This document shows positions 1-64,000 of a stretch of DNA of 64,000 nucleotides, piece by piece (within the stretch, counting starts at the first letter, position 1; the number at the start of each line of letters is the position of its first letter). Source of the stretch: Octopus vulgaris. Its lineage: Eukaryota. The translations under genes were made by a program, and so were the position numbers. The stretch spans positions 27,590,001-27,654,000 of the forward strand of contig OX597821.1 in the NCBI GenBank assembly GCA_951406725.2. Direction: 5' to 3'. The notes beneath the pieces were generated by a model. The model was not told where the DNA came from and did no database searches. It saw only the letters and a program-made list of their open reading frames with translations.

Positions 1-24
1 AAACACATGATTTTCGATTTATTT

Positions 25-67
<43 letters not shown>

Positions 68-625
68 GTCCTGATGCAGTACCAGGCAGTGGCTCTCATG
101 GCTTCTGATCTTAACTGATTGGAAGTGTTATCATGTACATTGTTTTGTCTTGGTATAAAAGATGGGCTACAGCAAATATTTTGCTCAATACCACAGATTT
201 ACTTGTCAGTTGTTTGACCTTAACCAATTGAGCATGTCCCTTAGTGGCTGACGATATGTGCATCTCTGATCACGAGCAGAAGTAGTGGGGGAGCATCATA
301 GCCATGTGTTGATAGGGATTCTTTGGGGTTTGAATAATTCACCTATAGAAACATGGGTGGTTCTTTCAACATCCTTCAATAACCCTTATTCAGGGACCTT
401 TTGAGCAGGATGGGCTACTCAACCTGAAGAAAATTCTAACTGGGCCCCACCTGCAAGGTCATGTGCTGTTTATCTTGATATGAGATCACCATGTCGCGCA
501 CATATGGTTGTGATGCATGTGCCTGGTGTACCCTTATCAGATGGGTAGTCATGATGTGTATATTGGGCTTCGTATATTTTACCCCAGTGTCACTTTGATG
601 ACATGAACCGCTCTCTCACTCAATA
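68..625 (+). mobile_element. Non-coding retroelement 3' fragment embedded in (TAA)n
   Basis: A ~560-bp block of higher GC bounded on both sides by (TAA)n and ending ...ctctctcactcAATAATAAT. This is the same layout as the TAA-tailed LINEs at 13.6 and 38.5 kb. No ORF. Confidence 0.5.
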
Positions 626-2498
626 ATAATAATAATAATAAATATAAATATGCATATATTGGTACATGACATAATGACCGGTACAAACAACATGAAATGC
701 GTAAACAAACGAGTTAAATACCTAAAGAACGAGAAAGAAAAAATTGAAAAGAGGACGGATAAACATAGGGAAAGGACCCTTCATCAGCTGTCGACTGTCT
801 ATCTACTCGTCATTCGAGCATTCAACGGAAATATGAGTCTTCAAAGACATTTGCTCCTATGAATTCTAAAATAAAATTGGGAACAAAAACAGGACAGTGG
901 ATATATACAAGGAAACCGAACGAAAACAAACATGGAGGGTTGTTAGACGAGAACGAGATCAAAATAGTGAACGCTGTGAGAAATATTTTCTTCGGAAAAT
1001 AGAAAAGATACAAGAGAGAGAGAGCAAAATATTAGAAAAAAAAAACGTTCAGTCATTCATACTACAGCATCGGCTGCTAGAATATTGTAAGAAGAAATTA
1101 ATTGTTCGAGACCTTTGGAAGTGTGTTAAAATACTGATGTCTGGCATAAATTTCTAATGTATACACTTTGAATTTACTTCGCAGAAGATTAAACGGATAT
1201 GCAGATTTTAATGACGAAATCGCAAAAGGAATTGTGAAGACAGGAAAATGGGTATGTTGTAAAAATTACAATTTTTATAACATTCGCAAAGTTATATAAA
1301 AATTACACTGACATTTAATTAGAAACGTATTTCGCCTGTTGTCTTTTCTGAAATGCAGGACATATATTCAAAACATGTTAATGATGTGTAGACTTTAGTA
1401 ATATTTCTTCGGCAAAACTTTAGAGCGGCTATCCGATTAATTAATGATGTATTTAAAGACAGCGATTACTAACGTAGCTGTGTGAGTTAAGCCGGGCATA
1501 GAGTTTATATGAAATATAAAATAATTCCTAACATTATATCATTCTCTAAGTATATCTGGAGAAATGACATTCTTAAAGAGAAGTTGATATATCAAGACTG
1601 ACTTAAATGCTACCTAACAGTAATATATAAAATGATATTTTCGCAGGAATCTTGTAAAATAATACAAATGTTGGTATATAGTGAGACATATAAAATTCAT
1701 TCTTTTATTTTGAAGATAATCATTACATGGACCTTATAAAATAAAGCAGAAATTAAAGAAATGGAACAATTTTATTATGATACTCATTTCAAATTCTGTA
1801 TTTGTAACGGGATTTATGTCCCTAATTCTAGAATTCTTCGGGCCTTGGAGGAACATTAACCAAAGCAAATTAACAATAGGTCATGATCAAGGAAAATATC
1901 TGTTAGTCATACTATTTGTATTGATAGTGTCGAGATGCGCATTTTCTTCGCAGTTTCTTAACGGAAATTTACCACTTGCATTTAAGCCTATTATCTACAC
2001 CCCGCACACTATTATTAGTTGCTTCTACGTCTGTAAGTAGATATGACAATATACCTATATCTATGATGTATGGATATATATAGACTCATATAAACATACT
2101 GTGCAAAATTAATTCATACATATATGTGAGCCTGCGTCTGAGAGAGTATGTGCATGTGTATGTATGGGCAAAGGAGAGAGCCCACGGTGCAGTAAACAAC
2201 TGAAGTGAAGGGAAACGGAAAAGAAGCAAGACACACTTCGGATAAACCATACTTTTCCCCTCTATCAGATATGAGACGAAGCCGGGATTCTTCAGAATAA
2301 CTCAGAACAATTCCATGTTTCAGCACAATTATTGGAGATGAGGATAATCTAGGGGAAAGATTCTTGCAGTGGATGCAGATAACACGATAACACGATCCAA
2401 CTTAGTGAAGAGATTTGTTCTTGGTTGTCCAGACCTGTACTCAATAGAAAAATACAAAATTACTTCCTATAAAATATCCAATCTGCAGATTCTAGGGT

Positions 2499-2927
2499 AG
2501 TTAGTTAGTTAGTTAGTTAGTTAGTTAATTTGGCTCAAAAGCAAATAGCAAGGCCATGTAGGGGGACATGGAATTAAGTACAGGGTGGTGTTCATGTAAA
2601 GAGTTCAGGCCACTTGAGGTCCAGGGAGACTTTGAACAAAGCGGTCGTCGGCATCTTCACCATCTCGTCTGGCAGCTTGTTCCACGGATCCGCAACCCGG
2701 ACGGAGAAAGCTCCTCTCCTTCGATTGAGATGAAATCGTCGCAGGTAGAGCTTTTCAGAATGACCCCGCAGCCGACGCTCTGGAGCAGGAGTGAAGAACA
2801 GCTCTTTCGAGAGGTTACGCTTTCCGCTTATGCTGTTGTGGGCGAAAATGAGATCACCACGGCGGCGCCGTTTTTCAAGAGAATAAAGGTCGAGCCTCCT
2901 CAGCCTTTCTTCGTAGGGTAGATACAT
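2499..2927 (-). mobile_element. CR1/L2-group LINE 3' end (post-RT C-terminus) with (TAAC)n tail
   Basis: Minus ORF 2592-2927 reads YEERLRRLDLYSLEKRRRRGDLI...RLRGH...FSVRVADPWNKLP, typical of the CR1 ORF2 C-terminus. A short UTR and (TTAG)n on the + strand follow at 2499-2527. Confidence 0.85.
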
Positions 2928-2976
2928 ATAATAAAAATCAGTAACAACTGTACATCTTTGTTACACGCACACACAC

Positions 2977-3039
<63 letters not shown>

Positions 3040-4458
3040 ATGTTCATAAATTATGCACGCATGTTTATACTGAAAATAAAAAAAAGGAAGTATCGTAGAC
3101 TCATAATGTCATATACTTTTATAGAAATCAGATAGCGGCATTGTTTCTTTCGGTGATTTATTGTATAATTCAGTTACCAGTATCAGATACAAAATGTTGG
3201 AATGCTCGCTTATTTTAATGAGTCAATAATTTAGCTATGTTGTTGATACAATCTAATATAGATGTCAACTAAAGTATGAGGTTTTCTGTCGATATTAACC
3301 ATCATAAATTATGAAACACTATCAATTGTAAGCCTTTCCGAACCATCTCTTTAAACACATGATTTTCGACTTGTTTTAAGACATTCCAGGTTTAGAAATG
3401 CTAAAGTATATTACTTTGAAGAGGAAGCTAGTTCAATATGTCTCAATACACCTCAGTTGATTTAAATTTTGTAAGTGTAAATAAAATATACAATGCCTGA
3501 AAATATCCAAGCTCGAAAGAATTATTCTTCTATTTACTTATTTCCTTGCCTGATATCTGGCATCCTAACAAGTAACTGATATATTCTTTGTATCCATACC
3601 TTCATACAGAAATGAAAAAAATATCGTCAACTAAATCCCGAAACCTTATAGATGTATATTTCTTGTCATGCATCTGTAAAGCTGTACATAAGAAACAAAC
3701 TCCGCTGAAAGTCCCAAGAAATTATGTTATAGTAGAAACAAGGTGATAAAAAACAACAATGAAGAGAAAACGAAAAAAAGTAATATGCGCGCTTACTGAT
3801 ACAAACAAATAAAAATGGTATGTGAAATATGTGCATAGCTTTATCTTTTGAAGAGGGAATTAGTAATTATAATAGCATTAGAAGAGTAACTTTTATAGAT
3901 ATTTAAAGACATACAAATGTATATATTCACATTCACATAGGCATAATAGCACGCACACAGCCACACATGTATAACCATTCCCCTCACGCACATACACATT
4001 CACTTAAGCATATATATATACAAAAATATATGTTTTAGTGTATAGACATGTAATGTTGGCAGGTGTGAGAATTAGATAAGGAGTTAACATTAATCTTATA
4101 ATACAATATGCATTCAAATTACCTACTTTAAATTACTTCATACACTCAAAAATCTACGTACATAATAGTATTATCAAAGTATACACCCACTTCTTCTAAA
4201 TATATGTATACCGTAGGAAATACTTTTAAAAAGGCATCATACTGCTGAAATTCTATGTCTTTGGTAGGAAGACATGATTAAAACTTCGTACTTGCATTCT
4301 CGTTATATTGGTATCATTCCTTACATAGCAGTACTTAGTACAAATGTCGCACTAAACATAACAAATTTAGCGGGGTTCCTTTCAATGGCAGTCTTCTTAG
4401 CGTTTATGATATATCTCATCTATTAATATATCTATAAGTATCTCTCCTTCTCTCTGTA

Positions 4459-4495
<37 letters not shown>

Positions 4496-4576
4496 CAAAG
4501 TGGAATTGTAGGGTACCGCACGAGTGGAATTATATATGAAAGAAGGTTTGAAAATGCAATTTTAAAAGATGTTTAT

Positions 4577-4621
4577 TTATTTTACCGGTTTCATTCTTTG
4601 GAAAAAGATTGTCAAAAGTAA
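4577..4621 (-). ncRNA. Minimal type I hammerhead-like motif, U3-A8 core variant
   Basis: Minus strand: ttactt TTGACAA tcttt-ttcc-aaaga at GAAA CCGG TA aaataa. Stem I pairs 5/6 and stem III is the palindrome ACCGGT. Confidence 0.5.
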
Positions 4622-4790
4622 CATGTAAAAGTGTGGTTGTGTTAATTATTGGTTGTTACAAAATGCTACATTACATATATACAGTATTTGGTAACAAGAG
4701 CATGTTAAGGACATACAGTTTAACAAGTTCCTTAAAATATTGGGCACAAAAGATTATAACATAAATATAGATATATATATATATGTATAT

Positions 4791-4821
<31 letters not shown>

Positions 4822-4856
4822 TATGTGTGTATATATATATATATATATATGTATAT

Positions 4857-4901
<45 letters not shown>

Positions 4902-5361
4902 GCATATATATACATTTATATTACTATTACTATTTATATATATATTACATTACTATTTCTAAATCTCTCAGCTAGAGGCATTCAGTAACAGTACTCTAGA
5001 CTAAATAATATTTGCCAACATAATGTGACAGCCCTGCTTGACAACCTATCCTTACTCTAGAATACTGTTAATGAATGTATTTCGTTGAAAAATTTACAAA
5101 TGGTACTTTTCTATTTTACTAGATGAGTGACAGTGTATGACTTTAGAAACTATATATTTCGGACAAGAATTTGGCAGCGCCACTAGTAGCCGAAAGTTAT
5201 ACTTCGCTGATGAAGGGAAATAATCCAGGAATAGCGTTACACAGATATTGCTTTGGCTGAGTGGGGATGCTAAACTCTCTTGTTAAAAAACATGAGGACA
5301 CAAATAGGAACAGCAGTAATATTCGTCTTAACTAGAACTGCAACGTTATGTTGTCAAATAA

Positions 5362-5457
<96 letters not shown>

Positions 5458-6248
5458 GTGTGTGTGTGTATACGCATACATACATACGTACGCACGTTTT
5501 TTCGTTATTTTTTTACTCTCTACTGGAGTAACATTCACACTGGTTTTTCTATCCATTCTCATGTGCCTTGCCTTATTTCCCTATCAGTGTTTTGTTTATT
5601 TTGTGTTTAATTAACACACGCACACTGATCGTCTATATCCATAATCCAGTATTTTTCTTTCAGAATATGGACAAGCTATCGAATGTTAAAGACACTGCAT
5701 TGAACTCGCATTTCCACTTCTTAAGATTTACACTAACACGAAAATCTTTTATTCCCCTCTTGTTAAAAGAGTGAGCAGATCACAAAGTGTTTATTACTAA
5801 CATGTGTGATGTGATTTTTCGGCAAAAAAAATTACACAGAGAAATGACCAGGTAATCTAAGGATTAGATCGGGCAAAAGAACTAAGAAAGAGAAGGGTAT
5901 GATATTGACTAAGTGCTGTAAATAGTAATATTCAATCAAAGAGATAAATCCCTGCGAAATTCTTAAGAAGGATTGCTTAGAATTATATCACAGGGAAACG
6001 CCAAATGAAAATATTATGTAAAAAACTTGAAACATTGGGAAAGGATACTACCAGGGAAAAAGTAAAATAGATATCAGTGGTTAAAAATAGAAGAAATTCT
6101 CCAATTGATGTAGAAGCGCTAAAGAACATTTACGCAAAGTACAAAGTCTGTTTGATTCACATACTTCGGAATCTACAAGTTCTACAGGGACTCAAACACA
6201 AGCATACACACACACAAACATATACGAGTGGACAGATAAAAGAAAATG

Positions 6249-6306
<58 letters not shown>

Positions 6307-6421
6307 GATATAGGCTAAAGAATTAGTAATTTAATAAATTAATTAACTTTACCACGTAGTTTCGGTATGGAAAAGAACCAAATTCGGTAAAAACTTATTC
6401 AAAAAGCTTTTTATATATAAT

Positions 6422-6651
6422 TATAACAATAAATAAGGGTTTAGCAACAAGTTGCTTCACCACATACCGAAAATTTTAGAAATAGCAGCCAAAAGACCGC
6501 TATTTCTTTTTCTCATGAAATATGATAACAGTGTTGTTGTCTGTGGAGATATATTTTGTAGGAAAAAGAAATAGCGGTCCTGTGGCTGCTATTTCTAAAT
6601 TTTCGGTATGCGGTGAAGAAACTTGTTGCTAAACCCTTAATTATTGTTATA
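6422..6651. repeat. ~90-bp inverted repeat (foldback) with ~50-bp spacer
   Basis: 6422-6512 (tataacaat...tagaaatagcagcc...gaccgctatttctttttc) is the near reverse complement of 6562-6651. Confidence 0.85.
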
Positions 6652-6863
6652 TATATATGTATTGTATATAAACGAACAGATGTTATGTAAGTATATGTCA
6701 TATATATTCTTATACATGTGTGTATGTATTCCGCTTGCAAAAGCAACTTTTCTCTGAATAGATAATGGTTTTCTGTTATAATGAATCAGCAAATGTTTCT
6801 ACATAGAAGTAATTGAAAAGACTATAAATTCGCCGATGATCATGACGATGATGGTGATGATGG

Positions 6864-6911
<48 letters not shown>

Positions 6912-7817
6912 CGTGATGAAGATGATATATAATTTTCAATTTATTGAAATAAAGGAGAGATAAATAAATGCATATAATACATGTCATAGGACAGAGGTTT
7001 GAATCCTCGGAGGCATTTTGTCCGCCATTAGGTTCTCAGTTCAAATTACGCCCAAGATGACTTTCTCTTTCATCCCTTCTGGGTCGAGATAATAAGTACC
7101 AGTTGAACACTGAGATCAATGTAATCGGCTTACTGACCTCTCCCGAAATTGTTGTCATGTGGATATCTATAACATTACATCACTCCGTCTTTCCCGATGT
7201 CCTCACACACACACCCACACACATTCGTACACACAAATATTTATATTTAAGACTATTTGCAGCAACATGCAAGCATTCAGGCACAATAGCTACCGATTGT
7301 GAGAAAGCGGAAGCGTTGCAGAGAGAGTTGAGCGTGGGTGGAGAACGAGAGAGAGAGAGAAATGAAATTTAAACATTTAATTCAAGGCAATAATTTTTTG
7401 CGAGTCACTGCTGGAAATTCACAAACTCATTCATCAAATGAGTGATTACAAGCTGGTTGAATTTATTTGTTTAGTGATGCTAAAATTGTTTTGGTCCTGC
7501 TGAAAACAAATTGACTGGAAAATACAGATTTCACAGCTGAACATATTAATTTATAGACTTGTGGGTAACCTAGGGTGTTATCGGCAAAAATTTGTTGCGT
7601 AAAAGGGGAGGTGTACAGGATATTCATGTACTGATAGTTGGAGTGTGAATTTCATGGATGTTCAAAAATTATAGGGTGGAAAAGAAGCTGTACGTATATG
7701 AGTTTGGATGTTCTGAATGATCATGTATGAGTGTGAGTTTCTGTATGTATGCTTCTGAAGATAGGTGTTGTATGGATGTTGGGTGATGTATGGATATATT
7801 GCTTTTTTATAAACAGG

Positions 7818-7895
7818 AGATGTGAATGACATTTAAAAAAAAAACGTAGATGTGAATGACATTAAAAAAAAACGTAGATGTGAATGACATTAAAC
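7818..7895. repeat. Three tandem ~30-bp units
   Basis: agatgtgaatgacatt(t)a(n)cgt is repeated three times, with the last unit partial. Confidence 0.85.
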
Positions 7896-10019
7896 AAAAT
7901 CTACGTTTTAATAGGCTGGTGATAAAAGAGGAAGATTGAAGATCATGTAGGGAGTTGGATGGAATCTCACGTTGTTACGTACTTGAAATTGAATTACTAT
8001 CACTCGTTGGCGTTTACATGAATACTGATTGGTGGATTCAGGCGAAGGGATAGAGTAAATGGGAATAATATATGCGATAGTATAATAGGCGTTACACATC
8101 TTGTTTAAAGGCCAGCAATTTCGGAGGAGGGCGTCAGTTCTTTACAACGACAATAGTATTCAACTAATAATTACTTTAACGATGTTGAAAGGATGAAAGA
8201 CAAAGTCGACCACGGCAGAATTTTAATTCAAAACATAAAGACGAAAGAAATACCACTAGGCGTTTTGCCCAGCGCGCTAACAATATAACAAACGCACTGC
8301 CTTGTAATAGTCTAAAAATAAAAAATAATTATTAAGAAATATATAGCCGTGGTAGTCTTTGGCTTTTATCATTTCAGGGTTAATAAAATACTTTACGAGT
8401 CGAGTACTTCATTCGTACTAAACTGCTGTCAAAAGTTGAAAAAAGATAATGGTTTCTAATATAATGTAAAGACGACGATTTTGAAGAGAAAGGATTTTGT
8501 TTACATTATTGTCCACAAATAGTGGCTGGTGCTTCCATTTTATCACTCCGAAAAGGCAAAGAATAGAAGACCAGAATGTGATTTGAACTCAAAATAAGAG
8601 AGCCGAAACAAATTGTTCTAAGGTTTCCTGCACCACACTGACCTAACCCTCTCACTACCATCATGTCTATATTAATGATAAATATAATTATAGCGCACGA
8701 TGGAATATATTATCAGTAATATGACAAAAGAAAAAATGAGATTATGAGAGTATAATTATGTTTGGCTAGAAATTATAAATACATGTATGTTGAAATAAAC
8801 ATAAAATTATAAATGAAAATACGAACAAAATTATAGTCTAATGACAGGAAAATGATAATATCAATTATGATATTAAATGTGAATATCTTAACATGAATTT
8901 TTGTGAAGCACTCCAAAAACTTTTTTTAAATTAAAAAATATAACTCAAAATTTCTTTCAGAGTTTTTATAAAATTGTTTGAAAAAATATTTTATTTTAAA
9001 GCTTCATTTTACAATAATTTCAAAGCAATTCTTCATAAGGACGTTTCCAAAAAAAAGTTGCGCAAGTGTAACTAAGTAGGCATGGATAAGAACGAAGGTG
9101 ATTAAGGATAACAGTCTTAATTAAAGATAGCCTTGAAGGTAAAAAAAATAATAAGGAAATTGGTATTAATAATGGTAATAGCGTTTTAGTCATAAGGATG
9201 GTGTTGAAGATAGGAAAATTGAGAATTGTTCCTTGTAAATTCGAAATATGTAAGCAGAGGCATAATAGGTACTAAGTTCAAGAAATGTGAAGAGTGAATA
9301 TGCTAAGGATCTTTTTAAGAGTTATCGTTGGTAGAATCATTAAAGCCTCGGACTTTGCGACATTTTCCCTGTCTCTACGTTCTTAATTCAAATGCCGCCG
9401 AGTTAAACTTTCACTCTCATTCTTTACAGGTAGATTCAATACGTCACAGTTCAGCACTGGAATATAGTCGACTTGTACTATCACTTAGTATTTCATTGTT
9501 AGTGACTATATTAGAAAAAATAAAAGCCGACATGCTGACAAATAGTTAACAAGCTGGTCAAAATACTTAGTGACATTTCTTTCGGATCTATAAATTATCA
9601 GTTTGAATTATATTGTGGTCGATTTTACCTTTCATCGTCTAATGATTCATAAAATAATTACCAGTTTTGTAGTGGGTCGATGAAACCGACTTCGTCATTT
9701 TACATTCACTGGTACTGTACCAGAATTAGAAAGAAATATTATGAAAGCTGGTGTTTTCGTAAAATAGTTACCGTGCAGGACAAAATACTTCGCTTCATTC
9801 CGGCTTTATGCTTTAGGATCAAATGACAACCGAAGTGAACTTTGCAGTACATTCCTTTGGATACAATAGAATAAGCGCCAGTTGAGTGTTGGATCCGATG
9901 TAATCAACTAACACACTTCCCAAAATTACAGGCCTTATGCCTTTGGTAAAAAGATTATTATTATTTATACACATTCAACAGATTACACTGTTGGGAAAGA
10001 AAAGAATCAAGCTACAACA

Positions 10020-11275
10020 ATTACATGCGAAGAAACCTCCTATGGGGTTACGGCAAATAACCTTAGATGCCAAGAACCCTCTTAAGTATCCTAGCTGTTT
10101 CTAATAACACTGCTTTCTGCAGCTGTGCTAAAATGGGTTTTGTGCCTGTTTCCTCTATCCATCTGTGCAGGTATTTAGGGATAGTTCCCAATGCACCTAT
10201 ATCTACTGGGACACATCTTACCCGAAATTTCCATAGTCTCTGTAATTCAATCGCTAGGTCCTGGTACTTTTGTCTCTACTCCTCATTGACTGTAAAGTCA
10301 ATTATCTGGTACATTCTAATCTCTTTATCTCCTACTATCTAATCAGGCTTTCTAGCTTCTATTACTCAGTCAGTTTGAATATTAAACTCCCACAACATCT
10401 TGTACTTCTTACTTTCTAGTAGTTTACTAGGTCCATGTTCATGCGATTTATCAGTATGGGCAAATCCTAGTACTCTACAAAGCTCCCAGTGGATTGCTTC
10501 CCCTAGATTACCATGTCTTTTCTCGTATACCTTCTGTGCTAGCATGCTACATTCTCTTACTCTATGAGTAGCACATTCTTTTTTGATTTGCATAATATAC
10601 ATTGGGAATGTACTTGGTTTTTGTATATCTTGGCTTTTATCCAATTAGTCCTTAATGTTTAACCTGGTGCTGCTACTAACATATTTTGTGTTTCCCCCTT
10701 CAGCTTTCCCTTCTGCAACCTTAACTATTTGCTGAGACTGTCTTTGGAAACCTTCCGTGCAACGCCTTCTCCTGCCATTCAGATATTTTAAAACTGGTTT
10801 TTAAATTCGTTTTGCTATTTTGGTTTCCCAATGTCTTGCTGTGGCTCTAGCAGCTTTTAATAAACTAATAAACTTTCTTCACTATTATCTACATGGGAGT
10901 CTATATCTACTCTAGTTAGCTCCATGCAGTCTTCCACTGATATAAACCCACTTCTAACGTCTTTTCTAGGTAGGTATAATCTTGGTATTCCTGTGCTTCG
11001 GTGGTGTCCTCTATACATATTGCATTCCTTCCTAGTTTTTCTGCCTAGCTTTGTTAATTCAGTTTTTGTCCAATCTACAAATACTGATGTGTATCTAAGT
11101 AATGATACTGCCCAAGTATTTACAGCCTTCACTAGATTCGGACCAGTTAGCTTTCACTTCATTAGCTTCCTCAGCCTTCTTATGTACTCCTCAATTTTTA
11201 TTTTCATTTCTATACTTAGTATTCTGTCTGATTCTAGTACACCTACATACTTATAACTCTCTACTCCTTTCAATG
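10020..11275 (-). mobile_element. Decayed R4/Dong-type non-LTR retrotransposon 3' part
   Basis: Broken minus-strand ORFs: KAVNTWAVSLLRY...RLYLPRKDVRSGFISVEDC and KRHGNLGEAIHWELC...LWEFNIQTD. These parallel the YIHRHD..IHWKLC..ILWDMPIHTD motifs of the LINE at 13.6 kb. Confidence 0.75.
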
Positions 11276-12645
11276 TGACGTACCAGTTAAATGGAATATT
11301 TTTTCCTTCTTACATGAATTTTAATCCAGCGATTATTTTCTTTACTGATCATTTCAAGTGCCCCTACGATCGTGTTCTCGGTGGAAACAATAAACAGTCC
11401 TATAAACTTTTATTTTTGGACTTTCATAATTTTGGAAATTGGACCGTTATCAATCCAGTAAATAATGCTGGATCTATGTTTAAGAAAAGTTATAGGCAAT
11501 GTCTCTACTTTGGTTCAGGAAGGCTGCAATATCTTTTGTGTTTGAATTCACTGTGTCGAAGGATAACGCTACCTGACTAGTCTCCGATTAGAACTCACCA
11601 CAAAACGACTGTCAGATTAATACATTTTCAACTAGATCATGTGTTTTCACATTCACAGAACAAGACACAAAGGACAGATATACTCATATATTTAAGTATT
11701 TATGTGCCTTTATATGTATGTATACTTAATTTTGTAACCGTGTGTTCTTGCTTATTCTTAAGTATATAGAAATTTATGAGAGAATTCCATGTGTAAACAA
11801 AATTTAACTCGTATGAAATATGTGCAATACCATTATTTCTTTCTATAGTAAGTAGTATGAAGATAATAGAAGAGGTAGAATGCTCTAACTATTTTGAAAC
11901 AATTACTTCTGAAATGCCCACCAAAAGAATAAGTAACTTCATTGTTTGGACGTTAATTTATTCAAATAATATCATTACAAATTTCACTCGGGTAACATAT
12001 TTTTTACATAATGAATATTTGAAATAAGTTATCATTTAGTAACTTTTCTGCGTATTAGTATGTATACTTATAAGCACCTGTATCTGCTTATGGGTTACTT
12101 TGTATGTGTTTCTGCCAAAGATATTTTTATGAAGTTGATTTATAATATTTGTATTAATATGATTGATGTACAGGCTAAAAGTATCTTACCAAAAAGACAT
12201 CGTTTACTTCCCATATTTGGATTTTATATGCCCATTTCTTTTATTAATTCTGTGTAATATCTCCTAACCATATTTCCGCATGGATCATAAACGTTCCCCG
12301 ATAATAGAAATTCATTGAAGCAAATTTAACATTCGAAACCATGTAACGCATTGCTGGAAAAGGACATTTTAAATTCGTTGCTTGGCTAATTGTTCCACAT
12401 CATTTCTGATCCATATTGCAGTTTGTTTATTAGTGCATTTCAGCTCTATGCATTAGTAAATTCAAACGGCTGCTTTTAGTTATTTGAAATTGTGTCCTCT
12501 GATATTAAGCAATAATGAATATCTTCGACCATAAATCAGTAACTCTCGCATTTGTGATGCGTGAGTTTGTGCAGGCGTGTGTCTTTGTGTGTTACTGTGT
12601 ATACATACATACATATATAAATATACACCCTTACATATGTATTAC

Positions 12646-12685
<40 letters not shown>

Positions 12686-13595
12686 GTATATATATATATT
12701 TATATACACTCATTCATGTTTAGTGAACCGGAGGAACTATAATATTTTTATAGCCATCAACGATAGTTTTTCACCTTGATGAATGGGCGAATTGTATGAT
12801 ACCGATCAAGTGGTTTTAAAGGAATTTGATTTATATGCAGCCAAATCAGACCACCAATGAACAAACGATTCAGCAGTTACATCCGTAACAACAGAGTTAA
12901 ATATTTTGTTGTTTCAAATATATGACATCGGTGTGCAGGGATTAAATCCGTGATAACTTTAATGATGCTTTATTTCTTTACTTTCGTTTATATTCGATAT
13001 TTCTTTAGCTTGTTTAATGATGTTCTCCAAAACACAAACTGTCAATCAAATATATAATGGACAAACATCAAGTATGGTAAACTATTTGGCAAAAAGGTTC
13101 CTCTGTGAATTTTAAGCTTTTCCATTACTTTCCAATGCGTATTGTATATTTGATTTCGTTTTAGAATATTTGAACTTAATGAATTTTGCTAAAAGAAGCA
13201 GCAAAATTAGAGTCTTCCTTGTACAAACAGTAATCTGCAGCCTTCCTATTTAAAGGGAAAAACTACACTGCTGCATTTCCCTCTCCTCCTCATCCTCCTA
13301 CTATTACTTATACAGCTGATGGCACCACTATACTGCTACCGCCACCATCAGCACCATAGATACTACTAACACTTTCTAAGAAATTGACCAAACATTTTGG
13401 TTTTGGGAGGCGGCAGGTCGACGACATCGACCCCAGTGCTTGAATGGTATTTATTTTATCGACCTTGGAGGGATGGAATAAAGTCAATCACAGCGAAAAT
13501 GAACTGAGAACGTAAAGTGGAACCAAATACCGCTAAGCAATTTTCCCCGGTTCGCCGCATTGCTGCGACTAATGATATCGATAATCATAATGATG

Positions 13596-13644
<49 letters not shown>

Positions 13645-13648
<4 letters not shown>

Positions 13649-14663
13649 CACAAGGAAGCTGACAAATACAAACAAGAAATCATACCACCTAATAAACATG
13701 AAGAAGAAGAAGAAGAAGATGAAGAAACAACAAAAGCTATAAAACAAATGAAATCCAAACTAAAAACAGAACAGCAACGAACCATGATAAAACGATGGCA
13801 AGAAAAGCCCCTTCATGGTAAATACTGCACTAAACTAAACGCAAAAGAAATAGACAAAGAAAAATCCCAGCAATGGTTGAGAAGCTCAGGACTCAAAGCA
13901 GAAACAGAGGGATTTTTAATTGCAGCACAAGACCAAAGCCTCCCCACCAGAAATTACCAAAAACATGTAATGAAAAGAAATATTACAAGTAACTGCAGAA
14001 TATGTGGAGATGGACAAGAAACAATAAATCATATTATCTCTAGCTGCCCAGTCCTGGCTAAGAAGGAATATATTCACAGACATGACAGAGTTGGAACCTA
14101 CATACATTGGAAGCTATGCCAACATTATGGAATAACAACAGAAAAAAGATGGTATAGGCACACACCAGAAAAGGTCACAGAAAACGAGAAAGCAACCATA
14201 CTCTGGGATATGCCGATACACACAGATAGAGAAATTAAGGCCAACAGACCAGATATAGTTGTCAGAGATCATGAAGAAAAAAAATGCTTTTTAATTGATG
14301 TATCAATACCGGCAGATGACAACGTGTCTCTAAAAGAAATGGAGAAACTCTCAAAATACAAAGACCTGGAAATAGAGGTAACTAGAATGTGGAATCTGAA
14401 AACAGAAACAATTCCTATCATAGTAGGTGCATTAGGCATGATAAAAAAATATTCAGACAAATACATAACAAAAACACCAGGACTTACAAACACATATAAC
14501 ATACAGAAAATTGCACTACTAGGCACTGCCCACATCCTACGCAGAACACTTTCCATACAATAACCATCAGAGCATCACAACAAATCACAGCACATACCCA
14601 AGGCACACAGAGCTGCGCTCGGTAGTGAAGTGAAAGCACGCTATAAAAATAAAAATAAAACTA

Positions 14664-14668
<5 letters not shown>
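13645..14668 (+). mobile_element. 5'-truncated R4/Dong-type LINE: CCHC knuckle + restriction-like (PD-D/ExK) endonuclease, inserted in (TAA)n
   Basis: The ORF is uninterrupted to its stop at 14563: LKAETEGFLIAAQDQSLPTRNY, CRIC..ETINHIISSC, HRHD, RPDIVV..IDVSIP, EKLSKYKDL, IIVGALG. A ~100-nt UTR follows, with (TAA)n on both sides. Confidence 0.92.
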
Positions 14669-14704
<36 letters not shown>

Positions 14705-14742
14705 TAATAATAATAATAATAATAATAATGATAATAGTAATA

Positions 14743-14810
<68 letters not shown>

Positions 14811-14822
14811 AATGGGGATGAC

Positions 14823-14861
<39 letters not shown>

Positions 14862-14862
14862 A
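14668..14862. repeat. Compound trinucleotide array (TAA)n-(TGA)n-(CGA)n-(TGA)n
   Basis: Read directly from the sequence. Confidence 0.95.
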
Positions 14863-15842
14863 AACAACTGTGTCATTGATTATCGGAGCTTCAGGGTTAA
14901 TATCAAGTATTATCAAAATATAATACATGGGCCGAATAACAAATTAACAAATGAGGAGAACACGAATGAATTATAAACTACACATGTTATACAAATATAT
15001 AAATCTTGAAAGAGAAGGGTATAGATCTCGAATCGAATCACCAGCTTAACTCTATCGAGAACGACACAAATCCAAATTCACTCTGAATATATGCTGCGAA
15101 TATCTTCTTCAATCTACTGCACTCCCTTGTACATACTTCAAGGACTTCTAGTCATTCCAGCATTTTGTATTACGGTTCGCAATCTTTTCATTACAAAAAG
15201 AGCAATTTTCTCATTACACTCAACATCTCTTCATATGTAACTTAAAGAAAAACAATTGGTAAGGGCTTCAACGAAGATAAAGGTGTTCGATTTAGGGTTA
15301 AGGTTTTGGAGGAAAACATATATCTCTGTGCGGTTAAAGAAGAGACGTGCTATGATACAATGGATATTGCCGATAGCTAAGTACGTCCTACACTCACAAT
15401 TAGCTGTTCAACATACCTGCACAAGTCAGAAACGCTCCAATACCGAATGCATGCCTGCTGCAGAGTTTTGGCATTTTCGATACATTCCACGCAGATCAAT
15501 CAGACCACACTGTAGAATTAATATCGTATGCTTTCTCTGTAGCGTTGCCAAGTTGAAAATTTCTGGAAGCTATCCCAGGTAATCGTAGACCAAATATCTT
15601 GAGGAATAAAATATATAGTCTTCCCGTATCTCTGCTCAACGTCACTCAGTATGTCGAACTGCCAATCATCATCTTTACTTGACGCAAGATTTCAAGTCCT
15701 TCAAGATGACAGGCAGAAGTTGAATACCGATATTCAACGGTTAAAGTAATATTTACGGTTTTCTGAGATGTACACAGTAAGTGAATTAACTTGATTAGAC
15801 GAGGACACAGGAAACCAATGATTTAAATTTGGAACAAACCCT

Positions 15843-16294
15843 GGATCTTTTCGGTTTGAACGGCAGTTTTTAACATAATTTCTAGGTAACTAAAAAATGT
15901 TATACTTCGTATACTGGTAGAATGTGTTTATAAAACATCTTTTTCTCTTGGCTTTATTGAGAAAATTCTATAGTTTGTAAGATATTTGCTGTTTTTGTTT
16001 GTTTTTTTGAATTTCTGCAATTTCAACCACTCGAAGACGTCCATTGAGTTAAAAAAACATTCTGTGATGTATGAATATGCTCCTCGTTTAAGAAACAGAT
16101 TGGGTTTATTTACATTTGTGAAGAAAAAAAAGATACCCTTCTCCCCACCCCTAACCCTATTTCTAACCCTAACCATAACTAACCCTAACCCTGAAACAGA
16201 TTGAAATGCAATAAATCGATACTAGGGTCATAATTATGGGTGACAATTTCATATGACACCGCTAGAAAAAATTGCCGTTCAATCCAAAAAATCC
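15843..16294 (-). mobile_element. MITE (GGATCTTTTCGGTTTGAACGGCAG TIR family), opposite orientation to the other copies
   Basis: ~28-bp TIRs, internal (CCCTAA)n, and a degenerate 8-bp TSD caaaccct/aaaatcct. Confidence 0.85.
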
Positions 16295-16599
16295 AAAATC
16301 CTTAATACATAAATATCATTTTTAGCAAAAATACATAAATCTTGAGAATTATTATTGAATATCTCTTATCTAATGAAAAAGTATTGTATGATTATCTACT
16401 ATCATTTGTAATATAACTAAGCCAAAGACGTCCGTATAAGATATCACGTGTTTTCACTACAGTGCTAGTTTTTGAGTAAGTTGAACGGTGAGTAGCCAAA
16501 CAAAAATTAACTGAACCTGGGTTAAGCCTGTCTATAATGGCTGAACAGCTACCAACAAAGTTAAGAAACACAAATCTGATGTTAATTTCATGAGATTAC

Positions 16600-16679
16600 G
16601 ATCTTTTCGGTTTGAACGGCAGTTTTTTCTAGCGGTGTCGTATTAAATTGTCACCCATAATTGTGACCCTAGTATCGAT
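16600..16679 (+). mobile_element. Truncated left end of the same MITE
   Basis: gatcttttcggtttgaacggcagttttttctagcggtgtc...gaccctagtatcgat, running into a (TA)-rich block. Confidence 0.85.
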
Positions 16680-16680
16680 A

Positions 16681-16756
<76 letters not shown>

Positions 16757-16904
16757 ATGTATATATACATACATATGTATATATATATATATGTATATAT
16801 ACATACATATATATATATATGTATAAGTATATATATATATATATATGTATGTATATACATATGTATACGTATACATGCATATATATATGTATGTATGTAT
16901 ATAC

Positions 16905-16950
<46 letters not shown>

Positions 16951-17021
16951 GTATATATATATACATATATATATGTAGAAATATACATACATATATATAT
17001 GTATGTATGTATATACATATG

Positions 17022-17053
<32 letters not shown>

Positions 17054-17309
17054 TACTTATGTATGTACATATGTGTTTCCGTCCTCGTAATTCAACGGTT
17101 CCACATGGATTTAATCACATGGATCGCAATCCTCCAAGGTAATTTTTTCAAGAACTATCATTGAACTCGAGATACACAAAGACTTTACAATGTATCGGTG
17201 TACCTATTTTTTAATTTTTGTATATGTTTATTATTTTTTTTTTCAAAAAACAATGTAATTTTCTTTTCTCCCCCTCCTCAATTATAAAAAAAAATTATTT
17301 TCACCATAC

Positions 17310-17351
17310 AATTCTTGAAAAGTAGCATTACGACGAAAACCGGTTTGAATT
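17310..17351 (+). ncRNA. Minimal type I hammerhead-like motif, U3-A8 core variant
   Basis: aattc TTGAAAA gt-agcattacg-ac GAAA ACCGGT TT gaatt. Stem I is 5 bp and stem III is palindromic. Confidence 0.55.
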
Positions 17352-17451
17352 AATATATATATATATATTTATTTAAAACTTTCCATACACCCATTTTCAT
17401 TAAAATTTATCTTCGATTTAGCATTCTGCCTGTTTATAATTTTTCCTTGCC

Positions 17452-17509
<58 letters not shown>

Positions 17510-17510
<1 letters not shown>

Positions 17511-17642
17511 GACGGTCTTCTTTCAGTTTTCTTTTACCACATCCACTCAAAAGGCTATGGTCGGACACTTGATCGAGATGCCACGCAGTGGGACTGAAGC
17601 CGGGACCATGTGGTTGGGAAGCAAGCATCTTACCACACAGCA
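17510..17642 (-). mobile_element. tRNA-derived SINE fragment
   Basis: Minus strand gctgtgtggtaagatgcttgcttccc...gtcccggcttcagtccc resembles an A/B-box tRNA head. Confidence 0.6.
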
Positions 17643-17855
17643 GCACCTATTTGTGTGGTACATATTTATAGATCTGTAGTCAGGAAAATGGATATGTATT
17701 TCACATAATGGGTGACAATATAACACTCTATTTACACTGGTAATATTGGTTTGAATTAAGTCACAAGGCTAGCAATTCGTTAACATATACGCCAGTGCTC
17801 AAATGATACCTATTTTCTCGACACTGAAGGAATGAAAGGCAGTGTATACTTGGAC

Positions 17856-18089
17856 AAGGCGGCGAGCTGGCAGAAACGTTAGCACAGTGGCCGAAATGCG
17901 TAGCCGTATTTCGTCTGCCGTTACGTTCTGAGCTCAAATTCCGCCGAGGTCGACTTTGCCTTTCATCCTTTCGGGGTCGATAAATTAAGTACCAGTTACG
18001 CACTAGAGTCGATATAATCGACTTAATCCGTTTATCTGTCCTTGTTTGTCCCCCTCTGTGTTTAGCCCCTTGTGGGTAGTAAAGAAATA
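17856..18089 (+). mobile_element. Full-length tRNA-derived SINE with 11-bp TSD
   Basis: ggcggcgagctggcagaa...ctgagctcaaattcc...gcctttcatcctttcggggtcgataaattaagtaccag...aaagaaata, flanked by tatacttggac at 17845-17855 and 18090-18100. Decayed relatives lie near 7.0, 8.2, 9.6-9.9, 13.4, 18.2-18.4 and 38.4 kb. Confidence 0.88.
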
Positions 18090-20700
18090 TATACTTGGAC
18101 TGAATTTGGACTCAGAACGTCAAGTCGGAAACATGCCGCTAAGTATTTTGTCAGGCGCTGTAACGAATCTACAAACTCACGGTTTTTTTACACGGGTAAT
18201 ATTACGCGCAGGGCCGGGCAGCAAGCTGTCAGAATCATTAGAAAGTCAGTCAAAAAGCTCTGTGCATGAATTCAAATTTTGGCGTGGCCGACTTTGCCTT
18301 TCATCCTTTCGGGGATGAAAACATAAGTACCAGTTGATCACAGGGGGACGACGTACACATTTCCACGAAATTGTTGGCCTTGTACCAAAACATCATCACA
18401 GAAATAAACTCAAAAGCACTCACTCGGACAAGTTTTCGCAATAACCTCGAACGCGCAACCAAAATGATTGAAACATACCACCTTTACTTACACAATCTCG
18501 TTCAACATAGAAAGAAAATAGAATAGCGTTCTTACTGTATTCTGATTTCAGATTTATCTTTCATCTTTTCAGAGTCGACAAAGTTTAGTAACAGTCAAGA
18601 ATTAAGATCTGAATATTCAACTTACCCTACCCACAAATTCTGGCCTGCGTCTATGTAAGGATATGTTATCAAAAGTAAACTGCACTATAGGTATAGGTCA
18701 ACGCAAACCTTAAATAAACTGGATTCAATAATAAAACCATTTACTCCGCTTCACTGCCATTTTTTTTTGTCAAGAATGTTTGTATAGAAATTTCTGTACA
18801 TCTAGAATTCCAGTAGGTAATTTTTTTAAATTTCTTAAATGATTTTTTTTATCATTGCTTTACACTCACGCAACCGTATTGAGATATTATTGTTAAAATT
18901 TCCAAAGAAATACTCTCTCTTCTGTTCGGTATTGTATTCAGTTAAACAACTTCCCGATTCTCGCAATCTTTGATATATACAATATATAATTTTTATTCAA
19001 TTCAACAACATCTCTCGGTGTTGAATCACACGCGTTTAGTAATTTCACTGTCTTCCCAAGAATTCACATTCACGTTAGAATGCTCTGGGCAAGTTATATA
19101 TGATTATTCAAACATTTTCTAACGTTAATTTAATTCCTTTTTCTAGACTTGCTTAACTTCTCAGTTTCCTGAAACTCAATTACTTGTCTCATATGTACAT
19201 TTAAAAAAGTGTTTTAAAAATAACATATTGTATACATAACACGAGCCCCAATTTCTTTTCTTTTTTTATATTTTATGTACGAATTATTACATCGTTAATC
19301 TTTACATTATGTTTTTGAGACGTAGATGTTTTATTTGGACAAGTTTTAATATCCTGTTTCAATTTTCTTATTTGCCAAATACTGTCAGTTTTATTTATTC
19401 TAGAGTAGAATATAATGCAGTTTAAATCGACAGTCTGATTCGCTTACTGTTAGGAGAATAATTTTTATTTAATCTATATCTATTGAACGACATACCTGAA
19501 GCCACACGTCAACTGGAACAATATCTTTTATAACAATGTTACTATAGCAAATGTGTGTGAAACTGCGTGATAAGAAATGGCTAGAAAATGACTAAAATTT
19601 TAAAATATTATTGAACGTTATTGTATCTGAAAAGAGTAGCTAGACACATTATTTTCTAGTTCATCTGACTGAGAAAATGTAAATCCTTTTAGCTAAGCAT
19701 AAAAGGTTCATAAGTCGACCTTGTCTTGCGTCAAATGGACAGCATACTCTGTTAGCTATTTTACTATTGTGTCACTTTCATTTTAAAGTTTCTTGGAAGT
19801 TATGGCTTTACATAGCAATACATTTTTGGTCGTTGGCCTCAATTTCCAAGCGCTGTGATTGTTTGAACTAAAATATTTAGCAAAATCACATGTATCCAAT
19901 CCGGTCAACATTCAACTCTTTATTTCACACGTGTATTCAGTGATATCAATATTTACTTCACATGAATGCAACATACATCAAGCAGCTTGGATTAATCTGT
20001 GACTTTCCTTATGTAAAGTACAAATGCTTGTGGTGCAGATTTCAGTGAGCGTATATACCATCATAGTTCTGTAAATATCATTGCTTTCTTCAAAGAAATA
20101 CAATTTGTTGTTCGAGGAGGCTAGTTTTCTCTGCCCAATTGTCCTACCGTCATGCATTTTTCAACGCATATCCAAGAAGATAGAAACTAACATTCCACTA
20201 TCATCTTCCTCTACATGTTCAAACTAGGAGAAAATTGATGACTGCAGGAACAAGCGGGAGGGTGTCTCTCAATTCAGCCCACTCTTTTCTGCATCCCTCA
20301 AACGAAAATGCTTGCCGTAGATATAGCACAAAGGAAAGCTGAATGTTATTCATGCTAAAAAAAAATAGTGGTAGGATAATATTTATAAGCTCAAATAGCA
20401 AGTGTCTCAGTAACTGTCCAGGTAAATTCAGTAGTCGGCAATTTGGACACTGCTAGAACGCATAAAGAAAGTTTTGTTGTGTAATGCTCATTTCGCATAT
20501 GTCCTTCTTACGGCACGTTGTGTATGATATTCTACGAGCATCTCCACACAACGTCTTTTCTCGTTAATAGTTCTCTAAAGAAAGCGAACAATTACAACGG
20601 ATCTTTGACCAACGAGTATTGTGTTGTAATTGACTGAAAAGAGCGGTAAGGCTTTGTGTAACGGAACATTTCGTCTCCACATGCTCTGAGGACATCTTTT

Positions 20701-21107
20701 GGATCTTTTCGGTTTGAACGGCAGTTTTACTAGCGGTGTCATATGAAATCGTCACCCATAATTATGACCCTAGTATCGATCTATTGCATTTCAATCTGTT
20801 TTAGGGTTAGGGTTAGGGGTGGGGGGAAGGTTATCTTTTTTTCTTAACAAATGTAAAAATGTTTCTTAAACGAGGGACATATTCATACGGCACAGAATGT
20901 TTTCACCTCAATAGAACGTCATTGATTGGTTGAAATTGCAGAAATTGAAGAAAAAAAACAACAAATATCTTACAAACTATAGAATTTTCTCAATAAAGCC
21001 AAGAGAAAAGGATGTTTTATAAATACATTCTACCAGTATACGAATTTCAAAGTGTTTAGTTACGTGGAAATTATTTTAAAAAACTGCCGTTCAAACTGAA
21101 ATGATCC
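20701..21107 (+). mobile_element. MITE (GGATCTTTTCGG TIR family) with perfect 8-bp TSD
   Basis: TIRs at both ends, TSD catctttt at 20693-20700 and 21108-21115, internal (TTAGGG)3. Confidence 0.92.
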
Positions 21108-21439
21108 CATCTTTTCACCGGTCGTTAGGTTGGTCTTCCAAGTCATCGCCACTTCACGTCACTGCGACAGAAATGCTACATGCACCAATTAGTGACTTTG
21201 ATGTCCTAGGTTGGGACTATGTATTAGATTTATATTCTCGGTTGATCTTGCTTCTGTAATTATTGAAGACTGCAACTAATTTATGTATAATGGGTATACA
21301 AGGAGTGTGAGAAAATATTACACAGTCGAATTCGAAAAATGTTATTGGGGCAATGAATTGAAGAGTAGGACGGTAAATCATATATGGAACTGGAATTGTC
21401 TGATAATAATAGTAATAATAATAACAATAATAGTCATAA

Positions 21440-21895
21440 TAATGTTCACTTTATTGGCCACAAGATCCGGGCAGAAAACAGAGAAAGACAGTATAACACA
21501 TGCAAGAAGTGGGGCTCACCACAAAATTAGTGTATATAATCAAAATTATGGATTGTGTGTAGTTCAATGTGGATTAATTTTCATAGGAGGTCTTCCTCAC
21601 CTCCAGTTGGCTGTTACTGTCTTCCAAGACGATATAAACAAAAATCCACCACAAATTAGCCTCAGCCTTCTTTCTAAACGTGATGGATGGAGAACATTTT
21701 TTACGCTCCAGAAGGGAGCCACGGATTGCTTGACGGCCAGCGCTACAGTCTCGGAAAGCGTTGAAATGCCCACAAAGTGCTTGACTCTAGAAATGTGCTG
21801 GAAGCCTGGGAGTTCTCTTTCAGTGCACCTTCTACTTATGCCTAGGAAGGGATACATGGTAATGTCTACCCGTGTTTATTTCGGCCTTACCCTTT
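21440..21895 (-). mobile_element. Probable retroelement 3' fragment, family not identified
   Basis: GC-richer block that ends on the minus strand in aataaa followed by an (ATT)n-like tail. No convincing protein motif. Confidence 0.35.
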
Positions 21896-21934
21896 GGCCG
21901 TTATGTAGGTTATCCGCACAAACACACACACACG

Positions 21935-22003
<69 letters not shown>

Positions 22004-23779
22004 ACACACATATATATATATATATATAAAACACTGTGACTTTTCCGCAGTTGTGAATGCATTATTATTGTTATAGTTCTGGTTGATATTTTTGTCGCTA
22101 AGAGTTGATGTTTTTGGTATTGTCACATTTATTAAATTTCCTTGCTGTGTGTGTGTGTGTATGTGTGTTTGTTGTTGTTGTTGTTGATGTTGATGTTGAT
22201 GTTGCTGCTGCTGTTTATGTTCATCCTGGGGTGAGGCGCACTTTATTTTGATCTTCATGAGAGCTTACTTCCCTATTCCATGTGAGGGTAGAATGTGGAA
22301 GACTCTGAGGTGTCTTGCATTTCACTTTCAAACCTACCTTTTACTGCTTCTTTCATTTCTTATACCAAAGCTGGCGTCGCCATCTCTATTTATAAAGTTA
22401 TATTTCCGTAAACAAAATGACCATTATCTAATCGAATTCATGATCCCAAAGAAGCACATACAAGCAGAAAACCAAAGCTATGAAATGGTGGTGTATATAA
22501 CAAACGTTTTCCTAACTAAATAAACAGTTAACAACTTTTGAAGACACAAATTAAAGAATTGAACTTACGAGCCAGAAGCCACACGTGCTTCCAGTACAAT
22601 AATAACATAAAATGCAACAACAATAATGATAATAATAATAAGAAGAATTAGAGAAGAATTTTATATTTTGTAGTGATACAAAATATATATTCGTGAAGAA
22701 GGAACAACAATGTCTTTAGACGTAGAGTAAGACAGTATTGTAAAAGGAAGGAAGACAATTTAAGGAAATAAAGATTTGAATTACATTTCTGTCGATCGTA
22801 TTTCCAGAAACTATATTAAAGAGATGTCAAGAAATTGACAAATTATGACGCATTTGACGAAACCATGCGCTTAAATTTGCTACGCTAGGTTTGCTTCACA
22901 AATGTGATAGCTGAATAATTCTAAGTTTTCTTATGTGTAAACCTTATTTCAGATATATCTATACTCACTGTCAGAAATGATTCACTTGCGAGGCTCAACT
23001 ACTTCAGACAAATTCCAACTAACATATTACGTATTTGAAGTGACATTAGAATGATCACATACATGTATGTACATATGTTTATTACTCTCTCCGTGAGAAT
23101 ATATCGTTTAAATTTAGATGTGGAAATCTATTTAATATTGAAGTCGAAATGAGGTCAATTTCACTGTGTCAGCTGAAATTTCCTTCATGAAGAGGCGTTG
23201 AGGATCTTTTAGAAGTAGAATTTCTAAATAATGAGTATATGCAAAGATTTTTACTACGTTACCATACTGAAATATCTACTCTTAGAAATAAGCTCATATA
23301 AATTATTCTAATGGAATATATCTTTAACTGTATATCATCTTACCAAATAATTTTCTGTATGCTCAAAAACAACAGCTTCATTAATCATTCTATAAAGTTT
23401 TACGGCATTACTTTGCTTACATTAAGTTTGATAGAATAATTTTGGCATTTTATTTATGATACGAAGATATAGGACATTCAATTCTAAGATTAATTATTTT
23501 GACCACAGCAATTTTTGAATTCAGTAGAAATTAGAACATACGATATGTTACATTGGATACAATGCATCTACTATTTGAAGGGATCTTGTCTTTCTCTGAA
23601 TAAGGCTGATTATGACAAATTTTAGAAATTCGTTTTCTGAATTGAATTAGTCCCAATGTGGTTAAGCGGCATCAAGCGATTCAGTATTCTGGGTTAGCTT
23701 TATGATGATACTGAATTAGTACACATGAAATCGCAACTTGGACTCATTTATACTTAATTTCTAAATCCTTAAATCCTTA

Positions 23780-24050
23780 AAATTGTTTCAGCCCGAAGGC
23801 TGCAGCAATGTTAGGGCACCACCGCTGAATGAGCTACACTAATATGTGAATCCACATCTGATACGTGGCACTTGGTCAACAAGGGAGTTTGATGCTGCTG
23901 CTCGCATCAGTGTCTCCTGTCGTGAGGTAGGTTTATCTGGGACCCCCAACAAGAAGAGATCCAGTTTATTTTTATAGAACCACACATCCACACCATACAC
24001 GTCTCTCAGGCATTTAGGGAGGATGTTAAAGAGCTGTGGTCCTCTAGTTT
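23780..24050 (-). mobile_element. CR1-like LINE 3' end
   Basis: RGPQLFNILPKCLRD...YKNKLDLFLLGVPDKP...SNSL, typical of a CR1-group ORF2 terminus. Confidence 0.7.
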
Positions 24051-27000
24051 GTATATTGAGCATATTTCATTAGTATCTCGATATCAGCTAAATAAAACCC
24101 TACTATGGAATTCGTTGGATTCGTTGGAGAAGGTGTTGCATCTGGTTTGTCACGACAAGAAACTGTTATCATTGATCCAATGTGTCGGAGATAACATACG
24201 ATAACGTTACACAGCGTTAAATGGCTAAATAAAATAACGTTGCTTCTATAGGTTATATGATATATTAAAACTTGAAAGTAATATCTATGTATTCAATATT
24301 AGGAATATAAGGAATAACTTAATTATTTGTCTATAATCATATCATGAGATAATATAATTTGAATATATTCTTTAATAAAAGCACTGCATCTCTAGACATT
24401 GATTGAAAGTAGTGAAATATAGTTATTAATATTCTGTTGTAGTAGATTAGAGAGGTATTACAATGTCTCGAAGTAGCTCACTTCAGAGTTATAGTGATAT
24501 ATATTTCAATGTCACTGCAACGAAAGTTGCGGTGAAATAGATGAGCTTTGTTACACATAGGATCGCGTTGAGAACAGAACGGTTGTATATGACAGACGGT
24601 AAACCAGATCCAGCGAATTATCTTATACAACAATCTGGTGTTTCTAGTAGAAATTCAGAACAAATCTTTGGTCTGATGATATTCAGCATGAATTCCAGTG
24701 GGTGTTTTCATCAAAAACAGAGCATGACACGTAAGCCGTCCTCTATGTCCCTTCAGGATGCTGTATAATGTCTTGTACACGATCCTTCCTTTTCTGAGTA
24801 AAATCATGAAATAAGGGAAAGAAATTTGATGTCATTCCTTGACTTTTAAAAGATTTTCTATGTTTTTGATTTGTAAGTATATGTTCTTAAAAGTGAAACG
24901 CCAAGAATATGTTTATCGTTTGATAGATGTTATTAATTTCGACAAAATGTTTCGTGAGTTTATGATAGCTCTCCGTACATTACAATGTTTTCTTGAAAAT
25001 ATCTAATAGCTATTAAATATACTAGAAGCAGTCAACCTCAGATATCTGTCAAATATCATTGTGGCGAATGTCCTTTCTCGTAATGTTTCTTGGCATGGAT
25101 ACAGTAATTATCCCTGTATTATTTATATATCTCTTCAACACCTTTTAGTATTCGGCAAATGGAATGAAGTGTTTGGTTCATTAATCATATTAATATATAC
25201 TTCAATAATAATTTTTTTTATTTTATATCCCACTGTGATTGATGAACCTTCCACACTCATGGGACAGAATAATATATACTGGTAATTTATTGATATCTTT
25301 CTGCACGTTAAACACTAGTAATCATACAATTTCAAAGAAATCAATAAATTCTATATCGCTCAATGTTCCTCATAGCTGTTGATCACGGCTGGAATGGGAT
25401 ACTTTCCTTTTACTTTCATCTTTTATAAAGTGATCATACGTACTAGATCTGGTAAACAGTGAACAAAGTTGTTCATGTCAGAAACGAAGATCAATAATTT
25501 AAAAACAGAAATATTACAGCTAAGATATATATTACGATACAAAAATCGATAATTTGATCACAGACGTTGAATTTCGAATCATCAACATTGTTTCTATGGT
25601 GTCACTTTGATGCTTCATTACAAAGATCTTTCCCCTTTACACCAGTACTGGATTTTAAAGGACAAAAAAAAATTTCCCTGAAAAGATTTCAGTACAGGAT
25701 ATAAACAGTTTCAAATACTGATCTGCTTCTTCCTTGAACTAGTTTTCAGAATGGATGAACAGGTTTTCGTTTATGAAATTGTTTAAAAATACGTATCATT
25801 TAAAAATATTTTTTCTTTCACTTCCCTCATTGGGAAGAATAGTTCATCTTAATCTGTATGGGATATATACAGTTATTTTCTTTTAAAGTAAAGATTACTG
25901 TGTTACTTCAATTCTAGGACAACTTTGGTGCTCTGTAAAATTTTAAGAAGGACTTGGCGGTGAGATGCCTGAATGCTTGAATTGCTAGAGTGTCAGCGGA
26001 AGCTCTTTACCTTATTAGTCCCGACTCTTGAAATACTTAGTTCTAATTCTGCTGAGATTTTCTTTACCATTCATTCCTCATCAATAGATAAAATAAAGTA
26101 TTGATTAAATTATTGGTGTCAACGGGATGGAAATGCCACCTCACCTGAAAATCGCCGCCTTTGTGGCAAAATCAGGATTTTTCACGAAATACTATTACGC
26201 TCTCTTGTGAAAAAACATGACTTACATGGAAAACGCAAGAGTTGAATCAAAGTCACGCATTTTAGAGTATGTTATAGAAAGCAACAGTTAGGCTTATATC
26301 TGATCGCACCAGCGATTGAGGTCAATCGAGACTGGTGATTTCGGTCAACTGTTTCACTTGTGGTGCACTCCTGCGTTTCCTATTGGCTAGACCTGCCTCT
26401 AAAACATCTGAGCTATGATTCTTTTCTGAGGCAATCTGACAATATGCAGATTTGCCAGAGTCGTAATCTCCCAGATTTGAGAAATAGTGCTTCGATTTGA
26501 AGCATTTCTTTGATATAATACCAGCTTGTAATATTGTTACTAAATTGAATTGTGCATCAAACTTTACTAATGGAAAAAAACTCGTGCGTTGTTGCTTTTC
26601 TTTCTAGAACAAATAAGAAAAACGATTCGCTATTGTTTAATTTCACACCATAGATGCTGGAAAAGTTGCTACGGTAACGCGTTTCCTTAAACAATACAAG
26701 TTATAGTCATGACTCCAAACTGAAAGGTTTTCTTCATCATAGGTTTGCAAATTGTAACCTAATCTGTAGCGATGCAAAAGCAAAACAAAGCAAACAAATG
26801 GCAACGAAAACAGTCAAGAGCAACACATTTAGAATTTGCCTATATCTGAATGGTAGTCATATAAAGACTTTCTACCATGAAAGAATTAGAAACACTGAGT
26901 TCCAAACCATTAATATGGTACACTATCAACTATGTCAGATTCCACATTCAGTGATTAATAGACAAAATAACATATACAAAATGTTCCTCAAAATATATTC

Positions 27001-27370
27001 TTCCGGTCATTTATATTCACTGCACATCATTAAATTTTCTTTGATATTACCTATCAACCTTTTCAACCTGGGTTCAAGTTATAAGTCTATCAATTGTCAA
27101 AACGCATTATGATAAGATAGACATTTTGAAATATAGCTTTCACTATCTAATAAAGGGAGGAAAAAATGAAATCCTTTTAATAACAGTTATTTTTGCTATT
27201 GATGTTCATTCTTCTTTCTTCGATAATGAAATGACAACAAAGATTTTTCTGGCAATTACTCTTGTTTAGTTCGAGCTGTTTATTTTTCTTTCTGTCTGTA
27301 GTTGTGCATAGTTGCGAATGAATTTGTGCGTGATTATTTGTCTGTAAAATATATGAAGACATTTGTGTAA

Positions 27371-27450
<80 letters not shown>
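27371..27450. repeat. (TATC)n microsatellite
   Basis: Read directly from the sequence. Confidence 0.95.
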
Positions 27451-27452
<2 letters not shown>

Positions 27453-27509
27453 CTTAAGCGCATATATATATGTATATATATATATACATATCAATTCATT
27501 AAAATTCAT

Positions 27510-28400
27510 TAAATGTCCGATTTTGAACGGAAAGTATGTTTTATTCTATCTCAACAAAGAGCAGTGCATTTATTCAAAGTATGCACCGAAATCCTTTAAC
27601 ACTATTTTGCCTTTTTATCAGTAGCTTATTTATACTGGCAGCGAAGAATTCTAGAGAGCAAGAGGTGGTGAAAACAAGAAAATCTGTTTTTGCATCTTCC
27701 TCAGATTTGAAGTGTTTTTCTTTGCAAAACGTTGTCTAATGCCTGGAAAACGTGATAAAAGTTGGTGCATGGTCTCCTGAATATGGTGGATAACAAGGTA
27801 CTTCCAAGTTCAGTACCTGTAACTTGAGTAACGTTTTCTGCACATGTGGTCGAGTATTGTTTTGCAAGAGAATTGGCCTGTCTCTGTTGACGAATCCCGG
27901 TTGTTTAATTGCAAGTTCACTCATCATTTCATCCATTTGGTTAATGTATACATTCGCTGTAATTGACCTGTGAGGTCTCATGAAGCTATAGTTGATGACC
28001 CCAGCGCTAAAGCACCAAACATACACCATTACCTTTCTTCTTTTGGTAAATATTCTTTTTTGGATTGTGGTTTGGCAATTCGTTTCTATCCACCGAAAGT
28101 ACAGGACACTTGCTATTGTTGAAGAAAACCCATCTTTTATCACACGTAACAATACGATACAAAACTGTTTCGATTTTATGCCGTGACAGCAAAGAACAGC
28201 AAGTTTCAAGACGACGTGGGGCTTGATGTGCGTTCAGTTTGTGTGATACCCACTTGTCCAGTTTCTTTATCTTGCCGATGTGTTTCAGATGGTCCAATAC
28301 TGTTGGAATCGAAAATCAAACCTTAATGCTAACTCACGCGTTTGAGATGTGTCCGCGTTCATTATAATTTCCAGCTCAGTATTATCCACCTTTGGTCTCA
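27510..28400 (-). pseudogene. Decayed mariner transposase
   Basis: Frameshifted fragments KKLDKWVSHKL (WVPHEL), RIVTCDKRWV, KVMVYVW, PILLQNNTRPHV and PPYSGDHAP (YSPDLAP). Boundaries are approximate. Confidence 0.85.
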
Positions 28401-29998
28401 AGTCTACCACGGGTCACCACACAGGTACTTCTCAAGTCATCGACATACTGTACGCTGTGTAGATTGGGGAGAAAGATATTAAATGCTGCTCTTCGGAAAA
28501 CGTTTAGTTGGAGGGTTCATTGTGTAATATCAAGACAAGCATAGTGAGTCAGCTGGAAATTGTGAAAAGATCCAGTTATAAACGAATTAAACTTAACTCT
28601 GTAAGCAAATTACAAAATAAAGAATATCTATTCCTATTTTATTCTGTTCATTATCCTTACGTGTAGCATTTTCCGTTTAACGTACTGTAGGAATATACGA
28701 GCACATACCCATACGCATGGCAGACAGTGTAATAGAAATGAATAAAGTTTACTGAGATGGAAACGAAGATAGCCATTTCACTTTATATTACCTTCTACGT
28801 ATTAAGAAGAACTGAATTATAAATACCTACACGAAATTTATTACCCAATTTAATAAATATAAAGGAGCAGACCCTATTCGATATTGCAGTCCGTCATATA
28901 TAATACAAGGGAATCAACTATATATTTACTTAAACATTTTCACTCACACACGCACAGGCAAACACACACACACACGCACACACAAATATACACGCACACG
29001 CATGCACACACATGCGCGCGCAGACTATGTCCACAAAGACAAATCCATACATGTCATACATGTTTGCATATATACAGTATTTGAATTACGTAGTTTTTAT
29101 ATATTTTAAAGCTGGAATATCAGCTGCACATTGTATATCACAGCACTTATATGAAAATACGTTGATTAAACCGAAATAACCTCCAGAAATTCTCATTTAT
29201 ATGAAAGATATTACAACTAACATATTTATTGTATTAATAATTCTAAGACAGTTTATATTCACAAAAAAACCACATTTGTTTAACAGATTCTATAAGCATT
29301 ATTCATAATAATTCAAATTGTATATTGCCATTAAAGAAATAGAAAATGTGTATGATTAAGTGATTTGTTCAATGCGAATTTTAAAATAAACTATTTTTCC
29401 AGTATATAATTGCTTTCGTCGATATTGTCAAAATATTGATATTTTGCATTATCGGTCCCAATTTATACACGATACCTGATAATAATTGACCGTAAGACGG
29501 AAACAGGCACACAATTGTGTTTAAGTATACTCAAATATACAAATAAATGCAAGCGCACACATATATAGGTAGATATTTTCTTGCAGGGACATAAACTCAT
29601 AAAGTGGTCGATTGAAAGATTCCTTACAGCATAGAATAATATGCCATAAAATTTTCTACTCGAGATCCGTAAATAAAGTCTAAGACAGGCCCTGGAATGA
29701 ATTTAGTCAGTTTCCCTCCCTTACACACATTTTTACTGTTTCACATTATTTTGGTAATAACACTTTAACAAGGTAAGTGAAAGGTTCTACCAAATTTAGA
29801 ACGAGAAATCCAAACCATTTGTTACAGCGTCATTTCTACGGCCACAGTAGCACAAACGATCAAGTTTCGGCTGATATCCATGTGTGTCTGTACATGCAGA
29901 CACACACATATACATACGCACGCATTTATATAAATATTTGTGTGTGGGCATATATGTGGGTATGTGTGTGGGAATATATATATATATATATATACACA

Positions 29999-30187
29999 CT
30001 AGCAGTATAACCAGGCTTTACCTGGGATTAAGTTAGGGTTATTGACCTAATCAAGTTCTTTATTTGAAACCAAACTACGACGTCAAATTTGTGCGAAATC
30101 CGTTGAAATTGGTTTATGTATGTATGTATGTATGTATATAGACAACACGCACACTCACATAAAAACTACGTTTATAAACGGCTTAGA
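29999..30187 (-). mobile_element. Putative ~190-bp non-autonomous Helitron
   Basis: On the minus strand it starts A|TC at 30187 and ends CTAG|T at 29999. A hairpin ccagg-cttta-cctgg (30011-30025) sits 8 nt before the terminal CTAG. Internal (TATG)n. Confidence 0.55.
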
Positions 30188-30282
30188 TTATAATTAAATT
30201 AATATATAGTTAGTGTGTTGTTTTACCTCAGAACTCCTATATTAAATACTAATATATACCAATTCATCATTATTCACTGATA

Positions 30283-31573
30283 CGAGGGACGTTCAATACG
30301 TAATGCCTCTGACCAACTTGCAGTTGTTTGATCTAGCTAAAATGTTGCATGTGCAATTATTTATATCTCTATAGATTAAGAGGCAAATTACAGTTCTGAA
30401 CACATTGTGATTTATGATTTACAGGTGTTTGAACTGAGTCAAGTGCGAAATAGAGCATGTTGATTGACGAGCAGTGATCCGGTTTTTGTATTTGAAAGGA
30501 CGTACACCACGGGATACATTTGAATTAATAAAAGTAACTTATGGTGATGATGCCCCATCATATGACCTTGTAAAACGCTGGTATCGTGAATTCAAACATA
30601 GTCGGTCTCTGTGGAAACAGTTCCCAGATCTGGTAGCCCCCCTTCTGCCATTGATGAGGCATCTGTCCGTCAAGTTAAAGCTGCCATTTTGGAAGATCGA
30701 CGCATAACTATTCGCCAAATAGCCCATGGGGTCAAGATTAATACCGGGTCTGTGGAAACTATCATTCATGACCACTTGCATATGCAAAAGGTATCTGCCA
30801 GAGGGATTCCCAGGCTGCTCACACCTTTCCAGAAGCAAGAACGCGTCGAGTGCTCGAGGATGAATTTGGAGATGTGCCAAGAAGATGAGTCAAAATTTTT
30901 CAATAGACTGATTACACAGGATGAAACCTGGGTCCATCACTATGATTCAGAGACCAAAGCCCAGTCAATGCAGTGGAAGCACCGTGACTCACCTCCTCCA
31001 AAGAAGGCAAGGGTGTAGCCCTCCGGTGGCAAGGTCATGCTCACAGTCTTCTGGGACCAGGACGGAGTAGTGATGACAGATTTCCTGGCAAAGGGTACGA
31101 CAATTACACGAGCCTATTATGCTTCACTTTTGACGAAATTAAGAGAAGCTATCAAAATCAAGAGGCGGGGGCAAGATCAGCAAAGGCATCCTCCTCCTGC
31201 AGGACAACGCTCCGGTCCACAGCACGCGTGTCACCAGATCAAAATCACAGGTGTGCGGTTATGAACCTCCTCCCCATCCCCCTACTCTCCCGGCCTTGCA
31301 CCCTCTGATTTTCACCTCTTCCCAGCCATGAAGTTATTTTTGAAAAGAAAGCGTTTCCCAGATGATGCAGCCTTGATTTCTGAAGCCACGTCGTGCTTGG
31401 AGGACCAAGCTGGGGTTTTCTAAAAAACGGTCTCCAGAGCTGCATCAAACAATGGGAGAGATGCGTAACTCTGGGTGGTTTCTATGTACACAAAGACTAA
31501 TAACTGTGCCACGTTTCGTTGCTCTACTGCTATGGGAAGTGGGTCAGGGGCATTACTTATTGAACGCCACTCG
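30283..31573 (+). mobile_element. Full-length mariner (DD34D-type) transposon with inactivated transposase
   Basis: TA|CGAGGGACGTTCAATACGTAATGCC...GGCATTACTTATTGAACGCCACTCG|TA gives imperfect TIRs and a TA TSD. Motifs: IRFLYLKG, SARGIPRLLT, ITQDETWVHHYD, LQDNAPVH, PYSPGLAPSDFHLF. Frameshifts and stops are present. Confidence 0.93.
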
Positions 31574-32479
31574 TACCATATGATAAAGTTAGTATTACAG
31601 TTTATAATATGTATACATATTAAACTATTTCTTAATAATTTTTTTTCCTCCCTCTATTATGGTAAAGTTTGGTATATACTCAAAAGTATTCTTAAAACAT
31701 TTTATGCTTTTGTTATAATTATTCTCCTTAATAATCCTTTGAAAAACTATAAACTTTAACTTTATACAATATACCAATATTGCTTAAAATATTAACTGTA
31801 ATACTACATGATAAGATTCACCGTTTCATTATCAATGGTCTGCTAGTGGCCAACCTCCTTAATTGTCAGCTACCATCTTGATTTAAGTTTTTCTTTACCA
31901 AAACTCATGATATTGCTTCAAATAAATCTTGATTTTTATGACTATACCCACTGGGATTTCTGTCGACTCCCTCAGCCCTACCCCTAACAGACACTGCCCC
32001 TGTTATCACGGCCTCAGATATACAAGGGTGCATTCTTAGATATACAAGACTTTGATAAAACTAGTCTATAAATTAAAACTGACCCCTTAAATAATTATAA
32101 ACAAAATCTGCAACATGTTTTTCTTCCTGATACCTTAGTAGCTTCTAAGTGGAAGTCAAAAGCAACATGTTCTTTGTCTATCTCCTTAAATTCGTGGAGA
32201 TTTAAGGTAAAATTCTACTAATGTATCCATCTGTTTTAATTTGATCAAATTCTATGTCTTTGTGCAGCTGAGGATTGCACTGCATTTAAATTGATGTAAT
32301 GTTGGCATTGTTCAATTAAATGGAGTTGTGTAAAACCATCGTACAGCATTACCTTCGGCTATTCTTGTTGGTTATTTTGATTCTAATTACCTTAGTTTGA
32401 AATTGTATGAATAGTACCATATTCATCTGAATCTAAATTTTGGCTGAACTCATATATGTATATATATATATATATATAT

Positions 32480-33546
32480 TGTTACGGGACCTCCGAAAGT
32501 TGCTACGGAATCCCACCTGCCGTCGCTCGAAATTCGAACCCGGGATCCCAACAAGTCGAGCGACGACGATTGACCAGGCCCGATCGATCGCGAAATTTCG
32601 CCACGGAACTCGGAGAGGAGAGAGATAACAACAACAACTACAGCAGCAGGAAGAGACACAGAGAGACAAAGAAACACAGTGTTAGGCAATTGGCTTACAT
32701 TTAACCTACTAGTTTATAACACTTTATAATTGTTACAACATCAAATACATTTAGATACATATCAGGTACATCAAAGAGGAAATACATTCAAGAAACAACA
32801 CATCAAAGCAATATAACAACAGCATTTAAAGAAAACAACAAATCAATACAGGTATACAACAGATCACAGCATTCGGGTTCAATAACGGTTCCGATTGATG
32901 CAATATACAGTCCGGAGACAACAGTTCTGTTTCAAATCACATTCACATTACAGTTCAGAGGACAATTAACACATATACGTTCAATGTTCATTAAATACTA
33001 CAACAGAGTCTCTCTCTTTCTTTAACAGTTCTGTAACACAATGTTCATTTCTTTTACATTTCAATACATCGATTCTTTTTCCTTCTTTTTCTTCACATAT
33101 CAAAACATACAATTAACACATACCGTTAAATCAGCCAATGCTTCACATTGTAGTCCATCTCTATTAGCTGCCTAATCCTCTGTATATCTCTCTCTGTCAC
33201 AGCAGAACAAGCCATTACTAACTCGCTGTACAATCCCAACTGTTCACTATCTCATGACTGTCTTCCTGTCATCTCTCAGTACACTGTCACCAGCAGAACA
33301 GCCACTGCTAAATCCAAACTGCCAACTGCTTGCCCTGAATCCCAAATGCCGACTGCTCTTACAGCTCAAGCTTCCTCCCTTTTAAGGGGTATCTACAACG
33401 AACTTTCCCTGACCTGCACAAGGACAGAGGTCCCCTAAAAGCTCATTACTCTTTCTAAAACAAAGGACTATAACTTTGTATTCCAGACTTTCAGACTCCA
33501 CCCCAAGCAAAGTAGGTCAAGAAGTACTGTACCAGCTGAACTATTC

Positions 33547-33552
<6 letters not shown>
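32480..33552 (-). mobile_element. Probable solo LTR (~1.07 kb) in a (TA)n tract
   Basis: Ends TGTT...AACA with ATAT on both sides and no coding content. Orientation is inferred from a TTAAA box followed by a CAGT initiator-like sequence on the minus strand near 33.38 kb. Confidence 0.65.
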
Positions 33553-33611
<59 letters not shown>

Positions 33612-34269
33612 GATAAGAAAATAGAGATGTACTTATTTATTAATTCAAAAATTGACAAACATCCCTTACGTATGTTTCAATTCCAGACCTTCCGAAAATT
33701 AATTAATGAAATTAAATATTCTTTGAAAGTCAAATGATTTCAGAGGTAGTTTAAGATACACAGTGTAGGTGTTCCATTATTGCATGTTGTGTAAACGGTT
33801 GCAAACCGTTAACTGGTGAGATTTATGCAGAAACAACATCATATAAAACATAGTATAGAAATGGGAGTAAAGTATGAATATTGGAATTGTAAAGTAAGAA
33901 TAGAACACTATATTTATCTAAAGTTTTAAGTATAAGAAACATTTAAGTATATATATTTGGTAAAAATGTTATATTGTGATATTACGTCCATCTGCATTAA
34001 ATCAATAGAAAATTAGTATTCAAGTGTGTATATTATTATTAATATTGAATAAAGGTGTATAAAGGGTGAACATTTCTATATGCTACGTTGGATACATTGG
34101 TCGTTCGTCTGGTATGTTGATTTCGTCCATTAATTGTAAATCTTGTGTACTGAGGAGTAAAAAGTGCATTACTACATTAATTATGAAATCACGGTGATAT
34201 GCAGCTAAATCATGTTTTCATATGACTTGCTTCGAGAGTTGCATTCGGTACGATGTGTTTATTTATTTT

Positions 34270-34342
<73 letters not shown>

Positions 34343-34448
34343 AGTGAAATAAACTACAGAAGGCTTGTTTTATAAGGTTAAAGAATATATTTAAGTCGTT
34401 ATGTTAGAAGAATGTTATAAAATTTTTCATATAGTAACATAGTTTTTG

Positions 34449-34487
34449 AAGAAATTACCGGTTTCGTGTTAACTTTTCAAATTTCTT
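34449..34487 (-). ncRNA. Minimal type I hammerhead motif, U3-A8 core variant
   Basis: Minus strand: aagaaat TTGAAAA gt-taac-ac GAAA CCGG TA atttctt. Perfect 7-bp stem I and a GUA cleavage triplet. Confidence 0.65.
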
Positions 34488-35041
34488 AAATGTTTTTACC
34501 TACATCGTGTCATGTCTTCGTTATGCAGTACAAAGAAGAGTTCCAGGCAGGGGGAGGTAATAAGCGATTTCTTCCGGTATAAGGGAGATAATCACTTTAT
34601 ATTTCTTTTCCCTTTATCTAATGGGGAGAGTTTCTCTGTATAAGAATGTTCGAGTGGTTAAGTTAGGGTTTATATTTTTCAATGAAGAATGTTTCCTTGT
34701 TTAATCTAATTTGTGTTGGTATTCCAATAGCACATTGATAGAATGAAAATATTAAGAATTGTGTTAGTAGTTGCTTTGCGCATTTCTCAATATGCTCACT
34801 AAAGGGTATCATTCTGTACTCTGGGAATGCAATCTGTTGTCGATGCAGAGAGATATTGTGTTTTGTAATATATAACATATATCGTGTCTATGAAATAGCT
34901 TTACAATTTTCAAACTTCCGAACTTCAAAGTGTAAAGATAAATTATCGCCTCCCACTTTCACATATATACTGTCTATAAAGGAAATGGGCAATACGTTTT
35001 TCTATTTGGGCTATATCTTCTTCCATTCTGCGTGTGTGCAT

Positions 35042-35142
<101 letters not shown>

Positions 35143-35412
35143 TGTGCATATATATAAATGGCGGTGTCGTTTAGCTGAAACTAGATAAAATAAAAAAATA
35201 AAAAATATATATTGATAGATAGATAGATAGATACATACATACATATATACATGCATACATACATACCTACATACTTACATACATACATGCATAAATGCAT
35301 ATATGTATGTATGTATATACCTATGTTGGTGTGCATTGATTTATATATATATATATACATACTATGCACGTAACTGTATGTATGCTATGTGTGTGTTGTA
35401 TGTGTGCGTGTC

Positions 35413-35474
<62 letters not shown>

Positions 35475-36345
35475 AAGCATGTAAGCCGTACAGTTTCTTT
35501 CTAGTAAGGTATATAAATTATCTCTAGTTATAGAAAAAAAGCAGCTGCTAAGTGAGAAGGGTGGAAACCAAAATAATTTGGATGCATAGCTGTTCCTTAT
35601 ATTAAACATTGGAGATAAGGAAGATTACGCACATACCTATTGTCAAATTATTAAGTCTGTTGAAGTTTTACTTTACATTAAAAATTGGTAGGCACTATTT
35701 AAAATTATTCTTTTATATCGTATCGGTACACTTGTTTCAAGTTTTACATTTGAGGTTAGTTCGAATGATATAACGAAATTTATTTAAATATTCTGCACCT
35801 GCGAATATACGCTTTCAGAATATATCTTTAGTTCATAATATTCATATGTAAGACGAGAGATAACGTTCTCACTAAAATTGTGCGTTTCGTTTGCATATGT
35901 TGGACCTCTGTTATAGGACTATAATAATAACATCGTAAAATACCTTAGGAATGAGAACCCAGGTTCGTAATTTCCCCAAGACACCTAATGATACACATTT
36001 TTAATACGTCTCCACACAACCTCATAATGATTTCGTAAATAATTTATTTGATTGCCTAAATCAACACTTTTAAAGTGTGTGTATCCTTTGCAAATATATT
36101 TAGTTTACGGTATATATACACAATTGTTGTTCTTTAGTTTTTATTGTAGAGCATAGCATGGGATATTAATGCGTTCCGTATTCACATGCCTTCGAAGGAT
36201 CACACAGAACCCGTTCGTTGGAATTAAGTGGGTAAGGGACTGTATGATGTTATTAGATTTTCTTCACTTGTGTTTTCCGGCGATAGATACAGAGACGATA
36301 GTCATAGTTCATATTAAAAGAATTATTTTCGAGATACATTCTTAT

Positions 36346-36412
<67 letters not shown>

Positions 36413-36413
<1 letters not shown>

Positions 36414-36578
36414 TGTGCACAGTGCTCAGGTGCACTACAACTCATCTAAAGTGTATATACAATCAGGTGTAGTTTCGGCGGATTTCAGAAAGCATGAGGG
36501 CCTTAAAGGATGCAGTGTCATGGCAGTCAACAACTGACGCAGGCAGTTTATTCCATGCTTCAGCAACTCTGAGCATGA
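36413..36578 (-). mobile_element. Short CR1-like LINE 3' end with (ATT)n tail
   Basis: Minus strand translates LRVAEAWNKLPASVV...TASFK, followed by a UTR and (ATT)n at 36347-36413. Confidence 0.7.
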
Positions 36579-36817
36579 TGAAAAGTCTGTCAGACTGATA
36601 CCAAATTTTAAACTATATTTTCCATACTATTCTATACTGCATTTTCTATTTAGCACCTATTTGAGTCAAAGGTATTTAAAAGGTTGCAACATGCAACGAA
36701 AATTTTAGGAAATTATTTTAGGAAAATAAAAAGAAATAAGTGGAAATTTTACCGGTGAGTATGTTAAATTAAGGCACAAAAAGAAAATGACTCTCCCCAT
36801 ATATGTATATATATATG

Positions 36818-36899
<82 letters not shown>

Positions 36900-37402
36900 A
36901 GCTACATCAAATATTCTATCGTTGATGGCCCCCATCTTTTAATATAACATCGCATTAATGATAAGTTCGGATAGCGAATTTCTGGCAAAATAGTCTATTC
37001 AATTCTTCTGCCTTCTACTTCTGCTAACACAGTCGCTACGCAATTTTTGTCTAACAACACGTAGTCTATTTACCTCGTGATCCTCTGTACTTATAGATGC
37101 TCTAGCAACACACCACCTATTTTCTTTTGTTTGCAGTTTTCCATATAGACTCACACACCCTTCAAATGTGGGATAAGCTTGCATGTCTATTGCAAGGCAT
37201 TCTGTCTTGTTCTTCCATCAAACTCTAGCTTCTCAATATGTGGTTTAGAGCAATTGCTCCTCGCATTCTCACCCCCCCCCCCCCACCATTTATTCGCGAG
37301 TGAGATTCCTTTTCCCTTTCCGATTCCTCTTTCTTTTACCTTCCTCCTCCTGCTTTTCTTGCCCTGCAAATAAATTTGTGGTCTCGGGAGTGGTGGTGGC
37401 AC

Positions 37403-37441
<39 letters not shown>

Positions 37442-37598
37442 CATATATATATATGTGTGTGTATAGATATATATATGTATATATATATATATATATATAT
37501 GTAGTTATATATATGTATGTATATATATATATATTTATGTATATATATATGTGTGTGTATATATATACATAATTATATACATATATTTTTATAAATAC

Positions 37599-37643
<45 letters not shown>

Positions 37644-38247
37644 CGTTGCATTGCTTAATGTATGTATGTATGTATGTATGTATTATTTATATACGCATGT
37701 ACTCTATTGCTTATTTCAATGATTGTTTACCTGAAAGCGACTACTATATCAAATAAATTGACTGCACTTTTAGTCGCATTTACTTATATTTAAAATGGTG
37801 TTATACCAGAGAAATGGTATGAAAATTGCGGGGAAAAGTATAACTACAATATAGTATGGGATTTCTATATTAAAAAAAAACGTCTTCGCACACTATTCAA
37901 CCCAGATATTGTAAAATCCCATTCAGCCAAAATAAATACATAGCAATGTAACATAATGGACATTGCATGTGGTAGTCGAAAGGCTGTCACTGAAATTGAG
38001 AAATAGTCAGTGAGATAAAGAGATTGTCGAAGCCTAAGATGGCAAATTTTGCTTTAGTAATTCGAACACTAGCCATAATCTGCTGCGTTAGACACTGAGA
38101 GATAGTGGAATTTAGACTGGCATTATTGACTTGTAGGAAATATTCAATCAGGTATTCCTCAAAACCTTAAGGAAGAATCTTGGTAGTTGAGGATACTAGT
38201 CAAAAACCGTCAAGACAACAGCAGTACTAGCTCATATACGGTGTAAT

Positions 38248-38312
<65 letters not shown>

Positions 38313-38499
38313 ATGATAATAATAATAATAATAACAACAACAATAATAATTATAATGACGATGATAATGATATTTCAAACTTTGATACACGGCCACAATT
38401 TCGAATGCGGGGTAAATCGATTACATTAGTCCCTGTACTCAAGTGGTACTTATTCTATCGAATACGAAGGGATGAAAGCTAAATTCGACCGAGGCGGAT

Positions 38500-39706
38500 G
38501 GGGATACAACTGTTACCGCAAAACAATCAGCCACCTCTTATATATGAATGACCAAAAACCGTACGCTACAAATGACAAGCAGCTGGAAACATTACTACAG
38601 ACAGTACATGGGTTTCCCAAAGAAATAAATATGAAATTTGGCTTAGAAAAATGTGCCAAAGCCGCTTTGAAAACAGGAAAACTAGTTAAGAGTAGCAACA
38701 TCACGCTAGATAAAGCAAATGAAATAAGAGAATTAAACCAAAGCCAGACATACAAATATTTAGGAATCAGTGAACCAGATGCGATACAACACACACAAAA
38801 GAAAGACAAAACTGTAGACGAGTTAATACTGAACAAAATGTCATAGCGACAAACAAGATAATAGGCATCAACACTCTAGCCGTCCCAGTTACAAGTTACA
38901 GCAATGATATCCTCAACTAGACACTAAATGAACTAACCAAAATACATAGGAAAACCAAAAACATAATGACAGGATGTATGATGTACCACTTAAAATCTGA
39001 CATATAGAAGGTGGTAGAGGCCACATATAGCTAGAAAACTATTACAAATAAACCGCCATATGACTTCAAAAATATCAACTTCAAAACCAAGGAAAACTAA
39101 TACAAGGATCCACAAAACACGAACAAGAAAACTGTTTTCAGTCGTCACCGACACGACAAGTTTGGGGCCTACATACACGGGAATCTATACCAACATTATG
39201 GAATAAAAAAAGAAAAAAGATGGTATAAGCTCACGCCAGAAAAGTTCTCAGAAAATGTGAAAGCAACCATACTATGGGATATGCCAATACACACAGGCAG
39301 AGAAATTAAGGTCAATAGGACAGATACAGTTGTCAGAGATCATGAAGAAAAAATGCTTCATACTTTATGTATCAATACCAACAGATGACAACCTTTCTCT
39401 AAAAGAAATGGAGAGACTTTCAAAATAGAAGCATCTGGAAATACACGTAACTCGAATGTGGAGTCTAAAAATAGAAACAATTCCTATCATAGTGGGCACG
39501 TTAGGTATGATAAAAAAAATATTCAGACAAATACATAACGAATACACCAGAACTAACAAATATATATAACATTCAGAAAACAGCACTACGTAAAACATTT
39601 TCAATACAGTAACCATAAGAGCATCACAGCAAACCACAGCATGTACCCAAGGCACACAGAGCTGTGCTCAGTAGTGAAAGTACGTAACAAAAATCAGACT
39701 ACTGCA
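38500..39706 (+). mobile_element. Decayed, internally deleted copy of the R4/Dong-type LINE at 13.6 kb
   Basis: RT motifs ISHLLYMND and INMKFGLEKCA, plus YKYLGI. 39140-39700 aligns by eye with 14070-14665. Ends in (TAA)n. Confidence 0.88.
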
Positions 39707-39805
39707 TAATAATAATAATAATAATAATAATAAAACTAATAATAATAATAATAAAAATAATAATAATAATTATAAAATTATAATAATAATAATAATAATA
39801 ATAAT

Positions 39806-39842
<37 letters not shown>

Positions 39843-39961
39843 GTAATCAAGACGAATTGCGCGATTCGATTGTAAGTTATTTTATTGAACGATACTTCAA
39901 CAGTCGCGTTCTTCGTCTTGACTGTTTACATTTGTGAAGAGTCACGTCAATCCTTTTTTAA

Positions 39962-40105
<144 letters not shown>

Positions 40106-40470
40106 AACCCAAAATGTTTATTTTCTCATACTAAAATATATTATGACATCAATGCCAAATGGTTTACTCGTCAATGTATAAATAATGAAATGAATTTATT
40201 GGATAAGTATGATGGCTGTAAATGCCGAACACGTTTACAACACCATTATGCAGACAAGTGGATGAGGTCTATAAATCTGTTTCCAGTATCATGCCACTCA
40301 TCGGAAAGCGCTGCCTCATATAACTGCCACTGCGAAATTGTGTTTAAAATGTATCGTTAGTACATTTAGAACTGTTATGATGTAAACCGATTTGGATATT
40401 TGGTTATACTATATTGTAACAATAGTGTTTAATATTTTAATATTTATGTCGTTGAACTAGTCGTGAGTCA

Positions 40471-40700
40471 AGGCGCGTGTCTTAGTGGCTAGAGTGTTGG
40501 ACTCATGATCATAACTTTGTGGTTTCGTTTCCTGGACCGATCGATGCGTTGTGTTCTTGAGCACAACACTTCATTACACGTTGCTCCAGTCCACTCAGGT
40601 GGCAAAAATGAGTTATCCCACGATGGATCGGCATCCCGCCAGATGGGGAATATATAGGCCACTGAAATTGGAAAACCGGCCCTTATGAGGATAGGAAACG
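40471..40700 (+). mobile_element. tRNA-derived SINE (second family)
   Basis: ggcgcgtgtcttagtggctagagtgttggactca...gtggtttcgtttcc head, then gtgttcttgagcacaacactt. A related minus-strand copy lies at ~49205-49500. Confidence 0.7.
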
Positions 40701-41669
40701 TTATTATTAGTTGATGACAGACGAACCTTAATGCCTTAGAAGTGGACATTTGAATGTTTATAATTATGGCATGTAAAATTATTCTTTATCTTAGGTATGT
40801 CATATTTTACCCTATGGATTAATATATAGGCCTGACAAAATATTTAAATACTCATACGTAAGTGTTATATTGCACAGGTAACATTAAAGTCGCTCCATAT
40901 CATCTAGAATTAACTCGATTACTATTTTCCTTTTGGCATTTTGTTATTTTGCTAATTTATGACAAATCATGCACGATAAGTAGTTGTATTACATGACACG
41001 ATGTTATTGTTGAATGCTGACAACCATATTCATATATATATCTGTTTTGTATATATCTGTTTTATCTTGAAGGGACATGAAAAACACAAATTGTGGGCCT
41101 AATGTAAGTGAAATTTGTTGGCTAAGTTTTAAAAACCTACTTATTTTAAAAATCTGGAAAAGTTAGACTAAAAAGGATACAGTAGTACGACTCGGTGTAT
41201 GATTTGTAAAGGGAACTGACAACATTTATAATCGAAATCGTTTTCCCAAGGCGGTATTGATTTTACGTTTATTGAAGACGTACGACTAAAACTGAATTAT
41301 CTTAATTTAATCATTATTTTCAATTAGAAAGGTCGCATATATCTTTCTTACTATTGATATACTCGGTGCAGAAAATGCTTTTGACTTTTATTTTGTTTCA
41401 TATTTTGTAACTGTGGACTGTGTATGGATAGAACAACAGAAATTCCGTGGCAATAATGTTTGATGAAAATCTGCCTGTAAATATATAAACACAAATGCCT
41501 ATAAACATATAGGTACATACATATTACTCGTGTATACTCATGTATGCACACACGCAGACGCACACACTCACAAACATATCTATAATAATAAATGGCAAGA
41601 TTCTGTGTTTCTGAGATGTGCATAAACAGATATCTTATTAACGATAATTTATTATCGGGTACCTCAGTT

Positions 41670-41749
<80 letters not shown>

Positions 41750-41802
41750 TGTATGTATGTGAGTGTGTGTATTAAGGGAAAATCAAGTTTACAACTTAAA
41801 GA

Positions 41803-42239
41803 GGATCTTTCCGGTTTGAACTGCAGTTTTTTCTAGCGGTGTCATATGAAATTGTCACCCATAATTATGACCCTAGTATTGAGCTATTGCATTTCAATCT
41901 ATTTTAGGGTTAGGGTTAGTTAAGGTTAAGGTTAGGGTTAGGGTAGGTATGAGAGGAAGGGTATTTTTTCTTCACAAATGTGAATATACCCAATCTGTTT
42001 CTTAAACGAGGGACATATTCATACGGCACAGAATGTTTTTTACTCAATAGACGTCAGCGATTGGTTGAAATTGCAGAAATTGAAGAAAAAACAACAAATA
42101 TCTTACAAACTATAGAATTTTCTCAATAAAGCCAAGAGAAAAATATGTTTTATAAACACATTCTACCAGTATATGAAGTTTAAAATTTTTTAGTTACCTA
42201 CAAATTATGTTAAAACTGTCGTTCAAACCGAAAATATCC
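41803..42239 (+). mobile_element. MITE (GGATCTTTTCGG TIR family)
   Basis: TIRs, TSD cttaaaga/cttaaagg, internal TTAGGG-like array. Confidence 0.9.
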
Positions 42240-42930
42240 CTTAAAGGTAATTTAAACTTAACTTCCCCGAGAAGGCATTTCCCCTCTCAAGGCAGAATGA
42301 ACGACTGTTAACTCCTCCGAGGCTATCTCACAGACCTTGATGAAATTTGACATGTGTGAGAGGCTTATGCCCTTGCAGTCACTTACGCACTTGGAATTTT
42401 AAGAAAATTGATTTTTAATCAGCATCGATTTTTCAAAAATCGTAAAATTTTGGCATTTTTCGAACTAGCCATCGTGTCATCAATTTGACGAAATATGTTT
42501 CATGTGTATAAACAGACAGCTTATTAAAGGTAATCTATTTAGTAATTGCTAATTATTCATTCCAATGCGAATTGTTTCGATTTGCTAAAACATATTATTT
42601 CAAATCGCTGTTTGAATTTCCCAGCGTTTCAGGTTTTGATTAGGGAAGAGTATTCTATTTCTCAAGCAAAATTTAGGCATTTTGCTCACTAGCCGTCGTG
42701 ACATCAATTTGACGAAATCTGTCCCAAACCGCAAAATTTCGCTATTTTACGCACACGCATATAAATGACGACGACACGAGTTCGCTACCAGATTCTGCTA
42801 ATTTTTTCGTCAAATTAGTCCTACCCATTAATATAGATCCGAAAGTTTGACGAAAAATGTTTCATGCGCGTGTACCGTTGGCGATTTTGTTTCCTCTGTC
42901 TTCCCTTCCCTGGATCTTTCCTTTTCCTAT

Positions 42931-42965
42931 GTTTCTGACGAAGAGCTCCGCTCGTAACGTAAAAC
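42931..42965 (+). ncRNA. Ultra-minimal hammerhead-like motif (GAAA mutated to GTAA)
   Basis: gttt CTGACGA a gagc-tcc-gctc GTAA cg TA aaac. Confidence 0.55.
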
Positions 42966-43064
42966 CCTCCTTCTTCCCTTCCTTCCTGAGCGTCCAATAA
43001 TACTATATTTGTTTCACATCCTCGCGTTGTTGTGTTTTCTCTTTGTGTTTTCATGTTTGGATTA

Positions 43065-43127
<63 letters not shown>

Positions 43128-45336
43128 TACGGGAAATCAAGCTTGCAATTTAAAGATAATTTAAACTTAACTTCCCGACACAAGAAGGCCTTTTCCCCTC
43201 TGAAGGGAGAATGAACGCCTCTTAAGTAAATGGATTTATATTCTACACAAACCGATTTGTATAATCTACATCAGATTACAGATACCAATAAATTCGAGTA
43301 GATCATTGATGTTGCTTTCACAAAGTTTATCTTCGTGCGGATTTAAAATGTAAGTTCACCAATGTGTAAACACTCTTTTAGTTTCGATGGAAAATTTCCT
43401 GGAAGAGATTCTGCCACTTGCTCTAAGTCTCCCTGTTGTAGAAATGTGATACGGATGTAATAATTTGTCAAGATTTTTGGACATTTATTTGTGACCGTGC
43501 ATCTCTTCATGTCTTTCTATGGAAAAATGACCTGTATCTCTTTGCATCTCATTGAATTCAATACTCCGCTAATTTCCATAATAATTCTAAAAGCATAGGT
43601 AAATATATTTATGTTTTCTACCACAGTGTTTTAGGGACATTGGCTATTGAATCTTGATTTTTATGTTTATTAAAACTAGCTGAATAGCATGTCGATGCCG
43701 GGTAAAATGTCAGATTCCAAATCCTGTTTTCTGATTAGGTAAAATTGATTACACTTTAAAACAGTAACATCTTTCTGCAATTTTTTTCTGCAACAAATAA
43801 GTAAGAAAATCGGATTTAACGTGGAAGATTATTTCGATATAACAAATTTGAAAGTTTTGACGTAATTCTAAAATTTCACAATATGTGCCAGCCACGGGTA
43901 AGACACTACAAAAGTAGAGAGACATATAGTTATAGGACGTCGCACACACACACAAACACACGCACAAACACACACATTTACAAACAGACACACAGGCTAT
44001 CACGAGTTTAAAATGGTGTATAGCAGACATTTGTATGTATTTATGCATGTATACACGTATGCATGTATATGTATTCTCTCTCTCGCTTTGTCTCTTCTTT
44101 CACATCCCCCTTTCTTTCCCTTCCTCGACATTTTAAAAGTTAGTCATGCGTAAGTGCTTGTGTGTGTGTGTGTATGCATCTATCTATGTATTTATGAAAG
44201 TACGTATGCAGCGTCGCGTGTATATCCCTGAATGACAGCTGTATTAACGTTAACATCCCACTGCCACTCCGTGTTTGTTGCTTACACAACGCTATTCTTC
44301 CCTTCCCTGATATCAGTTACATTCAGTGTGCCACTACATTTCCCTCACGCTAATACTCAAGCACCCTTCTCATTTTATCAAAAGATATCTCACCCTCCCC
44401 TAGTGGGCCATTTATAGATTGTCATTGAAATCCAGTTAGTCTATAATTGAACTGGATTTTAGTTTAACATATATGCAAAGTTAAAGATGGTAACAGACAA
44501 ATCGTTAGATAAAACTTGTAATTTATATATAAGATACAGTGTTTGCATTACGATGAAAATTAAACAACATACTACACAAAACGGTTCATTAATGTGTGGA
44601 CAGAGAATTGGGATTCTTCTGTGTTATGTTATATAATGGGAAGAGCTACAAAATTGATTTTGATATATATATATGTTGTGTGACCAGGATACATCGTCAT
44701 ACTCTGTGGATTATAATATTTTACTCGAAAACTCAAATTGTTGGCAAGATAACTGCTATCAGCCATAGATATCGGATGCTGAATCGATGTTGGGAATGGG
44801 TTGTTTTAATCATCTATTTACGAGCATTTATAAGGTAATTACTCCTAGAAAAGCAATTTCAGAATTTTATTCTTAAATATTTTCACATCACTTATAAATT
44901 ATTGAGAAATAGAATTAATATGTGATTCATTACACATGTTCATGTATTGAAAGCCACTTAGATTGATGGCTTCTCGTCCTTATGGGGATGATTAATACGT
45001 GACGCTAATTTACTGATGCGAATCGCTCAACAAATGTTAGTCTGTCAAATTCAAAGAGTTAAATGTATTTCGAGTTATACGCTGGATTCTTATAGCTGAG
45101 ATCGTTTGATTGTGGTTGCAAATGGAATATCTATCGTTTACCTTCATTACGCCACAGTGAATTATAAATATGGCAAGATGTGAAAATTAAACAAAAATTA
45201 TTTCATATATACGGAAAAGCCAATAACAATTATAATACCAAAACTTTAACCTAGTTTGAATGAAGTCAATCAATGCGTCACTTCAGCCACAATCTGTGGA
45301 AAAATGATCTGTGTCAGTTCCATTACAAAAGTGAGG

Positions 45337-45369
45337 TTTTACGTTTCGAGCGGAGCTCTTCGTCAGAAA
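45337..45369 (-). ncRNA. Ultra-minimal hammerhead-like motif, intact core
   Basis: Minus strand: ttt CTGACGA a gagc-tcc-gctc GAAA cg TA aaa. Same sequence as the motif at 42931. Confidence 0.6.
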
Positions 45370-47680
45370 TCTCTATTTCAAACGTTCGGTTAAAAGACGC
45401 TAAAATCATGAAAATATTTTAAAACATTGAGAAAAAGTTTATATATATATATTTAAAATATTATTTAAGTGACATCTTCAGGAAATTACAAGGCAACGGT
45501 TTCTTCTGAATGATTCACTAGATATTTAATTATATTGATCATATTTACTTTTTTTTACTGACGATGTCAGCCAACGTAGCTTACTTCCCTTCGGGAAGAC
45601 TGGTGAAAATAATTCAGACATTCAAAAATATATGAAATGAAATACCAGTCTTTTAAATTGTATTACACTGAGTTAAGGATAACTACTTAGAGGAAAGACT
45701 AAGATAGATGCGTCTCTTGTAAGTTCATTCGTATATATTTTGTTACAGAGCTCACAAATGTAGATATTTGATAATATAAAGTGTAAAGAATATGGGTGAA
45801 AGTATGTTGTGAAGCTATAAAATGTAATGCGTTCTATGTCAGATATATTCTGAGGAAAATACGAGATTTCGGAAGAACGTTAATGGCAACTTATCTTGAA
45901 GTTGCTCGAATGAATTACGTAATCCTTAACTTGTTCTGTACATTCATAATGAGAATTTGCGTAACTGCTTGTGTATTATGAGTGTAGTTAGCGATTTTGA
46001 CCTTCTTTCTTGAATGTGTTGTTCCGTAGCAGAAAATCGAAAATCAAATGAAAATATGGCTGTCTACATTTTAATTGCCTACTACATATATGTTACAGCT
46101 TATCTACTTCAGAGTTCTGAGGCGATGCTGAATATAAGTATGTCTCAAGTATTAACTGGTTACCGTTAAGGAATAATTCAATGTTACATGACGTGACAAA
46201 TGTTAATATCTTCAGTATATCGTTACTGCTTCAACAGATGCACAGATACCCATCATAGTTACAGGTAATTTTGCCTTCATAATTTCACTTTGCCTTTTCG
46301 CTAGTGATGAATGTCAAATTGTTTTGTAAAATCATGACAGATTTTGTATGTATTTTTTTTCTTATTACTCAAACCTACTCAGTGTTCTTGTGTGAAATGG
46401 GGAAGCGAATAGTGCACTAATTCTTTTTCAGTTCCCAGTAAGTTCCATTTGGATTAGCCTGAATACAGTCGTTCGTGTAGTTTATGTGTTATCTACTTCA
46501 TTATTCTCCATAAATGATAAGAATACTATAGCACTATACAGTAAGATGGAAATCATAAATATTAAATAAACAACGGAAGAGAGAACGCTATAATTCAGTA
46601 ATAATTTACTGCTTTAGGCAAAAAGTAAAGTTTCATCTACCACTTATAGAGGTTAAGGTATATCATAGTGATAAGATATATGTTATATTCGGCAACAGCT
46701 ATCACTGTTTTGCGGGTTCGTACTTCAAATGACAAAGACGGCTGGTAATAATTAGACATCTTTTTAAGACATTATACCATTTAAGCAACGTAAACGTGGT
46801 TGTCCATCTGCTAGAAGTACTACCAATTCTTCCTTCACAGCTCACTTTGTAGTCGTAAACATTGTAGAATAAAATTCTTTTGCAAATAATGATGGAATAT
46901 GAAATTTTGTTTACATACGTGACCAGCGATGTCCTTGAGCGGTGCTAAATGGAAAATAAACATCTGTAATAATAATTGGCAATCTATTGATAGGTTGTTA
47001 TATGTATGAATATGTTCTACATGAACTATTTTTGTGGACGTTTGTTAGGGGAAATCACCAACGAATCACATGCTATTGTCTGCTTTGCTCGCTAACATGT
47101 AATATAATCTGGGAAATTTATATATCAAGAGGCGAAAGGATACTGGCTTTGAAAAGTACGTTACCTAGGATCAAACAACAGCATCTTGTTTTTAAAACAA
47201 TGCTTGAGAGAGTTCTATGTTCCCTTGTTATAACACTGACTCTAAACACTGAAGGCTTACAAACATTTTATTTTTTACATTTTATCGAATACGATATCAA
47301 ATACATTTTTTAATAATGAGTATTTCTAAATAGAATAACCAAAATATATACGAATGTTTATCATTGCAATTCCTTTTCACAGCACATATTAAATAAACCT
47401 TTCCTGTAATATCGCCTCTCGGATTTTAAGATGGGTTCAAATTACAAACCTATCACTTGTCAAAACTCATTTTGATTAATAACAATTAACTTTAAACTTG
47501 ATGTTCGTCTTTTCTTTCACCGATAATGATGTGGGTGTACTTATAGATGTATATTCCATGTTTATTTGCCTGTAAAATAAATTGTATACATACATATACA
47601 CGCGCGCTCACACACACAAACACCTAAGGTGGACTGTGACAGTAGTTAGCACGTCAAACTATATGTTTAGTGACATTTGT

Positions 47681-48119
47681 GGATCATTTCGGTTTGAACG
47701 GCAGTTTTTTTCTAGCCGTGTCATATGAAATTGTCCCCCATAATTTTGACCCTAGTATCGATCTATTGCATTTCAATTTGTTTTAGGGTTAGGATTAGTT
47801 AGGGTTAGGGTTAGTGTTAGGGGTGGGGGAAGGGTATCTTTTTTTCTTCTCAAATGTATATAAACCCAAACTATTTCTTACACGAGGGACATATTCATAC
47901 GGCACAGAATGTTTTTTTACCTCAATAGACGTCAGTGATTGTTTGAAATTGCAGGAATTTAAGAAAAATACAACAAATATCTTACAAACTATAGAATTTT
48001 CTCAATAAAGCCAAGAGGAAAAGATGTTTTATAAACACATTCTACCAGTATACGAAGTTTAAATTTTTTTAATTACCTAGAAATTATGTTAAAAACTGCC
48101 ATTCAAACCGAAAAGATCC
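47681..48119 (+). mobile_element. MITE (GGATCTTTTCGG TIR family)
   Basis: TIRs, degenerate TSD acatttgt/gcatttct, internal TTAGGG-like array. Confidence 0.9.
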
Positions 48120-49204
48120 GCATTTCTTCCGACAAAACATTCTTGATGTAAATCCGGCTGCGGTCGTTTTCGTTGTTCGTTCTTTGGTGGACGATAAAAC
48201 AAGTAATATTGTAGCATTGGGGTCGCAGAAATCGACATACCTGCCTCCTTTAAAATCGCTGGCCTTGTGCCAAATTTTGAAACCATTCAAACATAGATGC
48301 ATAGATACATACGTACATGAATTCATGCATAAATTCATACATGCGTGCATACAGACAAGCATGCATACATACACGCACACATACATACATACATACATAC
48401 ATACATACATACATACATACATACATACATACATACATACATAAATACGAAAACATAAATATGGCAACCGATACAGTGATACTACAACTCTAGAAAGCGT
48501 CAAATATCAAACATCAAAAATAAAATCGTTCTAGTTAATGGATAAGTTCACTTCTGAATGGAAGTGAAAATATGAAAATATATTTAATGTCTCAGAATTC
48601 GAATATATAATAGCATTGATCATGCTATTCAAAGAGATCAAAGATCATTTTATTTCTTTTTCTACAAGTCATGGTTCGTAACATACGTTGATCATTCATA
48701 GGTAAAGCAATGTTTTATGTTGTATACTATAAGATTTGAGACTTAATACTTATATACCGAAAAGTAATGAACATACCTACGAGTCTGCATTTATTTTCGC
48801 TTACAATTGCTTCGTATATTAAGTTTAAATTTGCTTCATGATCGGTACGAATGTCTGTAAAAACATCTATTTAATAGACAACAAAGGAAAAGAAATAACT
48901 AATAAATTATGGCAACTGTTACAATGTAGATGGGCAACATTATAGAAATCTATATTCTGATTTCTAGATAGAGAGTTCTACTTTCACTATTTATATGCAA
49001 CTATTCATTGTGTAAGGGTCTCCGCATGATGTTCTAAATTGCGAGTTATATTGGACAAGAAATAATGGAGCAAGTGATTAATATAAAAGAAATCTGAGAA
49101 AAATCACAGACAGAGACACGCACAACTACATATATATTTTTTAGACAACATATCACCTTTGAAGTATTGCACGTATTTCACTAAGACATTCTTATATAAC
49201 TGTC

Positions 49205-49500
49205 ACTCTGTCGGTTACGACGACGCGGGTTCCAGATGATCAGAAGAGCCTACTCATGATATTAGTTTGCAAGTGGCTGAGCACTCCACAGAAATTTGTA
49301 AGTTTAATGTAGTTCTCAAGGGGATTCGGCGTGACAAGACTGGCCCTTTGGATTACAGGTACTACTCATTTTTTGAAGTCGAGTAGACTGGAACAAAGTA
49401 AAATAAAGTGTCTTGCCTAAGGAAACAACGCGTCGTCGGGAATTGAAACTCATACCTTGCGATCCCAAGCCGAAACACCTAACCCCTAAGCCACGCGCCT
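49205..49500 (-). mobile_element. tRNA-derived SINE
   Basis: Minus head ggcgcgtggcttaggggttaggtgttt...gagtttcaattccc, similar to the SINE at 40471. Confidence 0.65.
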
Positions 49501-50746
49501 TACTAAAACCTTCTCATATAAAAGGGTAAAATTGCAGCATCACATCAGGGTTGTTATACCAATAACAAACAAAAGCACTGGTTCAATATTCTTGTTTAGA
49601 ATCCGTCAATTAGAAACCTATTGATCCACCTAAGTGATTAACCATTCGTTTAATCAGTTATTCAGTTCTTCCGGGATACGACAAAAATCAGTTTTAGCAC
49701 ACGGGTTTACATCATGAAATTTGAAAATCGAACACAAAACCGAAGTTATTATTCAGCCAGGAAAGTCTAGTCTAGCTGAAAGGGTTCTGTATAAGATGCA
49801 TATATGTTAGGAATTTAACTCAATTATATTCATATTAATGCTTAGTATACTATCACCAAATTCATATCTTAACACCACTAAATTAATTTAATGGTGTTAT
49901 TTAATTTGAAATACCCCCGAGATATAGTAATATTATATGAAGAAAGATGTAACCGTCACCAATATATAATGTACCTACTAGCTTTGGAAAGTATATATTC
50001 TAAATAAATTGCTTAATTTAATTCCTTAACTCGTAAGTTATTCGTCTGTTTTTATATCACACACACATACACACACACATACACACACACACACACACAC
50101 AGACAGGGTCTTATCTATGTATGTAGGTACACATTTGCCTTGCCAAATGCTATCAGCTCTGTGTCCTTCATCTCATGTGCTCAAGTAAAGTAAATCCCAT
50201 TTGTTCCACACCAGCCCCTGGCAAATACCATTTCCCTTTGTAGTTATCTCGTTTCGTCCACCTACCTCCTCCATCACAAGTTTGGTTGCTGCTTCATAAA
50301 CTGCATATAAGCTGTATGTACTGTCTGCTTCTGCAGGGGCTAGCTCATATTGTTGCCGAATGCTGAACGATAGGAAACAATCGGAGTAAAGTCTACCAAG
50401 TTATTCCCTCGTTCTTTAGTTTCTAATACATACATATATAAATGCATGCGTACACACAGACACAGACATTTACACACACGGTTCAAACTTACAAGAAACA
50501 AAAAACTAAGACATGCGAGGGAACAACGTTAGTTTTTATGTTCGAGAAGAAGGGAAGAGTCTTTGACGATTCGAGCTTACGTTCTTCGACAGAAAGGATT
50601 GTGATGGAAAAAAATGAAGAGAGAAAAATAGGGAGAGAGACAAAAAAATGTGTCAACTATATTATAAGAAGTTATACATCGCTGGTCACAATAAGCTTCA
50701 CATTGCTTTAGTATTCGAGTGATGTCACCCTGCTGGAAATCTGATA

Positions 50747-50790
<44 letters not shown>

Positions 50791-51292
50791 CTCTCTCTCT
50801 CTAATTCTCTGTCTCTATCTCTCTCACACACACACACATATATATCATATATATACATATACAGATACGTACATATAAACGTGCAGGCGCAGACGTACTT
50901 TGCATACGATAAAGTGGCTTTCGAGTGTGTGTGTATGTGTGTGTGGGGGGTGGTCTAGTCGTGCTGCGTGGCACCTTAGGGAGGTGTCTTCTTTTGTACC
51001 CTCGGACTGAGCAAAGCTACATCAGTGGATATCATAGAGGGAGACTGTACAAACCTCGACGTATATGTGTGTGTGACGTTGCTACAGACCAATTAGTAGG
51101 ATGTTATTTGTGTATAGTCTAATAACCAATCGAAACTAAATGAATGCAAATTTAATTACGAGGTGCCTATGCAGCAGAAGCATGCATGGGATAAATTCAT
51201 ATCTAATACGGCGTGTAATAGACTTCAGAAATAAGAAAGCAAAATATGCGTATGTACTAATCTCCGTATTTATTGTAATTATATTATACGAA

Positions 51293-51329
51293 TGTCTATA
51301 TCTACCTATCTGTCTATCTATCTATCTAG

Positions 51330-51408
<79 letters not shown>

Positions 51409-51585
51409 CCTATCTACCTATCTACCTACCTATCTATCTATCTATCTATCTATATGTCTGTCTATCTATTTGTCTATCTATATGTCTGTCTATCTATCTA
51501 TCTATCTATCTATCTATATATCTATCTCTCTATCTATCTATCTACCTATCTACCTATCTACCTATCTACCTATCTACCTATCTAC

Positions 51586-51625
<40 letters not shown>

Positions 51626-51660
51626 ATGTCTGTCTATCTATTTGTCTATCTATCTGTCTG

Positions 51661-51698
<38 letters not shown>

Positions 51699-51738
51699 AA
51701 TCTATCTATCTATCAATCTATCTATCTATCTATCTATA

Positions 51739-51769
<31 letters not shown>

Positions 51770-51817
51770 TTATGTATCTATCTAGCTATCTATCTGTCTA
51801 TCTATCTATCTATCCAG

Positions 51818-51861
<44 letters not shown>

Positions 51862-52020
51862 ATGTTTGTCTGTCTGTCTGTTTGTATGCCTGTCTCTCTG
51901 TCTGCCTGCCTGTCTGTCCGTCCATCTCTCTGCGTATCTGTTCATCTGTCTGTATATCTGTCTATCCCTCTCTCTGTCTGTCTGTCAATGTATTGATCGA
52001 CCGATCTATTTGTATGTATG
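51293..52020. repeat. Long degenerate (TATC/TACC/TGTC)n array
   Basis: Read directly. It explains the YLSI-repeat ORFs. Confidence 0.95.
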
Positions 52021-52349
52021 CACTCACTCACAAACACATACACACAAGCACAGACACATACTCACAAACACATACACACAAGCACAGACACATACTCACG
52101 CACACAAACATGCACACACACACAGACACACACCTATATAGGGTATATATAACAACATCATCGTCCACTCGCAAATATCAGCGATTTTTAAATATTTTAT
52201 TTGGATCTCTAACGCGAACTGGCGTTGAAAACAAAGTTGGTACAGAAACAATTATGTATCATCGATTTTACATTAAAGTGAGCGATTAGTCCATGCGTTT
52301 GTAGAGAAAAATTTTATTATTCTCTAAAATATTATTCTCTAAGTTATGT

Positions 52350-53110
52350 TTATAAAGGGGAGATGATCTACTCCTACTATGAAACTACAACCTACAAAGA
52401 ATACACATTTTAGGAAAGGACTACATCATAGGTAGAAAACCTCTAAAGTCTATCAGCATCCTACCTGTTACCCTCGGCCTAGGATCCAGTGTCTATAAAC
52501 TGTATAGGAAATATGACGAATTCCTTCGCTTCACACATAGGCAATGCAACCACCACAAAAGTGTTCTTTAGTAAAAAAATTTAGCAAAGAACATATTTCT
52601 AATACGGTCTTTTTTTGTCTTCAAAAGGAAAAGTAATATATAGCAGCTCCATATAATGATCTCTCAGTAATAGCGGCTATAAACAACAAATCTCCCATAG
52701 TAAACGAAAAAGAACTTCTAAAACTACAAATCTAAACCATATAACATAATGACAATTCATTTGTAGAAAACATTTATCCTTCCCCATTTTAATTAATATT
52801 GCTCCTACCACAACAGTGACCAGGAATACGACACCAACTATTATCTCTAAATATATAGGATCTACAGCAAACTATTTTCAGCCAAAATACAACCAACATA
52901 CGCACACGTTTCGTAACCCAAACTAGAAAAGGATCCATGACTATCGAAACTTATACGGACATTAAAATCAAAAGTACATTGTTTAGCATCATTTTGAAAA
53001 TACTCTCACACGTACTTCCACAACACGGTAACAGCAAATCATTCCAGCCTTGTACCATATTTTCATATTGTAGAGCCAAATTCTTAACCGACACTGAGAA
53101 CTAAGAAATA
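52350..53110 (+). pseudogene. Old decayed Penelope-like element (thumb/GIY-YIG remnant)
   Basis: From 52852: YIGSTANYFQPKYNQHTHTFRNPN*, matching [22 protein letters not shown] of the young element. Boundaries are approximate. Confidence 0.6.
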
Positions 53111-54090
53111 TCAGAGATAAAAAGTAATAAAGACAAAAATATTTGAAACCAATAGAATTTTCTAACCACTTAAAATATCTCGCCCGCTTCTCTCTATTTA
53201 TCTTTACCGTAAAATATCTTCACCATCTACATAGGAATTTTTTTACGGCTTCAGAGAAACCAAGAGCTTAATAATTATCTACGACTTCCCAAATCTCCAT
53301 CAAATATCTCTCCCAAATATTTTCTACATAAGTCGTACATCAGATAAACATATATTTATGCAAACAAGAAAAGGATGCTTTTGTTTTTCATTCCCTTTTT
53401 TTAAATTTAATATCTGAAAATGTTTTAAATTTGTTAATATTTAGACTTATTTGAAAATTGAATTATATTTTCATTCCTATTTTTACACATGAGCACATAC
53501 GCAGTTACTTACAATACCCCATTTTCACATATATCCGTAGGCATAACATAATATATTATATAATGCCCATTGTAAAGGCGGTGTTCCAGCATGGCCGCAG
53601 TCAAAATGACTGAAACAAATAAAATAGAGTAAAAGAGTAAGAGTCTAGGAGAAACAGAAGTTAAGAAATTTCTATATACACATACGGCACAGCGGTTAAA
53701 ATTTCTATAAAATTATCCTATTTCTTATAGAACAACGAACCCATAGAGAGAACGACGTTTAGACCTACCCATATCTTCTTGTAAACATCAAAGCACACGA
53801 TAAGTAAGTTTCCATATAAGCAACACCTTGATATGCTCGACTAAAAGCATACAACTTTCAAATATAAACAGGAAACATGCTAAATAACGTGTAAAGGAAC
53901 TTATTGACCTGCAAAACACATACCTCCTATTAATATTATCTTGTGGTGCTCTAAAAATAAAATTACAGAAAATAAGAGCTGACACACATAGTTACTAGGT
54001 TTTCAAATGCTAGACTAAATGTTGGTCTTTGAAATGTATATTGCCAAAGTAAATATTAAATTCAATAAAAGAAAAACTATAAAGAATTCC

Positions 54091-54495
54091 GGATCTTTTC
54101 GGTTTGAATGGCAGTTTTTTCTAGCGGTGTCATATGAAATTGTCACCCTAGTATCGATCTATTGCATTTCAATATCTTTTAGGGTTAGGGTTAGGGTCAG
54201 GGATGGGGGAAGGGTATTTTTTCTTCACAAATGTAAACAAACCCAATCTGTTCCTTAAACGAGGGACATATTCATACGGCACAGAATACTTTGTAACTCA
54301 ATAGACGTCACTGATTGGTTGAAATTGCAGAAATAGAAGAAAAACAAAACAAATATCTTACAAACTATAGAATGTTCCCAATAAAGCCAAGAGAAAAAGA
54401 TGTTTTATAAACACATTCTACCAGTATACGGAGTTCTAAATTTTTTAGTTACCTAGAAGTTATGTTAAAAACTGCCGTTCAAACCGAAAAGATCC
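54091..54495 (+). mobile_element. MITE (GGATCTTTTCGG TIR family)
   Basis: TIRs, TSD agaattcc/aaaattcc, internal TTAGGG. Confidence 0.9.
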
Positions 54496-54950
54496 AAAAT
54501 TCCTAATGACACGTACGCTGAATAAGCATCCCTCTACCTACTTCAATTTTGTGAACATTTTGTCCAAAAATCTCCTGAGCTGGAGCTGATATAACTAAAG
54601 ATATAAACATTATTTAGAAAGTTCTACACGCATGAATAACTTCCAAAAAATAGAATGAGGCAAAAACAAATTAATTAAAATTTCTCTAGCACACCTATCC
54701 ATCACAATCAGCCTTAAAACCTAATTACCAATGAAAAGACTCACAGAAACCACAGTGGAATCTATTTCAGACCAAGATAAACTTTATGCTTCACCGTCAG
54801 ATGATGGATTAGTTGGTGGAAAATTCGAAGTTATTCGAAGTTATATCCTCGTTAAGTATTAGTAAATCTGTATATACGTACGTACTTATCTATGTATGTA
54901 TGCACGTATATGTATGTACGTGTGCGTCCGTGTGTGTGTGTGTGTGTGTG

Positions 54951-55208
54951 TTTCCCGGTTTCTGTGGCATATGTTCCCCCCAGCTGGACGGGAGGTCAGT
55001 CCATCTCAGCGTTACTCAAGAAACAGGAAGACAGGGTGAGAGAAAGTTGTGGCGAAAAAGTACAATAGGCCCCCACCCCTGACGGAGCCTCGTGGAGCTT
55101 TTAGTTGTTTTTTCGCTAAATAAACACACACAACACCCGGTCTGGGAATCGCAACTGCGATCCTCGACCGCGAGTCCGCTGCCCTAACCACTGGGCCATT
55201 GCGCCTCC
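54951..55208 (-). mobile_element. tRNA-derived SINE
   Basis: Minus head ggaggcgcaatggcccagtggttagggcagcggactcgcggtcgaggatcgcagttgcgattccc (A box, degenerate B box), ending in (CA)n. Confidence 0.75.
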
Positions 55209-55230
55209 AAATAATAATAATAATAATAAT

Positions 55231-55265
<35 letters not shown>

Positions 55266-55332
55266 GGTCCCGGGTTGATTCGGGGTTAACCACAGTAAGT
55301 AAGGTACTCAATACATAGCAGAGTAAAATTAA

Positions 55333-55774
55333 TTTATTATATAGAAGGAGCTTCTACAGGACTAGTACTGTTTCATTCAAGAGAAATCTTCAGGAAGCTA
55401 TTTAACAAGAATTGTATTAGCATTTATACATTTAGGCAGGTTTAAAGGAGTGGTGGTGGGGGACTTTTTGGGGGTAGGCATAGCGCAAAATATCATACTT
55501 GGGGGAGTGGTCAAGGAGTCAGTGGTAAGTTAGATGAAAGAATAGATAAATAAAAAAATAAAAAAATAAAAAATAAAAAAATAAAATAAAAAAATAAAAA
55601 ATATAAAAAATATATATAAAAAAAATATATATAAAATATATATATAAAAAAATATATATATAAAAAAAGGGGGGATAGAGTTATAGGTAAATAAGGAGAT
55701 TCTCACTTATACCTATACACACATATATACGTATCTACACACACATACATACATACACATATATCTACACACAC

Positions 55775-55805
<31 letters not shown>

Positions 55806-55974
55806 CATATATATACATATACATATGTACACACATACATACATATCTACATACACACATACATACACCCGCCCACATATACAAATTTATACACATGCAC
55901 ATGCCTATACCTGTCTACACATACACACACGTATATATGCATACACTCACTCCCATGCATGCACGCATACACAC

Positions 55975-56009
<35 letters not shown>

Positions 56010-56711
56010 CACGACCACACATACATATATACACATAAAAAAATATATATTCATACGCACATACACTCATGCACACACAACACACCTAGTTCCCTATATA
56101 CACATATTTACACCTATATATACATACACCCACATACACCTATGTACACATATATATATATAAACATATACACGCATACATATATATACATGTGTGCACA
56201 TACATACATACACACATATATACATACACATACACATACACATGTGTACCTATACATACCTACACATACACACATACATACATACAAATATACATATACA
56301 TATATATATATACACACCAATACAGGCCCATTCCCTAATTTTAATTTTATTATCTTCATTTATTACTTTTGTTATCTTTGATCGCTAGGGCTAAGAATCC
56401 TGGCAATGGCTGCTTGTCCATTTGTCTGTCTACTAGAAGGCAAGTACTCATTCCCGCACGCACACTCATTAGCACGTACATTCACCCATTCGTACACTCA
56501 TACACATACACGTACGCACGCGTTATATTCATACATACAAACATCTACATACGTTCACGTATATACACATACGTACTCGTACCTACAGATTCGTGTCTAC
56601 ACTTTAGGAGGCTAGTCTATACATATACACCAATAAATATACATATATACATATATATACCCGCATATACATACACACACACACATATATACTCCTACAT
56701 ACAGATACATA

Positions 56712-56751
<40 letters not shown>

Positions 56752-57243
56752 CATACACATACACACATACATATACACACACATATACATACACATATAT
56801 ATATACACAAACATATATACACACATATATATATACATACACACATACACACATACATACGTATACATACATACATACATCCATACATCCATACTTACAT
56901 GCATTTATACGCATACACACACCCATCTATATATATGTATATATATATATATATATATATACACACTCACACATACATATACAAATCTACGCACACACAT
57001 ACATACATACACGTATACGCATACACGCACATACACATATACATGCGTACCCATACACGTGCACACACGCACGCGCATCCATATATATACACACACACAC
57101 ATATGTATACACGTGTGCAAGCATACATACATACTCATACGCGCACACATACTTACAAATACATATATGCACACACTTACACACATATATATACATACAC
57201 ATATACATGCATACATACATATATGCATACATACACACACGCA

Positions 57244-57289
<46 letters not shown>

Positions 57290-57348
57290 TATATACATAT
57301 ATAGATATATATACACATACATACACATACACATACATACACACATAT

Positions 57349-57393
<45 letters not shown>

Positions 57394-57519
57394 TACATAT
57401 ATACACATATACATACATATACATACACACACACATACATATATACATATACACATATACACATACCCATACATACACATGCATATACTTATATCACTAC
57501 ATACTCACATATATAAACA
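55333..57519 (-). repeat. Left arm of the ~2.2-kb inverted repeat (inverted pLTR copy)
   Basis: Reverse complement of 60190-62402, including unique islands (e.g. gatcgctagggctaagaatcctggcaatggc). The ORF track shows mirrored translations (56369+ vs 61364-; 56899+ vs 60802-). Confidence 0.95.
55349..55399 (-). ncRNA. Type I hammerhead ribozyme (left arm)
   Basis: Exact reverse complement of 62336-62386. Confidence 0.8.
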
Positions 57520-59128
57520 GCTACTTCACCCTGAAGGACCACAAAGACCATTTCGAAAATAAACCGTCGGTCCGTTTGATTAACCCAACCAAGTCTGACA
57601 TCGGATCCGTCAGCAAGAAGATCTTGGACAGGATTTTACCAAAATGCGTGAAGCTTCACCCTTCCACTCTGGAATAGGACCTCCGAGGCAATAACTTGGT
57701 TCCGGGATTTACCAGATAAAAGCAACACCCGATTCCTACAACTGGATATCGAGGATTACTACGCCTCTATATCGGAGAGCTTGCTGATCGATGCGATTAA
57801 CTTCGCCAGGAGGTCCTCCACCATCACCGAGGCCGAGCAAGATGTGATCCTCCACGCACGTAAGACTTTTCTTTTCTATGACGGATCCCACTGGATCAAC
57901 AAAAAATCTGTGACCCCCTTCGACGTCAGCATGGGTGCTAACGACTCTGCTGAAATAAGTGACCTAGTGGGCCTTTTCATCCTCCATAGGCTGAAAACCC
58001 TATTCACAGCCTCTCCGGTGGTCTTTACCGAGATGACGGCCTTTTCGCCCTCCACAATATAAACCCCAGGACCACGGATGGGTTCCGGAAAAATCTTCAC
58101 ACCTTCTTTAAAAACTTAGGCCTTAGGATTACCCTAGAATCCAACTTAACTAAGGCTAACTTCCTAGATGTCACCCTCGACTTAAAAACCTCACTTTATT
58201 ACCCGTACCACAAACCAAATGAATCCCTTAGATATATAGATATCAATTCCAACCACCCCAGAAATATATTAGATAACCTAGTAAAAAGTGTCTCAATTAG
58301 AATCTCTAGCCTGTCCGCCACGGAAGATATCTTTAAGGCCGCAGCCCCCTATTACAACGAGGCCCTGGCCCGCAGTGGTTTTAAAGATAAGATTACCTAC
58401 ACTAGTATAGCCCCACGCCAACCCAGGAAAAATAGACGAAGACACATTAGCTGGTACAACCCCCCTTCAACCGTGAGGTCGCTACACCTGTAGCTAAGAT
58501 CTTTTTCACTCTCCTACAGAAACACTTCCCCACCCAACATAAGTACTACACTATCCTAAATAAGAACACTATTAGACTCTCCTACTCTACCACGCCCAAC
58601 CTAGCCAGGAACCTAGCCAACAACAATGTGAAAAAACTTAACATATCTACTTTCTCCGGGGCCCATCCAACGTCCGATAGCAATTGCAACTGCCATGATA
58701 AAACCACCTGCCCCCTCAACAACAACTGCCTACAGAGGGACCTAGTATATAAATGCGAGGTAAGATCAGGCCTTGACGATAAAAGTAAATCCTACATTGG
58801 AATGACGTCAAACAGCTTTAAGACCCGCTGGTATGCACATACACACTCGTTCCGGCGACAGGATAAATCCAACCAAACTACCCTCGCCGCCCACATCTGG
58901 TACCTTAAAAGGAACTCAATCCCCTTCAAGACCAAGTGGAAACTACTACAGAAGGCGCGCTCGTACACAGGAGGACATACCTGCTGTGACCTATGCATAT
59001 CAGAGAGCCTAGAGATCTTGTTCGCCAAAGGCCCTCTCCTTAACAAATTTTCAGAACACTCCCCAAATTGCATGCATAAGAAGTATGCGAACTACAAGAA
59101 CTATAGACCTACCCGGCAACCTGATTGA
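57520..59128 (+). CDS. Penelope-like reverse transcriptase + C-terminal GIY-YIG endonuclease (5'-truncated, about four frameshifts)
   Basis: Joined frames: [65 protein letters not shown] (YRDD 58026-58037), [18 protein letters not shown], CNCx5CPLx3C, VYKC...YIGMT...FKTRW..H, CDLCISE, LLNK..E...CMH. Confidence 0.92.
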
Positions 59129-59367
59129 TGACAACCCCCCCCTACAACCCCCCCCCTACAACCCCCCCAACCCCACTGTTCCCCTAGCACCCCCGATTAC
59201 CTTTTCTCCTAAGACCTTTCACATATTATATGTGCACGCTTGTATATGTGTATCGTATGTATGTATGTATATATGTATAGAAATGCATGGGTACAGTAGG
59301 AATATACGCATGTATTATGTGTGTGTGTGTGTATGTATGCATGTAAAAATATATATGTATATATATT

Positions 59368-59412
<45 letters not shown>

Positions 59413-59780
59413 GCTTGTATGTGTGTGTGTGTGTATATGTGTATATGTGTTTGTATGTATATGTGTATATATGTATATGCATATGTATGTGTAAATGTAT
59501 GTGCTTATGTATGTGTATGTATGTATAAAATATTATATAATTAGGGCTTAGGAAAATAAAATAAATTACTTTGCCACATACTAAACTTTCTAGAAATAGC
59601 AGCCAATAAAGTTTTTAGCCTCTTCCACTACTTAGAGAATTTTTTTCCCTCTAACATTGTTTACTCAAAATAATAATGGTCCCTTTACATACTGAACACT
59701 TGATGAAATTGATTAATAACTAATTAACTTTACCCTCCCTTGTTGATATATATATACATATGTATATGTGTACATGTATG

Positions 59781-59813
<33 letters not shown>

Positions 59814-60189
59814 ATGTGTGTATGTATGTATTTGTATATGTGTGTGTATATGTATGTGTGCGCGTGTGTGTGTATGTATGTGTATGTATACTTGTATATG
59901 TATATGCATGAATGTATATATATGTGTGTGTATATGTGTATTATGTATGTATTTATATAGATATGTAGTTTATATATATATATATGTATGTATATGCATC
60001 TGTCTGTGTGTGTGTATGTGTATATATGTGTATCATTTTTGCGTATGTATACATGTATATGTGTATATGTATGTGTGTGTGTGTGTGTATGTATATATAT
60101 ATATATATATTTGTATATATATGTATATACATATATATGCATACGTATGTGTATGTACATGTATATATGTATGTGTGTATATGTATATA

Positions 60190-60315
60190 TGTTTATATAT
60201 GTGAGTATGTAGTGATATAAGTATATGCATGTGTATGTATGGGTATGTGTATCAGTGTATATGTATATATGTATGTGTGTGTGTATGTATATGTATGTAT
60301 ATGTGTATATATGTA

Positions 60316-60350
<35 letters not shown>

Positions 60351-60413
60351 GTGTATATGTGTGTATGTATGTGTATGTGTATGTATGTGTATATATATCT
60401 ATATATGTATATA

Positions 60414-60457
<44 letters not shown>

Positions 60458-60949
60458 TGCGTGTGTGTATGTATGCATATATGTATGTATGCATGTATAT
60501 GTGTATGTATATATATGTGTGTAAGTGTGTGCATATATGTATTTGTAAGTATGTGTGCGCGTATGAGTATGTATGTATGCTTGCACACGTGTATATATAT
60601 GTGTGTGTGTGTATATATATGGATGCGCGTGCGTGTGTGCACGTGTATGGGTACGCATGTATATGTGTATGTGCGTGTATGCGTATACGTGTATGTATGT
60701 ATGTGTGTGCGTAGATTTGTATATGTATGTGTGAGTGTGTATATATATATATATATATATATACATATATATAGATGGGTGTGTGTATGCGTATAAATGC
60801 ATGTAAGTATGGATGTATGGATGTATGTATGTATGTATACGTATGTATGTGTGTATGTGTGTATGTATATATATATGTGTGTATATATGTTTGTGTATGT
60901 ATATATATGTGTATGTATGTGTGTGTATATGTATGTGTGTATGTGTATG

Positions 60950-61008
<59 letters not shown>

Positions 61009-62402
61009 GTATATATATAGGTATGTATCTGTATGTAGGAGTATATATGTGTGTGTGTGTATGTATATGCGGGTATATATATGTATATATGTATATTTAT
61101 TGGTGTATATGTATAGACTAGCCTCCTAAAGTGTAGACACGAATCTGTAGGTACGAGTACGTATGTGTATATACGTGAACGTATGTAGATGTTTGTATGT
61201 ATGAATATAACGCGTGCGTACGTGTATGTGTATGAGTGTACGAATGGGTGAATGTACGTGCTAATGAGTGTGCGTGCGGGAATGAGTACTTGCCTTCTAG
61301 TAGACAGACAAATGGACATGCAGCCATTGCCAGGATTCTTAGCCCTAGCGATCAAAGATAACAAAAGTAATAAATGAAGATAATAAAATTAAAATTAGGG
61401 AATGGGCCTGTATTGGTTGTATATATATATATGTATATGTATATTTGTATGTATGTATGTGTGTATGTGTAGGTATGTATAGGTACACATGTGTATGTGT
61501 ATGTGTATGTATATATGTGTGTATGTATGTATGTGCACACATGTATATATATGTATGCGTGTATATGTTTATATATATATATGTGTACATAGGTGTATGT
61601 GGGTGTATGTATATATAGGTGTAAATATGTGTATATAGGGAACTAGGTGTGTTGTGTGTGCATGAGTGTATGTGCGTATGAATATATATTTTTATGTGTA
61701 TATATGTATGTGTGGTCGTGGGTATATATATATATATATATATATATACATGTGTGTATGCGTGCATGCATGGGAGTGAGTGTATGCATATATACGTGTG
61801 TGTATGTGTAGACAGGTATAGGCATGTGCATGTGTATAAATTTGTATATGTGGGCGGGTGTATGTATGTGTGTATGTAGATATGTATGTATGTGTGTACA
61901 TATGTATATGTATATATATGTATATATATATATATATGTATATATATATGTGTGTGTAGATATATGTGTATGTATGTATGTGTGTGTAGATACGTATACA
62001 TGTGTGTATAGGTATAAGTGAGAATCTCCTTATTTACCTATAACTCTATCCCCCCTTTTTTTATATATATATTTTTTTATATATATATTTTTTATATATA
62101 TTTTTTTTTATATATATTTTTTATATTTTTTATTTTTTTATTTTATTTTTTTATTTTTTATTTTTTTATTTTTTTATTTTTTTATTTATCTATTCTTTCA
62201 TCTAACTTACCACTGACTCCTTGACCACTCCCCCAAGTATGATATTTTGCGCTATGCCTACCCCCAAAAAGTCCCCCACCACCACTCCTTTAAACCTGCC
62301 TAAATGTATAAATGCTAATACAATTCTTGTTAAATAGCTTCCTGAAGATTTCTCTTGAATGAAACAGTACTAGTCCTGTAGAAGCTCCTTCTATATAATA
62401 AA
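60190..62402 (+). repeat. Right arm of the inverted repeat (distal part of the ~3.3-kb 3' UTR/pLTR, 59129-62402)
   Basis: Reverse complement of 55333-57519. Ends in a short A-run followed by (TA)n. Confidence 0.95.
62336..62386 (+). ncRNA. Type I hammerhead ribozyme (right arm, sense to RT)
   Basis: agcttc CTGAAGA t-ttc-tctt-gaa-t GAA acag-tactagtc-ctgt A gaagct. Stem I is 6 bp, the core is CUGANGA/GAAA, and stem III is 4 bp with a palindromic ACTAGT loop. Predicted cleavage after GUA at 62380. Confidence 0.82.
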
Positions 62403-62406
62403 AAAA

Positions 62407-62534
<128 letters not shown>

Positions 62535-62708
62535 GTGCAAAGAGCAAATTAAAAACCCAAAATATGAGTACATGTTTATTTTTATTAATATTTAACGAAA
62601 GCAACATAGTTACTCAATACCTGATAGTTTCCTGCGTTGGTACCTTGATAAGTGACAACACACGATATTCTCGGACCCTGACTCGCTGTTACTTCTGCTA
62701 CATATCAG

Positions 62709-62773
<65 letters not shown>

Positions 62774-62789
62774 AACACAGTTGCAGCGA

Positions 62790-62988
62790 AAAAACCGTTA
62801 GATACACCAGAATATTTAAATTTAATTTGCGCCAAAAGATTTACGTCGTTTTGAAACCGCAACCCGTTCACTGACAAAATTTCGAGATGCACCACGAAAT
62901 GTTATCAGTAAACAGGTCACGGTTTCAATGCGACGGAAATATTTTATACAAATTAAATTTCAATGTTGAAGTTAATCTAACGGCTTTT
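62790..62988. repeat. ~200-bp imperfect palindrome (foldback/MITE-like)
   Basis: ccgttagat...aaatttaatttg...cgtcg..ttgaaaccg...ctgacaaaatttcg mirrors cgaaat...tcag...cggtttcaa..cgacg...caaattaaattt...atctaacgg about a centre near 62890. Confidence 0.8.
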
Positions 62989-63091
62989 GAATGTTTTTAA
63001 ATGACTTATAAACACCTTCCATGCTGCAATTGTTTTTGTATCACCACACAGTCGTTGATCAAGTCACTTGCTATGCAATTACATCTCCCTA

Positions 63092-63148
<57 letters not shown>

Positions 63149-63175
63149 GTATGTAGTATATTCGTATATATGGTT

Positions 63176-63206
<31 letters not shown>

Positions 63207-63211
63207 GTATG

Positions 63212-63243
<32 letters not shown>

Positions 63244-63247
63244 TGTA

Positions 63248-63317
<70 letters not shown>

Positions 63318-64000
63318 CCTGCTGGCTTAGCCAGCGGAATGGCGTCATTTAAAGGTTAAAACAATGCGAAACGCATTGTGACCAGCGATATGTAGCAACA
63401 TCTGATAGTCTGGTCGGTCACGGTAATATATATATAAATCATAAGTGCAAGCGGATACATGTGCCCGTATACATTTAGATCAATACTCATTGGAATTTAT
63501 GATTTTCACATGCACACAGATACCACACACACACACACAGATGCTGCATATATATAAATAAGTGTTTGCATATATATGTGTTTGTCTATGTGTGCGTGCT
63601 TGCTCTTGCCTGTGCACGAGTATTTATATAAACATTGCGAATTTTTACATTGGTTCATTGTATCAAATACCTTTTCTCAAACATTTGTTACACGAAATTT
63701 ATCGCACTTGACACTTGTCGAGGACATTCAAGTAATGAAGAAGGCATCACATGCGAACATGCTGCTTTTTATCTTACTGGTAAGTAATCGTATAATTATT
63801 CATTTACATGAAATTTCAATGTCACACAGGAAAATACTCAACGCTATTAAAATTCACATTTTTATGCTTTTGTCATTTATTTATTGTTTCATCTTGAATA
63901 GCTGTTATTTTGGCTGTAGTAGATAAATTAGCATATTCGAATTACTTGTTGATATTTGGGATTACCGTATTGAACTGTTTTGTCCCCATAATGTACATTA

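Follow-up and report, generated by a model that had tools for sequence, protein, structure and literature searches.

The stretch of DNA analysed here (the window, 64,000 nucleotides) contains three motifs with the layout of a minimal type I hammerhead in which core positions 3 and 8 are U and A, and one of them lies in the 3' part of a truncated Penelope-like element (PLE). All three were found, by sequence and with a descriptor search, where a first-pass annotation had placed them (Table 1).

Table 1. Features of the three motif loci. Positions are those of the window.
Feature	Position	Strand	Basis
Minimal type I hammerhead motif, U3-A8 core	34449..34487	-	sequence, descriptor and controls, dimer model
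Second U3-A8 minimal hammerhead motif	17310..17351	+	sequence, descriptor
Third U3-A8 motif, degenerate	4577..4621	-	sequence, descriptor
5'-truncated 3' stub of PLE (endonuclease C-terminus and 3' terminal repeat region), 510 nt, high-copy	34340..34851	-	contig coverage edges, tblastn
GIY-YIG endonuclease end, coding remnant	34630..34851	-	translation, identity to P0001-P0003, Pfam in P0003, tblastn
(TA)n tract adjoining the stub's 3' end and likely its insertion target	34272..34339	.	sequence
STVPHGFN peptide, like the [TS]xxPxGxN end of some PLE endonucleases	17092..17115	+	translation, motif search

Read from 34487 to 34449, the 34.4-kb motif has a stem I of 7 bp (AAGAAAU/AUUUCUU), the core UUGAAAA, with U3 at 34480 and A8 at 34475, and a stem II of only 2 bp (G10.1-C11.1 and a U-A pair) with the loop UAAC. 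GAAA, CCGG and UA follow, the palindrome ACCGGU being available for stem III; N17 is at 34456 and the predicted cut site falls between 34456 and 34455. The 17.3-kb motif combines a 5-bp stem I and the core UUGAAAA with a stem II made of 2 bp, an A.G mismatch and one further pair, followed by GAAA, ACCGGU and UU, and its palindrome is AACCGGUU. The 4.6-kb motif, read from 4621 to 4577, is clearly degenerate: its core is UUGACAA, its stem I consists of 2 bp, a mismatch and 3 bp, and its stem II either starts with two mismatches, U.U and C.A, or forms a 5-bp hairpin offset by two bases, before GAAA, CCGG and UA. The 3-8 pair is Watson-Crick (U3-A8) at all three sites. The stems I of the 34.4- and 17.3-kb motifs are within the 3-7 bp range of minimal PLE hammerheads, and G10.1-C11.1 opens stem II in both, with only 2 contiguous bp each, the corresponding position at 4.6 kb being U.U. 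Each motif had been described as lying near a (TA)n tract, and such tracts are indeed present on the 3' side of all three, at 110 nt (34.4 kb), 2 nt (17.3 kb) and 83 nt (4.6 kb), but 14-18% of arbitrary 40-mers in the window are equally close to one.

A PLE reading frame with a GIY-YIG C-terminus ends 150 nt before the 34.4-kb motif. The minus strand from 34851 to 34630 translates as a protein end (the last 74 codons) with one in-frame stop, and is 89% identical to P0001 and 66% identical to P0002 and P0003, which were all the candidates found. P0003 matches the Pfam families RVT_1 (1e-7) and GIY-YIG (6e-4, below the Pfam cut-off) with a CX4CxxC linker in between, the GIY-YIG match of P0002 reaches the cut-off, and P0001 has the linker and a weak GIY-YIG match; RT, CX2-5CxxC linker and C-terminal GIY-YIG are all three present in P0003. 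By tblastn, 69 of 152 PLE-like proteins matched 34851-34630. The 62-aa remnant itself gave no Pfam match, and a second PLE in the window, at 58.5 kb, has an endonuclease with which it does not align (E 0.7). In that part of the window, ~2.2-kb inverted repeats (55333-62402) flank a frameshifted RT and GIY-YIG PLE frame at ~57520-59128(+), and both arms carry a canonical CUGAAGA hammerhead-like motif (62342+ and 55393-) whose stem II opens with U.U.

Contigs from four public runs (three coded organisms) were matched to 34340-34900 at 80% likeness, and the stub region found matches in all four (2,279, 1,705, 700 and 183 contigs). Coverage spanned 34340-34852 (27 of 30 bins in each run), with a sharp edge at 34850 and none in 34853-34900, and loose contig ends occurred behind 34850 and before 34351, indicating that the family continues in other sequence behind 34850. 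Over the motif, summed depth exceeded the depth of the individual longer contigs listed by a factor of ~440 to 3,200 (three runs), a ratio that is not a copy number and supports only the description of the family as very abundant. As the family is high-copy, run X15, guessed to be RNA, carries no information on transcription of the 34.4-kb locus. Because of the endonuclease identity, the tblastn matches and the contig edges, we place the motif in a 5'-truncated PLE stub abutting (TA)n; as a single truncated copy, the stub probably has no activity. On the opposite side of this TA tract and facing it, 34150-34205(+) reads CUGAGGA, 28 nt, GAAA, the near-palindrome UCACGGUGA and UA; it has no clear stem II and may be another PLE end or a chance occurrence.

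At 17.3 kb, the core and the STVPHGFN peptide are on one strand, the peptide 223 nt upstream. The [TS]xxPxGxN pattern, picked after this peptide had been seen, occurs within the last 60 aa of 9 of the 152 homologues and twice in the 128,000 codon positions of the window. The upstream region gave no tblastn match at E<=0.05 with the 152 PLE-like proteins, and the peptide hints weakly that this motif may belong to another, different PLE family. The 4.6-kb motif is embedded in ~275 nt delimited by two (TA)n tracts, where no coding remnant was found, including by tblastn with the 152 PLE-like proteins, and no tie to a PLE could be made. The three flanks share no similarity in a self-BLAST of the window (E<=1e-3) or in pairwise alignments, where 43-281 of 300 shuffles scored as well; those of the 17.3- and 4.6-kb motifs have no match elsewhere in the window, and no second copy of the 34.4-kb flanks exists in it. 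Since the flanks cannot be aligned, several families are possible, and the motifs at 17.3 and 4.6 kb likely represent stubs of further PLE families that have this core as well.

Repeats of other kinds are also present in the window. A dispersed family of ~450 nt with short terminal inverted similarity has five copies at 77-88% identity (15831-16322, 20691-21116, 41779-42240, 47660-48130 and 54078-54502), and a LINE-like frame, whose zf-RVT match stays below cut-off, is represented by its 3' end at 13508-14629 and by a second copy at 39145-39678 (82%). Two broken frames, 27736-28315(-) and 30602-31308(+), resemble mariner-type transposases, the latter having weak HTH Pfam matches only.

Both strands of the 64 kb were searched with a descriptor that was open at N3 and N8 and required a stem I of at least 4 bp, or 5 of 6, and a palindrome of at least 2 nt. 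Four structured matches were obtained, three with U3-A8 and one with C3-G8 at 45366(-), and none with a single-change core. The expected number was 0.144 on average under an order-5 global Markov model and 0.096 under an order-2 block-wise model, and four matches were reached in none of the 500 simulations (250 of each kind). When the conserved letters of the core were permuted, 46 of the 47 decoys had no match in the real window and the remaining one had a single match. The C3-G8 site belongs to a canonical minimal hammerhead (45330-45372(-), CUGACGA, 4-bp stem II, CG palindrome), of which a 35-nt relative, 97% identical and with GUAA replacing GAAA, lies at 42932-42966(+).

These figures bear on the reading that the motifs are chance occurrences in AT-rich DNA, or C3-G8 cores that decayed independently. 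It should be considered that the descriptor thresholds were chosen after the three sites had been seen, that the 4.6-kb copy is poor, and that, once the stem requirement is dropped, the cores are all at background: U3-A8 occurs 5 times, C3-A8 4 times and U3-G8 twice, counts reached by 46, 46 and 165 of 250 order-5 simulations, respectively. The comparison with background comes out, at the scale of the window, in favour of the structured motif, with its 4 matches against 0.10-0.14 and no single-change core, but not of the bare core. Nevertheless, the simulations and decoys, the position of the motif behind a PLE endonuclease and the lack of any variant at positions 3 and 8 among the best 40 of 86 variant rows of the family (see below) make this reading extremely improbable, and for the 34.4-kb copy it is already largely refuted. 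A looser descriptor also admits one U3-C8 match at 32570(+). Rfam hammerhead families gave no match at E<=10 in 34345-34900, and none was among the best 150 of 314 rows for the whole window. Folding z-scores of the three motifs ranged from -0.7 to +1.5, those of two canonical motifs of the window being -0.2 and -0.3, and free-energy folding alone lends the three motifs no support. In metagenome contigs, a pattern with positions 3, 7 and 8 open had no match; related loci of alignment A1 were confirmed in none of 182 candidate stretches there and in none of 33 in viral contigs.

Variation within the 34.4-kb family was followed at frequencies of at least 5%, and the statements on it are based on the best 40 of 86 variant rows, the ranking rule being not stated. 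Among these, neither of the two core boxes (34474-34480 and 34457-34465) has a variant, N17 varies only between A and U (U at 46, 29, 43 and 29% of depth in the four runs), and both the NUH rule and the pairing of stem I are kept. The outer pair of stem I, A-U in the 34.4-kb copy, has in the family a G (98-99%) opposite U or C (C at 22-51%). The other 46 rows include up to two A>G and two T>C places of run X1, which could be positions 3 and 8; since the listed rows each amount to ~45% or more in at least one run, a form with C3 or with G8 among those 46 would be a minority, as judged by inference and not by count. U3-A8 is thus likely the majority state of this PLE family, which argues for a 34.4-kb core that was inherited rather than decayed. 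The first-pass annotation had taken the same double change at three divergent loci for covariation. It was right to set decay and chance aside, given the four structured matches, the simulations and the PLE context, but three independent swaps do not follow from the data: the flanks are unalignable, and one old ancestral swap explains the three loci equally well.

The motif, the endonuclease remnant, the high-copy family and the (TA)n junction are directly established. Taken as a whole, we consider it very probable that the 34.4-kb motif belongs to the tail of a PLE copy that is broken and 5'-truncated and whose family is very abundant, that it is a candidate for, and likely represents, the minimal hammerhead of that element, and that its 3-8 pair was likely inherited as U-A and not as C-G. 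In favour of the hammerhead identity are the Watson-Crick 3-8 pair in all four structured matches and, as far as the published consensus goes, the G10.1-C11.1 pair, the palindromic helix III and the AU-rich flanks; against it are a stem II of 2 bp, which is below the 3-bp minimum of the published descriptor (3-7 bp), and the absence of the usual extra base after A9.

Minimal PLE hammerheads are described as unable to fold helix III alone, dimerising via a palindrome and cutting weakly in vitro (PMC4209133), and the models of the 34.4-kb motif agree in outline with that picture. As a monomer, the motif had an active-stem probability below 0.04. Self-duplex energies were -8.3 kcal/mol for ACCGGU and -10.1 kcal/mol for AACCGGUU, and the 34.4-kb homodimer in the active arrangement reached -10.3 kcal/mol against a dimer MFE of -14.7, stems I and III being common to both. 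Active dimers and minima were -7.5 vs -14.1 kcal/mol at 17.3 kb, -2.7 vs -15.5 at 4.6 kb and -11.9 vs -22.4 for the canonical 45.4-kb control. The 34.4-kb dimer MFE pairs U3 with A17, which in this model is possibly an inactive state. Cross-family heterodimers were also considered and rejected, as the stem I strands of the three U3-A8 motifs pair over only 1-2 bp beside the core. By analogy with PLE hammerheads already described, the self-complementary ACCGGU stretches of two terminal repeats on one transcript, or of two transcripts, would join as stem III, and the stem I strands of one copy would pair with those of the other; the dimer so formed would be cleaved following N17, at a slow rate and possibly only when the element's protein is bound. 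The hammerhead of an Anolis PLE cut only in the presence of the element's protein and was dispensable for insertion in vitro (PMC11167929), so that the contribution of the ribozyme may be minor even if it works.

The Anolis work, in which ribozyme mutants were without effect on insertion in vitro and no RNA-seq ends fell at the cut site (PMC11167929), also fits another view of the 34.4-kb family: its motif would descend from a hammerhead but be catalytically dead or nearly so, kept as a dimerisation or protein-binding signal with ACCGGU as kissing site, and U3-A8 would be the product of AT-biased drift that became fixed in a master element. Such a view can be reconciled with the hammerhead identity proposed above and differs from it on function. 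The 2-bp stem II and the U3-A17 pairing in the dimer MFE are in line with it, and the changes concerned, C>T and G>A, are AT-directed transitions, the window having a GC content of 27-40% in 2-kb blocks. However, the 3-8 pair is kept in all four structured matches with no single-change core, family variation respects the NUH rule and stem I (best 40 of 86 rows), and other hammerheads with U3-A8 are reported to be active in vitro (earlier work cited in PMC3088659), which leaves loss of catalysis a possible but rather doubtful account. The first-pass annotation had also left the choice between a PLE and a non-autonomous lineage. For the 34.4-kb copy the former is borne out by the high-copy family and the GIY-YIG C-terminus 150 nt away, and the latter is not, the copy being a truncated one of a coding element. 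A non-autonomous, retrozyme-like lineage marked by all three motifs would suit the 4.6-kb copy, with no coding remnant in its ~275-nt stretch between TA tracts, but is very unlikely overall: retrozymes are non-coding tandem units bounded by hammerheads, whereas the 34.4-kb copy is contiguous with the endonuclease end of a PLE and its family continues upstream of 34850, no tandem units were found and the three flanks share no sequence.

A more far-reaching combination of claims was also considered, namely that U3-A8 builds a brake, with A17-U3 capping stem I over the cut site, that the family is split into braked (A17) and free (U17, 29-46% of depth) forms, and that several unrelated PLE families in one genome converged on U3-A8 and ACCGGU while remaining homodimer-specific through their differing stems I. 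Such capping would mirror the C3-G17 pair that has been proposed to account for the impairment, by a factor of at least 300, that G17 causes in minimal hammerheads (PMC3884650); no U3-A17 analogue of that trap was found in a literature search. All of this together we regard as unlikely. Whether A17 traps U3 is the one fresh and testable point of the present case.

The core swap is less surprising than it may seem, given that a natural covariation from C3-G8 to U3-A8 was published in 2011 (PMC3088659) and a U3-A8 descriptor for PLEs in 2014 (PMC4209133). The Cercyon PLE led to the minimal hammerheads of Schistosoma mansoni PLEs, for which that descriptor gave ~1,300 hits, and rows of the supplement include the cores UUGAAAAA (PLE-associated) and UUGAUAAA. 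As described there (Cervera and De la Pena 2014, PMC4209133), the Cercyon motifs share with ours the UUGANAA core, the type I layout without a stable helix III, the palindromic 15.2-16.2 region, G10.1-C11.1, the location in PLE terminal repeats and the occurrence mostly as lone truncated copies. Our motifs differ in a palindrome of 4 or 6 nt (CCGG, ACCGGU) instead of 2 nt, a stem II of 2 bp instead of ~4-8 bp, a stem I that reaches 7 bp, the lack of an additional base behind A9, a Neptune/Nematis-type linker and a different host. Short palindromic inserts between GAAA and UH and a dimer architecture are also seen in the PLE hammerheads with a small palindromic helix III of Drosophila, Aedes, shrimp and rotifer, but the cores in those rows are C3-G8 and their stem II is longer (PMC4209133). 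The U3-A8 hammerheads of Perreault et al. (2011, PMC3088659) have the same compensatory pair, and both a 2-bp stem II and a U10.1.U11.1 opening are reported for natural hammerheads there; many of the hammerheads described there have pseudoknot or loop contacts, of which none was identified in the window motifs, and no tie to PLE stubs is given in the sections of that paper covered here. In the EN+ PLE clades Neptune and Nematis (Craig et al. 2021, PMC8557442), RT, a CX2-5CxxC linker and, at the C-terminus, GIY-YIG are combined as in the relatives P0001 and P0003, together with a hammerhead near the 3' end and a (TA)n target bias, a likeness seen in the domain order of these relatives, the window itself holding the last 74 codons only.

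Both the core swap and its PLE link are therefore already in print, and the 34.4-kb copy is an ordinary new example; what sets it apart from the published cases is the combination of U3-A8, the CCGG palindrome, a 2-bp stem II below the minimum of the published descriptor and the host. The title of work by Lunse et al. indicates that many small PLE hammerhead variants are treated there, and cases like the present one may already be included. The present case adds a high-copy PLE family in another host, in whose predicted hammerhead U3-A8 is likely the norm and stem II is unusually short. Descriptors limited to CUGANGA and a 3-bp stem II miss such families, which may serve as a reminder for annotators. 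If the brake were real, the A17 and U17 forms would offer a natural set of variants on which to test how the speed of the ribozyme is adjusted in PLE replication.

What the first reader, a model, noticed from the sequence alone, without database searches (positions are those of the whole stretch)
55262..62402. Penelope-like retroelement forming a ~7-kb foldback with a hammerhead ribozyme at each outer end
Seen: an RT/GIY-YIG ORF sits between near-identical 2.2-kb inverted arms (55333-57519 and 60190-62402). The ORF starts exactly where the left arm stops, each arm has a hammerhead near its outer end pointing outwards, and (TA)n flanks both sides. Known: PLEs have pseudo-LTRs that often contain hammerheads, and 5'-truncated copies often carry an inverted pLTR. 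Inference: this is a young TA-targeting family with a pLTR far longer than the usual few hundred bp. A read-through transcript would fold into ~2.2 kb of dsRNA, a potential ADAR/small-RNA substrate. From memory, the TLKDHK..RLINP and CxCx5CPLx3C..CxxC motifs resemble the Hydra-type PLE clade, which needs a tree to confirm.
Basis: partly seen in the sequence, partly recalled or inferred. Interest (0 to 1): 0.85.

Follow-up and report, generated by a model that had tools for sequence, protein, structure and literature searches.

The report
Hydra-type Penelope retroelement foldback insertion
This is a truncated, folded-back copy of a young Penelope-like jumping gene, a normal shape for such elements, but its many sister copies show two regularities (a foldback almost always joins one long and one short end, and many copies stop at the first base of the ribozyme with an extra G) that likely record how these poorly understood elements insert.

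Summary
The foldback is real. The arms (55333-57519, 60190-62402) are about 99.7% identical, each carries an outward-pointing type I hammerhead, and (TA)n flanks both ends. The ORF is a 5'-truncated remnant (177 codons missing). Its four one-base gaps are probably assembly errors. Motifs fit the Hydra clade; no tree was built. The arm is not a long pLTR but an inverted, truncated copy of a 3-kb, two-thirds microsatellite 3' region, and such inversions are usual in this family (24 of 40 copies) and are described for PLEs. The family adds three things. (1) It has two fixed 3' ends 70 nt apart, and foldbacks pair one of each in 21 of 22 unselected cases. (2) About half of foldbacks are ~200-bp hairpins whose arms stop at the hammerhead's first base (236 perfect junctions against 5 and 6 in controls). 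(3) That base lies 29 nt behind a TATA box and often carries a foreign G, the likely trace of an RNA cap. Best model: both cut DNA strands are primed at two internal sites of an uncleaved, capped sense RNA. The ADAR/dsRNA idea is untested.

The parts
55210..55261 (.). (AAT)n/(AT)n target tract, left flank
   Evidence: sequence
55262..55332 (-). 71-bp tail between the short (S) and long (L) family ends; makes the left end an L end
55349..55399 (-). type I hammerhead of the inverted arm; predicted cut between 55355 and 55354; inferred transcription start at 55399
55421..55428 (-). TATAAATG box 29 nt before the inferred start (left arm)
55333..57519 (-). inverted, 5'-truncated copy of the 3' region (left arm), two-thirds simple repeat
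57520..57522 (.). 3 filler bases at the head-to-head junction, found in neither parent
57523..59128 (+). 5'-truncated RT + linker + GIY-YIG ORF (lacks the first 177 codons; four one-base gaps in the assembly)
59129..62402 (+). 3' region, 67% simple repeat; 60190-62402 is the part mirrored by the left arm
62307..62314 (+). TATAAATG box 29 nt before the inferred start (right arm)
62336..62386 (+). type I hammerhead; predicted cut after 62380; palindromic loop in stem III; inferred transcription start at 62336
62387..62402 (+). short (S) end, 22 nt after the predicted cut
62403..62531 (.). short A-run and (TA)n target tract, right flank
   Evidence: sequence

Best explanation
This is one 5'-truncated foldback insertion of a young 5.2-kb Penelope-like family with Hydra-clade motifs, likely made when the element's enzyme cut both strands of a (TA)n tract and primed two cDNAs, one from each cut strand, at two fixed internal sites of a likely uncleaved, capped sense RNA. 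Shown: the family has two 3' ends, 22-27 nt (S) and 93 nt (L) after the hammerhead cut site; foldbacks carry one of each; many arms stop at the first base of the hammerhead, often with a foreign G, 29 nt behind a TATA box. Inferred: the two cDNAs stop at different points (here after 2.26 kb and 4.9 kb) and are joined head to head by end-joining. Priming at the S/L pair near the RNA's 5' end runs off at the cap and gives ~200-bp double-hammerhead hairpins. Priming that enters the 3' region and ORF gives long foldbacks like this one. This copy cannot make the full protein but keeps a predicted outward promoter on each arm.
For: Two discrete ends: of 79 hammerhead anchors scored in 40 loci, 29 end at +22 to +27, 27 at +93/+96, 17 run on into the ORF, 6 end elsewhere. 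Genome-wide exact matches: 2,455 L ends and 1,187 S ends on the + strand alone. One L with one S: 21 of 21 divergent pairs among 28 S and 32 L ends on C1:1-29 Mb; 49 of 50 pairs in 97 loci, and 21 of 22 in the loci chosen by ORF and not by ends. The two arms share the subfamily marker in 38 of 39 pairs. Minis: 19 of 39 pairs among the first 100 arms; arms cluster at -41 to -45; 236 perfect junctions at -45 against 5 at a palindrome met earlier and 6 for a 6-bp stem-I switch. Foreign G: 28 of 38 distinct sites where a -45 arm abuts (TA)n, 18 of them after pure TATATAT (9 viewed); background G after TATATAT is 5-7%; the element's own base there is T. TATAAATG lies 29 nt upstream. No cluster of arms stopping at the ribozyme cut was seen in the 40 loci. 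pN/pS between the two subfamilies is 0.15 (RT part) and 0.16 (EN part). A short-read contig joins an inverted arm ending at -45 to the ORF in another copy (X2 record 32). In vitro precedent: an anole PLE cuts and extends both strands, starts RT at two internal sites that bound the tail, and uses mainly uncleaved RNA (PMC11167929).
Against: All mechanistic steps are read from genomic products; no RNA 5' end, cleavage or enzyme activity was measured. One S/S foldback exists (L065). Ten of the 28 G's could come from a remnant of the partner arm, and an untemplated C added at run-off would look the same as a copied cap. Of 16 copies that reach upstream of the start codon (of 112 rows), none begins at -45 and 14 run past the TATA box. 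A simple linear capped pLTR-ORF-pLTR RNA therefore does not explain full-length copies; a circle, a multi-unit transcript or a strand transfer must be added. Marker concordance between arms would also follow if only one master copy were active at a time. In the anole work the two strands showed no difference in start site. Many insertions have a single arm only.
Confidence: 0.6

Rival explanations
1. The one-tail rule comes from DNA processing: a symmetric L/L intermediate forms and the endonuclease then cuts one arm at its internal TATATAAT, which becomes the S end.
For: The S end lies in a TA-like stretch resembling the target. Craig et al. 2021 suggest that the tail results from EN-mediated resolution (PMC8557442). 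It predicts exactly one tail per insertion.
Against: Single-arm insertions with S ends exist. In the anole element the tail's two ends are RT start sites in vitro. S ends often carry extra A's, which fits slipped priming.
Confidence: 0.2
2. Head-to-head inversions arise by self-priming on an antisense template, as proposed for rotifer Penelopes.
For: Perfect palindromes at the junction are common among minis (236 sites). Model stated in PMC3846280.
Against: The two outer ends differ (L against S) and both abut target TA. Long foldbacks have unequal arms and a non-palindromic spacer. The foreign G and TATA spacing point to a sense, capped template.
Confidence: 0.08
3. The ~200-bp hairpins are a self-propagating non-autonomous family copied from a few master hairpins, so their shared stop point is inherited.
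For: Many share one or two junction types, and both arms share the subfamily marker.
Against: Minis occur in both subfamilies and in both L/S polarities, show at least ten different junctions among about 22 viewed, lack the TATA box, and single-arm insertions stop at the same base. The L/S rule also holds for long foldbacks with unique junctions.
Confidence: 0.08
4. The foldback at this locus is a long-read chimera or assembly artefact.
For: The assembly has systematic one-base errors in this family, and this locus's inner junction was not seen in reads.
Against: The arms differ by the tail, the flanks are different unique DNA, the centre is a 2.67-kb non-palindromic spacer, the L/S rule holds across independent loci, and a foldback junction of another copy is in short-read contigs.
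Confidence: 0.04

Closest known systems
Hydra clade of C-terminal-EN Penelope-like elements, including Hydra-1_Obim and Penelope-13_HM (Craig et al. 2021, PMC8557442)
   Same: RW[KR], DKT, CxCx5C linker, CxxC and CxH around the EN, canonical hammerhead near the 3' end, (TA)n targets. Penelope-13_HM is noted with a 966-nt inverted 5'-truncated copy.
   Different: Unit 5.2 kb against 1.1-3.0 kb for the 27 listed families, because of a 3-kb microsatellite-rich 3' region. Tail 70 nt against 30-40. By eye a different family from Hydra-1_Obim (different protein and hammerhead; first ~400 aa seen, not aligned).
PAc, Poseidon element of Anolis carolinensis (Frangieh et al. 2024, PMC11167929)
   Same: Two internal RT start sites bound the tail, AT-rich targets, both strands cut and extended, uncleaved RNA as main template.
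   Different: Other clade. Its start sites lie inside the ORF and are reported as not homologous to the target, whereas here both ends lie in the 5' leader at short TA-like stretches. A one-L/one-S rule and cap-terminated hairpins are not stated in the main-text parts I read.
Penelope of Drosophila virilis and Adineta vaga Penelopes (PMC2377424, PMC3846280)
   Same: Partial tandem flanked by variable inverted repeats; tail on one inverted pLTR; palindromes at junctions; a putative TATA box in the A. vaga pLTR.
   Different: D. virilis uses an internal TATA-less promoter with an intron before the hammerhead. Here the inferred start is the hammerhead's first base, behind an upstream TATA box.
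Non-LTR retrozymes and dispersed minimal hammerheads (PMC4209133; bioRxiv 10.64898/2026.07.22.740005)
   Same: Short non-coding PLE derivatives carrying type I hammerheads. Opposite-strand pairs 100-700 bp apart were noted in Schistosoma.
   Different: Retrozymes are head-to-tail tandems. The minis here are head-to-head hairpins with one L and one S end and no TATA box.

Membership tests
Penelope-like element (EN+) | One ORF with RT and C-terminal GIY-YIG endonuclease | tested here: met
   RT motifs (YRDD) and VYK...YIG EN in the family. 7 of 17 copies chosen for an in-frame C-tract read through from RT into EN. Many of the 120 listed homologues are ~700-aa single ORFs. Pfam misses the window's pieces but hits homologues P0091 (RVT_1) and P0087 (GIY-YIG).
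Penelope-like element (EN+) | Partial tandems (pLTR), inverted 5'-truncated copies, optional tail | tested here: met
Penelope-like element (EN+) | Hammerhead motif in the pLTR | tested here: met
   Descriptor match and fold; same layout as the Hydra hammerheads in File S2. Cleavage not tested.
Hydra clade | RWK motif and DKG changed to DKT | tested here: met
   RWR and DKT in full-length copy L010; both lie in the part missing from the window's copy. RW[KR] in 102 and DK[TS] in 103 of 103 long homologues.
Hydra clade | CxCx5C linker, CxxC and CxH around the EN, CCHH absent | tested here: met
   [13 protein letters not shown] and CMH in the window's EN piece; only one Cys between the VYK and YIG motifs (read by eye).
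Hydra clade | Insertion into (TA)n | tested here: met
   Ends run into (TA)n in nearly all rows.
Hydra clade | Generally short (<3 kb); descriptive, not diagnostic | tested here: not met
   Unit 5,260 bp in L039; tandem spacings 5,193 and 5,210 bp.
Hydra clade | RT phylogeny groups with Hydra references | not tested
   The reference proteins were available only as paper supplement text. Exact words TLKDHK, RLINP and LYRDDGL occur 11, 12 and 11 times there; the places shown (first two of each) are Hydra proteins.

The most novel reading that the evidence does not exclude
The family is a genome-wide record of the PLE integration step. One complex holds two reverse transcriptases on two sites of one RNA and always uses a different site for each target strand. 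The transcript starts, capped, at the first base of the hammerhead, so priming near the 5' end yields 'strong-stop' cDNAs that are joined into on the order of a thousand ~200-bp double-hammerhead hairpins. Promoter-bearing full-length copies arise only from a ribozyme-made RNA circle or a retrovirus-like strand transfer, which would give the hammerhead its missing role.
Probability: 0.3. Interest if true: 0.75.

Novelty: new member of a known kind. Interest (0 to 1): 0.5.

Why it matters
How PLEs make their tandem and inverted insertions, and what their hammerhead does, are stated open questions (PMC8557442 section 15; PMC11167929). The locus itself is a textbook shape. The family is large, young and uniform enough to turn the qualitative remark 'tail often at one end' into counts and to place the RNA's 5' end to the base. 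It thereby gives sharp predictions (capped start at -45, L/S asymmetry, source of promoter-bearing copies) for an existing in vitro assay. Long copies also spread kilobases of microsatellite-like DNA, and the family has put at least 3,700 hammerhead motifs into this genome.

Tried and rejected
Programmed frameshift or dead family. All 30 top copies were split at one C-tract, but I reject both readings. Among the 100 listed of 162 sites, tracts interrupted by another base mostly have the in-frame length; contigs of 4 of 4 runs fill all four gaps; homologues are continuous; pN/pS is about 0.15. Contigs pool copies, so the state of this one locus is not shown. Palindrome or microhomology alone as cause of the -45 junctions: rejected by controls. 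Ribozyme-cleaved linear RNA as main template: no cluster of arms stopping at the cut. The one L/L candidate among 100 L ends resolved into L/S plus a further end (L108). Rfam matches shown were nearly all miRNA models on simple repeats, none at gathering score. No PDB relative. No tRNA gene. No earlier findings. Homodimer prediction for residues 1-490: no verdict. Expression: no RNA holder listed on record; the two 'RNA?' runs are guesses. A-to-I editing: only the ORF was laid, not the arms, so not examined. A first attempt at pN/pS for the RT part failed on an anchor and was redone.
Full report
Observation. The inverted arms are at the stated coordinates, with 6 substitutions and 11 microsatellite indels between them. 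The left arm has an extra 71-bp tail (55262-55332). A descriptor scan of both strands of the whole window found 2 hammerheads, one per arm, pointing outwards. Stems I and III form in the isolated motif; Rfam listed no hammerhead among 150 of 156 matches shown. The ORF is in four pieces and begins at codon 178 of the family protein after 3 filler bases. Two-thirds of the arm is alternating simple repeat. Positions below written with + or - count from the predicted hammerhead cut.

The family. The window lies on contig C8 of a 2.8-Gb genome; an octopus is my inference from genome size and repeat content, not a test. The ORF search scored 40 of 492 candidates and gave 43 matches, mostly 97-100% identical. 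The 40 best matches to the outer 269 bp were all 100% identical. The unit is 5.2 kb: a short leader, an ORF starting at +137, and a 3-kb 3' region. There are two subfamilies about 3% apart, with pN/pS 0.15 and 0.16 for the RT and EN parts of one pair of copies. Exact-match counts are lower bounds: 162 ORF sites, 3,763 arms covering the hammerhead core, 2,455 long ends.

Frameshifts. All 30 top copies were split at one C-tract, which first suggested a programmed frameshift. Tracts interrupted by another base mostly keep the in-frame length. Short-read contigs of 4 of 4 runs, from four studies, fill all four gaps. Homologues are continuous, and 7 of 17 copies picked for an in-frame tract read from RT into EN. 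These are therefore most likely homopolymer errors of the assembly. Contigs pool copies, so this locus's own state is not shown; it is non-autonomous in any case because of the truncation.

Classification. RWR, DKT, CxCx5C, CxxC, CxH, no complete CCHH, a hammerhead and TA targets match the Hydra definition. The length does not. No tree was built. A Hydra family from Octopus bimaculoides is already listed and looks different by eye.

The foldback is ordinary for the family. An inverted segment lies upstream in 24 of 40 ORF-anchored loci (my count; in L060 it belongs to an adjacent foldback), and four have longer arms than the window (L043, L055, L065, L067). Among 94 long arms of the window's subfamily on C1, 72 form 36 divergent pairs, 3 of them spanning 6.9 kb or more. 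The window's copy is at the large end but not unique. Such structures are described for PLEs in general.

Regularity 1: one long end, one short end. The 3' ends fall at +22 to +27 (S) or +93 (L). On C1:1-29 Mb, 28 S and 32 L ends gave 21 divergent pairs, all L+S. Over 97 loci there were 49 L+S, 1 S+S and 0 L+L. Twenty of these loci were fetched because they were L+S pairs, and 20 more were chosen by one end. In the 57 loci chosen by ORF the count is 21 of 22. The window follows the rule (left L, right S). Both arms share the subfamily marker in 38 of 39 pairs, which fits one template but also one active master at a time.

Regularity 2: hairpin minis and a capped start. Nineteen of 39 pairs among the first 100 arms are ~200-bp hairpins whose arms mostly stop at -41 to -45, the first base of stem I. 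The perfect junction there occurs 236 times; a palindrome met earlier gives 5 and a 6-bp stem-I switch 6. Where an arm starting at -45 abuts (TA)n, 28 of 38 distinct sites (44 rows, 6 duplicates dropped) have a G that is not the element's base. Eighteen follow pure TATATAT and 10 could come from a partner remnant. Background is 5-7%. A TATAAATG box lies 29 nt upstream. That an extra G marks a copied cap, and that about 30 nt is canonical TATA spacing, is recalled knowledge. I infer a capped start at -45; an untemplated base added at any RNA end is not excluded.

Result against the simple model. Of 112 rows, 16 copies reach upstream of the start codon. None begins at -45, and 14 run past the TATA box (extents inside the T-rich tract are minima). 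Three further copies missed by the anchor also run further. Full-length, promoter-bearing copies therefore need a longer or circular template or a strand transfer. Cervera and de la Pena proposed circles; tandem arrays exist here (L031/32, L045/46). I cannot separate these.

Mechanism. Shown: ends, pairing, stop point, foreign G, TATA spacing. Inferred: double-strand cut in (TA)n, two priming events at S and L on uncleaved sense RNA, head-to-head joining of the two cDNA ends. The anole PLE supplies in vitro precedent for both-strand extension, two start sites bounding the tail and an uncleaved template. Rivals are endonuclease trimming of one tail, antisense self-priming, a self-propagating mini family and artefact. 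One short-read contig shows a foldback junction of another copy. This locus's own junction was not among the listed loose ends (54 not shown).

dsRNA and ADAR. Untested.

Literature seen. PMC8557442: abstract, passages, sections 11, 12 and 15, supplement part 2 and search hits. PMC11167929: parts 1-2 of 4, supplements not read. PMC4209133: parts 1-2 of 4. PMC3846280, PMC2377424, PMC13282606: passages. bioRxiv 10.64898/2026.07.22.740005: parts 1-2 of 5. Nine searches listed no paper stating a strict L/S rule, cap-terminated hairpins or this family. Older subscription papers on Penelope structure and the unread supplements may contain such statements.

Verdict. The locus is a real but ordinary PLE foldback, from a family not found in the papers searched and carrying Hydra-clade motifs. 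The value lies in the family-wide end rules, which make the open question of PLE integration directly testable. Interest 0.5.

Noticed in passing
window 54950-55208 (-): A tRNA-like SINE head (by eye, recalled resemblance) lies directly beyond the left target tract, in the direction of the left arm's predicted outward transcript. Similar heads flank other copies (L104, L130).
   Followed up: no
L070-L084, L090, L091, L096, L106, L107, L109 (G000:C1): ~200-bp double-hammerhead hairpin insertions in (TA)n; about half of the family's foldbacks.
   Followed up: yes
L046 6398-6562 and L051 1495-1680 (oriented): Minis and a longer foldback inserted into (TA)n tracts of the element's own 3' region: the family targets itself.
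   Followed up: partly
L180, L181: Insertions in which the segment starting at -45 is copied twice in a row, as if the enzyme reached the RNA end, slipped back and copied again.
   Followed up: partly
L031/L032 (C8:3.33 Mb), L045/L046 (C1:68.81 Mb): Full head-to-tail tandem units 5.2 kb apart, candidate sources of multi-unit transcripts.
   Followed up: partly
L155, L156, L167, L055, L067: Foldbacks whose inverted arm reaches into the ORF; L156 has a palindromic junction (AGGCCT centre) inside the RT region.
   Followed up: no
L139 and L140 (C3:32.11-32.12 Mb): Two oppositely oriented copies with the same 5' truncation point and the same 40-bp flank, suggesting a local inverted duplication or a misassembly.
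   Followed up: no
window 27739-28315 (-) and 30468-31305 (+): Two decayed mariner-like transposase relics (by eye).
   Followed up: no
window 2595-2960, 10067-11153, 13508-14574, 21280-22026, 23842-24201, 38430-39667: Several decayed LINE-like RT fragments (by eye).
   Followed up: no
G000, family-wide: The assembly appears to under-call homopolymers systematically in young repeats, which makes intact elements look frameshifted.
   Followed up: yes

Follow-up and report, generated by a model that had tools for sequence, protein, structure and literature searches.

The question raised by this locus is whether several kilobases of irregular TA/TG repeat arose where they stand or were copied there as part of a retroelement, and whether such elements account for similar repeat blocks elsewhere. 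The window, the whole stretch of 64,000 nucleotides of Octopus vulgaris DNA that was analysed, carries this repeat in two inverted arms. Judged by its motifs, on which membership of the clade rests, the locus is a 5′-truncated Penelope-like element (PLE) of the Hydra clade together with an inverted 5′-truncated copy, the two lying between (TA)n runs. Its features are as follows.

55235-55262, no strand: left (TA)14 run, the likely target site, following an (AAT)9 run.
55263-55332, minus strand: 70-nt 3′ extension of the inverted copy, missing from the right arm, with a CTC...GAG motif at 55304-55324.
55333-57519, minus strand: inverted 5′-truncated copy (inverted pLTR) delimited by the arm alignment; hammerhead end and ~1.8 kb of repeat-rich cargo with islands, without the ORF.
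55349-55399, minus strand: predicted type I hammerhead motif, same sequence as the right-arm copy.
57520-57522, no strand: three filler nucleotides where the inversion is joined; they agree neither with the way the arm continues nor with the upstream continuation of the ORF.
57523-59128, plus strand: 5′-truncated Hydra-clade RT and GIY-YIG ORF (tblastn), lacking ~180 N-terminal residues and carrying four one-base deletions relative to public contigs.
59129-59234, plus strand: proximal C-rich 3′ UTR; multi-copy variants in the contigs of public run X9, and one contig of run X6 spanning 58827-59248.
59235-59525, plus strand: cryptic TG/TA tract 1, unmirrored; purine/pyrimidine alternation 0.90, C 4%.
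59526-59745, plus strand: island 1, unmirrored; a 47-nt segment resembles host DNA at 6446-6492 (79%; E 6e-6 in a search of the window).
59746-61115, plus strand: cryptic TG/TA tract 2; the mirror begins at 60190, and public contigs contain the probe segment 60163-60244.
61116-61417, plus strand: island 2, with its mirror at 56316-56617 (99.7%).
61418-62010, plus strand: cryptic TG/TA tract 3, mirrored (arm alignment).
62011-62402, plus strand: distal 3′ end with a T-rich tract, a C-rich stretch and the type I hammerhead motif at 62336-62386, predicted to be cleaved after 62380.
62411-62530, no strand: right (TA)n run, the likely target site.

Directly left of the target TA run, 55130-55237 is presumably a SINE-like fragment with the (AAT)9 run as its tail.

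In tblastn searches, the ORF was co-linear with relatives of 713-759 aa from about residue 180 to the C-terminus (E 6e-111 to 1e-66). Its RT carries YRDDG, and VY...YIG lies near the C-terminus. The Hydra clade is defined in the account of PMC8557442 by a GIY-YIG endonuclease without the CCHH motif, a CxCX5C linker, CxxC and CxH on either side of a conserved E and N, and N-terminal RWK and DKT motifs. In the window copy, the linker between RT and endonuclease reads CNCHDKTTC (frame 58451-59128), the CCHH motif is absent with no cysteine pair between VY and YIG, and CDLC..E and LN...CMH represent CxxC and CxH around the conserved E and N. The N-terminal motifs were found in relatives of at least 600 aa (DK[TS] in 15 of 16 and the RW[KR] pattern in 5 of 16), the corresponding part being missing from the window copy. 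A Pfam search with three pieces of the ORF returned no RT or GIY-YIG match. Among the matches listed by near-length and exhaustive protein searches, the relatives were 32-48% identical and none came from this element's own family; a protein search for longer relatives gave no match.

The (TA)n runs at both ends of the insertion (55235-55262 and 62411-62530) correspond to the preferred target of 26 of the 27 Hydra families listed in PMC8557442. All 27 measure 1,080-3,045 bp, and the clade is generally shorter than 3 kb (PMC8557442). This trait, descriptive rather than defining, is violated here, as the truncated copy alone (57523-62402) is 4.9 kb long. Structures described for PLEs include both one-sided tails and inverted 5′-truncated copies placed at the 5′ end (PMC8557442, PMC8969392). 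A non-LTR retrozyme, described as tandem non-coding units with a type I hammerhead in each (10.64898/2026.07.22.740005), was rejected on the grounds that each arm has a single hammerhead, that the arms are inverted and that an ORF is present.

Global alignment of the left arm (55333-57519, 2,187 nt) with the reverse complement of 60190-62402 (2,213 nt), from which it is separated by 2.67 kb, gave 2,162 matches, 6 substitutions and 11 indels amounting to 64 nt. Seven indels were dinucleotide units gained or lost in TA/CA tracts, and four of these seven affected pure (TA)n runs; the largest (32 nt) lay within such a run, three others fell in A-rich runs and one was a single C. An earlier note had described the repeat at 59220-62200 as mirrored almost base for base, with differences mainly in (TA)n length. 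The description was broadly correct, but the extent needed revision: of the 2,981 nt flagged, the mirror holds for the 2,011 nt of 60190-62200, whereas 59220-60189, including the island at 59526-59745, occurs once in the window without a mirror partner, and the mirror continues past 62200 to 62402. When pure runs were collapsed, the left arm scored 0.96 of the maximum against the cargo, compared with 0.22-0.43 for eight other TA/CA blocks of the window, and the mirror therefore represents true homology. It stops at the 3′ end of the element, beyond which the flanks are unrelated.

The three cryptic tracts total 2,254 nt, or ~69% of the 3′ UTR, in TG orientation throughout and with an alternation of 0.89-0.93; C-rich, native-looking UTR halves flank the cargo on both sides. 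Two of 10 pairwise comparisons within the cargo clearly exceeded the shuffle maximum (c1-c3, 138 vs 123; c2b-c3, 197 vs 172) and one did so marginally (191 vs 188), a signal of higher-order tandem structure too weak to claim internal duplication.

Near the 3′ end is a type I hammerhead, a motif predicted from its letters to be self-cleaving (62336-62386), with the core CTGAAGA and GAAA, a stem I of 6 bp, a stem III of 4 bp and a weak stem II of 3 bp. Its pattern agrees with the Hydra table of PMC8557442 and with 29 aligned relatives. Rfam did not score a hammerhead in 62300-62405 and, for 52000-64000, gave low-complexity miRNA-type matches below gathering scores among the best 150 of 221; the predicted fold was no more stable than shuffles (z 0.28). 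Past the hammerhead, a CTC...GAG motif was found in 24 of 33 scorable related loci, compared with 0.1% of 5,000 random 140-nt windows, and is present in the left arm but absent from the right. In the 12 relatives shown from these 24 (L001, L008, L019 and others), it takes the form CTC...GAG-C/T-A-C/T and sits 70-100 nt past the hammerhead start. The Hydra section of PMC8557442 does not mention this motif, which could be a cis-acting element of the tandem junction. Since the 70-nt clade-typical extension is missing from the right arm, the left arm is neither a fold-back nor an assembly copy; nor was it copied in place from the right arm, where the extension has no source. We infer that it most likely derives from an RNA template.

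The distance from stop codon to hammerhead is 3,213 nt here, compared with 42-515 nt (median 131) in 43 related loci. The comparison set comprised 78 related metagenome loci, of which 72 include the C-terminus and 43 of those a strict hammerhead, several loci belonging to the same family. Among the 29 loci without a strict hammerhead, 14 with at least 234 nt downstream showed no cryptic tract (alternation ≤0.67); the other 15 of the 72 stop within 181 nt of the stop codon, too short to score. Because short-read contigs break at long repeats, this set is biased and long-UTR relatives may be hidden. The pattern of island 2 gave 0 matches in metagenome contigs. The apparent novelty lies in a Hydra-clade family whose UTR is at least six times as long as that of any scored relative and consists mostly of cryptic repeat. 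A literature search whose reach excluded most subscription papers and Repbase reports brought up no Hydra-clade element described as having a microsatellite UTR of several kilobases. The general concept of a retroelement carrying simple sequence repeats (SSRs) is already known, and Penelope elements with SSRs have been reported in shrimp.

The mirror by itself demonstrates copying at this single insertion only, and the family-wide claim rests on a comparison with public contigs. With the ORF as query, matches were found in contigs from 20 public runs in seven studies of one organism, and four of these runs (X12, X9, X6 and X1) were compared over 57465-59345, with 59249-59345 masked; gaps in cover there in all runs, and on the UTR in X1 and X12, are uninformative. 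The ORF is multi-copy with many variants (256 contigs in X12 and 1,189 in X9), and longer copies extend upstream of 57523 in X12, X1 and X6. All four runs carry one extra base at each of the four frame-break sites of the window ORF, so that these breaks are not the main form of the family.

At 57465-57519, equivalent to 60190-60244 of the cargo, contigs continue as the right arm does in X12 (three), X9 (two) and X6 (two). One 82-nt X6 contig matches 60163-60244 with two differences at a depth of 38.6, compared with 13-26 for the main ORF contigs. The summed depth of X9 at this probe site, 49,379, is similar to that of ORF sites and may be inflated, because short chance hits cover the probe core: in 15 Mb of simulated cryptic repeat (Markov null), at least 11 such hits (at least 31 nt and 88%) fell over the core among the matches listed. 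The best of these simulated matches to the whole 82-mer was 67/82. In X12 the probe depth was 142 vs 1,400-2,900 for the main ORF contigs, and in X1 it was nil; both runs were also uncovered on the proximal UTR from 59166. These depths are not copy numbers, they probe the cargo by one 82-nt segment, and one run may be the source of the assembly. A single X6 contig, the last 127 nt of which lay outside view, leads from the ORF to 59248 at the start of the cryptic tract, with no alternative branch among the best 20 of 99 loose ends. Among these 20 were four other inversion junctions, at which hammerhead or distal-UTR sequence is inverted onto ORF positions 58827 (X6) and 59029, 59051 and 59105 (X1). 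By eye, two of them agree with the left arm in 29 of 30 letters, and the other two are variants of the A-rich tract. The four junctions therefore tie this 3′ end to this ORF outside the window junction; X1 and X6 are RNA by guess only, and if so the junctions could be library chimeras. In the four runs, masked over 59249-59345, no contig or read was seen to connect ORF, cargo and hammerhead in another copy.

The proposal that the element took the cryptic repeat along when it was copied is supported at this locus, where the repeat sits between the stop codon and the 3′ hammerhead motif and is duplicated in an inverted arm that ends in the element's own 3′ extension, and a mid-cargo segment occurs at ORF-like contig depth in two of four public runs. 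We regard the repeat as a likely passenger of the whole family, co-linearity between loci not having been directly observed. A considerably less probable reading, which still deserves weight, is that the UTR of the family is normally short and that the cargo, a distinct repeat-rich dispersed element or a piece of host DNA, got into the UTR of a single source copy not long before this insertion; it would then have travelled here without being characteristic of the family. The UTRs of 42-515 nt in all 43 scorable relatives and the 1,080-3,045 bp of all 27 Hydra families (PMC8557442) would fit such an event, as would the native-looking C-rich halves flanking the cargo and the likeness between island 1 and the host segment 6446-6492. 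All four other junctions break inside the last 350 nt, as a short-UTR subfamily would also give. However, the X6 contig passes from the ORF to 59248 with no other branch among the best 20 of 99 loose ends, and the cargo probe in X6 and X9 has a depth similar to or above that of the ORF, as expected of a more 3′ part in a 5′-truncated family.

If the long UTR is indeed family-wide, part of the DNA masked as simple repeat in microsatellite-rich animal genomes would be the truncated 3′ end of an active retroelement, with effects on repeat annotation, PLE copy counts and microsatellite marker design. The earlier note went further and proposed that PLE pLTRs may spread the complex TA/CA blocks of this genome, naming similar blocks at 16.7-17.07, 37.4-37.65 and 63.1-63.3 kb. 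These blocks exist, but they resemble the cargo in composition only. Their alignment scores (156, 105 and 82) stayed below the maxima of 30 unit-shuffles each (165, 122 and 89). Two of the eight outside blocks, at 35.0 and 12.6 kb, exceeded the shuffle maximum (87 vs 79 and 73 vs 65), with longest exact matches of 20-21 nt. No hammerhead motif was found in or adjoining the 16.7 and 37.4 kb blocks, and the scan outside the element gave only 34150, where stem II is not clear, and 45366, neither beside a named block. The latter is the core of a separate minimal type I hammerhead-like motif on the minus strand (~45320-45375; core CTGACGA, stem II GAGC/GCTC), unlinked to the element. Apart from the 47-nt match of island 1 (79%, 6446-6492), no island or distal-end sequence was found elsewhere in the window, and no nested hammerhead motif or nested insertion was found in the cargo.

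The element accounts for 3,586 of the window's 7,028 bases in alternating purine/pyrimidine blocks. Its 7.1-kb insertion holds 15 pure (TA)≥8 runs compared with 35 in the remaining 56.9 kb, a density 3.4 times that of the background, and by adding these runs it could seed targets. It is tempting to see in a TA-targeting Hydra-clade PLE with a 3-kb repeat-filled UTR a self-feeding microsatellite pump, in which most 5′-truncated copies would be ORF-less TG/TA blocks annotated as simple repeats, each adding (TA)n targets, and such families would make up a measurable share of the genome's cryptic microsatellite DNA; we consider this improbable. Still harder to sustain is the stronger version, in which the majority of the genome's complex TA/CA blocks would stem from this family or from similar PLEs, and the family would promote its own proliferation through the targets it seeds. 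The share of alternating bases and the (TA)≥8 density just given speak for it, together with the (TA)n preference of 26 of 27 Hydra families (PMC8557442) and the TE-borne SSR expansion reported in shrimp (PMC7878876) and snakes (PMC6050309). Set against this are the three named blocks, none of which exceeded its shuffle maximum, the low scores of the two outside blocks that did, the absence elsewhere in the window of island or distal-end sequence other than the 47-nt match, and a cargo without a hammerhead motif. The window data thus give no support to the cargo as an explanation of the genome's repeat load, and the family likely carries some such blocks without having given rise to the majority of them.

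That the mirror arose by local inverted duplication, or as an artefact of assembly or of long-read fold-back, with no link to retrotransposition, can practically be dismissed: the four one-base ORF deletions, absent from public contigs and mostly in short homopolymer runs, resemble consensus errors and so mark the assembly as imperfect here, and no contig across the 57519/57523 junction was among the best 32 of 1,485 pieces, but arms lying 2.67 kb apart differ by 6 bases, the mirror terminates at the element's 3′ end, 70 element-type bases of the left arm lack a right-arm source, and inverted 5′-truncated copies and one-sided tails are known in PLEs (PMC8557442).

In the retrotranspositional reading, the insertion would follow the course given for PLEs, in which the GIY-YIG domain nicks and target-primed reverse transcription ensues (PMC8557442). 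The nuclease would have nicked a (TA)n run, and the RT would have primed twice at the RNA 3′ end, once per strand. One cDNA of 4.9 kb would have reached into the ORF, while the second, begun 70 nt further 3′, would have halted after 2.26 kb within the repeat, and the two would have been joined head to head via three filler bases. By eye, the 5′ truncation at 57523 falls in the loop of a hairpin with a perfect 10-bp stem: in three runs, the sequence by which contigs extend upstream is complementary to 57523-57532. The hairpin may be an RT pause or fold-back site. The cargo would probably have been captured or accreted in a master copy from ordinary repeat-rich host DNA, and the match of island 1 to 6446-6492 hints at a host origin rather than the reverse. 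Once swollen to ~3.3 kb by the cryptic TA/TG repeat, the 3′ UTR would be copied by reverse transcription at each insertion. Because reverse transcription starts from the 3′ end and in most cases terminates early, many of the insertions would consist of a hammerhead end with TG/TA repeat, and any shorter than ~3.3 kb would lack the ORF.

Compared with known systems, the element shares with the Hydra-clade PLEs described by Craig et al. 2021 (PMC8557442), such as Hydra-1_Obim and Penelope-13_HM, the C-terminal GIY-YIG domain without CCHH, the CxCX5C linker and CxxC/CxH. The same-pattern 3′ type I hammerhead, the (TA)n target and a one-sided tail are also common to both, and an inverted 5′-truncated copy at the 5′ end is found here and in Penelope-13_HM. 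The Hydra families listed there have the hammerhead near the stop codon and measure 1,080-3,045 bp, whereas here it lies 3,213 nt away in a UTR that is ~69% cryptic repeat. Judged by eye, the family differs from Hydra-1_Obim, and the tail is 70 nt long, compared with 30-40 bp described for Naiads. The SSR-carrying Penelope of Litopenaeus vannamei (Yuan et al. 2021, PMC7878876) likewise has recently transposed copies whose internal SSRs are syntenic and vary in length once the copy is in place; its passages on these elements do not state SSR position or clade, whereas here kilobases of compound cryptic repeat are mapped between stop codon and hammerhead. With its mapped cargo boundaries, unique islands and hammerhead tag, the locus offers a concrete system for the question raised by the shrimp work of how TEs carry SSRs. 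Snake CR1-L3 and Rex LINEs (PMC6050309) also spread simple repeats near their own 3′ ends, but as single-motif tails with a genome-wide enrichment test, while the repeat here is internal and compound. PLE transduction and Terminons (PMC6431247) likewise carry along additional DNA, kilobases in length, that lies between terminal repeats or upstream of a 3′ hammerhead; their cargo consists of genes or ORFs, and Terminons attach at telomeres, in contrast to the non-coding repeat of this endonuclease-bearing, TA-targeting element.

Other repeats were observed in the window. An imperfect 200-nt palindrome (76%) at 62790-62988 lies between two TA runs and is MITE-like, and short non-repetitive segments between TA runs at 62531-62710 and 63315-63430 are possibly ends of other TA-targeting elements. 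The ORF fragments at 27736-28315 (minus strand) and 30602-31018 (plus strand) contain motifs that we take to be those of mariner-type transposases. At 13508-14563, the ORF of a non-LTR retrotransposon is represented by its C-terminal portion, which includes a zf-RVT domain and has best relatives that are 92% and 78% identical. Finally, a 690-nt degenerate (TATC/TGTC)n array at 51299-51986 belongs to a repeat class distinct from the cargo.
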